Part shown: piece by piece, positions 1-64,000 of the stretch
Layout of the letters: each line of letters begins with the position of its first letter
Numbering within the stretch: position 1 is the first letter of the stretch
NCBI RefSeq assembly: GCF_963921235.1
Contig: NC_086097.1
Span: 98,830,001 to 98,894,000 of the forward strand
Direction: 5' to 3'
DNA length: 64,000 bases
Source: Mobula hypostoma
Lineage: Eukaryota
Notes under the pieces: model-generated
What the model was told of the DNA's origin: nothing
Seen by the model: only the letters and a program-made list of their open reading frames with translations
Databases searched by the model: none
Position numbers and translations under genes: made by a program

Positions 1-410
1 TACTGAGGCAGGAAGAAGTGTAGACAGAGTCCATGGAGGGGATGTTGTTTTCTGTGATGTGCTGAACCATGTCCATAACCCTCTGCAGTTTCTTGTGGTC
101 ACGTGTAGAGGAATTGCCATATCAAGCCATTACGGACAGAATGCTTTCTATGGTGCATCGATAAAAATTGGTAAGGGTTGATGGCAACATACCTGAGGAA
201 GTAAAGACATTGGTTAGCTTTCTTTGCCATGACATCAGTGTGGTTGGACCACGACAGTCTATCGGTGATGTTCAAGAACTTGCAGCTGTCAACTCTCTCA
301 AGCTGAATACCATTGCTGTGGACAGGAGCATGTGCACTGTCCCCCTTCCTGAAGTTAATGACTTTTGCTTTGTTGACTGTGAGGGAAAAGTTGTCATAAC
401 ACTAGTTAAA
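1..410 (-). mobile_element. Rex1/Babar-type LINE fragment
   Basis: Degenerate RT C-terminal coding sequence similar, in reverse, to 26700-27100. Confidence 0.65.
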
Positions 411-879
411 ATTACTGTTAAAATAGGGGCTCCCCCATTAGGACAGATGAGGAAATTCTTGTTTTTCTGTCTGAGAAGCTCTGAGTCTTTTAAACTCGCT
501 TCCTCAAGGGGCACAGAAACAGTTTCTTTGAATCTTTTTAAACCAGATGTAGATAGGTTGTTGACAGCCAAGGGGTTGAAAAGTTACAGTGGGTAGATGT
601 AGGAATGTGGAATTGACATTACGATTAGATCAGCCATGTCTCATCAGATTGTAATGGCTGAGCAGGCTTGATTAGTAATTAGTCTCCTGATTCACCTGTT
701 TGATTGATCTAGTCTGTAGTCAGAGGGTGGACACATGGTATTAATCTGAGGCTGATATCCTTCATTCAAGGGACAAAGCAGTGGAGTTAGATTGGGAAAC
801 AGCAGGGTAAGCTGCCTCAGTGACTATCACCCAGAAGCACTCACATCTACCATAATAGAATGATTTGAGAGGTTGGTTA

Positions 880-1225
880 TGGCTAGAGTTAACTTCTACC
901 TGAGCAAGGACATGGACCCACTGCAATTCGCTTATCATTGCAACAGACACAATATCATTGGCTCTCCTCTCTGCTTTGGAGAACCAAGACAGCACAAATC
1001 ATAGGTCAGGCTGCTGTTTATTGATTACAGTTTGGTATTCAATTCCTCAGTATTAATCACTAAACTTCTGTACCTCCTACTGTAACTAAATCCTCAACTT
1101 CCTCGTCAGGAGATCACAGTCAACAGGGATGGGTAATAACATCTCCATCTTGCTGACAGGTGCATGTCAAGGATGTGTGCTTAGCCTACTACTGCTCTGC
1201 TCTCTCTACACTCGTAGCCGTGTTG
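880..1225 (+). mobile_element. Rex1/Babar-type LINE RT fragment
   Basis: DPLQFAY, VRLLFIDYS..FN and QGCVLS.LL remnants. Confidence 0.75.
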
Positions 1226-2019
1226 ATATTGTTGGGAAAATGACTGAGGTGTCATCAGGAATGCTATCAAACCAGGCTTTAGCACTCCGGTATACAGGGT
1301 ATATTTGAGATAAAGCACCCAATGTAATTGATTTGGAGTAAAGTCACCTTCATCCAGGTGTGAGGTAAACACTATCTCTAACAGGAGTGTCTAACTGTCT
1401 ATCTTTGATATTCAGTGACGTTTCTACCATCAATATCCTGGGGATCACCACTGATCAATCACATGTAGACTACAGTAACCAAAGCAGGTCAGAGCCTGGT
1501 ATCCTTTTGCAAGTCATTTATCTTCTGGCTCTCCAGACTTTACCACTGCATAGAATCACAAGTCAGGTGTGTGGTGGAATTCTTGACTGAATTAGATAAG
1601 ATTAGATTACATTCAACTTTATTGTCATTGTGCCGAGTACAGATACGAAGCCAATGAAATGCAGTTAGCATCTGACCAGAAATAGGTACAGCTGCAGTAA
1701 CACTCAGTGTCATAAAGTCGTATAGCACAGACACATGCTCTGCAGCCCATCTGTTCCATACCAATCAAGATGCCCTATTAAGCAAGCCTCATTTGCCAGT
1801 GTTTGGCCATGAACCTTCTAAACCTTTCACATCCATTTAAATCTTTTAAATATTCTTACTGTACCCCACTGAACCACTCCTTTTGGCAGCTCATTCCACA
1901 TGGCTACCACCCTTCATAAAAGTAAGTTGCCTTTTCAAGTTCCATTACTAATTGTAAAGTTCAACACCACCCAGAGTAAAGCAGCTATCTTGATTAGAAC
2001 TCCATTCAGAATTCCAGGT

Positions 2020-2335
2020 GTTCATTCCCACACAAAGTGGCTGCGGAAGTGCGAGCTCAGACCCGAGGACCTGGAGGAGGTTGCCGCTGACCGTACCATT
2101 TGACAACAGCTGTGTAGGGATGGGGTTTGTATTCTGGAGATGGAAAGAACAACCAGAAGACAGCAGAAGAGAGCCAGGAGAAATGTAGCCATGGTTGCCA
2201 CCACTACCACATATACATGACCCACCTGCAACAGAGCTTGTGGGTCCAGGATAGGACTGTATAGTCATCAAAGATCTCACCGTTAAAGGAGTGAACGTCG
2301 TCATCAGATTTTGATGGACAACCAAAGAGGAGGCT
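2020..2335 (+). mobile_element. RTE-clade LINE 3' end
   Basis: C-terminal PTCNRACGSRIGLYSHQRSH zinc-finger-like motif. Confidence 0.75.
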
Positions 2336-5300
2336 GCGGTGTGTACCATCGACACACAGTACATTATTCTGAATGACCCTCCCTTCCACTGGCTCAGTTG
2401 ACACTTCCCACTGTCTTGGAAAAGAAGCCAAAGGACCCTCTCCACCCTGGTCATTGCCTCTTCTCCCCATGGCCTGAAGACAGAAAAGCTTGATAACATG
2501 TTCCATCAGGATCAGGAGATGCTTCTCTGCTGCTGATATCAGTCTTGACTCACTACTTATTTACTGTCCATTATGCCGCTGATATTTAGGGCAGCAAAGA
2601 AAGTCCTCCATCTCCTGTCATGTCCAGGGCTTCCTTCATCATGTTATTCCACTCGAGTTTCACTACCATCAGTCACAGAAGTCCTGAGCAGAGACTCAGG
2701 AATACTGTCACATGCAGATGCAGAAGGATTCTTCATTGCAATTGTGTTTTACCAGTCTGGGTTGTTAGCTCTGAGCTGAACCTCCAAACCTAGAGGACCA
2801 GAGGACCACTCTTAGTCTGTCCTCTACCCTTTTAGCTGTTTGGTATGGGTGACCCTACCAAGAGCCAAAGCATAAAGCCCTGACTCCAGCCAGCATAGCC
2901 CTCCAGGTCATTGACGCACGCAAGCCTCCAATTCATGAGAAGGCTGTAGTCCCCTTGGAGGATCAGACTGTTGAACAGATCTTTTATACATCAAAGATGG
3001 CCTCCTGATCACTGAAACTATCTAGTCGTGGCCCTTGCACAACTTGTCTACCTGCACTGCACGTTCTCTGTAACATTGTATCTTGGATTCTGTACTCTTT
3101 GCTTTGGCACTTCTTCAGTGTACTTATGTACAGAATGATCTGTCTGGACACACAAAAGCTTCTCTCTGTGTCTCAGTACATGTGATAATAAAAAACAATT
3201 CCTAATACCGCTGAGCCAACTCCAACAGAATTCCCAAACCTGCTCTCTGCTCCACATAGCCAAGAATGTAGCAGGTTCAAGCCAACACTACCACCCAAGT
3301 AAAGCACCATCTCCTTTATCTTTGCTAGTTAATGCATTTCCTAGTGAAGGCATCAGCACTGGTAATGGATGCTAATTGATGAGGAGTCTGCTGCGACCCA
3401 GTGGCCTCTCTTCATATCATAAAAGCAAAAGGCGTTCCCAACACAAGATGAGCCCTGCTGTCACCCAGCAGTTGCGTTCATGTAATGGAGAGTGCTGTCA
3501 AAGAAGATATCTTTGACTCAGGCTCTCACGCTGAGCTGTGGCCACGCAGGGTCCTCTGAGAGTTCACCAGACATATGGAGAACACAGCACAAAGAGGAAA
3601 TGTGTAAAACAGAGCCTGATAACAAAGCAGACTGCAGGTGCAGTCCGCTACACAAATCAATCAACCCTTCTGGCCAGCTCAGGCCCAGCGTTTCTAAACA
3701 GATTTCCAACGGGCGGGATGATGAGTGGCCTTGCTTGCAGAAGCAGCCCACACCTGGATTCTTCAGCCAAGTTAAGAAACCTTGGCTGGTGCCTCTTGAC
3801 TCACACATTTCAAACAACAACAGTTCGGGAAAGAAAACACAAGGGAAAGGAGACAAATGCAGCACTCCTGGTTGGAACCAGCGACCTTTGGAATAACTCG
3901 AGCAGGAACTACTAGTTGGTGTGCCACAGGTGTACAGTGCAGACATCAATACAACTGCATTCTGTTGGAGCCTGTCTGTCCAGCAAGTGCGGCAGCTGGG
4001 GTTTGATTCCTGTTGACCAAGAACCACCATTCTAGCTGATCTTAGTGGCAGTGGCCTGACTTCATTGTCAGTAGCCACCAATTCCTCAATTCATTAACGT
4101 GTCCAAAACTCAGCTCTTCACTTGTTCTCTGCCCCAGACTCACTCACACAGTTCTACAGCACTAAAACTGGCCTTTATTCCCACCATGTCCAAGCTGACC
4201 ATTATACCACCCACACTAGTGTCATTTCCTCAGTTTTGGTCTATAATTTTGACCCTTGGGTGGCAAGGTGGAGATATATCTTTATTAAGGGAGGTGTAAG
4301 GTGATTCTTCCCTCCACTAGTCTGCCTGTTATCCTTGGGCAAGGTGTAGCACCTGTTTAGCCTCCCCCCACCCCTGCCGCCAAACCCCGATCAGGGTCAC
4401 GTGAAGTCGTATGAGCAGCTGGTGCACATCACGTCCTGGGACTCCTTAACTTTGGGTCTCATAGCATCATGGCAACAGATCAGACATGGGCAAGATAACC
4501 TCTTGAATGCTAGCTGGTGGATGGCCTCAGATGATGAATCAGTTCCTTTTTCATGTTGAGCTAATGGTGACTGCATCAAAAGCACAAACTATACACAAGG
4601 TGAGGAAGCTCAGTGTCCAGCCGGCTAACACCCCTGACCAGACTGGCTGAGAATGTACATAGGAGTCAGATTGGGCTGACAAGAGACACGTAACATTCTG
4701 CACAAGGCAAAGACTATAAGAATGTTGGAATTAGAAGCAGATACGGTCCCTTTTTGGATCTACTTCATTGTTCATCAAGATGATGACTAACCTCCTACCT
4801 TGATGCAATTCTCCAGCATAGCCAAGAAGAGCAAGGGCAGTGGCAGATGGGAGATACAGTTTCAAGTTAAACATCCATCAGTAAGTGATGACAGCACAGA
4901 AAGATTCCTTCTGGTCTTTCTCTCTCATCCCCATGCACGAGTCTATTATATATACTTCTGTTTTGAATTTCACTGTCTTGGAAGCAGTTCTGGAATTGCA
5001 CAGTCCTGAAAATTATGAGTTTACTTCAGGTTTTCACTAAAAGGAATGTTTGAATTAATGGTAGGGATATTGTTTGAGCTATTCTTAAAGTATAACCTTA
5101 CTTTAAGCTCTGGTTGCAGGAGAATCGCATTGCTTCCTAACCATTATGCGACTGCTGAATTATCATTATGCCCCTTGCTCCCTGCTCACCACTTCCAGAC
5201 TGAATATTGTTCTGGGTTGTCAGCAACTCACTGGGACATGTCAGAGCTGGGTGGCAGAATTGTTTATGTCAGGTCTTGGGGGAAACAAGTAGGCTACGTG

Positions 5301-5799
5301 GCTGGGTAGGAGCAAAGCAGATGGAATACCCTGCAGAAAAATATGAGGCATGAAACTACGAGGCAAAAATAAAACACCAAAGTATTTATTTAAAGGAGAG
5401 TTTAAAGGTGTTGGCTTTCAGGGGGACTTGAATCTCCTCGTACTCTAGTCACTGGGAGTTAACATAAAGTGAAAATTTTAAAATTATAAATAGTGGACAA
5501 CTAAAATGCTGGAGCTACTCAGCAGGTCAGGCTGCATCTGTGGGAGATAAAATCAAGCTAATGCTTCAGGTCAAAGAACAGATCAAATGAAGAGTCTTTG
5601 ACCGAAACATTAGTCTCATTTCTCATCTGTGACAGAGAAGTGTCAAAATAAATGTTGTCCTTTACTGATGTGAATTATTGTGTGAAAGCTTTATCCCCTC
5701 TGTATGGGGGGATATATTTGCGATAGTGGGAGTCCACAGGGCTTTCTACCTATTTATTTATTTATTTACCTAGCTGTTTATTTATTTATCTATTTATTT

Positions 5800-6015
5800 A
5801 TTTATTGAGATACAGTGCAGAATAGGCCCTTCTAGCCTTCTGAGCTGTGCCGGCCAGCAGCTCCTCATTTAACCCTAGCCTAATCACAGGACAATTTACA
5901 ATGACCAACCTACCACTAACTGGTACGTCTGTGGAATGTGGGAGGAAACTGGAGCTCCCTGAGGAAACCCACATGGTTACGTGGAAAATGTACAAACTCC
6001 TTACACACAGCCCCG
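5800..6015 (-). mobile_element. V-SINE/HE1-like SINE (related copies ~23912-24140, ~39105-39400, ~41400-41570)
   Basis: Shared core GTGGGAGGAAAC.GGAGC.CCC.GAGGAAACCCAC; family name from recall. Confidence 0.7.
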
Positions 6016-8108
6016 GCATGTGTGCTGAGATTAAATAGACTTGTCTTATACTCTACAGTTGGAAATGAGAAATAATCTCATTAAAATATAGAAATTTCAT
6101 TGGGGCTTCATGGGTACACCCTGAGTTGACATTTTTCCTTGCTACACATCTCTAGAATCGGGGTCACAGCATCAACTGTTCAGAGTTGGGATGAGAAGAA
6201 ATTTCTTCACCTAATGGAAGAAGAATGGTTGGAATTGTTTATGCAAGAGAGCTGCATGTACATGGCAGAATCTGGTAGATTTTTAGATAGTAAGGGAATT
6301 GAGGGACATGAGGTTGGTGCAGAAAAGCAATGTTGAAATATAAAAGAATCTGCCAGCACAGGGGCTGAATGATCTACTTCACCTTCTAGTTGGTGTTCTG
6401 GCCCCAGTAAGGGCAAAGCACAAAGGCCAATTTGTAGGTGTGTACCCACAGGTTTTGATCTGAGGGTGGTGTCAGGCAAAGTGACAGTAGCAGCTCTTGA
6501 TTAGCAGGGCTAGGAGAGGGATCAAGGAATGACCACAAGTGACCTGAAGAGAGGACAGGTCTTGGCTAGAGATTTGGCACTCCTGTGCTAGAAAGGGTCT
6601 GCTCTGGAAATTAACATGTGTTGCCAGGGTAAAGGGAAAGCAGATAGGAGATAACGTCCAACCAGAGACCTGGCAGAACACTATGGGAGGTTCTGGGCAC
6701 ACGCCTGTCCTTGAACCTATCTTATAGCATATTCAGTAATTCACTCTTGTGCACCTACTCTTTGATGCATTATGGATGGTGCATGAAGTCATGCACGATC
6801 TCTTTCTCTACTACCCTAGAGCATCCAGACAGACCCATCTCTTTCCAGCTGCAGATTCTACCCTTCTGCAACTTGTTTCAGAGAGTGTCCTCACACAATA
6901 TAAAGAATAGCAGGTTCCTGTCCCTGCTGTTCAGTCACAGAGTGCAAAGAGATCTCGTTGCCCACCTCTCCTTCCTGTATCTCCATCAGCCTGCCCTCCC
7001 AATGAGCCTCAGGTTTCAGGTTATGTATTCCAAGTAATAATATGTATTGGCTTTTGGCTCCCCACTTCTTATACCCCAGCCCAGGTCCTCTGAAACAAGG
7101 GACTTAAAGAACTGCCATTGACTGAGGACAGAGTCTTCCTGAGCCTCCTGGCCCAAGGTCATTGGTAGCCACACCCAGCAAAGCAAGGCATAGGCTGATA
7201 TTGGCCTGATGTGGGGAAATAAGATTGGCGTAGATAGGCAAAAGGATCAGTACGGACATTATGGGCCAAAGGACCTGTTTCTATGCTCTACGAGTCAATG
7301 GCATGTTTCTCTGAGAGAAGCAACTACAACGTGGGCAACATTTAATTTGGAAAGATCAACTCAGCAGTCATTGAATACATTAGGTGCTTTCTTTACACCT
7401 TTACTGAAATGTTAGGCGATGCTTGTTTCGGTATTCACCACATTGGGTATGAGACAAAAAACACCAGAGGAAATCAGCAGGTCAGGAATCCTCTACAGAG
7501 AGAAATGAGCAGTTGACATTTCAAGTTCCCCAGTAGTTTTCTTTTATCTAGATTCCAGCGTCTGCAGACCCTTAAGTCTGCATTGGATATCAAAATGGGT
7601 AGAAGGGGTTTTGGATGATTGGGCTGTTCTCTGCAGGTGTCCTTGTTCCAATGTCGTTGCATTTGTCTTATCAGTTCTTTCACCATAACTATTCAATTCA
7701 TGGGCCAGCTAGGAAGAGAGGGGGAAGGGGAGAGGGAGGGTGGAGGGTGGGGAAGGAGTGGGGGAGGGGGAGAGGGGGAGAGGGGGAGAGGGTGGAGGGA
7801 GAGTGTGGGGGGGGAGAGGTGAGAAGGGGAGAGTGCGGAGGGAGAGGGGGAAGATGGAAGGGGATAGATAGATTGTGGTTAGCAACTAAGGGCCAGGGCC
7901 AGATTTAAATCATTTTGTTCTGGTTCTTCAGACTAAAAGCCCCAATTCAGGACCGTACAATTAGATTCTCAAATCAATGGTACCCCTTGTAGTCAGACCA
8001 GGTCTGGGTGAATCCTGGTGGGATTTCTGGGTTAATTGTGCTATCTGAGGCTAGAACACTGACTGAAAATGTCAAAAGGTAAGTGAAAAAAACTATTTGT
8101 TATGTGAT

Positions 8109-8335
8109 CAACATACACAAAATGCTGAAGGAACTCAGCAGGCCAGGCAGCATCTATGGAGAAGAGTCCAGTTTACATGTCGGCTTGAGACCTTTGGCAG
8201 GACTGATGAAGGTTCTCGGCCCGAAACATCGACTGTACTCGACTGTACCATAGATGTGCCTGGCCTGCTGAGTTCCTCCAGCATTCTGTGTGTGCTGCTT
8301 GGATTTCCAGCATCTGTAGATTTTATCTTGTTTGT
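8109..8335. repeat. Palindromic dispersed repeat (related copies ~13832-14018, 15100-15765, 45410-45550, 5500-5640)
   Basis: Inverted arms ACACAAAATGCTG.AGGAACTCAGCAGG.CAGGCAGCATC and their complement. Possibly derived from Penelope-like element termini (inference). Confidence 0.8.
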
Positions 8336-8409
8336 GATTTATTACATGGTTATCAATTTCAATCTGTTCTTTTGGGGAATGGAGAATATTGGTTTGAGAA
8401 GACGAGTGA

Positions 8410-8676
8410 AGTTGTTAGTTTTGCCCAGGTCTTTTAGGTTAATTGATTAATCTTGTTTTTCTTTGGGGATGGGTTATTTTTTCATTTTTTTTCCCCAGTT
8501 TTTTTTTTATTTTGTATTATCCGTGGATAGTTCTACATGTTTGGGAGCTTTGTTAATTTCCACTACTTGGTTTTGCAATTAATTTTTTTAAGTGTAACAT
8601 TACATCTCCTTCTATTTGTATTATGGCTATGTTCTGTTTCTGTATTTTGAAATTAATAAAAAGATTGAAAAAGAAA
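8410..8676 (+). mobile_element. Short L1 3'-UTR fragment
   Basis: Ends AATAAAAAGATTGAAAAAGAAA, like the L1 at 38230. 14-bp TSD GAGAAGACGAGTGA at 8396-8409 and 8677-8690. Confidence 0.85.
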
Positions 8677-9869
8677 GAGAAGACGAGTGATATAATTATT
8701 TGGAAGAGGCCAGTGATTTTCTTTCTTTCTTTGATAATGCCTGCATTTATTGTGTTTTGGAGCACCTTTAGTTGCCATAGAGACATCCTCCATTAGTAAC
8801 AGTTTCCGAATCAGTAAAGGTAGGCGCCTTATCCTCCCCTCCTCCCTCCGTACGATTTCCCAGCTCCAGCAGGCCTGGGAGCAAAATACTCTGAAGGTTT
8901 TCCATGTGAAATTTCAGCATCCAATGTAGGGTGTGTCCCCTTTACATTGTTCAAACAAGGAACTGCTTGGATCCTTGCCAGTTCCTGTTGGCTCCCAAAA
9001 AAACAAACACTTTCCCACAAAGTGTTCCTTCCTCAGAGCTCTGACTGACAAACAAAGTGCTTCAGAGAGGAGAGTAGGCCGAGCTCTCTCAGCCTATTCC
9101 CGATCTATCCTCCCAGAGCTCACTGGAAGGTCAGCCCATTCTCCTCTGCTCTTGGCCTCTTTCCTTTCATGTTAACGTGTGAGTAAGTGCATAGTTCAGG
9201 AAACACCTGCCATTGTAGCAGCTCCCCCCCCCCCGCCCCCATCGGTTCTGGAAGCTGACTCAGAGAACATCAGGTGGCTTTCTCTGTTTATCTTACTGAG
9301 GGCCCCCTGCGCCCCCTCTGTCACTGGACAATCCGGCCGCACCCTCATGGCTGCTTGGTGAACTATTGGTTAGCAGAAGTCCCATTAGGGTGTCTCCAGG
9401 GGCCCTGTGAACAACCACAGAGCTACTTCTAGCCTGGAGTCTCAGCGTATCTCTGAGCTGCCAAGTTCTAGCCCTACTCTGGATTATGTAAGCTCAAACC
9501 ACCCAGCAGGGCTCAGGATGGTCTGTGGAAAGTGCCTGAGGGCAGGTGGAAGCACCAGGTGAATACAAGTCAAGGCACTAACTCACAGAATTCAAGCAAG
9601 TTGCAATTTTCCAGCAACTTAGGAACTTGGTCGGCCATCCACCTCACTTCCTATGAAGTGTTCATCATGGTCCAGTCATATTGCTGCTCTCATAAAATCA
9701 AACGGCCGTGGTTCAGAGCGTTCCAGGGAGTTAAATATAATGGGACATTAAACTGAGGGTCATCTGCCTGCTCAGGTGGATGAGGGAGATCTTCTGTCAC
9801 TTGTTTGAAGGACAGTTGGTATTCCTGCCAGTATTTATCCTTGCATCACTGTTACCAAAAAGCTGATTA

Positions 9870-10850
9870 CACTGGACAACAAAGATTTTGCTTCCTGAAT
9901 ACCTTTAGGTGTATCTTATGAATGTTGGGCTACTGATCATGAAAATCACCATGACATTTCCCTATCATGCACCATTTTTAAATAAACTTATGTTTATTAT
10001 TTCAATTCATAATTCAAGTCAATTAAAATGTTGCCTGCAATGTAAGCTGGAAAGTTTCCTATCTTGTCCAGGTATGCTTGGGCACGCTTAGGTGGTGTGG
10101 CTGCTGCAGGGCAGGACAGGTTTTAGTAATAATTATTGGGTTCAGGACTGTAAGGATGGAATTTGCTATCAACAGGCACAAAAATTTCTATGAAGGATTT
10201 TGTTATTTGAGACAGATGCTTCCCGGAATAACTGATGCCAAGATTAAGGAAAGCATTTTTGTTGGTCCACAAGTCAAATAGGTCATCAATGACAGGCAAT
10301 TTGAAGAATTTCTAGTGGGACCAGAGAAAATCACATGGAAGGCATTCAAGGAAGTTGCTGAATTTTTTCTCGGCATCTACAGAGCACCAAACTGCACGCA
10401 GCTGGTTGAAAGCATGCTTTGAGCATATGAATCTATGAAATGCAACATGTCACTAAAGATTCATTTTCTGCATTCCCATTTAGACTTCTTCCCTGCAAAT
10501 CTTGATGCTGTTAGTGACGAGCACGGTGAAAGGTTTCACCAGGACATTGCAGTCATGGAGAAAAGATACCAGGGCAACTGGAATCCATCGATGCTGGCGA
10601 ATTTATTGTTGGACCCTTAAGTGAGAAGCCTCAGACACTGAGTACAAATGAAAATCATTACTAGTTGAACTATTGCAAAGCATCAGCACCATTATGCAAT
10701 TAAACACATTATATTCAATAAAAGTTAATTTGTTGTTTCTCCAAATTCCAACGTGATACAACTACAGGTAGTCTGAAATTATATTTGTGTTCATCTTCAA
10801 GCAGTCAATCATAAACAAAAATAAAATTCTGAGGAAGCAACACTTCTGTG
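9870..10850 (+). mobile_element. Deleted DNA transposon, probably Chapaev3 (CMC) type
   Basis: Transposase C-terminus AKIKESIFVGPQ and MSLKIHFLHSHLDFFP..VSDEHGERFHQDI..MEKRYQG. Starts TTA|CACTGG. Inverted TTGCTTCCT / AGGAAGCAA near the ends. Superfamily assigned from recall. Confidence 0.65.
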
Positions 10851-11819
10851 TTCACAACAGGTCTACCCCCAGATGGGTAAGTCTGGGGACCAGTCCATTC
10901 CAGTGTCTCGGTGAGGGAAGTTCGGAACGTCCGAATGAGAGAGGGGAACAGACCAGACCTATGGTGGATTGATAGAAGTGAGACTCAGAGGTAAACTGAA
11001 GGGTGTTGCTAATATGGAACTTGCCAATGGGGGATCTTCCTGTCTGCATTGCTGGTGGAGCAATTGGCATTGGGAGAGAGGGGGGAGAGTGGAGAGGGAC
11101 TGCTCCTGTGATACCTTGGGATTGTCTGACACGTAGTAAGATGCAGAAAGCATTATTCTCCATTTATTCTGTGTTGTACTTGCTTACTTGCTGTGTGTTG
11201 GAGGATTTTCATAGTCCATTGCAGTGTATGATGGACTGCAGAGTGTGAAAAGACAATGTTGTTGTTATATTTAGGATGAGACATACCACTTTGTTCCTGG
11301 GCCTGTAATTCACAGCTGTGTCCTGTTACTGTGTCCTTGATGTGTGTTCCAGTAGTACTGCAGAAACACTCTGGGTGGTGAAACTCCAGCTGGCCTCTTG
11401 TGTTTGCTGCTCCACAGGTGACCTGAATGAACAGAATACAATGCTGCCCAGTGTCTGTGCATGCTTTTATGGGCTATTATGCAGAAGGACAATGCAGATA
11501 ATGGAGAGCTAGGCACAGTCCCTGGCATGCTCAGGAGTTTGTTAAGGAAAGACTTCTGTTTAACATATTGCCATGAAACAGTTTCAGTGCAAGCAACAGT
11601 TAAATGCTTTTAACTCACGCACTGAACTCAGCCAGACGAAATGCTCCAGAGTTTGATCAATCACCCAAGAGAGATGTCAGCTAGGAACCCTGAACCAGTT
11701 TGCAAGGGCTGCATGTCCCCCTACTCGAGTCCTTGAACTTAGGTAATTAAAATGGGAAATCCAATTGACAAAGAATGCAGGATCACCTGAGCCCAATATG
11801 ACAACTCACTGGGTGCGAA

Positions 11820-13330
11820 ATGAGAACAGAAACACCCCAGTCCCAATATAACCCCTCACTCTGTGCTACTGAGATCAGAAACACCACAGTCCCAATATAA
11901 CCCCTCGCCTTGTACTTGTGAACAGAAACACCCAGTCCCAATATAACCCCTCACTCGATGTTACTGAGAACATAAACACACCAGTCCCAATATAATTGAC
12001 AAGGTCCCACATAGGAGATTAGTGTGCAAACTTAAAGCACACGGTATTGGGGGTAAGGTATTGGTGTGGGTGGAGAATTGGTTAGCAGACAGGAAGCAAA
12101 GAGTGGGAATAAACGGGACCTTTTCAGAATGGCAGGCGGTGACTAGTGGGGTACCGCAAGGCTCAGTGCTGGGACCCCAGTTGTTTACAATATATATTAA
12201 TGACTTGGATGAGGGAATTAAATGCAGCATCTCCAAGTTTGCGGATGACACGAAGCTGGGTGGCAGTGTTAGCAGTGAGGAGGATGCTAAAAAAATAGGA
12301 AAACAGATTATTATCTGAATGGAGGGGGGATCAGGATAGAGGGGAAGCCTTTTAGGACCGAGGTTAGGAAAAACTTCTTCACACAGAGAGTGGTGAATCT
12401 GTGGAATTCTCTGCCACAGCAAACTGTTGAGGCCAGTTCATTAGCTATGTTTAAAAGGAAGTTAGATATGGCCCTTGTGGCTACAGGGGTCAGGGGGTAT
12501 GGAGGGAAGGCTGGGTTCTGAGTTGGATGATCAGCCATGATCATAATAAATGGCGGTGCAGGCTCGAAGGGCCGAATGGCCTACTCCTGCACCTATTTTC
12601 TATGTTTCTATGTTTCTATGTTTCTATAATCTCCCACTCTCTGCTACTGAGAACAGAAACACCCCAGACCCAATATAACCTCTCACTCTGTGTTACTGAG
12701 AACATAAACACCCCAGTCCCAATATAACCCCTCACTCTGTGCTACTGAGAACATAAACACACCAGTCCCAATATAACCCCTCACTCTGAGCTACTGAGAA
12801 CAGAAACACCCAGTCCCAATATAACCCCTCACTCTGTGTTACTGAACAGAAACACCCCAGTCCCAATATAACCCCTCACTCTGAGCTACTGAGAACATAA
12901 ACACACCAGTACCAATATAATCCCTCACTCTGAGCTACTGAGAACAGAAACACCCAGTCCCAATATAACCCCTCACTCTGAGCTACTGAAAAGAGAAGTA
13001 TCCCAGTCCCAATATAACCCCTCACTCTGTGCTACTGAAAAGAGAAGTATCCCAGTCCCAATATAACCCCTCACTCTGTTACTGAGAACAGAAACACCCC
13101 AGTCCCAATATAACCCCTCACTCTGTGCTACTGAGAACAGAAACACCCCAGTCCCAATATAACCCCTCACTCTGTGCTACTGAACAGAAACACCCCAGTC
13201 CCAATATAATCCCTCACTCTGTGCTACTGAAAAGAGAAGTATCCCAGTCCCAATATAACCCCTCACTCTATGCTACTGAAAAGAGAAGTATCCCAGTCCC
13301 AATATAACCCCTGACTTTGTGCTTGTGAGT
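11820..13330. repeat. ~49-bp tandem repeat (CCCAGTCCCAATATAACCCCTCACTCTGTGCTACTGAGAACAGAAACA) interrupted by CR1
   Basis: About 4 units before and 14 units after the CR1 insertion. Confidence 0.96.
11997..12624 (+). mobile_element. Internally deleted CR1 fragment
   Basis: [10 protein letters not shown] and FADD ORF, CR1 3' UTR, (TTTCTATG)n tail, TATAAT duplicated at the flanks. Confidence 0.93.
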
Positions 13331-16300
13331 ACAGAAAAAAAAAACAACAAATCTGTTTCAAGGAAGAAAGTCGCACCCACAGCAGTTGGCTCCCTATCAC
13401 AGACTCTCAGAATTATCCTATTAAATGTGGGCAAATTGGTAAAGCATTTATCATTGAGCCTGAGAATCAGAGATAGGGAAAGAAATCTAGCAAAGAATAC
13501 CAATAAGAGGAATAAATTTAATCCTAATACTTTGCTGTTTTATTCTTTATAGAAAATCAACAAGACAGGAAATAAGTGAGCAAAACCCAAGTAGATACAG
13601 AGATAACAATAAAGAAAGAACAAGAATGTGAAAGAAGATAGTGAACAGAGATGGAAAGAATGAGAACTAAAGAGACAGAGATCATGGTGAAAGAAATCCA
13701 AATGAACTTACTCTAATTGACATCTCATTTGTTTGCTGACTGGCTAATGCAGTATCTAGGTACTGACACACAGCACAGGAACATCACTCTGTGTAATTAT
13801 TTCACAAAGAATCTGCTGCACAGAAACAGACCCAACACACACAAAATACTGGAGGAGCTCAGCTGGTCAGGCAGCATCTGTGTAGAGGAATAAACAGGTG
13901 AATTTCAGGCCAAAAAGAAATGGTCTTTCTTCAGGACTCACCATGATACACCAACTGTTCATTTCTCTCCATCGATGCTGCCTGATCCGCTGAGTTTCTG
14001 CAGCATTTTGTGTGTGCTGCCCTGGATTTTGAGCATCTGGAGAATCCCATGTGGTTATGATTTGCTGCTCTGTATGAACCACATCCATCAATCAATATCA
14101 AACACCACGAAAGGTTTCTACTACTCCACTCTCAATTTTTAAATTATATTGTAGCTACTTGATTCAACCACAGGTTTTGGTAGCAAGTTACACGTTTCTT
14201 CTGAATTGTCCACTGGATTTATTGCAGGATCATGGAACACATATTGCACAGGAGGATTCCATTCAGTCCATTGTCCATACCAGCTTCTGGCGGGGGAGAG
14301 AAGAAATTGCTGAACTGGCAGGTGTGCATCATCCACAAAGCAGGGTATTGTTAGCAAGGAATGGCAAACTGTACTTTACAATTATGTGGTTCCATCTCCA
14401 ACCAGTTCCTGCAGCGCAATGGCTTTGCTGGTTAAGTGAGCTTACTAAAAGTTTGTTGGGTACCATAAATTGTTCAGCCAAACATTAAGGACACTGCTAA
14501 TGAGCAACCTCCCCAAGTAGGGCACTAAGACCTTGATGGTATGGATTTTGGAAAAGAATAACCCCTCTGCTGAGGTCTTCACAGGGATCTCCTGCTTAAA
14601 ATGCACCCGCTGTGGACAATCCCTCTTAAACCCAGCTAGGCTGGCCATCATATCATCAATGCAAACTATTCATTGTAATCGAGAGGATGTTAGCTCCTAG
14701 GCTTATTCTGGTACCTGTATAGGATGGGTATTGAGGACAATGATAAGGGTTTGAATAAAGAGGATAACCTAAGCGGAATGAGGATATATTTTAATACATT
14801 TTAGCCAGCTTAATGAATGATTTTAAAGATTGAGATTTTAGCTTTAAGAAATCTATTTGATGTTGTGACTGGCTTGTGTGTACCTTCCCCAGTGCAAATG
14901 CTGTAGCAGTTGTTATAAAACCATAAAATATAAGCCCAAATCTAGGACGTTCAGCCCAATGATACCCCATTAAAGCGTTGTGACCTGTGTAATGAGCTTA
15001 GAGTGTTGAATGCATTTTACAACTATTATGAAAGAAAACATCCTAATGCTTTGAATAAGGTTCAGTGTCCAAGATGTAATACCATCAATAAGTATCATAA
15101 ACACAAGAAAATCTGCAGATGCTGAAAATCCAGAGCAATACGTATAAAATGCTGGAGGAACTCAGAAGGTCAGAAAGCATCAATGGAAAAAAGTAAACAG
15201 TCGATGATTCAGGCTGATTCAGGGGGGGGGGCGGGGAGACACCAGAATAAAAAAGGTGGGAAAGAGGGGAAGGAAGATTAGCTAGGAGGTGATAGTTGAA
15301 TCTAGGTGGATAGGAAAGGTAAAGAGGTGAAAAGAAAGGAATCTGATAGAAGAGGAGAGTGGACCATAGGAGAAAGGGAAGGACGGGATCGAGGGGGAGG
15401 TGAGAAGAGGTAAGAGGTCAGAATGGAGAATAGAAGAGGGAAGGGGAGGGAAAAAAAACAATATTCATGCCCTCAGGATGGAGGCTACCCAGAAGGAATA
15501 TAAGGTGTTGCTCCTCCACCCCGAGGGTGGACCGACATGTCGGAACGGGAATGGGAATCTGAATTAAAACGTTTACACAGAGATAACAAACCTGATTCTA
15601 GTCTTCCTCCCCCCCCCACCCCCCCGCCACACTTTTTATTCCGGTGTCTTGCCCTTCCTTTTCGTCCTGATGAAGGGTCTCAGCCCAAAACGTTGACCGT
15701 TGACTCTTTTCCATAGACGCTGCCTGGCCAGCTGAACTCCTCCTGTATTTTGTATGGGTTGCTTTCAATACGCATCATGTTGTTATGTGAGATTTTGCAA
15801 GATGTAGAGTTGACACGGATAAGAAGAATGAGATTGAAAAGAGCCAGTTGTTTCACTGTTCAGTGTGGCAAGGATTTTTCAACGAGGGTTGGTCAGAGAG
15901 CTTTAGGTGGAATTTATTAAATAGTTCTGGAGGTGACACTATCATAGCTTGCAATAGAGATCACCCCGCATCAATTTGAACTGAGGAAGTAGTAGCTGGC
16001 GATAAGAACTTTGACATTTAAAACTAATACCAGATCTTAGGTAAATGAGGCACAGTTGACTTTGTGAGATGTGCTACATTAGAAGATAGGATTCTTAACC
16101 ACAGTGGGAATACTGAAGTTGCAATGAGGACAAAGCTGCTAATGAGAGCAATCAGTAGTGGTGTGGAAAGTGCAGGAATATCTGCTAAGGGTCCAACGTC
16201 ATTATAGAACAAGCAACAGTATCACAAGCCATAACAGCACAGCTTCTGAATGAGGATATTGATTGAGAGGAAGGATCCATATGACAGATCTCAATGGGTC

Positions 16301-17729
16301 AAGCTGCTTTCTATACAGTCCTACAGATTAGTCTCGTCTGCTATCCAAATCTCCCCTGAAAGCCCTGACTGATGGTATCTCTACTACTCCACATAGGCAT
16401 TGAGTTCTAGATCATATCCAGGTAAATGTGGCATTTGCGGCAGTGTAAAACTCCCTCAGTACTGCAGTGGGAGTGTCGGCCAAGGTATTTTCATTCTCCA
16501 CTCTCTGAAGTGAGGACGTAATTCGGCTCTGATTCAGGGGAAAAACTGGACCAGAGGGCATAACTTCAGGATAGAGGGAAGTCCATTTACAACAGAGATG
16601 AGGAGGCACTTCTTTTAGCCAGAGAGAGGTGAATCCGCGGAATTCATTGCCACAGATGCCTGTGGAGGTCAAGTCACTGGGTGTATTTAAAGCGGAGGTT
16701 GATAAGTTTTTGATTAGTCAGATTATAGGGAGAAGGCAGGAGGAATGAGTTGAGAGGGATAATAAACCAGTCATGATGGAATGGCGGAGTAGATTGAATG
16801 ACCTAATACTCCACCTAATTTATGGTCTTAATTATATCTCCCTTTTACCTTTTGTCAAAAGGTTAAATCTGCAAGGGCTAGTCCTTGAACTATTAACTAG
16901 CATAATAATGTAGCTCCCTCCTTAACCTAGATCAGTCATCATCTTGTACACCGGCATTAACACTCTCTCAATGTTCCAAAAACAACCACCTCGGCCTCCC
17001 CAGTCTGACACATTAAATTCCCGTGTTCTACAAAAATTCTTTGACATATTTAATATCCCTTGGACCCAGTTTCCTCAGAAGCGGAAGCATTAAACCTTCA
17101 AACCGTTTACAATTTTGAACAACCTCTAGCTGGTCACTCCTCTACCATTTCCTTTCTAGAGTAAAGAATTCCAGCCTGTTCAGAGCATCAGATTTTCAGC
17201 ATCTGCAGAATCTTCTGTCCAGCCTGCTTAGTCTTTCTTGACAAATATATTTTTCGATTCTGGGGCCATTTTTGAGAATTTCTCTTGTACCTTCCTTGAT
17301 GTCTCCATCGTCTTTTCATAAATATGGAGACCTAGGGCTGAGATAAATGTAAAATTTCTCTCCTTCTGAGCTACATTCCATAAAAATGAACACAAGTACT
17401 AGGTCTGCATCTTTACTAACCTCATCAAAGTCATAACCATTTTAATGACACCACAAGACTTCAGTTCCACGGAGTACGAGGACACCTGCAGGTTGGGTGA
17501 GTCAGTGCAGGTGTAGTCTGCTCCACTTTTTCCTTCCCTACTCCACACATCCTCAGCCAATTTCTCAAAGTCCTGAAAGCTCACACTGAATACAGTTCCC
17601 AGTCATGTAACAGGAGATATCATCTGTTTCTTTTTCCCAAAAATACATCGTAGAGACAAGCAACTAATTTACAACTCTCCAAATATAGCTACGATCGTCA
17701 TCACAGCCTGTTACAGAAACGCCAATGCC

Positions 17730-18275
17730 CTTGAACAGAAACTCCTACAATAAAGCGGATACAGACCAATTCATCACCGGTAAAGCCCTCCCCACATTGA
17801 GCATATCTACACAAAATGCTGTCACTGGAAAGCATCTATTATCAGGGACCCCGACCACCCAGGACATGCAGTCTTCTCTCTACTGCCAACAGGAAGAAGA
17901 TACAGGACCCTTAGGATTTACACCACCAGGTTCAGGAACAGTTACTACCCCTCAACCATCAAGCTCTTAAACCAAAGAGGGTAACTTCACTTGCCCCATC
18001 ACTGAACTGTTCCCACAACCTATGGACTCACTTTCAAGGCCTCTTCATCCCATGTTCTCGATATTTATTGCTTATTTATTATTTCTTTCTTTTCATACTT
18101 ACATAGTTTGTTTTCTTTTTGCAGTGGTTGAACACTCGAGTTGGTGCAGTCCTTCATTGATTCTATTATGGTTATTATTCTATAATGAATTTATTGTACA
18201 TGCTCGCAAGCGAGTATCAGGGTTGTATATGGGGACATATATGTACATTGATAATAAATTAACTTTGAATTTTGA
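17730..18275 (+). mobile_element. Rex1/Babar-type LINE 3' end
   Basis: TTRFRNSYYPSTI remnant; tail AATAAATTAACTTTGAATTTTGAA. Confidence 0.7.
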
Positions 18276-18779
18276 AGTGATTAAGACTGGTATTTAATAT
18301 TAGAGGGACATCTCAAAAGAAGAGAAGTTAGCCCGGTGCCTTGGTCTCCATAATAATGAAAAGATGTAGAGGCATTGGGGAAGTTCAGAAACAATTCATG
18401 AGGATGATACCAAACAGAAAAAGAAATAACCAGAAAAAAAAACTGCAGATGTTGGAAATGTGAAATAAAACAGTAAATGCTGGGAAACTCAGCAAGTTAG
18501 GCTGCAACAGCCATCGTTTTGGGGGCTGTGACCCTTTATCAGCTGGGAAAGAGGGAGGTCCAAGTTGGTTTTCAGGAGGATGTGTAGGACAGCCTAGATG
18601 GGACGGGTCAAATGACTCACGTGGGGGGAGGGGGTGGTCAGCACATTGACCTAGAGCAATGAATCATCATCAGTTAATCATCTGTCTTTTCCCAATCTGC
18701 TGTTAGTTCCCTTTATTCAACTCTTATCAGACACTAGCTAACCTGTTGAATATTTTCAGCATAGTCTGTTCTGGAAACT

Positions 18780-20485
18780 ATAGACTGGTGAGTCTCATGT
18801 CAGTAGTAGAGAAGCTACTGGAGAGAATTCTTAGGGATAGAATTTTTGGAAAACAATGGCTTAATTAGGGAGAGCCAGCATGACTTTACGTGAGCCATGT
18901 CTTACTAACTTTAATTGAGTTTTTCGATGCGGTGACAAAGGTGATTGATGAAGATAGAGCTGTGGATGTTATCTCGATGGAATTTAGTAAGGCATTTGAC
19001 AAGATCCCTCATCCCTCATGAGAGGCCCATCCTCTCATGCAAGATTAAAATGCATGGGATTCATGGTGAATTGGCCATTTGGATTCAGAACTGGCTTGCC
19101 CATAGAAGAGAGAGGGTAGTGTTCGAAGGGACTTATTCGAGTTGGAGGTCTGTAATTAGTGGAGTTCCGCAGGGATCTGTGCTGGGACCTCTGTTGTTTC
19201 TGATGTATATAAATAACCTGGATGAAATGTAGATGACTATGCAAAAGTCTGAAGCACCCTAGATTTTCTATATGGCTTCAGATGATATGGCCTTTACAGC
19301 CCTGATCTCAACGTCAACAAGGCTGTTTGAAATTACCTGGAGAGACAGAAGCAAGTCTGCAGAAGAACTGTGGCAAGATCTCTAAGACACTTGGAACAAA
19401 CTACCAGCCAATTTTCTTATAAAACTGCATGTCAATCAATGTACCTACGAGAATTGATGTCGTTTTAAAGCCAAAGGGTGATCACATGAACTATTGATTT
19501 GATTTAGTTTTTTATTCTTTATTGCTCTTTATAGTAATTTTTTGATATTTAGAAACTTTTCATTTTATTATTTTTGAAAGCACCTTTGCTTTACAGAATT
19601 TTTTTCCACATGTGCCTAAGATTTTTGCACAATACTGAAGATATGTGGGTTACTAAGTTTGCAGATGGTACGAAGATTGGTGGAGTTGTGGATAGCATAG
19701 AAGACTGGTAAAGTATATAGCTGGACATAGATCAGTTGTAGATATGGGCGTAGAAATGACAGATGGAGTTTAACCCAGCCAAATATGAAGTGTAGGTCAA
19801 GGATAAAGAGATGGTACACTGCAAGACCCTTACAGAGCTGATGTGCAGAATGATCTTGGGAGTCCAACGTCACAGCTCCCTCTAAGTGGCTACATAGATT
19901 GATCATGTGGCTAAGAAGGCATATGTCATGCTTGCCTTTATTAGTAAAGGCTTTGAGTTCTAAAGTCAAGAAGCTTTATAAAACTCTAGTTAGGCTACAT
20001 CTGGAGTATTGCATACAGTTCTGGTTGCTTGATTATAGGAAGGATGTAGGGGCTTTGGAGAGGGTGCAGAAGAGGTTTGCCAGGATGCTGCCTGGATTAG
20101 TGCTATCATGAGAAGCTGTACGAACTTGGGCTGTTTTTTCTTGAGAGGTGGAGGCTACAGGTTTATAAGATTATGAGAGGCATAGATGGAGTAGATAAGA
20201 CAGCGTTTTTTTTCCCATGGTTGAAGTGTCTAATACAGTGGGCACGCATTTAAGGTGATAGCTTTTTTCCAAACACGGAGAGCGATGGGTGTCTGAGCTG
20301 CACTGCCTGGGATGGTGACAAAGGCATATACATTACGGAGTTTTACATAGGCACATGAATGTGAGCAAAGTGGAAGGATAGGGACATTGTGTAGGCAGAA
20401 GGGATTAGTTTAGCTGGCCATTTGATCACTAGTTTAATTAGTTCAGCACAACATTGTTCCTGTGCTGTACAGTTCAATGTTCTAT
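18780..20485 (+). mobile_element. Degraded CR1 with a nested Tc1 derivative
   Basis: [25 protein letters not shown]1 3' tail. Confidence 0.9.
19234..19637 (+). mobile_element. Non-autonomous Tc1-like element
   Basis: Inverted ends TGCAAAAGTCTGAAGCAC / GTGCCTAAGATTTTTGCACAATACTG. Internal SPDLN..E..W-like transposase remnant. Confidence 0.75.
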
Positions 20486-21404
20486 GATTTTATACGTCCA
20501 GCATATTTTGCTTCTGATCTGTTAGGTGGAAAACAGCACAGCTCACTCTTTCATGACATGGGGTCTAACTGCAGTCCAGCTTCATTACTATTAAAGTATG
20601 AATCTGTGTCAGTGTGTGTGTGCGTGTGAGTGTGAGTGTGTGGGTGTATGTGTGGGGAGGGGGCCAGCCTTGTGGAATTATCAATATATTTCTTAGCTTC
20701 AATAATCAGGTGCTCGATGAAAATAAAGTATATCCATTCGTCTGTAAAAATAAAGTCACATAATAGGTGTCTGAGCGCCAGATTAAACAACAAACCACAG
20801 ATCTGTTATGCCGTTAGAGAAAGAAAAAAGGGATTAAATTTGCATAGGATGTCACCAACACAGACTGACTGGCCTCCCTCTGTGCTGTAAGCAGCTTTGG
20901 CTGTAAAGTACAGCTCAGCTCAGTGGCAATTGAAACACAGTCACCAAGGAAAGTTTTAATATCCAGATGTTAAACTCTGAGGTTGAGGCAGGGACCTGAC
21001 AATCACCATGCATCTACTTCAGGGGGAGGTTTGAATATGGTATTATCTATATATGTGTGTTGCTAGATGCATTGATTTTAAAAGGATGGGTAAAAAGACA
21101 CGGACCAAATGTGAAATTGTTTTATGTCAACTGAGGTAATGATTTAGAAGTCACTGGTTAGAGTCTATTGGGGCATTCTAAAAGCAACAGGATAGGAGAA
21201 GTAAGGCTATGGGAAAAGAGTGGGAATTGGGATTAAAGGGATTGCTCCATAAAGAGTCAGTACAGGCTTAATGGGCCAAAGCCCTCTTGTGCCTTAGCAA
21301 TTCTATGATTTCATTATTCTATAGCTTGCCCTGCTCAGCATCATTCAACAGTCAAGAGCTTTGCATGTGGGAGTCAAAAGGTTACAGAATCAGTCAGCAT
21401 GTAC

Positions 21405-21775
21405 TAAAGTCTACAAGATTATGAGTGACATAGATAGGGTGGATAGCCAGTACCTGTTTCCCAGGGCACAAAAAGCAAACACCAGAGGGCATATGTACAA
21501 AGTTAAGGGAGGGAAGTTTAGGGGAGACATCAGGGGTAAGTTATTTTACACAGAGGGTTGTGGGTGCCTAGAATGACTTGCCAGGGATGGTGGTGGAGGC
21601 TAAAACATTAGGGGTATTTAAGAGCCTCTTGGACAGGCACACGGATGGAAGAAAAAGAGAGGGTTACGAGGTAGTGTGGGTTTAGTACGTTTTATTTTAA
21701 GGAACATATGGGTCAGCATAACATTGAGGGCCAAAGGGCCTGTACTGTGCTGCAGTATTCTAGTGTCTAGTGTCT
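21405..21775 (+). mobile_element. CR1 3' fragment
   Basis: VYKIM..IDRVD, TRGH, FYT remnants; (TCTAGTG)n tail. Confidence 0.85.
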
Positions 21776-22541
21776 GAAGTGGTAGGGTGGGGCATAGGAA
21801 GGTAGAAGCTACCAAAGAGTTTGATGGGAGTGTTTTGATAGAGACAGGTTAGTGAGTGGAGAGATAAGTTAGAAAGATTAAGACATTCAAACTTAGAGAA
21901 TTAAGTACAGAATGGTTAGCACTCCCCCCCCCGCCCCAGAGTACACTGCTGGAAACAGATAATCCACAAGGGATTGGGAGCCGTCATGTTCCCAATACAG
22001 AGAAACCTAAACAAAGATTCAATTCACTCTCCCTATCCGAAGTGGAAAACATTTCAATATTTGATGGACTTAAGGTGACTGTAGTTCTCTGCACAATACA
22101 CAAACACTGGTGCTGAGACAGGAGGAGAATGTGTGCTGTTGAACGAATGCATTATCACTGAGGCATGCAATGAAATGTTCTTCAACTGCAAGTCTTCCAA
22201 ACGCCTGTAATTCTGTAAATACAGGTGCACTATTGCACTGAGGGGTATACAGGTCATTGGAATAAGGTACACCCAACAGCAGTAAATCCCTTTCGGCTCT
22301 GGGATCCCCTTCTTGTCTTTCCTGCTCCAGAGACAGAAATGGGTCAAGGTGGTGACACTCAGTTACAGTGATGCGGCAGAGGGGCTCCGAGGATTCAGCT
22401 GCTGGGACAACTCAAGTTCATTATTTGCATTTGTGGCTGTCACATCAAACAGTCCAACATTTCCACCTCTGGATGACGGTCATCGCTGAGCTCTGGTCTG
22501 GCCTGAGCCGGGTTTCTCAGGGCAGACACCACTGTCGGTCA

Positions 22542-22686
22542 TTACTGTTCGCAGGAAGAGCAGTTTTCACCCTCAGGCTCCTCCTGGCTCTCAGACTGCC
22601 CTTCAGGACTGATCAGATACTGAATCTCCTCTGCGTTTACGGCAACTCTGTCTGGCTGCACCCACCGCTTGAAATAGTCCATGGCA
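22542..22686 (-). CDS. CCDC32: CCDC32 last coding exon (SAMDYFKRWVQPDRVAVNAEEIQYLISPE...CEQ*)
   Basis: Acceptor ctgttgcag|T, TAA at 22544-22542. Matches recalled CCDC32 FKRWLQPDKVAVSTEEVQYLIPPE. The spliced ORF is 184 aa. Confidence 0.95.
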
Positions 22687-23359
22687 CTGCAACAGTAAAG
22701 GAAACAGTCACAGGATCAACTACATGGACAAGATGTCGTAAGTGTACTGACTGGGAAATACAAAATCCTAACTGCGTACACGACATTAGCTGTATGATTT
22801 CTATCGCCCTGCAACAGAAGGGGTAATTCTGGAATGCAGCACATCCAGTGACTTTTCTCGACCCCTGGCATGGATCAAAGTGATGGCACGTTAGATATTG
22901 TGGAGAACCTGCCCGCCATTGCCTTCTGGGAATGGCCACCCTAAATCCAGTGACGCAGAGAAACACCTTCCACATTCGGGATTCATGGGACAAGGGATTT
23001 CAGACTATAATACGGATTAGGAATCTTGAGGCATCAACAGGGTACTTGAAATCTTGAATCGACACACTGCTGGGTGAGTGACAATCTATGTTGCCTTCAA
23101 AATACCTAACTGGAGATGTTCATCAGTGTCTTTGTAATTTCAAGCAGCCAACGGCCAGGGGAGTGGAGCAAGAGCAGGTATTAGCTCTGGTCTCCACCCC
23201 ACCACCAAAGTAGTAAAGTACATCAGCATTAAAGTCCACCATCCCCGACCCCTTCTACCCCATCTGAGGAGAGGAACTGCCATCAAGCTTAACATGAGGA
23301 ATTGGGACATAGCTCCTTATTTTGCATTTCCTAACAGACCGCTACAGATTGTACACTAC

Positions 23360-23516
23360 CTCTGGTCCATCTCGTATCCATCACTGTACATCTCTGACAT
23401 ATACTGCTCATGCAGGAAGCGATCCCAGCATTCTTTCTTTGCCTGTGATAGGCTCTTTAGCATCCCTTTTGAACTTGGCTCTTCGTTTATACCCTTCAGT
23501 TTCCTCAGGCGATTTT
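23360..23516 (-). CDS. CCDC32: CCDC32 second coding exon (157 nt; ENRLRKLKGINEEPSSKGMLKSLSQAKKECWDRFLHEQYMSEMYSDGYEMDQ)
   Basis: ag/gt boundaries (aacag|AAAATC ... CAGAG|gtagtg). Near-identity to recalled CCDC32 motif LAQAKKECWDRFL. Phases 1 and 2 are compatible with the flanking exons. Confidence 0.95.
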
Positions 23517-24429
23517 CTGTTGGTTTAAAGAAGAGGTCAGTAGAAAGATGTCATCAGTCACATACATTGCAACTCAGGATGCTGCAGCAGATATTTTGTT
23601 CATTGTGCTTTTGCTGGTCTGATGCAGAGCTGCTGGTTAATTGTAGCACCTTCTTTCACCATAAACTTCTTACGTTTCCCTTCTTGCTATTCAATTAGCT
23701 TTTGAAACTCATTTCCTTCCCAACAAAACATTCCCAATCACTATCAAAAATGTTTCCTTATGTTGGCACTTGATCTATGTCCCGTGGCTGACAACCCTTC
23801 ATGCAGGGAGGATGTTTGTCCTGATGGAGGAGTCTAGGGCCAGGTACACACTCTGAAAATAAGGGAGATGGCACTTAGGACTCAGGTGAGGAGAAATTTA
23901 CTTATTTATTGTCATACAGCATGGAATAGGTCCTTCCGGCCTTTTTCTGCCCAGCAATCCCCCGATTTAATCCCCGCCTGATCATGGGAAAATTTCCAAA
24001 GACCAATTAAGTTACCAGTTGGTATGTCTTTGGACTGTGGGAGGAAACCGGAGCACCCGGAGGAAACCCACGCAGTCATGTGAACGTACAGACTCCTTAC
24101 AGGAAGAGGCAGGAATTGAACCCTGGTCACTGAAACTGTAAATTGTTGGATGGATGGGAGGGATCACTGATAATGCTTAGGGCTCTGTGTATGCAGCGCC
24201 TTTGATTAAGAATCTCTGATGGGTGGAAGAGAGACCGCGATGATCCCCTCATCCTTTGTAGGGCGTTAAGAAGGATCACCGCAAGTCCCTTTGTATGAAG
24301 AGCCATAAGGCCACCTCATGCTCTCACTTCTTATTCTTATAATGAAAACTTCTTCGAAATCTAGTATTAGTGAGTGATTTTAACTTTCTTAATATTAACT
24401 GGGTCTCCCATAGTGCGCAGGGCTTGAAT

Positions 24430-25170
24430 AGGCGTAATTTGCTGAATGTGTACGAGTAAGTTTCCTTAATCAATATATAGAAGGCTCTTCTAGAGAGGAT
24501 GCAACACTAGGACCTCCTGTTAGGGAACAGGGCAGGGAGAGTGACTGAAGAGTCAACTGGTCACCAGCGACCATCATTCGGTTAGCTTTAACCTGGTCTA
24601 CCATGGCAGGGCCAACTTTGGAGATATTAGGTGGAACCTTGCCGAGGTTGACTTTGTGAGTCTGCAGGTAAAGGAATATCCAGTACGTGGAAGGCTTTTA
24701 AGAGGGTGATATCTTCTCGGGTGAAGGGCAAGGCTGATAAGTTGAGGGAAACATGGTTGATGGAAGATACTACGGCTCAGGTCATATTGTGTAGTCGATC
24801 AAGTGAATCCCATGATGATTATAAGAAATGTAAGAGGAAAACCATGAGGGCAAAAAGAGGGCAGGAGATGGACCTAGCAGACAGGTTAAGAATAACCTCA
24901 AGAGATTCTACAGGTATATTCAAAGTAAAAGGGTGGCTGTTGTGAGAATAGGTTCCCTTAAAGATCAGCATGATCATCTATGTTTGGAGCCACAGGAGAT
25001 GGGTGAGATTTCTCATCAGTTTTACTGTGGAGAAGATCATGGAACTGAAGGAAATTAATTCTTATGGCTTGGTCCATATACAAGTTAACACAGAGGAAAT
25101 ATTGGCAGCAGCTTTAAGCATTTTAAGGTGGATAAATCATCATAACTTGTGGGAAATTGGGGAAGAAATT
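24430..25170 (+). mobile_element. Old CR1 ORF2 fragment
   Basis: Degenerate similarity to the N-terminal part of the 33729-35687 ORF (DLLLGN, SDH, RAKRG.E..LA, IGPL.DQ). Confidence 0.75.
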
Positions 25171-25616
25171 GTAAGGTCCTTTTTTAACATAAAAAATAAG
25201 TACAATACAGTGCAGGAAGAGGCCTTTTGTCCCACGAGTCCAACTAAACTGACCTTTTCTGCCTAAACATTGTCCATATCCTTCCAGTTCCTGCACATTC
25301 ATGAGCTTCTTGAATGCCCCTATCATATTCACCTCCACTACCACCCCAGACAGTGTATTCCAAGCACCCATTACATAAAAAAGAAACCTTGCCCTGCACA
25401 TCTCTTTTAAACTTCTCTCACCTTACCTCCATGCCCTCTGGTATTACATATCTCAACCCTGAGGAAAAGATACTGTCTGTCTACTTTATCTATGTATCTC
25501 ATAAAGTTATAAACCTCTATCAGATCTCCCCTCACTCTAGAGAAAACACACCAAGTGCCCATCTTCTCCTTATGGATCGTGCCCTTGACGTCAGGCACAA
25601 TATCCTGGTATCGGAG

Positions 25617-26214
25617 GGAGGAGAAGATGGCAGCGCGACGCAGCTCGCAGCGGCCACTCCAGTGGTGATGTCTGTTATTTGTCAAGTAGGGTGCAGTGTA
25701 CAATCCTGATTTGATGGAGACAGACGTGAGAGCATGGAGGAACATCTGGAGAAACTTCTGAAATGCCTGCTTTGCTGCTGCTGCTACTGTGTGATCCAGA
25801 ATCTCTGGAGGGGAAGGCCCCGAGTCCTCGGCTTTGCTTGTTGCTTGGTGGCTGGGGCGGGGTGGAAGTGCTCGGCAGAGATGGTGCTCGGTGTCAGAAG
25901 GCTGGTCGGAGGCTCGAAGTTTTCGGAGGGACTCAGAGTCGGCTGTGGTCGGGTGCTTCCAATGCATCGGCAAGTTTGCGGCACTTCCGTCTGCGTGAGA
26001 TGATGGGGCTTTTTTTTACCGTGCCCATGGTCTGCTCTTTACTAAATTACAGTATTGCTTTGCACTGTTGTAACTATATGTTATAATTATGTGGTTTTGT
26101 CAGTTTTAGTCTTGGTTTGTCCTGTGTTTCTGTGATATCTTTTTGGAGGAACATTGTATCATTTTTTAATGCATGCATTTCTAAATGACTGAGTGTCCTC
26201 ATAATCTAATCTAA
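25617..26214 (+). mobile_element. ~600-bp non-coding retroposon-like element with a YY1-like head and (TAATC)n tail, copy 1
   Basis: High similarity to 59009-59671 in the opposite orientation; interrupts a CR1. Confidence 0.85.
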
Positions 26215-26519
26215 ACCTTTTATGCACCCTTTTCTAAGCTCAGCATCCTTCCTATAATGCAACACCCCAGATGTGGCCTAACTAAATCTCGATAAAGGTG
26301 CAACATAACTTCCTGACTCTTGAACTCAGTTCTTCAACGAATAAAGGCAAGCATGCCTCATGCTTACTTTACAACTTGTGGAGCCACTTCAGGGATCTGT
26401 GGACTTGGAGCTCAAGAACCCTCTGCTCATCAAACTGTTAAGGGTCTTGCCTTTGACAGTGTTCTCTTTACATTTGCTCTGTGCAGGTCAGAAATAATAT
26501 TTCCGTCTCTCTGATACAT

Positions 26520-27360
26520 CACCAACGGAACACCTCAAGTACGCATGCTTAGCCCACTGCTCTACTCTCTCTATGTTCATGACTGCGTGAACAACAGTGC
26601 AAAGCAATACCGTAATTTAATAAAGAGCAGACCATGGGCACAGCTCAGATGCCATCTGTACAACCATTGTTGGCAGAATCTGAGACGGTGACAAGAGGAT
26701 GATAAGGAGTGTGATATATCAGCTAGTGGAGTGGTGTTGCAGTGGGAACCTTGCACTCAATGTCACTAAGCCTGCAGAATTGATTGAGGACTTCGGAAAG
26801 GGTAAGATAAGGGAACACATACCAGTCCTCATCGAGGGATCAGAAGTTGGAAGTGTGAATAATTACAAGTTCCTGTGTGAGCAACATCTCTAAGGATCTA
26901 TCCTGGGTGCAATATATTGAGGCAGATACAAAGAAGGCACAATAGCGACAATAATTCATAAGGAGTTTGACGAGATTTGGTATGTCGCCAAAGACACTTC
27001 CAAATTTCTACAGATGTACTGTGAAGAGCATTCTACTGGCTGCATCACCATCTGGCATGGGAGGGAGGAGCACAGCACAGGATCAAAATAAGCTGCAGAA
27101 AGCAGTAAAATGCTGTCAGCTTCATTATGGGTATTAGCCTCCCCAGCATCCATGATACCTTCAAGGAGCGATCAGCGTTCATCATTCTGGGCCCCCATCA
27201 CCCAGGACATGCCCTCTTCTCATTGCTACCATCAAGAAGGAGGGGCAGGAGCCTGAAGACATACACTCAATGATTGAGGAAAAGCTTCTTCCCCTCTGCC
27301 ATCTGATTTCTGAATGGACATTGAACCCATGAACACAAACTCACTACTTTTTTTCCCTCT
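26520..27360 (+). mobile_element. Rex1/Babar-type LINE fragment
   Basis: Degenerate PQG..LSPLLYSL, LVEWC..NLALNV.K and SFFPSAI motifs. Confidence 0.75.
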
Positions 27361-27374
27361 TTTTAGTATGTACA

Positions 27375-27890
27375 CAAAGCAGCTTTCCAAGAAATGAGGA
27401 CCATATTAACAGACAGAAGGATGAGCATGTACACTAAAAACAGAATACTGCAGTGCTACATTTATTCTATCCTGACTTATGGAAGTGAGTGCTGGATCAT
27501 TTCCACAGCAATGGAAAAGAGACTAGAAGCAGCTGAATTATGGTTCTACAGGAGAATGTTAAAAATATCATGGACCACACACACATCAAATGAAGAAGTT
27601 CTCAGAAGAGCCCAAACAGTTCGATCACTCATACCAACAATAAGAGAAAGACAACTCAGATTCCTAGGACACATCATGCGGAAAGATGAGCTAGAAAAAC
27701 TCATACTCTCTGGAAAGATTGAGGGGAGTAAACCTAGAAGAAGACCTCGGTTTATGTACATTAAAAGCATAGCCAGGTGGCTACACATCGAGGAATGGAA
27801 GTCATCCAAAAAACGAAGGATAGATCTATATGGAAAACCATGGTCACCAAAGTCTGCATTGGATATGGTACCGAGACAGACAGACAGACA
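27375..27890 (+). mobile_element. RTE-clade LINE 3' fragment
   Basis: ORF SILTYGSECW..RLEAAELWFYRRMLKISW..QLRFLGHIMR; (GACA)n tail. Confidence 0.88.
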
Positions 27891-28239
27891 CATTTGTTAC
27901 GTAATTCAGTTTTTATTATGTACTGTAATGTACAGCTTCCACTTAACAAATTTCACAACATAAACCAGTGATATAAAACCTGATTCTGATCTCCCAAGGT
28001 GGAGCACTTCACACTTGCTGTGCTAAACTCTGTCTGCCATTTCTCCACCTATATCTGCAACTGATCTATAGCCCGCTGTATTCTTTGTCAATCTCCACAA
28101 CAACACCTATCTACACGTCATCTGTAACCTTACTAACTCATCCAGGTAATTTATATACGTCCCAAATACAGAGGTCGCAGTATGGATCTTTGTGCAACAC
28201 CACTAATTACACACCTTGAGCCAGAATGAGTCCCTTGCA

Positions 28240-28431
28240 GAGATATTTGCAACGTCTTTAGCCATGGGCAAAGTTCTGGAGGACTGGAGAGTAGCTGATG
28301 ATTAATGTTTCTGGTAAGTAAGTTACTGGGGGGGGGGTGGTAATTCTGAGCATGGAATCTATCAGTAGTTGGATAGACAAAGACTGATTCGTGTAGTCAG
28401 CATACCTTTGTGTATGAGAAATCAAGACTCA
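28240..28431 (+). mobile_element. Old CR1 fragment hosting the L1 (continues at 36625-36940)
   Basis: Degenerate PEDWR and SQHGF..LTNL coding sequence continues across the L1 TSD. Confidence 0.75.
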
Positions 28432-31400
28432 GGACTTCCTGTTGGCGGTGGATGGAATAACAGCATTTTACAGCCACTTCTAGTTTACTTTACTTTTCCT
28501 TCTTTCTAACCTGATCTGACACTATGACTACGAGAACTTCTAGAGGTAAAAAAGAAGAAGATTCTTCTACTTCTTTGGATTCTATTGTTGAATTGATGCA
28601 AAACCACAGAAAGGAAGCCTCCGAGGAATTTCAGCGATTCAGCAAGAAATCCGCTGAAGAGTTTCAACAACTTGGCTTTGAAATTAAGCAATTAAGCACA
28701 AAACTGGATTCTATTCAAGAAACCTTAATTGAGCATGATAAATGAATAAAAGAGAATGAAGAAATCCTGTCGATTCTGGATGAGAAAATGGACGACCTGC
28801 AAAACCGTTTTGGAAAACAATCCGAGGTTAACGATGAACTAAGACAGAAGATTATTGATTTAGAAAACAGAAGTAGAAGGAATAATGTACTAATTCTTGG
28901 TCTTGAAGAGTTAACTGAAGGTGATTGACCAGAATTTTTCGCAAACTTTCTGGTTCAGCTATTTCCTGATATTTAAAAATCGGTACCAATGATCCACCGA
29001 GCTCATAGAATACCTGCGGACAGAATGCTTACAAGCAAACCTCGTTCAGTGCTAATCGCTTTTCATGAGTTTCAAACAAAGAATCCTATAATTCGTGAAT
29101 CTCGTCGGAATGGTATGATTGACTTTAATGGAAAAAAGATTAGAATTGTTGAAGATTTCTCACCAGATACTATGAGGGAACGTGCTAAGTTCAAAAACGT
29201 CATGTCAGAATTCTACAACAAAGATTTTAAACCTTCGCTACGGTCCCCGGCAAAGCTCAGAATTACACTGCAAGATGGATCGCAAAAATGGTTCCGTTTC
29301 AGTCTGAGGAAAATTTAGAGTCAGTAAAATGACTGCTTATTAGTTGCTACATGAATAATTGTTTACTTCACCTTTGCTAAACTTTGTACTTAACTCTTTC
29401 CTTTATTTTGAGAATAAAACTTTAATGTGCTATTACTTTGTTAAGTTTAAAAGTATCACGTTAGAGCTGTTTAACAAAACTTACATAAATAATTGTGTAT
29501 TTTGCCTCTGGTAAATCTTGTAGTCAATTTTCTTTTAAGAACCTCTTAAGGTCTTACTTTGAAATTAAGATTTTAATGAGTCAATATTCTGTGTGTCTAT
29601 ATTATTGTATATTAAACTTATTTTTCAAGAGTTTTTTTTATACCAGAATTAATTGTCTCTTCACTATCTAATGTTTTAACCGGGTTGGAATATTCTAACC
29701 TTGTAATTTATTTGGAGCTAAGCCAACAGGATTTTTGGGGGGGTGTCATTAGTTGTAGGTGTCGACTTTCTATGGTCGACTTTCTCTCTTTGGGAGGAGG
29801 GAGGGTGTTGGGTTGTTTTCCTTGGAAGCTGCTTGGGACTTTCAGCCAAACCTGTTGTTTGGTTTTCTCATCTCATAGGTCACTGCTTAGTTTTATTTAT
29901 CTGCTTAAGGATTATCCTTTTAATTTCTTTTTAAAGTAATAAAATGAACTATAATACTAAATTACTTAGTCTTAACGTGAAAGGATTAAATCATCCTTTG
30001 AAACGAAATAAGATTTTTGCCTATATTAAAAAACTTAAGGTCCCAATTATTTTCTTACAAGAAACACACGTACGTAATTCTGATAATTCACGCCTTTTTA
30101 GCCGATGGAGAGAATTGCATTTTCACTCAAGTTTTCAGGCCAAAGCTAGAGGTGTCTCGATTTTTATAGAAAATACAGTTCCTTTTGTTCAACACAAGGT
30201 TGTTTCTGATACTAATGGACGTTTTGTTATACTATCAGGGAAACTAGAGGATAAATTGTTGGTATTTGCCAATGTTTATGCCCCAAATATAGATGATCCA
30301 GATTCTTTGAGTGATTTTTTTTCATTTTAGCCTGATCTGAGTGTGTACTCATTGGTGATGGCAGGAGACTTTAATTGCTGGTTAGACCCAGTCGTAGATC
30401 AGTCCTCTTCTAATCCAGCGACACTTAATAAATCAGCTTAGTTTATCCATTCATTTTTAACAAATTGTGGTATTGTTGATTTATGGCATTTCTTACATCC
30501 AACAGATAGAGAATACTCATATTTCTCCATGCCATGTTCATCATACGTATTCCAGAATTGACTATTTTTTTATTGATAACCAAATGATTCCATTAGTTTG
30601 ATCTTGTGGATATAAAGAGATTGCTATCTCTGACCATGCTCCTGTGCTTTTATCCATAAATCTTCCTGGTTTTCCTCAGACAAACAGATTCTGGCATTTT
30701 AGTTTAACTCTGTTATCTGGCAAGGATTTTTAAGTTTTTGGAGAGACAAATCACTCTTTTTTTTTGAAGAGAATACGGTGGAGGAGACTTCTAGCCTTGT
30801 CATATGGGATGCCTTTAAAGCATATATTTGAGGACAAATCATTTCTTATACTGCAAGTGTTAAGATAAAAGCTAATAAAGAGAGAATTAATTTAGCCGAC
30901 CAGCTGAGACAATTAGATGAAGAATATGCTTTGACCTCAGATCCTACTGTATATAAAAGACGGGTTGAAATTAAAGCCAAGTATGATGTTTTTTATTAAC
31001 ATACCCTATTGAACCTCAACTTTTAAAGGGTAAAAGTCAATTTTATATCCATGGGGATAAAATAGGTAAATTATTGGCTAACCAAATTAAAACTTCTAGT
31101 GCTAAACGACAGATTAAAGAAATTTATAAACCTAACGGTACTAGGACAACTGATCATTTAGAAATCAATGATACTTTTACAGAATATTATTCTAAAGTTT
31201 ATGGCTCTGATCTTCTTAAAGATAATACTATAATGGATAACTTTTTAGACAAAATAAATATCCCTACGCTTTCTGTTGATGACTGAAAACAGTTGGATCA
31301 ATGTATTTCTCACGAAGAAATAGCCGAAGCTGTACGTTTGTTGCACTCAGGGAAAGCTCCAGGTCCTGACAGATTTACTGGAGAATTTTATAAGGCTTTT

Positions 31401-34400
31401 TCTTCCTTGCTCATAGCCCATTTATGTTCAGTTTTTTCAGATTCTTTTAAGTTAGGTAGGTTACTGCAATCCTTTTACGAAGCCTCTATTTCGCTTATCC
31501 TTAAAAAGAATAAGAATCCAACTGAATATTCTTCATATAGACCAATTTCTTTACTTAATGTTGATGCTAAAATTTTATCTAAAGCCCTGGCCCGTAGGAT
31601 GGAAAATATCTTACCATCTGTCATTTCTGACGATCAGACTGGTTTTATTAAAAATTGACATTCTCATTTTAATATTTGTCGATTATTAAATATTACTTAT
31701 TCTCCTTCTAAAGAGATATCGGAGCGTGTGATATCCTTAGATGCTGAGAAGGCTTTTGATCGGGTTAAATGGCATTATTTATTTAAAATTTTAGAAAAAT
31801 TTAATTTTGAGTCCAACTTTATTCAACGGATTAAATTACTGTATTTATCACCTTTTGCTCGGGTTCTTACTCACTCTCAGAATTTGAAACCATTTAGACT
31901 TCAACGTGGAACCAGACAAGGTTGTCCTTTGAGTTCTTTGCTCTTTGACCTGGCTTTAGAACCTTTAGCTACTGCTTTTCCAGACTCTAACGATATCACT
32001 GGTATTTTACGGAAGGGTACTATCCACAAAATTTCACTTTATGCAGGTGATTTATTGCTTTACATTTCTAACGTTGAAACTTCATTACTTTCTGAGCTTT
32101 CTTTACTATCTTGTTTTAGTCAATTTTCTGGATATAAACTGAACCTACACAAGAGTGAACTTTTTCCTTTGAATATTTTGCCATTAACTGATATTAACCT
32201 TCCTTTTAAAATTGTAAGAAACCTATTCACTTATTTGGGTGTACCAATTACTAAGAATTATAAATACTTATTTGAAGAAAATTTTCTTACTTTATAAAAT
32301 TATATAAAAAGAATATTATCAAATTGGTCACCCCTTTTGTTATCATTGATTGGCTGAATTAATTCTATTAAAATGAACGTTTTACCTAAATTTATATATC
32401 TCTTTCAGGCATTACCCATTTTTATTCCTAAATCCTTTTTTGACTCTCTTGACTCTATTTTATCCTCGTACATATGGAAAAATAAACATCCTCGACTGAA
32501 TAAAGTCCATCTCCAGAAAGTTAAAAAGAATGGAGTTTTAGCTTTACCAAATTTTAGGTTTTATTACTGGGCAGCTAATATACGGAATCTCACGTTTTGG
32601 TGATACTATATTAACCACGAGGACTGTCCTGGGTGGGTTTCTTTAGAAGCTAACTTGGTTAATAAATTTTCTATTATCTCCCTATTGGGATCTTCACTTC
32701 CTTTATCCTTAAGTAAGGTAACTAAAAATATGGTAGTCAAACATACTTTAAGGATTTGAATACAATTTGGAAAACACTTTGGTTTATTGAGATTCTCCCT
32801 TTCTAGTCCCATTTTTTAAAATTATTTTTTAAAGCCTTCTATGACTGGTGTAGATTTTAAACAATGGGAAGGATTGGGCATTACACATTTCCGGGATCTG
32901 TTTGAGGGAGGAAGTCTTTCTTCGTTTGAACAATTGTCAACTAAATACAGTTTATCAAAAACCCATTTTTTTTGGTACTTACAAAATTAGAGATTTTCTG
33001 CGATCTCAATTATATACGTTTCCTAATAGACCTGATAAGAACGTACTAGATGAAATTCTTAATATGAAACCATTCTATAATGGCTCAATATCTAATATTT
33101 ATGATATGTTGTTGGGAATTCTTTAGACAAGATTAAAAATCTTTGGGAACAAGACTTACAGACCTCAATTTCTGAAGAAACTTGGAATGAGATTTTTAAA
33201 TTGGTTAATACTTCATCGCTATGTGCTCATCATTCCCTCCTACAATTTAAAGTGGTTCATAGGGCTATATGACCAAGGATAAATTATCTCGTTTTTATCG
33301 AGATATATCTCCCTATTGTGATAGGTGTAACAATGGAGAAGCTTCACTTATTCACATAGAACCATAGAACAATAGAAACTACAGCACAGAAACAGGCCTT
33401 TTGGCCCTTCTTAGCTGTGCCGAACCATTTTCTGCCTAGTCCCACTGACCTGTACACGGACCATATCCCTCCATACACCTCCCATCCATGTATCTGTCCA
33501 ATTTATTCTTAAATGTTAAAAAAGAACCCGCATTTACCACCTCGTCTGGCAGCTCATTCCATACTCCCACCACTCTCTGTGTGAAGAAGCCCCCCCTAAT
33601 GTTCCCTTTAAACTTTCGCCCCCTCACCCTTAACCCATGTCCTCTGGTTTTTTTCTCCCCTTGCCTCAGTGGAAAAAGCCTGCTTGCATTCACTCTATCT
33701 ATACCCTTCATAATTTTATATACCTCTATCAAATCTCCCCTATTCTTCTACGCTCCAGGGAATAAAGTCCTAACCTATTCAACCTTTCTCTGTAACTGAG
33801 TTTCTCAAGTCCCGGCAACATCCTTGTAAACCTTCTCTGCACTCTTTCAACCTTATTTATATCCTTCCTATAATTTGGTGACCAAAACTGAACACAATAC
33901 TCCAGATTCGGCCTCACCAATGCCTTATACAACCTCATCATAACATTCCAGCTCTTGTACTCAATACTTTGATTAATAAAGGCCAATGTACCAAAAGCTC
34001 TCTTTATGACCCTATCTACCTGTGACGCCACTTTTAGGGAATTTTGTATCTGTATTCCCAGATCCCTCTGTTCCACTGCACTCCTCAGTGCCTTACCATT
34101 AACCCTGTATGTTCTACCTTGGTTTGTCCTTCCAACGTGCAATACCTCACACTTGTCTGTATTAAACTCCATCTGCCATTTTTCAGCCCATTTTTCCAGC
34201 TGGTCCAAGTCCCTCTGCAGGCTCTGAAAACCTTCCTCACTGTCTACTACACCTTCAATCTTTGTATCATCAGCAAATTTGCTGATCCAATTTACCACAT
34301 TATCATCCAGATCATTGATATAGATGACAAATAACAATGGACCCAGCACTGATCCCTGTGGCACACCACTAGTCACAGGCCTCCACTCGGAGAAGCAATT

Positions 34401-36609
34401 CTCTACTACCACTCTTTGGCTTCTTCCATTGAGCCAATGTCTAATCCAATTTACCACCTCTCCATGTATACCTAGCGACTGAATTTTCCTAACTAACCTC
34501 CCATGCGGGACCTTGTCAAAGGCCTTACTGAAGTCCATGTAGACAATATCCACTGCCTTCCCTTCATCCACTTTCCTGGTAACCTCCTCAAAAAACTCCA
34601 ATAGATTGGTCAAACATGACCTACCACGCACAAAGCCATGTTGGCTCTCCCTAGTAAGTCCCTGTCTATCCAAATGCTTGTAGATTCTGTCTCTTAGTAC
34701 TCCCTCCAATAACTCACCTACTACCGATGTTAAACTTACTGGGCTATAATTTCCCGGATTACTTTTTGATCCTTTTTTAAACAACGGAACAACATGAGCC
34801 ACTCTCCAATCCTCCGGCACCTCACCTGTAGACAGCGACATTTTAAATATTTCTGCCAGGGCCCCTGCAATTTCAACACTAGTCTCCTTCAAGGTCCGAG
34901 GGAACACCCTGTCAGGTCCCGGGGATTTATCCACTTTAATTTTCCTCAAGACAGCAAGGACCTCCTCCTTTTCAATCTGTACAGTTTCCATGATCTCACT
35001 ACTTGTTTCCCTTAATTCCATAGATTTCATGCCAGTTTCCTTAGTAAATACAGACGCAAAAAACCTATTTAAGATCTCCCCCATTTCCTTTGGTTCCGCA
35101 CATAGCCGACCACTCTGATCTTCAAGAGGACCAATTTTATCCCTTACAATCCTTTTGCTCTTAATATAACTGTAAAAGCTCTTTGGATTATCCTTCACTT
35201 TGACTGCCAAGGCAACCTCATGTCTTCTTTTAGCCCTCCCGATTTCTTTCTTAAGTATTTCCTTGCACTTCTTATACTCCTCAAGCACCTTATTTACTCC
35301 CTGCTTCCTATACATGTCATACAACTCCCCCTTTTTCTTTATCAGAGTTGCAATATCCCTTGAGAACCGAAGTTCCTTATTCCTATTCACTTTGCCTTTA
35401 ATCCTGACAGGAACATACAAATTCTGCACTCTCAAAATTTCTCCTTTGAAGGCTTCCCACCTACCGATCACATCCTTGCCAGAGAACAACCTGTCCCAAT
35501 CCACGCTTTTTAGATCCTTTCTCATTTCTTCAAATTTGGCCTTCTTCCAGTTAAGAACCCTAGGACCAGATCTATCCTTGTCTATGATCAAGTTGAAACT
35601 GATGGTGTTATGATCACTGGAACCAAAGTGCTCCCCTACACAGACTTCTGTCACTTGTCCTAACTCGTTTCCTAACAGGAGATCCAATATTGCATCCCCT
35701 CTAGTTGGTCCCTCTATATATTGATTTAGAAAACTTTCCTGAACACATTTTACAAACTCTAAACCATCTAGACCCCTAACACTATGGGAGTCCCAATCAA
35801 TATATGGAAAATTAAAATCCCCTACACCACAACTTTATGTTTCCTGCAGTTGCCTGCTATCTCTCTGCAGATTTGCTCTTCCAATTCTCATTGACTATTG
35901 GGTGGTCTGTAATACAATCCCACTAATGTGGCCATACCTTTCCTGTTTCTCATGTTTTGGACTTGCCCAAATCTTGGAAAATATTGGAAGGAAATATTTC
36001 AAACTTTTTCTGTACTCTTTAAAGTAAATTTTAAGCCTAATCCTTTGATTGCCCTATTTGGTATTGTTGGAAGGAAAGATATCATTTTGAAGACATCTGA
36101 TCTGCACATTCTGGCTTTGATCTCTCTTATGGCTACGAGGGCACTTTTGTTTAAATGGAAGGATGCTGTCCCGCCTAATCATGCTTAGTGGTTACGGGAT
36201 GTTATGGCATGCCTAAATTTAGAAAAGATTCGTTGTTCAACTTCTGAATCTAACCAAGATTTTCAAAATTTGTGGGGGCCGTTTTTAAATCATTTTCATA
36301 ATCTTTGATTTCTTGTTAAAGTACAGAAGGCAGTTAATAGTATACTTTATTATCTGGTAAGTTTCTTTTTTCTTTTTTTTCCCCCCAAACAGCTTCAGCT
36401 TTGGTAGTGGGTGTAGATCTTTTTTTCTTTAAGAAAATTTTTTATATTCTAATATACGAACTAATCTAATCCATGTGAATATAGAGTAAGGAGTTCGTTA
36501 ATGTGATTCAATATACCGTATCTCTTTTGTATTCTCTTGAATTCTATTGTATTCTCTTGAACTCTGTATTCTTATATATATAGAAATCAAATCAATAAAA
36601 ATATTGAAA
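28432..36609 (+). mobile_element. Full-length degraded L1 (ORF1 ~28524-29318, ORF2 ~29944-36300), split by a CR1
   Basis: 15-bp TSD AGAAATCAAGACTCA (28417-28431, 36610-36624). ORF1 LENRSRRNN and HRAHR. EN NVKGL, LQETH. RT SLDAEKAFD, GTRQGCPLS. CCHC motif. AATAAA and A-rich tail. Confidence 0.96.
33358..35950 (-). mobile_element. Young 5'-truncated CR1 LINE with a 652-aa open ORF2 segment
   Basis: ORF 33729-35687 with [31 protein letters not shown]. (TTCTATGG)-type tail; CAT microhomology at the junctions. Confidence 0.96.
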
Positions 36610-37026
36610 AGAAATCAAGACTCACAAATCTGTTAAAATCTTTATGAAGAGATAACTATGAAGAATGATGCGGGTAGGGTGGTGGACACTGTCTATATGG
36701 ATGCTAGTAAGGCCTCTGACAACGTCCTGCATAGAAAGCTAGTCTAGAAGATTAGATCACATAGGAAGTGCTAGCTAAGTGGATACATTATTAGCTTGAT
36801 AACAGGAAGCACAGAATGACGGTGGAAGATTGCTTTGCGGACAAGTGACCTGTGTCATGGGGCCAATTACAGCTGGTCTTTTATATAAACAATTTGGATG
36901 AGAACGGACTGGTATGGTTAGTAATTTTGCTGATGACACTGGGAGAAAGCTAACTGCGTCACTATGCTGACCTCAGTTTTTCTAGCCAAGGTTATCACCA
37001 AAAACGTTTGTATTAAATTTCATCTG

Positions 37027-38012
37027 ATAACTTTTTCAGACTTGTTTATGGGGGATTGTTTAATGTCTTTCACTCAGTTAGTGGACAAATATGACTTACC
37101 TAATGCACACTTTTTTAGATGTTTATAAATTAGGAATTTTTTACGTAGTTTACTTCCACATTTTCCCTCTGTTTATCCACCCAATATGAGATACCCTTTT
37201 TCAGGTTAAACCATTTCAAAAAGGACTGATGGCTTTAATTTATAAATGGTTATTGAATTTGCAAAAGGTATCCAACGATAAAATTAAAGGTGTGTGGGAA
37301 TTGGAATTTTGAGAGTCACTTTCAGATAAACAGTGGGATAAGATTTTTCATTTGGTAAATATTTCATCTATTTGTGCCCGTCATTCCTTGGTACAGTTCA
37401 AGGTAGTACATTGGGCACACATGTCAAAGGATAAATTAGCCTGTATTTTTCCCAATATTAATCCTATTTGCGACAGAGGTAATATTGAGGTGGCTACTTT
37501 AACTCATACGTTTTGGTCTTGTATCAAGGTAGATAATTTTTGGAAAGATGTCTTTAAAACTTTATCAGAAGTCTTGAATTTGGACCTACAACCGAATTTA
37601 TTTACAGCAATTTTTGAGATCATTCCACCGGGAGCAGGATATATTCCTGTTTCTGCTCAACGGATGATAGTTTTTACAACTTCATTGGCTAGGAGAGCCA
37701 TTTTGCTTAAATGGAAGGATTCTAATCCACCTACTTTTATTGGCTTTCCTCCATTATGTCCTGTCTAAGTTTAGAGAAAATAAGAAGTCAGACATTTGAT
37801 ACATCCTTTAAATTTGAAGAAACCTGGTGACCTTTTATTCAATATTTTCATATGGTCTGATTTATTGCTCTTCCAGTTACTTTCTTGAAACTTTGGATTT
37901 GATCAGAAAGTTTCTCTTTCTTCTTGCTTTTACTCTCAGTATGGGCTGCCCAGTCCCTTTTTTTTCTTTTTCTTTTTTTACTTTTTGTTTTTGTTTATAG
38001 AGAATAGTGGAG

Positions 38013-38043
<31 letters not shown>

Positions 38044-38260
38044 TTCTTTATCTCTATTTTCTTTTTATGAAATGATAAGAGGAGAATTGATTATTTTTAT
38101 TATATATTATTAGATTAATACTATGTATGATCTTGATAATGTTTATTTTACCTTTTATATATATTGTTATCGATATAAATATTTGAGATAATTATCCTCT
38201 TGTTTGTATATATGTACTTTAAAAAAATTAATAAAAAGATTGATAAAGAAAGAAAGAAAG
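37027..38260 (+). mobile_element. 5'-truncated L1 (3' end)
   Basis: ORF2 C-terminus (HTFWSC, LARRAILLKWK), (GAAA)n tail, TSD AAATTTCATCTG at 37015-37026 and 38261-38272. Confidence 0.92.
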
Positions 38261-40599
38261 AAATTTCATCTGCTTCATATTTGAACGGGCTGAAGTGTGA
38301 TGTCTGTTTCTGTCCCCACCTGCCTACTTCAGCTACTTACCTGTAAAACTGGAACTCTGCGCAGTTACGAAGGATCAATCAGCAACAGAACAAAATGAGC
38401 AGGAATTCTAATACCAACCCTGGAGAAAATCACTTCTTTAAAGCAGATGAACAGCATCCCATCATTAGTCAGCACCATTTCACAGCCCAGATGCCAGGTG
38501 TGAATAATAAAGTGATGGGTCCATTCTCTCATTAACTCTCCACTGGCTAAATCCATACCGCTGGTCTCCCAAATGCCTATTTGTACACACACTAGTTAGG
38601 TGTTTAAAAACTGGGCAGGCTTTCTCCATGTACAGTGTAATATTAGAAACGTGTGCCTGCCAATTTGGTCTACAATGACCAAAAACAGATTAATCCCACT
38701 TCCCAGCTCTTGTACCTACAGCTCCTCAAGTGGTCACCAGGTACCTTTTAAGTATTGGTAAAAGTTTGCATCTTCAACATCCTCTCAGCAGTGTGTTCTA
38801 GAACCTTCTTGAATTTAAAAATATTTGCCTCACAATTTACTCTAAGCCTTTCAACAACTACCTCAGGACTAGCTCTCTGCTTATGGGCCCTTTCTCTTTA
38901 TCCCTAGATCTCTGATGATTTTATACATCTCAGTCAACTCACACCAACATTTTATTAATTCTGAAGAAAATAAATCTAGACAAACCAATCTCTTCTCACA
39001 CAGTACAACAGTACTAAGACTACATTAGCCACAGTAAGCACAAGAGAATATTCAGACCTCACTAAGTTAAATAGAGTACAAGTTTTAAAACAGAGCTATA
39101 GGTACAGTGGCAGAGCTAGTAGAGCCACTACCTCATAGTGCCAAATTGCTGGGCCCAATCCTGTACTTGGGTGCTTTCTGTGTGGAGTTCGCATGGTTTC
39201 CCTGTGACCACACAAGATCCCCCCAGGTGCTGCCCCCCCCCCCACACACCCTAAAGGCATGCTGGCCATAGTAAATTGCCTCAAATGAGCAGCAGGATCT
39301 GTGCAGATCTTATGAGAATGTGCTAAAATAAAATTAAGATTCATGTAAACAGGGAGTTGATGTTTGGCGTGGAGTTGTTGGGCTGAAGGTTATATCTATG
39401 ACTCTAAAGTTCACAATGCACCAGCACACAGATGGAACTACCAAACCGAGTACCAGGCAGTAAAAGTCAAAGTCCAAACTGAATACATGTCACCATAAAC
39501 TACCTTGAGATTCATTTTCTTGCAGGCATACTCAATAAATCCATAATAGAGTAATAACTATAATAGAATCAAGTGAAAGACCACAACAATTTGGACGTTC
39601 AGCCAGCAAAAGACAACAAACTGTGAAAATACAAAAAGAAAGAAATCACAACAATAAATAAACAGGCAATAAATATCGAGAACACGAGATGAGGAGTCCT
39701 TGAAAGTGAGTCCACTGGTTGTGGGGACATTTCAGTGATGGGACAGATGGAGAGACATTATCCTCTCTGGTTCAGGAGCCTGATGGCTGAGGGGTGGTAA
39801 CTGCTGATGGAATGCATCAACAATACCTCATACTCAATGTAAGCAGAAATAGACCAGTAGAACACAGCAGCTTCCCAAGGGTCTCGAACTGGGATGATCT
39901 CTTTGCATCTCCGCTTGCCTGCTGTGGTCCAGGCAACAAGGAGATGTTACCAGAGGGGTTTACCAGGGTGTTGCCTGGATGATGGCGTGTTAGTTATAGG
40001 AGGAGGCTGGTGAGGCTGGGATTTCTTCCTCCTGAACATCAGAGGCTAAGAACTCACCTGATAAGTGTGTCAAAATTATGAGAGGCAAATACAACCAGGA
40101 TCCTTTCCTCAGGGTAGAAATGTTTCATACTAGAGGGCATAGCTTTAAGGTGAGAGTGGGAAAGCTTAAAGGGGACATGCATGGAAAGTGTTTTTTTAAC
40201 ATGGAGTGTGATGTGGGAGTGGAATGTGCTGCCAGGAGGAATAGAGGAGAGAGCGGACTGAGGAGCAGTGGAATGGAGAGGGGGTGCGGTCAGGTGGAAG
40301 GGATTACTTTAATTTGGCTTCATGCTCAGCACAGATATTGTGGGCCTACTTCTCTGCTGTATAGTTCACGGTTCTATGTTACTATGGTAAGAAACAAAGG
40401 TCAGGCTGCTCAACATTGTACTCTGCGTTGGTTTCTGCCTCAGTGCACTTTTGATCTATTGGGACGGCATGCAGCAAAGTTTTTCACTGCGTCTTGGCAC
40501 ACTTTACAATAATAAACCAATGCTAGAGCAGGTTCCATTCTGTATCCCCACTGAGGATAAGAGGGAGTCTGCTGTAAAAAAACCCTGCATCGCACTCAC

Positions 40600-40852
40600 C
40601 CAGTGTTGCCAGATATTGCTGTGAATCAGCCATGGGTGCCCAAAGATTCCCTTCCTCTGCATGATTCTTGTTGCTCATCAAATCTACGTCTGGCACTGTG
40701 ACGGGAATCAGGCTGAATATTTCAGAGAAGGATTCTGGGAAGCACTCTCTGACTGGGGAATCGGTTTCATTCACATCCATCATCTGAGCTGGCAGTCCAG
40801 AACATATCCTCTCCCATATATCATCAGCAGACTCTGTCTCTCTGGCAGCCAT
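40600..40852 (-). CDS. CCDC32: CCDC32 first coding exon (MAARETESADDIWERICSGLP...WAPMADSQQYLATL)
   Basis: Acceptor tttgtctttag|GG (exon starts 40854), ATG at 40852, donor G|gtgagt at 40599. Motifs DIWERICSGLP and WAPMADSQQYLATL match recalled human CCDC32 DLWAEICSCLP and WAPLQDSEVYLASL. Phase 1 joins the next exon. Confidence 0.93.
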
Positions 40853-41889
40853 CCCTAAAGACAAATGACGTTGGTCAATATTCTCTTAGGATTCGTACAC
40901 ACTTAACTGAGGGAAAACTGCTGAGGCAAAAAGCAGATTCAGTCTCGTACCAGAGCGTAGGCAGCCATTTCACCAGCAGCACAGACAAGGGTCAGGCAGT
41001 GTGCACTGACAGAGTGGCAAGTGATTCCCTCGATGGGGGAGCAACCCATGGTCACCACAGTCCTGGGCCGCAGGAAGCAATGGTAGTGGCATAAGAAACA
41101 GAAACAAGCTAAATCCACTTGGCCCATCAAACCAGTTCTGTTATTCAGTGAGATAAGTTTTCTCAGTGCCTCTATTTACTCAACATCTAAGAATATCCTT
41201 GAATATACTCTCTCAGTAAGCTTCAACAGCTGTCTTGGGTAAGGAATCCAGTACTATGCTCTGGCTGAGGAAGTTTAGTTCCCATCTCCTTAAAAGCAGA
41301 AGAAAGCTTTTGACCCATCAAGTCTATTATGGTTCCATGTAGGCTCTCAAAACAATCCCATAATATATCTGTCCCCTGTCTTCCTTTTTTATTCCCCGCC
41401 ATTTACATCAGCCAATTAACCAACTTACCCATAATCTTTTGGGATGTGGGACAATATAGGAATGCGCACACAGGGAGAACGTCCGAACAGCACATAGACA
41501 GCACTGGGGACCGGGACTGAACCCGGGTTTCTGGAGCCCAGGTACCTGTTGTACCACTGCCGCCTTTCCTCATCTCTCCCGCACGGCTGCCTTGTCGTTT
41601 TGAGACCAGACACCAGAAATAATCACCTTTACCCCTGCTTGCCCAGCCTAGAAGAAGCCTATACAGTCTAACGTAATCACCTTTTCCCGAGTCTGGAGGA
41701 TATAAGTCAATTTGCACAATCTCCTCTCACAGAGCAACTCTCCCCACTCCATGGATCTGGTCAGCCTACAGCCTCCAAGATGGAGAGACGTGGGGAGTCC
41801 GTGGTGCAGATAGGAGGGAGGGGTGGGCGAGGACCTAGGGGATGAAGCTGGTCATCGGGGTGTGAAGGAAGGGGACCTTGGGGAATTGG

Positions 41890-42220
41890 TGGAGGAGAGG
41901 GAGGGGAGGAGAGGAGGAGGGAGGGGAGGAGAGAGGGGAGAGGGGAGGAGAGAGGGGAGAGGGAGGGAGGGAGGGAGAGGGGAGAGGGAGGGAGGGAGGG
42001 GGGGGGAGGGAGAGAGGGAGAGAGGGAGGGAGGGAGGGAGAGAGGGAGGGGAGAGGGAGGGGAGGGGAGAGAGGGAGGGGAGGGGAGGGGAGGGAGGGGA
42101 GGGGAGGGGAGGGGAGGGAGGGAGGGGAGGGGAGGGGAGGGAGGGAGGGGGGGGGGAGGGAGGGGGGAGAGGGGGGGGGGGGAGGGAGGGGGGGAGGGGG
42201 GAGGGAGGGAGGGGGGAGAG

Positions 42221-42258
<38 letters not shown>

Positions 42259-43030
42259 GAGGGGGGGGGGGGGGGGGGGGGGGAGGGGGGAGGGGGGGAG
42301 AGGGAGGGAGGGAGGGGGGGAGAGGGGGGGAGGGGGGAGGGGGGAGGAGAGGGGGGAGGGGGGAAGGGGAGGGGGGGAGGGGGGAGGGGGGAGGGGGGAG
42401 AGGGGGGAGGGGGGAAGGGGGAGAGGGGGGAGGGGGGAGGGGGGAGAGGGGAGAGGGGGGAGAGGGGGGGGGGAGAGGAGGGGGGAGGGGAGAGGAGGGG
42501 GAGAGGGGAGAGGAGGGGGGGGGAGGGGAGGGAGGGGGGAGAGGGGAGGGGGGGAGGGGGGAGGGGAGAGGGGGGAGGGGGGAGGGGAGAGGGGGGAGGG
42601 GGGAGGGGAGAGGGGGGAGGGGGGGAGGGGAGAGGGGGAGGGGAGAGAGGGGAGGGGAGAGGGGGAGGGGAGAGGGGAGGGGGGAGAGGGGGAGGGGGGG
42701 GGGGGGAGGGGAGAGGGGGAGGGGAGGGGAGAGGGGGAGGGGGAGAGGGGGAGGGGGAGGGGGAGGGGGAGGGGGAGGGGAGGGGGGGAGGGGGAGGGGA
42801 GGGGGGGAGGGGAGAGGGGGAGGGGGAGGGGAGAGGGGGAGGGGAGGGGAGAGGGGGAGGGGAGAGGGGAGGGGGGGGGAGGGGAGGGAGGGGAGGGGAG
42901 GGGGGGAGGGGAGAGGGGGGAGGGGAGAGGGGGAGGGGAGAGGGGAGGAGGGGAGAGGGAGAGGGGAGAGGGAGGGGAGGGGAGGGGAGGGGGGGAGGGG
43001 GGGGAGGGGGGGGAGGGGAGGGGGGGGAGG

Positions 43031-43075
<45 letters not shown>

Positions 43076-44932
43076 GGGGGGAGAGGGGGGAGAGGGGGAG
43101 GGGGGAGAGGGGGAGAGGGGGAGGGGGAGGGGGGAGAGGGGAGAGGGGGGGAGGGGAGAGGGGGGAGGGGAGAGAGGGGGGGGGGAGGGGGGAGGGGAGA
43201 GGGGGGGAGGGGGGAGGGGAGAGGGGGGGGGGGAGGGGAGGGGGAGGGGGGAGGGGAGGGGGAGGGGGGAGAGGGGGAGGGGAGAGGGGGGAGGGGAGAG
43301 GGGGAGGGGAGAGGGGGGAGGGGAGAGGGGGAGGGGAGAGGGGGGAGGGGAGAGGGGGAGGGGAGAGGGGGGAGGGGAGAGGGGGAGGGGAGAGGGGGGA
43401 GGGGAGATGGAGAGGGGGAGGGGGGAGGGGAGATGGAGAGGGGGAGGGGGGAGGGGAGAGGGGGGAGGGGTGAGGGGGAGGGGGGAGGGGAGAGGGGTGA
43501 GGGGTGAGGGGGGAGGGGAGAGGGGAGAGGGGAGAGGGGAGAGGGGGAGGGGAGAGGGGGAGGGGAGAGGGGGAGGGGAGAGGGGGGAGGGGAGAGGGAG
43601 AGGGGGAGGGGGGAGGGGAGAGGGAGAGGGGGAGAGGGAGAGGGGGAGGGGAGAGGGGGAGGGGGGGGAGGGGAGGGGGGGGGGGGGGAGGGGAGAGGGG
43701 GAGGGGGGAGGGGAGAGGGGGGGGGGGGAGGGGAGAGGGGGAGGGGGGAGGGGAGAGGGGGAGGGGGAGGGGGGAGGGGGAGGGGGGAGGGGAGAGGGGG
43801 AGGGGGAGGGGAGAGGGGAGGAGGGGAGAGGGAGAGGGAGAGGGAGAGGGGAGGAGGGGAGAGGAGAGGGGGAGGGGGGAGGGGGAGGGGGAGGGGGGAG
43901 GGGAGAGGGGAGAGGGGGGAGGGGAGAGGGGAGGGGGGAGGGGAGAGGGGAGAGGGGAGAGGGGGAGGGGAGAGGGGGAGGGGGAGGGGAGAGGGAGAGG
44001 GGGAGGGGGGAGGGGGTAGGGGGAGGGGAGAGGGGGAGGGGAGAGGGGGAGGGGAGAGGGGGAGGGGAGAGGGAGAGGGGAGAGGGGGAGGGGAGGAGGG
44101 GAGAGGGAGAGGGGAGAGGGGGAGGGGAGGAGGGGAGAGGAGAGGGGGAGGGGAGGAGGGGAGAGAAGAGGAGGAGGGGAGAGGAGAGGGGGAGGGGGGG
44201 AGTAGGGTAGGGGAGGGAGAGGGGGAGGGGAGGGAGAGGGGAGGGGAGGGAGGGGAGGGAGAGGGAGATGAGGGAGGGGAGGGAGGGGAGAGGAGGGAGG
44301 GGAGGGAGAGGAGGGAGGGAGGGGAGGGAGAGGAGGGAGGGAGAGGGAAGGGGAGGGATGGGAGAGGGGACGGAGGGGGAGGGGAGAGGGAGGGAGGGGG
44401 AGGGGAGAGGGAGGGAGGGAGGGGGAGGGGAGAGGGAGGGAGGGGGGAGGGGAGAGGGAGGGAGGGGGGAGGGGAGAGGGAGGGGGGGAGAGGGAGGGAG
44501 AGGGGGAGGGGACGAGGGGAGAAGGGAGAGGGAGTAGTAGGGAGGGGGAGGGGAGAGGGAGGGAGGGAGGGGGAGGGGAGAGGGAGGGAGGGGGGAGGGG
44601 AGAGGGAGGGAGGGGGAGGGGAGAAGGGGGAGGGGACGAGGGGAGAAGGGAGAGGGAGTAGTAGGGAGGGGGAGGGGAGAGGGAGGGAGGGAGGGGGAGG
44701 GGAGAGGGAGGGAGGGGGGAGGGGAGAGGGAGGGAGGGGGGAGGGGAGAGGGAGGGAGGGGGGAGGGGAGAAGGGGGAGGGGACGAGGGGAGAAGGGAGA
44801 GGGAGTAGTGGGGAGGGGAGAGGGAGGGAGGGAGGGGGGAGGGGAGAGGGAGGGAGGGGGAGAGGGGAGAAGGGGGAGGGGACGAGGGGAGAAGGGAGAG
44901 GGAGTAGTAGGGAGGGGAGAGGGAGAGGGGAC
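41890..44932. repeat. ~3 kb polypurine (G/A) low-complexity tract in CCDC32 intron 1
   Basis: Almost exclusively G and A on the + strand. A higher-order unit GGGGACGAGGGGAGAAGGGAGAGGGAGTAGT recurs 4 times at 44500-44930. Confidence 0.98.
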
Positions 44933-44959
44933 GGAGGCCGCCCCGCCAACGTCACTCAC

Positions 44960-45020
44960 CCTCTGACTTCCCAGTCGCCGCCTCTGAAGGAGCAGGAGGC
45001 GCGGCGCGGCGTAAACGTCA
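44960..45020 (-). other. CCDC32: Putative non-coding exon 1 of CCDC32 (5' boundary unknown)
   Basis: Consensus donor AGG|gtgagt at 44959 inside a short CpG-rich patch upstream of the first coding exon. That coding exon has an acceptor only 2 nt before its ATG, so it needs an upstream exon. Confidence 0.7.
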
Positions 45021-45039
45021 TCAAACGGCGACAGCAGAT
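44990..45039 (+). other. Putative non-coding exon 1 of the PCMT1-like gene (5' boundary unknown)
   Basis: Donor GAT|gtgagt at 45040 in the CpG-rich patch. The coding exon at 46871 starts with an acceptor and needs an upstream exon. Confidence 0.6.
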
Positions 45040-45719
45040 GTGAGTGGGGGACGGAGGGACGGAGGGTCGGAGGTGGGTGATTGTGGAAGAGGCACAGGGA
45101 AAGGAGAGAGGGAGTGAGTGATGAAAGGGGAGCTTGGAGCGAGGGAGTGAGCAATATAAATTGCTAACTGTATTTTGTCCCTCAGCACGGCTTTTCCATT
45201 CGTAATCCTTAACCTTTGACTCTCCAGTTTCCAAACACTTGACCCCCACCGGCACCCTAGGTAGAGAATTCTCCCTTCCAAGAAGAAATTCCTCATCCTC
45301 CATTCTCAGCTGCCCACTTATTTTTAACTTTTCTTCTGAGTTGTAATTCTCCCACCGGGGCGGGGGGCAACTATACCATCAAGCCTTCTCGAAAAAGAGG
45401 TTTCATTCACAGAGCAACACACACAAAGTGCAGGCCAGGCAGCATCCACAGGAAGAAGCACAGTTTCTTACTATCTCTTCTTTCAGTTAGTCCTGACGAA
45501 GGGTCTCGGCCCGAAACGTCGACTGTGCTTCTTCCCATGGATGCTGTCTGCAGCTTATTTCGATCTACGCTGCTCCCCCACCCCCAATAGCAGATGTTGA
45601 TGCAGCCAGTTACAATGCTCTGCACGGTACATCTGTAGAAACGTGGGAGAGAATGTTAAAGATTAGGAGGCAGGCTAATGAAAGAGTCCCCAGGTTGTCA
45701 AATGATAAAAATATAGGGC

Positions 45720-46560
45720 ATGCAAAATGCTGGATCAGTGATGTGTGCGCACACGGTTCTGGTCTCCTAGCTATTAGGGAAGATGTCATTAAGTTGAAGA
45801 GACTGCAGGAGGTACTCACAAGGACGTTATTCGGACTGAATGGGCTGAGTTATAAGGAGAGGCTGGAAAGGCTGGGACTTTTTTCCCTGGAGTGTTGGAG
45901 GCTGAGGGGTGACCTTACAGAGATTTTAAAAAACCATGAAGGATAGTCACAGTCTTTCTCCAGGGGTAGGGTGGACTAAAGCTGTAAGGTGAATGGGGAA
46001 AGATTTCAAAAGGACCTGAGCGAAAACTTTATTACACAGAGGATGGTGGATATGTTGAATGTGCTGCCAGTGAGAGCTGTAAAAGGATAAAATGACAACA
46101 TGCAGACAATTCATGGATAGGAAAGGCTTAGAGAATGTGGGCCAAATGTAGGCAAGTGGGACTTGGTGAAGAGGCATTGATGGTGTGGATAGTCAGAGGC
46201 TTTTTCCCAGGGCTGAAATGGCTAACACGAGAGGGCATAGTTTTAAGGTGCTTGGAAGCAGGAGGAGATGTCAGGGGAAAGTTTTTTACGCAGGGAGTGG
46301 TGAGTGCGTGGAATAGGCTGCTGGCGGCGATGGTGGAGGCGTTTGCGATAGGGTCTTTTAAGAGACTCCTGGATAGGTTCATGGAGCTGAGAAAAATAGA
46401 GGGCTACGGGTAAGCCTAAGTAATTCTAAGGTAGGGACATGTTTGGCACAGCTTTGTGGGCCGAGGGGCCTGTATTGTGCTGTAAGTTTTCTATGTTTTT
46501 GAGAGCTTGATTGGCATGAACAGACTGAGCCGACGGGTCTGATTCCCTGTTGTATGACTA
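45720..46560 (+). mobile_element. Two nested CR1 3' fragments
   Basis: LSYKERLERLGLFSLE.RLRGDL and FFTQ.VV..WN remnants. Confidence 0.85.
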
Positions 46561-46874
46561 TGGATAAATGCACTGAAACCTTGGAGAGCTGGAAGGATGA
46601 GGAAAGTTGAAGGAATGAAGGTGGGAATTATTACCAGACCATTGGGGAATTGACAGCAAGCTGATGAATGAGTGGAATAGGGTGCAAGACAGCTACCACT
46701 AGCCACGTGTACCTGCAGAGGAAGAGGGATGTTTTGAGTGAGTTTCTAGGTTGTCTGGTGATGGTGTTGCAGATATTGGCACTAATTGTTGTTCTTTGGT
46801 TCAGTTCAAGGGACGTGCTGAAAATGCTGAGGCTGTCTGTTATGTTTCCGATGGGTATGCTACTTTTCAGGACC

Positions 46875-46929
46875 ATGGCCTGGACGTCCTCTGGAATCTC
46901 CCACTCTCAGCTAGTCGAGAACCTGAGAA
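46875..46929 (+). CDS. First coding exon of a PCMT1-like protein-L-isoaspartate(D-aspartate) O-methyltransferase (MAWTSSGISHSQLVENLR); PCMT1 versus pcmtl-type paralogue unresolved
   Basis: Acceptor tacttttcag| at 46870, Kozak ACCATGG, 18 codons + 1 nt, then donor gtgagt at 46930. Resembles recalled PCMT1 N-terminus MAWKSGGASHSELIHNLRK, with the intron at the equivalent position. Next exon not found in the window. Confidence 0.85.
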
Positions 46930-47845
46930 GTGAGTAACTCCTGCCCTTTGGTTCTGGGCGAGCTGCATCCATTCGTTAGTATCGTGTGGATAAACCAATC
47001 AGGTCAGGTGACATGTGGAGAGAGAACAAGGTGGTGCGTTGGGTAAGGACCCCCAGCACCCAGGGCATGCCCTTTTCTCACTGTTACCATCAGGTGGGAG
47101 GTACAGAAGCCTGAAGGCACACACTCAGTGATTCAGAAACAGCTTCTTCCCCTCTGCCATCCGATTCCTAAATGGGCATTGAAACCATGAACACTACCTC
47201 ACTTTTTTTAATATTATTTCTGTTTTGCATTATTTTGAATCTTAACTATTCAAACAAAAATACACACACACACTTACTGACATTGATTAACTTTATATAT
47301 TATCATGCATTGAACTGCTGCTGCTAAGTTAACACATTTCAAGACACATGCTGCTGATAATAAACCTGATTCTGAAAGTCCTTAGCACTTCCATGGTTAG
47401 TGTTTAATACACATGGGTGAAGGGGAAAGGCAAAGAAACACTCAGACTGTGGCGCTTGTGAAACCCATGTTCTCTTTTCCATCTGTTCACATGTTTTCGT
47501 ATACCCCTCCTCTCTCTTGTACTCTCAGAGCTTGACAAGGTGAGTATTTCCTCCAGCTTAAGCCCACAAACCAGGATTCAGGGTTTGAACGTGTAGGGTC
47601 AGCCATTCAATGCAAAGAGGCTCAGAAATAATTTATCCTGATGGTGGTGAATCTTTGGAACTCTGCCCAAGACAGCTATGGAGCCTGGGGATAATCAAGG
47701 TGGAAATTGACAGGTTTTTAGATGTCAATAGATATGAGATGAGTACTTCTTGGGTAGAAGATCAGAAATTATCCATGCAAAGAGAAACAATTCATGTTTT
47801 AGGTCAGAGGCCCTTCATCAGAAATGCAAAGGTGAGTAAAACAAG

Positions 47846-48157
47846 TTGGTTTCAGTGGCTGAGAAGTGGTTTCAGTGGCCGAGAAGTGGTTTCAGTGGCC
47901 GCGAAGGGGTTTCAGTGGCCGCGAAGGGGTTTCAGTGGCCGCGAAGGGGTTTCAGTGGCCGCGAAGGGGTTTCAGTGGCCGCGAAGCGGTTTCAGTGGCC
48001 AAGAAGCGGTTTCATTCACAGAGAAGTGGTTTCAGTGGCTGAGAAGTGGTTTCAGTGACAGAGAAGTGGTTTCAGTGACAGAGAAGTGGTTTCAGTGGCA
48101 GAGAAGTGGTTTCAGTGGCAGAGAAGTGGTTTCAGTGGCAGAGAAGTGGTTTCAGTA
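47846..48157. repeat. 20-bp minisatellite (TGGTTTCAGTGGCNGAGAAG), ~15 copies
   Basis: Directly visible head-to-tail units. Confidence 0.97.
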
Positions 48158-48169
48158 AATGAGCAACAA

Positions 48170-49568
48170 GAGAGTGAGTCGTATGCTTTAATCTGAGTCC
48201 AGTGTTTCCACTGGCTGCTTTGCCGAGTCTGTACACAGACGCAGGTATCATTGGTTAAGAGTACCGTCTGTGGTCCTATCCACCAGGGGGCAAACCCTGG
48301 CCTTTCTGGCAGCACCCTCACCATAACTTGGTCGCCAGGCTGTGGAAGAACTATCCTCTTTCCCTCTGGCTCTCTCTGATCAGCGATTCGCTTCTGTTGT
48401 TACGCTCGGTCCTTTAGCACTTTAAGTTGGTTACAAAGGTCTTTCACATATTGGGTCATTCTATCCCTGTAAGTCCCAGGCTCCCCGCATCCGTAATTAC
48501 CCCATAAGAGAGTCGCATTGCTCGCCCCATCAATAATTCGTGGGGGTTGAGACCCATCGTGCGGTTCGGGGTTGCGCACAATCTCTTCTGGATTTCTGGG
48601 AATACATCGACCCCTGTCTTTCCTGTCTCAGCTATAGCCTTGGCTAACGCATTCTTGATTGTTCGGTTCATTCTTTCTGCCATCCCTGAACTCTGGGGGT
48701 GGTAGGGTACGTGGAACCGCTGTCGAATCCCTAGTAGTTGGCACATTTCCTTCATCACTTTCCCCGTGAAATGTGCTCCCTGGTCTGAATCCACCTGAAC
48801 TGGGGTTCACCACCTTGGGAGGATTTCCTGAACTAGGATCCATGCAGCAGTGCGGGCGGTGCAGTCCCTTGTTGGGAAAGCCTCTACCCACCGGGTGAAG
48901 TGATCCATAATTACTAGACAGTAGCTTTTCCCCCTGCTTTTGGGTAGGAGCCCCGTGAAGTCTATCTGAATGTTGCCAGCTGTAGCTTTCTGCCCTTACC
49001 AGGGTTATGCTGGGCACAAATGATACAACGGTGGCAGAATTTCTCAACATCCCTGCCCATCCCTGGCCGCCAGCAGCCCTGCCGGAGGGTTGTGATCATG
49101 CTCTGCCTCCCCTGATGCATCACCCCATGATATAACTTTACTAGTATCTGTCTAAGACAGGGTGTGGGTGTGGCAACTCTTTCCCCCCCATGTGTCCAGC
49201 ACCCACCTGGTCCCTTCTTTGCTCCTTTTCTCCTCCATTTTTCCTTCTCTTCTGCCTCTACCTCTTCACAGAATTTTATTAAACTGGCTTCTCTCATTCC
49301 TTCCTGCACACTTGCAATTTCAATTGCCTCTTGTTCCTCTGCTGCCATCTTCGCAGCGACATCTGCCCACTCATTTCCCTTTTGTTTCATGCTCTCACCC
49401 TTCTGGTGCGCTTTTACCTCAATCACTGCCACCTCTTCTGGCAGGCTCACTGCTTCCAGTAGCTGTTGTATAGGTGCCCTTGCTGAATATTAGTACCTGT
49501 TGAAGTTATGAATCCTCGTCGTGCCCAAGCCATTAGGTAATCATGCACCACCCCGAATGCATACCGAC

Positions 49569-49609
<41 letters not shown>

Positions 49610-50414
49610 GTCTGCCCTCGCTGCAGCGTAGAACTTCTATCAGAGCTACCAGTTCTGCTACCTGAGCTGAGCAACCCCCTGGCAGTGCTCCTGAAGCTAA
49701 CTCTTCACCTGTTTCCTTCACCATGGCCTACCCAGTTCGTGGTTTCCCATCTATGTACCTCCTAGACCCATCTATAAAGATTTCATCTGCTGTTCCTTCC
49801 AGAAGTGTTTCCTTCACACCAATATCTTCTTCCTTGACAATTTCTATTTGGCACTCGTGCTTCTCCCTCTGTTAAGATGGCGTTCGTGGGATTCTCCCCA
49901 GTGTCTAACTATGGTTACTGACTTGTCCTTTGGAATGAGAACTGCCTCCCAAGCTGCTCTTCGGCTATCGGTGACTGCCCTCAGCCCTTCCGTGTTTAGG
50001 AGCTCTACAATGGTGTGGGGTGTGTGTAGGATCAGTTGCCCCATCATCACAACTGGTTTGCTTACTCGCACAGCCTACGTGGCGCAGTCCAAAGCTGCAA
50101 CACAGTGGGGGAGCCCTACCGCAGCAGGGTCCTGTTTCGTAGAATAATAGGCCACTGGCCTTCTAGCGTCCCCATGGTCCTGTACCACTACCGCGTTGTA
50201 GTACCCTCCCTCGTTACTACAGTATAGATGCAAGGGGCGAACTGCATCTGGTAACCCTAGCACGGGTGCAGAGACCAGGGCTTTCTTGTTTTCTATAAAG
50301 GCCTTTTCCTCTTCCGACCCCCACTTTACTTCTTCCAGAGGGGCTTCCCTCCTTTAATCGAGGCCTGTATCAGGGCCACTAGTGCTGAGAACCCCGCTAT
50401 AAAATTTCGGTAGT
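48170..50414 (-). pseudogene. pol: ERV tether, RNase H and integrase remnant
   Basis: Successive minus-strand ORF fragments with tether, RNase H, HHCC, DDE and C-terminal PGDQV..W.GP motifs; several stops and frameshifts. Confidence 0.9.
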
Positions 50415-52566
50415 TTAATTTGATGTTGGAACCTTTGGCTATTGCACTTCGTGAAGCTAAAGATATTCAAAGAATTTCCATAAATGGGACTATTCTTAAG
50501 ATCTCCCTTTATGCTTTATCTCTTAGTTTATGTTTCGAATCCTGAAGAATCCATTCCTAGTTTATTGAAATTATTAAATGAATTTGGAAAGTTTTCGGGA
50601 TATAAATTAAACCTCAATGAAAGTGAATTATTTCCTCTAAATGATTATGCTTCTATATATGATGACATTCCTTCTAAAGTTATCGACTCTTTCAAATATT
50701 AGTATTGTCGTTACTAAAAATTATGGAGACCTTTATAGAGCTAATTTGGTTCCCTTAGTCGATTTTATGAAGCAAATATTTTGTAGATGGAATCCACTTA
50801 CACTTTTGTTAGCTGGCTGAATTCATGCAGTTAAAATGATGATTTTACCAAAATTTTTATATGTATTTCAAAATATTCCTATTTTTTTAACTAAGAAGTT
50901 TTTTTGATCAGGTTGATTCTATTATTTCATCTTTTGTTTGGAATAATAAAAGACCAAGAATTGGAAAATATCATTTACAAAAATCAAAAAAGGATGGAGG
51001 TCTTGCTCTGCCTAATTTAAGAGTGTATTATTGGGCGGTTAATATACATTATGTGTGTTCTTGGTTATATTGGACTGATAAAAATGAATGACCACCTTGG
51101 GTTGATTTGGAATTGAAAGCTGTGAAACAATTTTACTTAACTTTGTTATTAGGAGCCTCTTTACCTGTACAACTGGCCAAAATTTCTAATCTAAATTTAT
51201 ATCTATGATTAAGCAGTCATTACGAATTTGGTACCAGTTTCATAATTTTTTTAATCTTAAAAAGTTTAACCTTCTTAGTTTAATTTAGCAAAACTATCTA
51301 TTTAAACCTTCACTTAGTGATCCTACCTTTTTTTTGAGGAATAAAAGAGTTTATTCCTTCATGGATCTGTTTCAAGAAGGTAGATTGATGTCTTTTGAGA
51401 AATTAGAAACTAAATATTCCCTCGCGCACTCACATTTCTTGCAATATCTTCAGGTCAGACATTTCTTACACGAATATTTAAGTAATTTTCCATATATACA
51501 AGATTCTGACCTGTTAGACATTATTTTAAAAATGAATCCTTTAGTGAAAGGTTTTATTGGGAAAATTTATAATTTACTATCACAACAGTATAATTATCCT
51601 TTACTTAAGATTAAGCAAGATTGGGAAAGGGAGCTTAATATGACCTTGATATCAGAGGATTGGTTGTGAATTTTGAAGTTGGTTAACTTCTTCGATTTGT
51701 GCCAGTCACTCTCTAATTCAATTTAAAATTGTACATTGTTACTATTTGACAAAGGAGAGACTGTCTAAAATATTTCCTAATGTTGGTAGTCAGTGTGATA
51801 GACGTAAAACTGAGACAGCTATATTGACACATATGTTTTGGTTGTGTTCTGTATTTTAACAGTTTTGGAAATCTATTTTCTCTATAATTTCTAAAACTTT
51901 AAAAATTAATTTACAACCTAATAAATTGACTGTTTTGTTCGGTATAATCCCTCAATATATTCACAGTATTTCTTTATCAGACCAACATGTAATTGCATTT
52001 GTCACATTATTGGCCAGAAGGGCTATTTTATTAAAATGGAAAGATGCCTCTGCTCCCACTTTGATACAATGGTTCTCTCAGATGATGTTATGTCTTAGTT
52101 TGGAGAAAGTTAGAAGTCGAACTTTTGATCCTTGATTTGACTTTGAGAAAATGTGGGGTTCTTTTGCCCGCTATCATTTGATTTGAGTTCATTAAGATGG
52201 TCCCATTCTGATTCTTGTGTAATTGGATTTGGTTGGCGGATTGATATTTTTCTTTTGTGGAAGCTTGTATGGTGTATAGCTCCGGGGTTGTGCTCCCAAT
52301 GGGTTTTTTTTCCCTCTCTTTTTTTTCAGTTAGTAGGGTTTTTTTTTGTTTTAGTTAGTAGGGGTTCTTTTTTCCTTCTTTCTTTTTCCCAAAAAAATAG
52401 TTTTAACATTTTGTTTTTTCTTATTATTATTGGTATACTGTTTAGCTTGGTTAATCAGTTATTTGATAGTTTAACTTTTATTGTACATATTGATATGTCG
52501 ATTTGACTACTTTAATGTAATTTTTTTGTTGATTTTCAATAATAATAAGATTTAAAAAAAGAAAAA
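50415..52566 (+). mobile_element. 5'-truncated L1 inserted in ERV pol
   Basis: ORF2 remnants (FSGYKLNL, HMFW.C, LARRAILLKWK) and an A-rich tail. TSD AAAATTTCGGYAGT at 50401-50414 and 52567-52580. Confidence 0.93.
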
Positions 52567-53288
52567 AAAATTTCGGCAGTAGTTAAACAAACTCACCACC
52601 TTTCGAACTCCCCTTATGTTGACTGGGCGGGGTATGGAGCTGATTGCCGAACGTCTGTCATCTGACATGTCCTTCCTCCCTTGGGAAATGGTGTAGCCCA
52701 GGTATTGTACGGTTCGTTTGCCCAGCTGAGCCTTGTGCAGACTGATTTTAAACCCCTCATCCTGCAGTACCTCTAAAATACTGGCTATCGCTCCTAAATG
52801 GCCTGCTTCATCTTCCGAAGCAATGAGTAGATCATCTACATATTGTAAGATGGTTGACCGGTAGGGCATTAAATGGAGCTTTTCCGAAGTCTGCGCCATG
52901 ACTTTATGAAAAATAGCTGGGCTATTGTGGAACCCCTGGGGGAGTCTTGTCCACGTATACTGCTGCCCACCCAGGGTGAAGGCAACTCGGTCTTGGGATT
53001 CAGGTGCTAAGGGGAGCCCCCAGAACCGATTAGCGATGTCCAGGACTGAAAAAAATTTATGTTCTGGAGACAGGCCATTCAGGATTGTCGCAGGGCTCAC
53101 CACGATGGGATTCAATCTGGGCGTGGTCTTATTAAGGGCGGTATAGTCTATTGTTAACCGATATGACCCGTCGGGTTTCTTTACTGGCCATATAGGTGAG
53201 TTAGTAGTGGCCGCTGTCTCTCTGAGTATCCCCTGGTGTTTTAGTTCCTTCACTATACCCGGAACAGCTGCCAGCGTGTCAGGTTTTA
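52567..53288 (-). pseudogene. pol: ERV reverse transcriptase core
   Basis: 233-aa ORF with LDIAN.F, LPQGFHNSP, QYVDDLLI, YLG and LFNYCRNF. Confidence 0.93.
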
Positions 53289-54401
53289 TCTATCTATGTA
53301 CTACTAAAACTCTCATGCTCTGTCTGTTTGTCTGTTTGTGACCTCCAGTTAGTGCAAATGGTGCATTACAGCTGCACTTTTTTTGGCTCAATCGAATTAA
53401 AATGTGTTAACTTACAGAATGCAGGCGAAGTTCAGGGTTATGTATTCGTATAAAATTGCTCATTCGCCAAAAATCCACAGGCTGGCTTTCACCTGAGACC
53501 CAGTCGGCCATCCTGGAAATCGGGACGCGACTGCCCAAAGCCTGCGTACGGCCAGCCTCAGCAGCGACACCTACCGGAGCAAAAGGGCAGGGCAGCTCTA
53601 TTTCGAGGGGTCACATTCTGCTAATCACCATTATTAGCATGTGCAGGATTGGGACAGAGCTAACTGCCACCCATCAATAAGAGGTAATTAAATCTTATTG
53701 TAATGACGTACTTCGAGACACCCATAAAACCCTTTGCTGCAGTCAAAAGACAGCGGTGACTATATCACGTCCACTTAGGAGAACGCCAACCACATCATCA
53801 AGAATAATCAGCATCCTGTGATGTTACTGCTTCGCATCTTCTATCCAGCATTAGGGTAAAAAAAAATGGTCAGCCTAATTATGCCGCGTGGAAAGGAAAG
53901 GGGAACATTATGGTCAAGAGATGACGCCAGACATTGTCGGGAAGTGGCAAGGAGAGGGAGAAAACAAGAATTGGATGAGGCCAGGGCTGCACGACTCCAG
54001 GATCAAAGAGTCAGGACAGAAAAAGATGAGAGAAGAAGAGACAGAGGAGGAGAGGCATGCACGTCTCCAGGATCAGAGACAAACAACAAACAGCAAACAG
54101 CAGAAGAGATGAAGAGATGGGGGATGAAAGGACTGCACGTCTCCAGAATGACAACGAGAGGCACGAGGGTGGCAGATAAACCAGAAATGATACCATCAAA
54201 AGTGTCCTTCATTAAACAAGGAGGAGCTATATTTGCTTTGCTACGCATCGTTCTTCTTCAATAAACTGAGGTTTTCTACTTCAATTTCCAAAGCAAAGCA
54301 ATATCAATAGCATTCAGGAAAATTTAATGTTCATTCTGGTCACATCAGACTGCACTACCCTTCACTCAAAGGGTGCCCCAACGGGTCACCCCGTTGTCTA
54401 G
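53289..54401 (+). mobile_element. Non-autonomous Helitron inserted in ERV pol
   Basis: 5' TC, 3' hairpin CAACGGG..CCCGTTG then CTAG, inserted between A and T with no TSD. Removal restores QYPIKPD. Internal E.EEERHARLQDQR repeats resemble Rep/Hel N-termini. Confidence 0.88.
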
Positions 54402-56121
54402 TAGGATACTGCTTTTTATGCAGGTCCCCATCTATTTTAACTGGGTCTGTCTTTACCTGCCCACAATCTTGCTTGTGTGTAGCCCACACAGCTGGGAACA
54501 GCTGACAAAGTAAACCATAGACACCATCCTGGCTCCAGTCTCTAATGATCGGGACAGCTGCGCTTATGCTAGCCAGGTTATGTATTCTGTTGGTTGTGCG
54601 CGTTCGCTGCCCCTGACTCATCCATATTATTTCTCCCTTTCCAGAATCTATAACAGCTCCTGCTTCCCGTAGGATGTCTATTCTAAGGATTGTGCCCTCA
54701 TTATTTGGACATACCCAGAAATACACTGGAAGCTGCACTCCCCCGATTTCTAGTATTTGCGACTCGCTTCTTTCTGCTTTTAACGTTTTTTCCTCCTGCT
54801 CCTGTAATATAAACAACCTGTTCGGTTGTTGGCAAGGGTAAGTATGTTATTGATACTGATGCCTTTGTGTCCACTAACATATTGCATTGCCGGCCCCCTA
54901 ACAATGCTGTTCTGTACATCTGCGGGTCACCAGCGCTGGCAGTGGGGGCCGCCACCACATCTTTTCCTGACCTAGGAGCCGTCTTTACTAGTTCTGAGAT
55001 CTGATCAGCAGTCAGATTGGACAGACTGGGTGCTGATGGGGTGAGTGACTGGGAGTCTGCCAGCTCCTTCACCTGGGTTTTCCCCCTCCCTTTTGGACAC
55101 AGTCTCCAGCCATGTCCCGATAGGCCACAGCTGTAGCATATCAACTCCTTCACTGTCTTAAACCTGGTCCGGCAGTCCTTTGCTAGGTGCCCTGGCTGCT
55201 GGCAAGCAAAACAAGCTCTCCAGGACATCACAGCAGCTGAATCCACTATACCCATTTTACAATTTCTCTTGCCTTTTCTTTGGTTTATCTCACTGGCCCA
55301 CAAAACTATCACAGAGTAGTTGGACCCCACCATTATGCCTAAATCTAAAACTTCCTGGTGGCTGAGCTCAGGCCTTCCTTCAGCATTTTCAGGAAGACTG
55401 GGTCATCCCTCCCTGGGTTATCCAACCTGGAATACTCCTCGTAAACTCGGTATTTACATTTTGCATAATCCATGGCTGTCTCGTCAGCTTTTTGAATCAC
55501 TGCTATTATCGTTCCCCAGCTACTCTCGCCTCCCCCCAGGCGCTGCCTCATTTCCCCTTTAAAAGAGCGATATCTTTCTTCATTACTGGCGCTCCCGGTA
55601 GTTGTCCATGTACCATCCCGCACCCCCTGGGCCATCCTGTCCCACATATTCCTCGGGCACTGGGCTTTCACTAACACGTGTATGTCTTTAGGGTGCATCT
55701 GGTGAATTTCAACCATTTCCTCGAGCTTGCACCAGAATTCTGAATTCCCACAGGCGACTTTAAGTGAGGGCAACTTGGACAAAATGCTCTGTTTCTCCCC
55801 TGGGGTGAAGGGCTTATGAATAGTCGTAATCAAGGTCAAGGGCTGGCTCGGATCATCAGGGTTCTCAACCTGACTTTGCCTGACCTCAATAGGTGCCATC
55901 CTGGCAGACCTATCTGGGTAAAACCTCTCCCTGAGGTATTCCCACACTACGCAAAATATAAAAGACAGGTACCAGTCCAACAGCACATAGTTAAGATCAC
56001 AAAGTATGTATTCCACAATCTGCCACTTTTGGGTACCTGAACTCATGATGCCTGCTGTATTCCTTTGCATCACACTGGCAAACGCATACACTAAAATGCA
56101 GCTCCCCGAACAAGTATACAC
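54402..56121 (-). pseudogene. gag: ERV gag-pro remnant (frameshifted)
   Basis: ORFs 55345-56121, 54701-55333 and 54355-54816: capsid-like region, two CCHC knuckles, protease LVDT and GTILRIDIL. Confidence 0.85.
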
Positions 56122-56397
56122 GCCTTACTCTGGCGTCTTGAACCGTACCGTCGGTTACCACCTATCGCAACTGGTGGCTCCGTCTCACCAAGTTAACGTG
56201 CAAAGTTTCCTCACTTACATAAACACACATGCACACGCACACACTATTATATCTACCAGTTCAGCTCTCCGCGTTGGTGATATCTCATGTTCCCGTGTGC
56301 CACCGACCGAACAGATCCAAGTGTGAGTGTTATTTTAGAAAAATACTCACCAACTTAGACTGCTAAGATCGCTGGCCACACAGTGGATCACGAAGGT

Positions 56398-56415
56398 ATC
56401 CCACTCCTCACACCA
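56398..56415 (-). promoter_or_regulatory. Primer-binding site, tRNA-Leu(CAG) type
   Basis: Minus strand TGGTGTGAGGAGTGGGAT matches 17/18 to the complement of the recalled vertebrate tRNA-Leu(CAG) 3' end ATCCCACTCCTGACACCA. Confidence 0.85.
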
Positions 56416-56417
56416 AA

Positions 56418-58460
56418 TGTTGTAGTGTGGATGAAATCACCGGAGAGACAGAGTTTCTGGTAGACACAAAGCAGCTTCTTTATTCGACACAACAAGGTAC
56501 AGCAGGCATCATACGGATGGAGACGTTTTCGGTAGAAAGGTCTCCTAGCCCAATGTGGGCTCGATATTTATTTGCTAAACACAAAGGGCAATCTCTATTT
56601 ACAAAGTACAGGTGTCCCCTGCTTTTCGATCGTTCGCTTTACGAAACCTCACTGTTACGAAAGACCTACATTAGTACCCTGTTTTCGCTTTCAGAAGGTG
56701 TTTTCACTTTTACCAAAAAAAGTGCGCGGGGAAAAGCAGCGCGCGATAAAAGGCAGCGTGCGCCCCGAGCAGCCGCTCTCCCTGGATTCGGAACTGCATT
56801 CTCGCCGGCATTGCTTAAACACGTGCCTGTGAGCAGTTGTTTGCAAGATGAGTTCTAAGGTATTGGAAAAGCCTAAAAGAGCTCGTAAGAGTGTTACACT
56901 TAGTGTAAAACTAGACATAATTAAGTATTTTGATCGTGGTGAACGAAGTAAGGACAAAGTGAGTTTGGCTTGTGGAAGCTGACGAAGATGATGTTGAAGA
57001 TTTTTTGGCATCCCATGACCAAGATCTGATAGATGAAGAGCTGATGCAATTGGAAGAGGAAAGGATAACAATTGAAACTGAATACAGTAGCGAACGGACC
57101 GAAAGTGAAGTCGTCCAGGAACTGAACATGAAGCAACTGCGTGAGATTTTCGCTGCAATGATAAAGTACGACTTTAATTTTGAAAGGGTACGTAGGTTTA
57201 GGGGATATTTGCAGGATGGTTTGAGTCCTTACAAAGAACTGTATGATAGAAAAATGCGCGAGGCTCAGCAGTCAAGCAAGCCTTCCACATCAGCCACAGC
57301 AGACAATGATCCTCGACCTTCGACATAGAGGCAGGCAGTCATAGGAGAAGATGAGCTGCCTACTCTAATAGAAACAGATGACACCCCAGTGTCCCACCAC
57401 CCCAACCCCCAGGCCATAGACAAATACTGATTCACAGAGAATGCAGCGGTAGCCGGGAGGCACACAGCACATCTTTAAGAAAAAAGCCGAAATAAACATG
57501 CTAATTAATTAGGTGCCGCCCAACACGTAATTAATTAGCATGTTTATTTCAGCTTTTTTCTTAAAGATGTGCTATGTGCCTCCCAGCTACCGCACCACCC
57601 AACCTGCGACGACACAGTCTAACACACCATCATCAGTGTTCTCTGCGCTGTCTTCCCAATTCCGGTAAGTGATACTACACTGTACGTACATTATTTCTAC
57701 TTTATATAGGCTGTGTATTTTTACGTGTTATTTGGTATGATTTGGCAGCTTCATAGCTTAAAGGTTACTGGAGAGCGCTTGCGCCGTGTTTTTGCCAACA
57801 GCGCTTGCGTGAGATTTTCTGCCGACGGTGCTTGCGCAAGATTTTCGCTACGGAGAACAGTTCAGTAATGATTGTGGAAAAGTATTTCTACTTTATATAG
57901 GCTGTGTATTTATCATATCATTCCTGCTTTTACTATATGTTACTGCTATTTTAGGTTTTATGTATTTGGCATGATTTGGTAGGTTATTTTTGGGTCTGCG
58001 AACGCTCACAAATTTTTCCCATATAAGTAGCAATTGCTTCTTCGCTTTATGACATTTTGGCTTACGAGCCGTTTCATAAGAACGCTGTACCTTCGGATGG
58101 GGGGCAGGGGGGATACCTGTATAGACAATACTTTCTTTTGAAGCTACATACAAAACATCACACCTTCTGACTTCATCCTTTCCTCCTGACGCCAACATGT
58201 CTGGGTTGGTACTCACAGCCTTTAGGAATGCAAGTTAAATCCACAATACATTTATTTGGTATTTTACGTGCTAAAATAGAGGACAATTCATATTTATAAA
58301 GTATAGATAAGGCTGTCTTCGAAACTACCTGTAAACTTCACACTTCCATCCGCAGCGTCTGGGCTAGTATTCCGGTATTCACAGCTTTTAGGAACAGCAT
58401 TGTTACAAATGAACTGGGTTCACAGCTTTTAGGAAATGCATTGTTGTGAACTCAATCCAC
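56418..58460 (-). repeat. 5' LTR of the ERV (~530 bp after removing the Tigger insertion)
   Basis: On the minus strand it begins TGTGGA at 58460 and ends CAACA at 56418, 2 nt before the PBS. AATAAA lies at ~56479-56484 on the minus strand. The distal boundary is less certain because there is no second LTR to compare. Confidence 0.7.
56609..58119 (+). mobile_element. Tigger/pogo-like DNA transposon deletion derivative inside the ERV LTR
   Basis: TIRs CAGGTGTCCCC ... GGGGATACCTG and TA TSDs at 56607-8 and 58120-1. Transposase N- and C-terminal remnants (DVEDFLASHDQDLIDEELMQLEE..PYKELY). Confidence 0.9.
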
Positions 58461-58849
58461 AGTACTTTCTCAAACAGAAGACTGGTGGCCAGAGTCACTT
58501 AAGTGTAAATGAATCATCTACCCAAAAACTCACTCTAACACCTCCCTCCCCATTCCCCCCCTCGCACCTCCCTCTCCTTCAGCCCCTCCCCCCTCCCCCT
58601 TGCCCCTTCCTCCTCTCTCCCTCCCCTACCCCCAGTCCCCTTCTCCCTGAGGAACAGATGAGGCAAATCAGTGGTGAAACCATTGGTTTCTGGATTTTCA
58701 GAGGCTTTTGATAAGTTGTTGTTGAAAGGTATCGAAGAAGATAGAGCATGTGGAATTGGGGATAATATATGAATGTGATTTGGGATTTGGTAAATTGGTT
58801 TATTATTGTCACATGTATTGAGATACAGTGAAAAAGTTTGTTTTTAAGA

Positions 58850-61690
58850 CCAGTGGTGCAGAATTAGGCTATTTGGCCTGTTGATTCTGCTCTGTCATTT
58901 CATCATGGCTGATCGAATTTTCTCTCTCAGATCCAGTCTTCTGCCTTCTCCCTATATCCCTTCATGTCCTGACCAGTCAAGAATCTTTCAACTTCTGCCC
59001 TAAATATAGATTAGATTAGATTATGAGGACACTCAGTCCTCGTTTATTGCCATTCAGAAATGCATGCATTAAAAAATGATACAACGTTCCTCCAGAATGA
59101 TATCACAAGAAAAACACAGGACAAACCAAGACTAAAACTGACAGAACCACATAATTATAACATATAGTTACAACAGTGCAAAGCAATACCATAATTTGAT
59201 AAAGAGCAGACCATGGGTACGGTAAAAAGAAGTCTCAAAGTCCCGATAGACTCATCATCTCACGCAGGCGGCAGAAGGCAGAAACTCCCTGCCATGAAGT
59301 GCCGCCAACTTGCTGATGCAGCACCATTGGAAGCACCCGACTGCAGCGGACTCTGAGGTCCGTCTGAAAACTTTGAGCCTCCGACCAGACCTCCGACACC
59401 GAGCACCATCTCTGCCGAGCGCTTCCACCCCGCCCCGGCTGCCAAACAACAAGCAAAGCTGAGGACTTGGGGCCTTCCCCTCCGGAGATTCTGGACCACA
59501 CAGTAGCAGCAGCAGCGAAGCAGGCATTTCAGAAGTTTCACCAGATGTTCCTCCGTGCTCACATGTCTGTCTCCATCAAATCAGGATTTCGCACGGCACC
59601 CTACTTGACAAATAACAGACATCACCACTGGAGTGGCCACTGCGAGCTGCGTCGCGCCGCCATCTTCTCCTTAAATATACATAATGATTTTGCCTCCACA
59701 GCCTCATGTGGCAAGGAATTGCATAGATACACCACTCTCTGGCTAAAGAAATTCCTCTTCATCTCAGTTGTAAAAGGACACCCCTCTATTCTGAGGCTGT
59801 GTCCTCTGGTCTTAGACTCTCCCACCACAGGAAACATTCTCTCCTCATCCACTCTATTAAGGCATTTCACTATTCAATAGGTTTCAATGAGGTCACCTTT
59901 CATTCTTCTGAATTCCACTGAATACAGGCCCAGAGCCATCAAACACTCTATATGACAAGCCATTCAATCCCAGAATAATTTTTGTGAATCTCCTTTGAAC
60001 CCTCTCCAGTTTCAGCACATCATTTCTAAGTTAAGGGCCCCAAACTGATCACAATATTCCAAGTGAGGCCTCATCAGTGCCTTATAAGGTCTCAACATTT
60101 TATCCTTGCTTTTATATTCAGGTCCTCTTCAAATGATTGCTAAGTTCGCATTTGCCTTCCTCACCACAGATTCAACCTGCAAATTAACCTTTAGGGAGTC
60201 CTGCACAAGGATTGCGCCTCCGATTTTGTTTTCTCTCCATTTAGTAAATAGTCAACCATTTCATTTCTTCTACCAAAGTACATGACCGTACACTTCCCGA
60301 CACTGTATTCCATCTGCCACTTATTTGCCCAGTCTCCTATTCAATCTAAGTCCTTCTGTAACTTCTCTGCTTCCGCAAAACTACCTGCCCCACCACCTAA
60401 CTTCATATCATCTACAAACTTTGAATCAAAGCTATTAATTCAATCATCCAAGTTATTGACATAATGTAAAAAGAATCGGTCCCAATGCAGACCACTCTGG
60501 AACACCACTAGTCACCAGCGACCAGCCACAAAAGACTTCCTTTATTTCCACTCTTTGCCTCCTGCCAATCAGTCACTGTTTTATCTGTGCTAGAATCTTT
60601 CCTGTAAAACCATGGGCTTGTAGTCTTATAAACAGCCTCATGTAGCACCTTGTCAAAGGCCTTCTGAAAATCCAAGTACACAATATCATCTGATACTCCT
60701 TTGTCTATCCTGCTTGTTATTTCTTCAAAGAATTCAAACAGATTTGGCAGGCATGATTTTCTCTTGAGGAAACCATGCTGACTATGGCGTATTTTATCAT
60801 GTGCACCCAAGTATCTTGAGACCTCATCCTTAATAGTCAACTCCGACATCTTTCCAACCACTGATGTCAGACTAATTGGCCTATTGTTTCCTTTTTTCTG
60901 TCTCTCACCTTCTTGAAGAGTGGAGTGATATTTGCAATTTTCTAGTCTTCCGGAACCATTGGGAATCTACTGATTCTTGAAAGATCATTACTAATGCCTC
61001 CACAGTCTCTTCAGCCACCTCTGTCAGAACTCCGGGGTGTACACCATCTGGTCCAGGTGACTTGTATACCTTCAAATCTTCCAGTTACTCAAGAACCTTC
61101 TCTCTAGAAACAGTAACTTCACAACTTCATGCCGTCTTACACCAGTAACTTCCTCCATACTGCTAGTAACTTCCATGGTGAAGATTGATGCAAGATAATT
61201 ATTGAGTTTGTCTGCCATTTCCTTGTCCCCCATTACTACCTCCTCAGCATCATTTTCCTGCTGTCTGATATCCACTCTCGCATCTCTTTTACACTTCATG
61301 AATCTGAAGAAACTTTTGGTATCCTCTTTAATATTACTAGCTAGCTTACTTTTCTATTCCATCTTTATCACCTTAATTAATTTTTAGTTGCCTTCTGTTA
61401 CTTTATAAAAACTTCCCCAGCCTCTATCTTCCCATTAATTTTTGCTCTATTATATGCCCACTTTTTATGTTGGCTTTGACTTCTCTTGTTAGCCACGGTT
61501 GTGTCATCTTTCCTTTCAAATACTTTCTCCTCTTTGGGATGCATATGTCTTGTGCCTTCTCAATTGCTTCTGGAAGTTCCAACTGTTGCTGCTCTGGCAT
61601 CATCCCTTCCAGTGTTCTTTTCCAATCAGTTCTGTCCAGTGCCTTGCTCATGCCTCTGTAGTTTCCTTTACTCCACTGTAATATTGATAC
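58850..61690 (-). mobile_element. Degraded CR1 LINE
   Basis: SQHGF.KSCL.NL, DFQKAFDKV and PWLTREVK remnants, plus a CR1 3' UTR near 58860. Confidence 0.92.
59009..59671 (-). mobile_element. Same element, copy 2
   Basis: Head GGAGAAGATGGCGGCG, (TAATC)n tail, TSD TAAATATA (59001-59008, 59672-59679). Confidence 0.88.
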
Positions 61691-62571
61691 TGTTACGTAC
61701 CCCGTAACTGGGTTGCCAAACCAGCAGAAATGGATCACTCAGTTGGAGTCTGGAGTACTAGAACTAAGAAAGTTTTATTAAAGAAACAAGCAACACAGTA
61801 ATTGAAAGGATAATAAATGCAACAGTTCAGTGATGATAAACACACATGTGCACAGCATTAAGAGAACAGCATCAATCAAGCTCTATCGTTGTCTAGGGGT
61901 AAATGACCAATTTCAAAATGACTCAAAGTTCAGTCCAGTTAGTAGTTCAGTTCGCAGTAATCGTTGCCATGGCGGTGGACAACGTGGGGGAAGAGAGAGA
62001 TAGAATAGGAACAACTGATCATTCAGAGCACTGCTTCACTCACAGACCAGCAAGATGGCTCACAGACCAGCGAGATGGCTCACAAACAGCTTTTGGGCGG
62101 GTCCTTGGTGATGTCACCTGAGGTCACCGACTGTGACCCCTCCTCCAGATGCAGTCGATCCTCTGCAGTGAACCCGGCACCCAGGCAAGGGCGGACACAC
62201 ACCGGGTTCCCGCTGATCGTACCTTTCCACCCTTGTCGTTGTCTGGCACTTCTCACCCACTCGTGAGAGGCGCACCACTTCCAGGGTCTTGTTACCTCGG
62301 GTGGCGTGTGTCCCTGTCTTAGTGAACCTGTCCCTTTTTATCCCCCTGCTGGGGTATCGCCTGTCCATCACTTCAAACAGTTCAGGGTTCAAAGGGGGGA
62401 GCCGCTCCAGACAGCTCTCTCTCCCACATCCCTTCATTACACATCTCCAGACGCTGCTCCATTGTTCCTTATCTCTCCTTCCCCTGAGGGCAGGTAGCAG
62501 ACCAACTGCTGATGCCACTGATGCTAGCCCAGGCCAGCAAACATCTTAATTTTATGTGTATTCTCGTAACA
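61691..62571 (-). mobile_element. Solo LTR (gypsy-like), 881 bp
   Basis: TGTTAC...GTAACA termini, 4-bp TSD ATAC (61687-90, 62572-75), AATAAA on the minus strand at ~61775. Confidence 0.88.
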
Positions 62572-62574
62572 ATA

Positions 62575-64000
62575 CAATGCCTCTAAAAAGTATTCGCCCC
62601 CACCTGGAAGTATTTATGTTTTATTGTTTTACAACATTGAATCACAGTGGATTTAATCTGGCTTTTTTTTTGACTCTGGTCAACAGAAAAAGAGTCCTTT
62701 GAGTTAATAAAAACTTATTACTACAAAGTGATCTAAATTAATTTCCAAATATAAAACATGAAATAATTGCATATGTATATACCCGCGACTAGGCGGTATT
62801 TAGTAGATGAACCTTTGGCAGCAATTACAGCCTTGAGTCTGTGTGGATAGATCACTATCAGCTTTGCAAGTCTGTGCACTGCAATTTTTTCCCATTCTTT
62901 ACAAAACTGCTCAAGCCCTGTCAGATTGCATGAGGGTTGTGAGTGAACAGCCCTTTTCAAGTCCAGCCACAAATTCTCAATTGGATTGAGGTCTGGACTC
63001 TGACTTGGCCATTCCTGTGTAGCTTTGGCTTTATGCTTGGGGTCGTTGTCTTGCTGGAAAACAAATCTTCTCCCAAGTCACAGTTCTCTAGCAGACTTCA
63101 CCAGGTTTTCCTCCATGATTTCCCTGTATTTTGCTGCATTCATTTTGCCCTCTACCTTCACAAGCCTTCCAGGGCCTGCTGCAGTGAAGCATCCCCACAG
63201 CCTTGCAGTGATCCCCTGCAGTGATGCAGTCACCACCATGCTTCATGGTAGGGATGGTGTGTTTTTCATGACGTGCAGTGTTTGGCTTATGCCAGATATG
63301 GTGTTTAGTCATAAGCCAAAAAGCTCAATTTTGGTTTCATCAGACCAAAGAACCTTCTTCCAGCTGACTTCAGAGTCTCCCACATGCCTTCTGGCAAACT
63401 AACTGATATTTCTTGTGAGATTTTTTTTCAACAGTGGCTTTCTTTTTGCCACTCTCCCATAAAGCTGCAACTGGTGAAGCACCTGGGCAACAGCTGTTGT
63501 CTGCACAGTCTCCCCCATCTCAGCCACTGAGGCTTGTAACTCCTCCAAAGTTGTCATAGATCTCTTGGTGGCCTCCCTTGCTGGTCCCCTTCTTGCACAG
63601 TCACTCAGTTTTGAGGACAGCTCTATTTCTTGATGATTGACTGAACTGTACTCCAAGGGATATTTAGTGACCTAGAGATTTTCTTGTAGCCATCTCCTGA
63701 CGTGCTTTTCAATAACCTTTTTGCAGAGTTGCTTGGAGTGTTCTTTTGTCTTCATGGTGTAGTTTTTGCCAGGATATTGACTCACCAGCAGTTGGACCTT
63801 CCAGATACAGGTGTATTTTACTACAATCAATTGAAACACCTTGGCTGGACACGGTGATCTCCATTTAACTAATTATATGACTTCTCAAACCATTTGGCTG
63901 CACCAGTGATGATTTGGTGTGTCATATTAAAGGGGCTGAATACTTATGCAGTCAATTATTTTGTGTTTATATTTGTATATTAATTTAGATCACTTTGTAG
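62575..64000 (-). mobile_element. Degraded Tc1 transposon with long (~200 bp) inverted repeats, cut by the window end
   Basis: TA|CAATGCC..AAAAGTATT terminus; 62720-62785 is inverted at 63930-64000. Transposase remnants GRVAKRKPLL, WSDETK, PTMKHGG, SPDLNPIENLW. Confidence 0.92.

Follow-up and report, generated by a model that had tools for sequence, protein, structure and literature searches.

An env-less retrovirus family of Mobula hypostoma, probably from near the base of class I, and a dead, 3′-truncated copy of it

Several described retroviral systems are close to the locus reported here. Rh_ty_ERV4 of the whale shark is entered in the S2 Data of Xu 2018 (PMC6001957) and listed there in clade Huo. 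Snakehead retrovirus (SnRV) is infectious and carries env and accessory genes (PMC12193657), and the cyprinid elements Grar.ERVi.1/4 and Rrut.ERVi.3 have an intact gag-pro-pol-env and are still invading by the criteria of Wang and Han 2023 (PMC10435555). Lokiretroviruses pair NSPIWPV with YVDD (supplement of PMC7947760); ERV-L and XtERV-S of class III have YIDD and a dUTPase and no zinc knuckles (PMC8278194); and class I retroviruses (gamma/epsilon: REV, WDSV, WEHV) are tabulated with one or two Gag knuckles and a GPF/Y-type integrase tail (PMC4299795). A precedent for env loss together with a new Gag N-terminus is the transition from IAPE to mouse IAP (class II), as outlined in the introduction of PMC10924933.

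The window, by which we mean the whole 64-kb stretch of Mobula hypostoma DNA analysed, carries on its minus strand a provirus with an LTR, a Leu(CAG) primer-binding site (PBS), two Gag knuckles, and protease, reverse transcriptase (RT), tether, RNase H and integrase, interrupted by three nested insertions. The 5′ LTR (56418–58540; about 600 nt net, TG...CA) is divided by a Tigger-like insertion and matches both LTRs of sister proviruses; a sequence-only reading of this DNA had rightly recognised it, although it extends 80 nt past the end given there. The PBS (56398–56415) matches, at 17 of 18 positions, the 3′ end that the tRNA-Leu(CAG) genes of the host give once CCA is added, which bears out the primer that reading had named, and all eight sister loci checked match the same tRNA at 17–18 of 18. 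Gag consists of a short open stretch with a hydrophobic segment in the matrix position (55897–56124), a capsid with an N-terminal beta-hairpin, helical domains and a major homology region (MHR) (55348–55896), and a nucleocapsid (55097–55213) whose two CCHC knuckles, also noted earlier, lie at 55172–55213 and 55097–55138. The protease region (54402–54930) is frameshifted and has an altered active-site motif. The RT (52581–53288) is open, and its frame (52552–53289) contains NSPIWPVKKPDGSYRLTIDY and LPQGFHNSP, as had been claimed, together with YVDD, and matches RVT_1 (E=3e-30). The frameshifted tether—a degenerate first RNase H (49889–50414)—matches RT_RNaseH_2 (E=3e-12); the RNase H proper (49471–49871), matched in two weak pieces, is disrupted by frameshifts and a (TA)n run (49575–49603); and the integrase (48161–49200) follows as Integrase_H2C2, an rve core with a stop, and an MLVIN_C-like tail (E=0.001, under the cut-off) that ends prematurely. 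The order of these matches agrees with the earlier description of both a tether and a separate RNase H ahead of integrase.

The locus is unremarkable in itself, a dead member of a fossil retrovirus family that is abundant. Its 3′ end is missing, cut off at about 48160 by 15.5 copies of a 20-bp minisatellite (47847–48156); the integrase tail is lost, and no 3′ LTR of this provirus was found anywhere in the window. Frameshifts and stops affect gag, protease, tether, RNase H and integrase on top of the insertions, and tblastn with the intact relative P0126 aligns to the copy in nine pieces and three frames. The three insertions, which the earlier reading proposed to excise in order to rebuild gag-pol, prove to be real, and sister copies do not have them. 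A new observation here is that the family is abundant and multi-copy in this genome, with at least 40 LTR matches scored among 2687 candidates, and has the layout LTR-PBS(Leu)-gag-pro-pol-~0.85 kb-PPT-LTR, the PPT and 3′ LTR being seen in sister copies only. Among seven proviruses with both ends readable, the target duplication is an exact 5 bp in three; two have 5 bp with a single mismatch or slip, one has 4 bp and one has none.

These features are of orthoretrovirus type: LTRs of the TG...CA form, a tRNA PBS and a PPT, a capsid with beta-hairpin and MHR followed by a CCHC nucleocapsid, and the Pol order PR-RT-tether-RNase H-IN. The number of Gag knuckles and the GPF/Y-type integrase tail are those of class I, the MLVIN_C match being weak and under the cut-off, and the duplications are mostly 5 bp where class I has 4 bp. 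The window RT lies inside the retrovirus clade (support 100/99), from which loki-like and gypsy rows are excluded, and the sequence-only reading was right to see a true retrovirus. Ty3/gypsy identity is excluded by the dual RNase H and by an RT outside the gypsy clade. A lokiretrovirus is excluded by LPQG in place of CPFG/TPFG and by a position outside the loki clade (with one loki-like protein, P0213); a foamy virus, by an RT outside the foamy clade and a Gag with knuckles and MHR; and ERV-L/ERV3, by YVDD instead of YIDD and by the presence of knuckles, the combination of dUTPase and no knuckles not being found. The lineage does share the NSP.WPV.K.DG motif and the 5-bp duplication with ERV-L and XtERV-S, which form a separate clade in the tree.

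The pairing of class III-like motifs with YVDD had been thought unusual, and the same reading suggested a poorly described deep lineage. The pairing is in fact common: SnRV carries WPVGKPDGSWRLTIDY together with YVDD, WPV.KP goes with YVDD in SnRV, in lokiretroviruses and in many ERVs of fish and frogs, and the same motif set occurs in dozens of Pol proteins from fish, coelacanth and frog. By whole Pol the grouping is with class I and not with class III. The lineage is, as that reading had it, a deep and little-described one, here of cartilaginous fish, and it is already represented by Rh_ty_ERV4. As entered in the S2 Data of Xu 2018, the whale-shark element has the RT runs KPDGSYRLTIDYT and YTWTRLPQGFHNSPAIFH exactly as they stand in the window, is about 60% identical across the first 132 residues of RT (by eye), and shares YVDD, a protease start LLGGRQC.MLVDTGASVS and two knuckles; like the family it has an in-frame stop equally far 5′ of protease, TGA in Rh_ty_ERV4 versus TAG in the family. 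On these motifs, read by eye from that supplementary entry, the two are cousins of one lineage, though separate families in different hosts, and nesting within a described shark or ray family, which had been named as the outcome that would count against novelty, is largely what is seen. An undescribed deep-branching lineage defined by its odd motif mix is accordingly very improbable: it would accord with the lack of any name or description in the papers examined beyond supplementary entries and with a position outside class I proper, ERV-L, foamy viruses and lokiretroviruses, but the mix is common to SnRV, lokiretroviruses and many relatives, a whale-shark member stands in the 2018 data set (PMC6001957, supplementary entry), and teleost relatives stand in the 2023 set (PMC10435555). 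No relatives were found among viral contigs, a metagenome scan gave one distant match (26%), and Rfam reported nothing over 47000–60000.

Trees of RT and of integrase were built, as had been suggested, and the RT falls within retroviruses and outside Ty3/gypsy, grouping at 100/94 with Mustelus, Heterodontus and P0003. In the whole-Pol tree, in which the intact relatives P0123 and P0126 stood in for the lineage, it joins class I and teleost lineages with 100/99 (100 under the mixture model), and single domains support the grouping with class I at 92 (IN) and 98 (RH). The adjoining teleost group, P0005/P0006, has an RT nearly identical to those of the cyprinid elements. On RT or Pol the lineage lies outside the class I clades (100/99, 100/100), in the adjoining grade; its RT has IDY where class I has QDLR/HDLR. 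These trees, which were built without a class II retrovirus and without a WDSV-type reference, suggest that the lineage likely branches near the base of class I (gamma/epsilon).

Membership with SnRV in clade Huo as published, with the class I signal due to RNase H/integrase exchange or model error, is in our view unlikely, though it has several points in its favour. The label order of S2 Fig. in Xu 2018 (PMC6001957) puts Rh_ty_ERV4 in the Huo part, the 5-bp duplication is ERV3/ERV4-like, and domain replacement is documented in retroviruses (PMC7947760). SnRV, for which P0048 stood in (identical over the RT text in the PMC7947760 supplement), shares WPV.KPDGS.RLTIDY, LPQGFH.SP, YVDD, dual RNase H and an MLVIN_C tail with the window, but its RT is 42% identical and it is not sister in the whole-Pol trees. 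With RT alone the SnRV grouping is not recovered in the tree, and the AU test separates neither placement (p=0.44 for Huo monophyly, left unrejected, and 0.63); under the class I-stem constraint, however, the RT-only tree gains 5.5 log units over the unconstrained one. By whole Pol, with stand-ins, LG+G4 and no class II, monophyly of Huo is rejected (AU p=3e-7), and a clade joining the lineage to SnRV is rejected marginally (p=0.045). There is no need to invoke recombination of a Huo RT with a 3′ half from class I, because RT is compatible with the class I-stem tree.

The capsid likewise points towards epsilonretroviral Gag. Its predicted fold (AlphaFold pLDDT 92; 66, poor, from a single sequence) is orthoretroviral and nearest to epsilonretroviruses: the best viral Foldseek matches are WEHV2 and WDSV Gag, the PDB matches are HTLV-1, MLV and BLV capsids, and the MHR can be aligned with Gag_p30. 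By sequence, neither the window nor its nearest relatives are assigned a capsid family in Pfam, a search of PDB was empty, and ESM Atlas gave a single lead to Gag_p30, below 0.9. The lineage shares with class I the knuckles, MHR, in-frame gag stop, integrase tail and nearest capsid fold, as well as the grouping of RH and IN. The gag stop (TAG) is present in most family copies and absent from a subfamily of at least eight copies that includes the window copy, whose protease follows the knuckles in the same frame, without a stop between them; junction types counted by pattern came to 5 and 8, under patterns that differ in strictness and are not comparable.

Upstream of the capsid, the relatives P0010, P0254, P0261 and P0267 have a matrix of 144–192 residues. 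A profile made from them matched none of 21 family frames, having found two of four control proteins. In its place the family has a short leader with hydropathy of 1.4–1.6 in four copies, a moderate value (relatives reach 1.1), frameshifted in three of seven copies scored and lying in a long stop-free frame common to family copies. We consider that this hydrophobic leader has likely replaced the matrix, judging from sequence features. Plain deletion of the matrix, whereby Gag would begin with the methionine of the capsid and the hydrophobic stretch would be non-coding leader, is unlikely: an ATG common to the copies does stand right at the capsid start, and the hydropathy is only moderate, but the common stop-free frame reaches about 98 codons further upstream than this ATG and includes two further common ATGs, and the other two frames there carry 4 and 6 common stops.

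The genome was searched with the LTR for fuller copies and their env inspected, and the sister copies are without env. From the integrase cut point to the 3′ LTR the distance is 521–1128 nt in 28 of 29 loci and 807–867 nt in 24, these 29 being the best matches to the window copy, a set that may miss a rare env-bearing copy. Further loci (804–853 nt in 8 of 10) and older subfamilies have an equally short 3′ region. In 24 copies this region has common stops in all three sense frames and a longest run of 61 codons, which excludes an accessory ORF 3′ of integrase. In L022, L073 and L075 the longer gap holds LINE or Tigger pieces, which excludes env there; the content of the gap in L070, L072 and L078 is assigned in part. 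A TLV_coat env was found within 12 kb of none of 95 family RT matches and of 15 of 51 other-ERV RT matches, the search being a floor and TLV_coat being blind to F-like env. The env gene of a retrovirus is missing from the family copies examined, a state newly described here and likely due to secondary loss. Mammalian ERV-L elements are likewise without env.

With neither env nor the usual matrix in the copies examined, the family likely multiplied within germ cells in the manner of a transposon. An env-bearing ancestor would have lost env and exchanged its matrix for the short hydrophobic Gag leader; reverse transcription would be primed by tRNA-Leu within intracellular particles, with Pol made by stop-codon readthrough or, in the stop-less subfamily, as a fused Gag-Pol. 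By analogy with mouse IAP and from sequence signs, the leader would direct Gag to an inner membrane. IAP, as summarised in PMC10924933, resembles the family in its lost env and new Gag N-terminus; it belongs to an unrelated class and host, and its addressing is experimental whereas that of the family is read from sequence. Could the family instead be a passenger, itself defective, that an env-bearing helper from its own lineage copied in trans? Trans-mobilised morphs are common according to PMC10924933, env is absent, and the stop-less subfamily would upset the Gag:Pol ratio, but full-length pol is retained, no env-bearing kin lie next to the 95 family RT matches, and selection on RT between the env-less subfamilies is purifying, so that we regard a passenger as improbable. 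Here RT dN/dS is 0.29–0.35 for the window against L008, L009 and L012; among young copies it is 0.55, ranging to 1.25, all values being without CpG-decay correction. Taken together, the window copy probably belongs to an intracellular germ-cell retrotransposon family, basal to class I, that lost env and traded its matrix.

More tentatively, and at somewhat less than even confidence, we propose that a stem-class-I retrovirus of cartilaginous fish independently became IAP-like, with env lost and a leader for matrix, and that together with SnRV/Huo it forms a grade that yielded gamma- and epsilonretroviruses. It would be a non-mammalian case of env loss coupled to a reshaped Gag N-terminus, and an example so far from mammals suggests that this is a general way for a virus to become a transposon. 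The lineage would also bridge SnRV-like elements and class I. If the whole-Pol trees hold, Huo is a grade and these elements of fish and sharks give a picture of the gamma/epsilon ancestor; its traits would include an IDY-type RT, YVDD, two knuckles, an in-frame gag stop and a 5-bp duplication.

After integration the window copy received LINE, Helitron-like and Tigger-like elements and lost its 3′ end; comparison with sister loci shows all three insertions to be missing there. The LINE (50415–52566, plus strand) is 5′-truncated and AT-rich with a poly(A), is flanked by a 14-bp duplication with one mismatch (50401–50414 and 52567–52580), and matches other LINE pieces inside the window by tblastx. 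The insertion at 53289–54401 (plus strand), non-autonomous with TC...CTAG ends at an A|T target and no duplication, we take from its hallmarks to be Helitron-like, and at least 40 matches to it were scored among 1617 candidates in the genome. The element at 56609–58119, internally deleted and bounded by short terminal inverted repeats and a TA duplication, has no Pfam match and is presumed from its hallmarks to be a Tigger/pogo-like DNA transposon; a second copy lies in locus L073.

The provirus in the window lies on the minus strand and starts with a 5′ LTR (58540-56418), followed by a primer-binding site (56415-56398) that agrees at 17 of 18 positions with tRNA-Leu(CAG) genes of the host itself; the match in sister loci, copies of the family elsewhere in the genome, is 17-18/18 in 8 of 8. 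In the gag region, a capsid occupies 55896-55348 and a pair of CCHC knuckles 55213-55097, with the protease between the knuckles and an open reverse transcriptase (RT) frame (53289-52552; RVT_1, E = 3e-30). A tether (profile match, E = 3e-12) lies 3′ of RT and is followed by an RNase H in two weak pieces and an integrase comprising H2C2, a core and a tail that matches MLVIN_C weakly. The sequence-only reading had described the LTR, the Leu(CAG) site, both knuckles, and a tether plus separate RNase H before integrase, and all are present. RT is the sole unbroken gene of this copy; a 20-bp minisatellite marks where the copy stops, and no second LTR was found within the 64-kb window.

Three nested insertions interrupt the element, as had been proposed, and sister copies lack them. 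The first, presumably a LINE, is 5′-truncated with a 14-bp duplication; the second ends TC...CTAG and the third has a TA duplication, and from familiar hallmarks we take these to be Helitron-like and Tigger-like, respectively. The Tigger-like insertion contains a 70-nt hairpin that is 94% perfect (57446-57593).

Sister proviruses elsewhere in the genome have LTRs about 570 nt long. The 3.48-Gb genome has at least 156 RT matches (15,207 candidates, 150 of them scored), of which about 95, a lower bound, belong to the family at ≥50% identity, and at least 40 LTR matches scored of 2,687 candidates. LTR pairs diverge at 5-9% of aligned sites (nine proviruses, some alignments partial), which would correspond to 115-205 million years at the shark substitution rate assumed in PMC4422223; a mammalian rate would give one tenth of that age. 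Target duplications are mostly 5 bp (three exact, two near, one of 4 bp and one absent; n = 7); the available text of PMC4299795 tabulates such lengths, with knuckles, by group. Among named proteins, the closest are a Gag from Mobula (87%), an RT from Mustelus (65%) and a protein from Heterodontus (50%), as would be expected of a cartilaginous fish, probably a ray.

Env is absent in the copies examined, as the inspection of fuller copies proposed earlier now reveals. Among the first 10 proviral loci, the distance from the integrase cut point to the 3′ LTR is 804-853 nt in eight, one of the others having a longer gap and one being cut short. In a second set, the 29 best-matching of 39 scored loci, the 3′ LTR lies within 521-1128 nt in 28, with a gap of 807-867 nt in 24, and one has no LTR match. 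The first ~60 codons of the gap are integrase tail, and in the rest stops common to most of the 24 copies occur in all three sense frames, the longest run being at most 61 codons. Longer gaps at three loci (L022, L073 and L075) are filled by LINE or Tigger pieces, and older subfamilies (RT identity 60-73%) have the same short 3′ region. This geometry is a stronger argument than the Pfam TLV_coat search, which found at least 78 env pieces in the genome and none downstream within 12 kb of the 95 family RT matches, a lower-bound search with F-like env outside its reach; 15 of 51 other RT matches (<50% identity) have such a piece within 12 kb (146 of 150 listed rows taken, four second fragments dropped).

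A matrix domain is likewise absent from the family. Relatives carry 144-192 residues, comprising matrix and coiled coil, upstream of capsid; the family has at most ~98 codons there, or 57 counted from the first common ATG. A matrix profile built from relatives matched none of 21 family frames and two of four control proteins. The leader has a hydrophobic segment, with a 19-residue hydropathy of 1.4-1.6 in four in-frame copies versus 0.0-1.1 in 12 relatives. Across 10 copies gag shares a stop-free frame of 411 codons, closed by an in-frame stop before protease that is present in six of the 10 and is TAG in most sisters; it is missing in at least eight copies, including that in the window (54955-54975) and loci L087-L092, and a Mobula hypostoma protein (P0257, XP_062926799.1, 87%) is one continuous Gag-protease frame. 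The predicted capsid, modelled from an alignment of 29 of the 35 relatives found, has an N-terminal beta-hairpin plus helices (pLDDT 92), and this model establishes a predicted capsid fold for the family. Its top viral Foldseek matches are epsilonretrovirus Gags (WEHV2, E = 1e-5; WDSV, 4e-5), and PDB matches are HTLV-1, MLV and BLV capsids (best TM 0.50, MLV). The MHR aligns with Gag_p30 at a score of 32 versus ≤16 in 20 shuffles, at a probability of just 38%.

The motif combination had been thought unusual. Homologs with NSP.WPV.K..G..RLT.DY, LPQG..NSP and YVDD are found in sharks, teleosts, coelacanth, frogs, turtles and birds; snakehead retrovirus (SnRV), whose RT appears to be P0048 by comparison with the PMC7947760 supplement text, has the same set, and lokiretroviruses share NSPIWPV and YVDD but have CPFG. 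The combination is therefore ancestral and common.

The RT tree suggested earlier, built from 73 rows under a mixture model, places the window element within retroviruses (100/99). Its clade, which also holds Mustelus, Heterodontus and protein P0003 (100/94), adjoins teleost lineages (92/88) and is outside class I (gamma/epsilon), foamy, ERV-L-like and SnRV groups; deeper branches are weak. Because the window pol is fragmented, intact relatives P0123 and P0126 stood in for it in a whole-Pol tree, where they join teleost lineages and class I in a clade (100/99) that excludes SnRV, ERV-L and foamy viruses. A mixture-model run that omitted 14 rows, some of them long, gives this grouping a support of 100; for integrase, in the window's own frame, the support is 92, and for RNase H it is 98. 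Trees were built without class II rows and with one loki-like protein; the loki-like Pol P0213, from an ENA contig, has variant MPFG and FVDD, and the ERV-L rows, P0232 and P0233 (one named Nothobranchius furzeri), are fish ERV-L-like Pols with dUTPase and YIDD. With whole Pol, AU tests reject monophyly of all rows outside class I and foamy viruses (p = 3e-7) and marginally reject a grouping of the window lineage with SnRV (p = 0.045); on RT alone, neither is rejected (p = 0.44 and 0.63). The element is a member of Retroviridae outside class I proper, ERV-L, foamy, loki and gypsy.

Xu et al. 2018 (PMC6001957), in the portion available, list a whale-shark element, Rh_ty_ERV4, whose label stands among those of Huo in the label order of their figure. 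Compared by eye, it shares with the window exact RT runs of 13 and 18 residues, ~60% identity over the first 132 RT residues, and the same protease start, two knuckles and gag stop position, and the window element appears on these resemblances to belong to its lineage. Membership of that lineage in Huo, the published clade of SnRV and Rh_ty_ERV4, depends on the marker. According to the sections available, the elephant shark has SnRV-related ERVs (PMC4422223), SnRV-related ERVs are still unclassified and groups outside class I/II are not monophyletic (PMC4299795). Within the literature searched in part, a scope that leaves aside most subscription journals and Repbase, no family of the lineage without env and matrix is described, nor is the lineage's class I-stem position; excerpts of PMC7947760, PMC9040795, PMC8278194, PMC12193657, PMC4977317 and bioRxiv 2021.11.23.469661 were also compared.

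RT dN/dS is 0.29-0.35 between the window copy and three older-subfamily copies and averages 0.55 among young copies (both without CpG correction), which shows purifying selection on RT between subfamilies. We infer that the family works like an IAP-type intracellular ERV: tRNA-Leu would prime copying inside intracellular particles, Pol would be made via readthrough of the gag stop, and the leader may direct Gag to an inner membrane. The ancestor probably carried env, because the family is nested among env-bearing relatives; teleost relatives are intact invaders with env (PMC10435555, in part), and the IAPE-to-IAP change resulted from a new Gag addressing signal together with env loss (PMC10924933, in part).

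The genome also has ERV families that resemble class I, with long open frames for pol and a gamma-type env. Elsewhere in the window, ~3.2 kb of nearly pure G/A (41800-45000; GC skew 1.0) is a candidate very long polypurine tract, either real or an assembly product. From their motifs, we take 29935-32297 to be L1-like LINE remnants, 62733-63400 a Tc1-like transposase remnant, and a 701-codon open LINE frame (33729-35834) to be CR1-like; a piece 93% similar to it is inserted in sister provirus L022.
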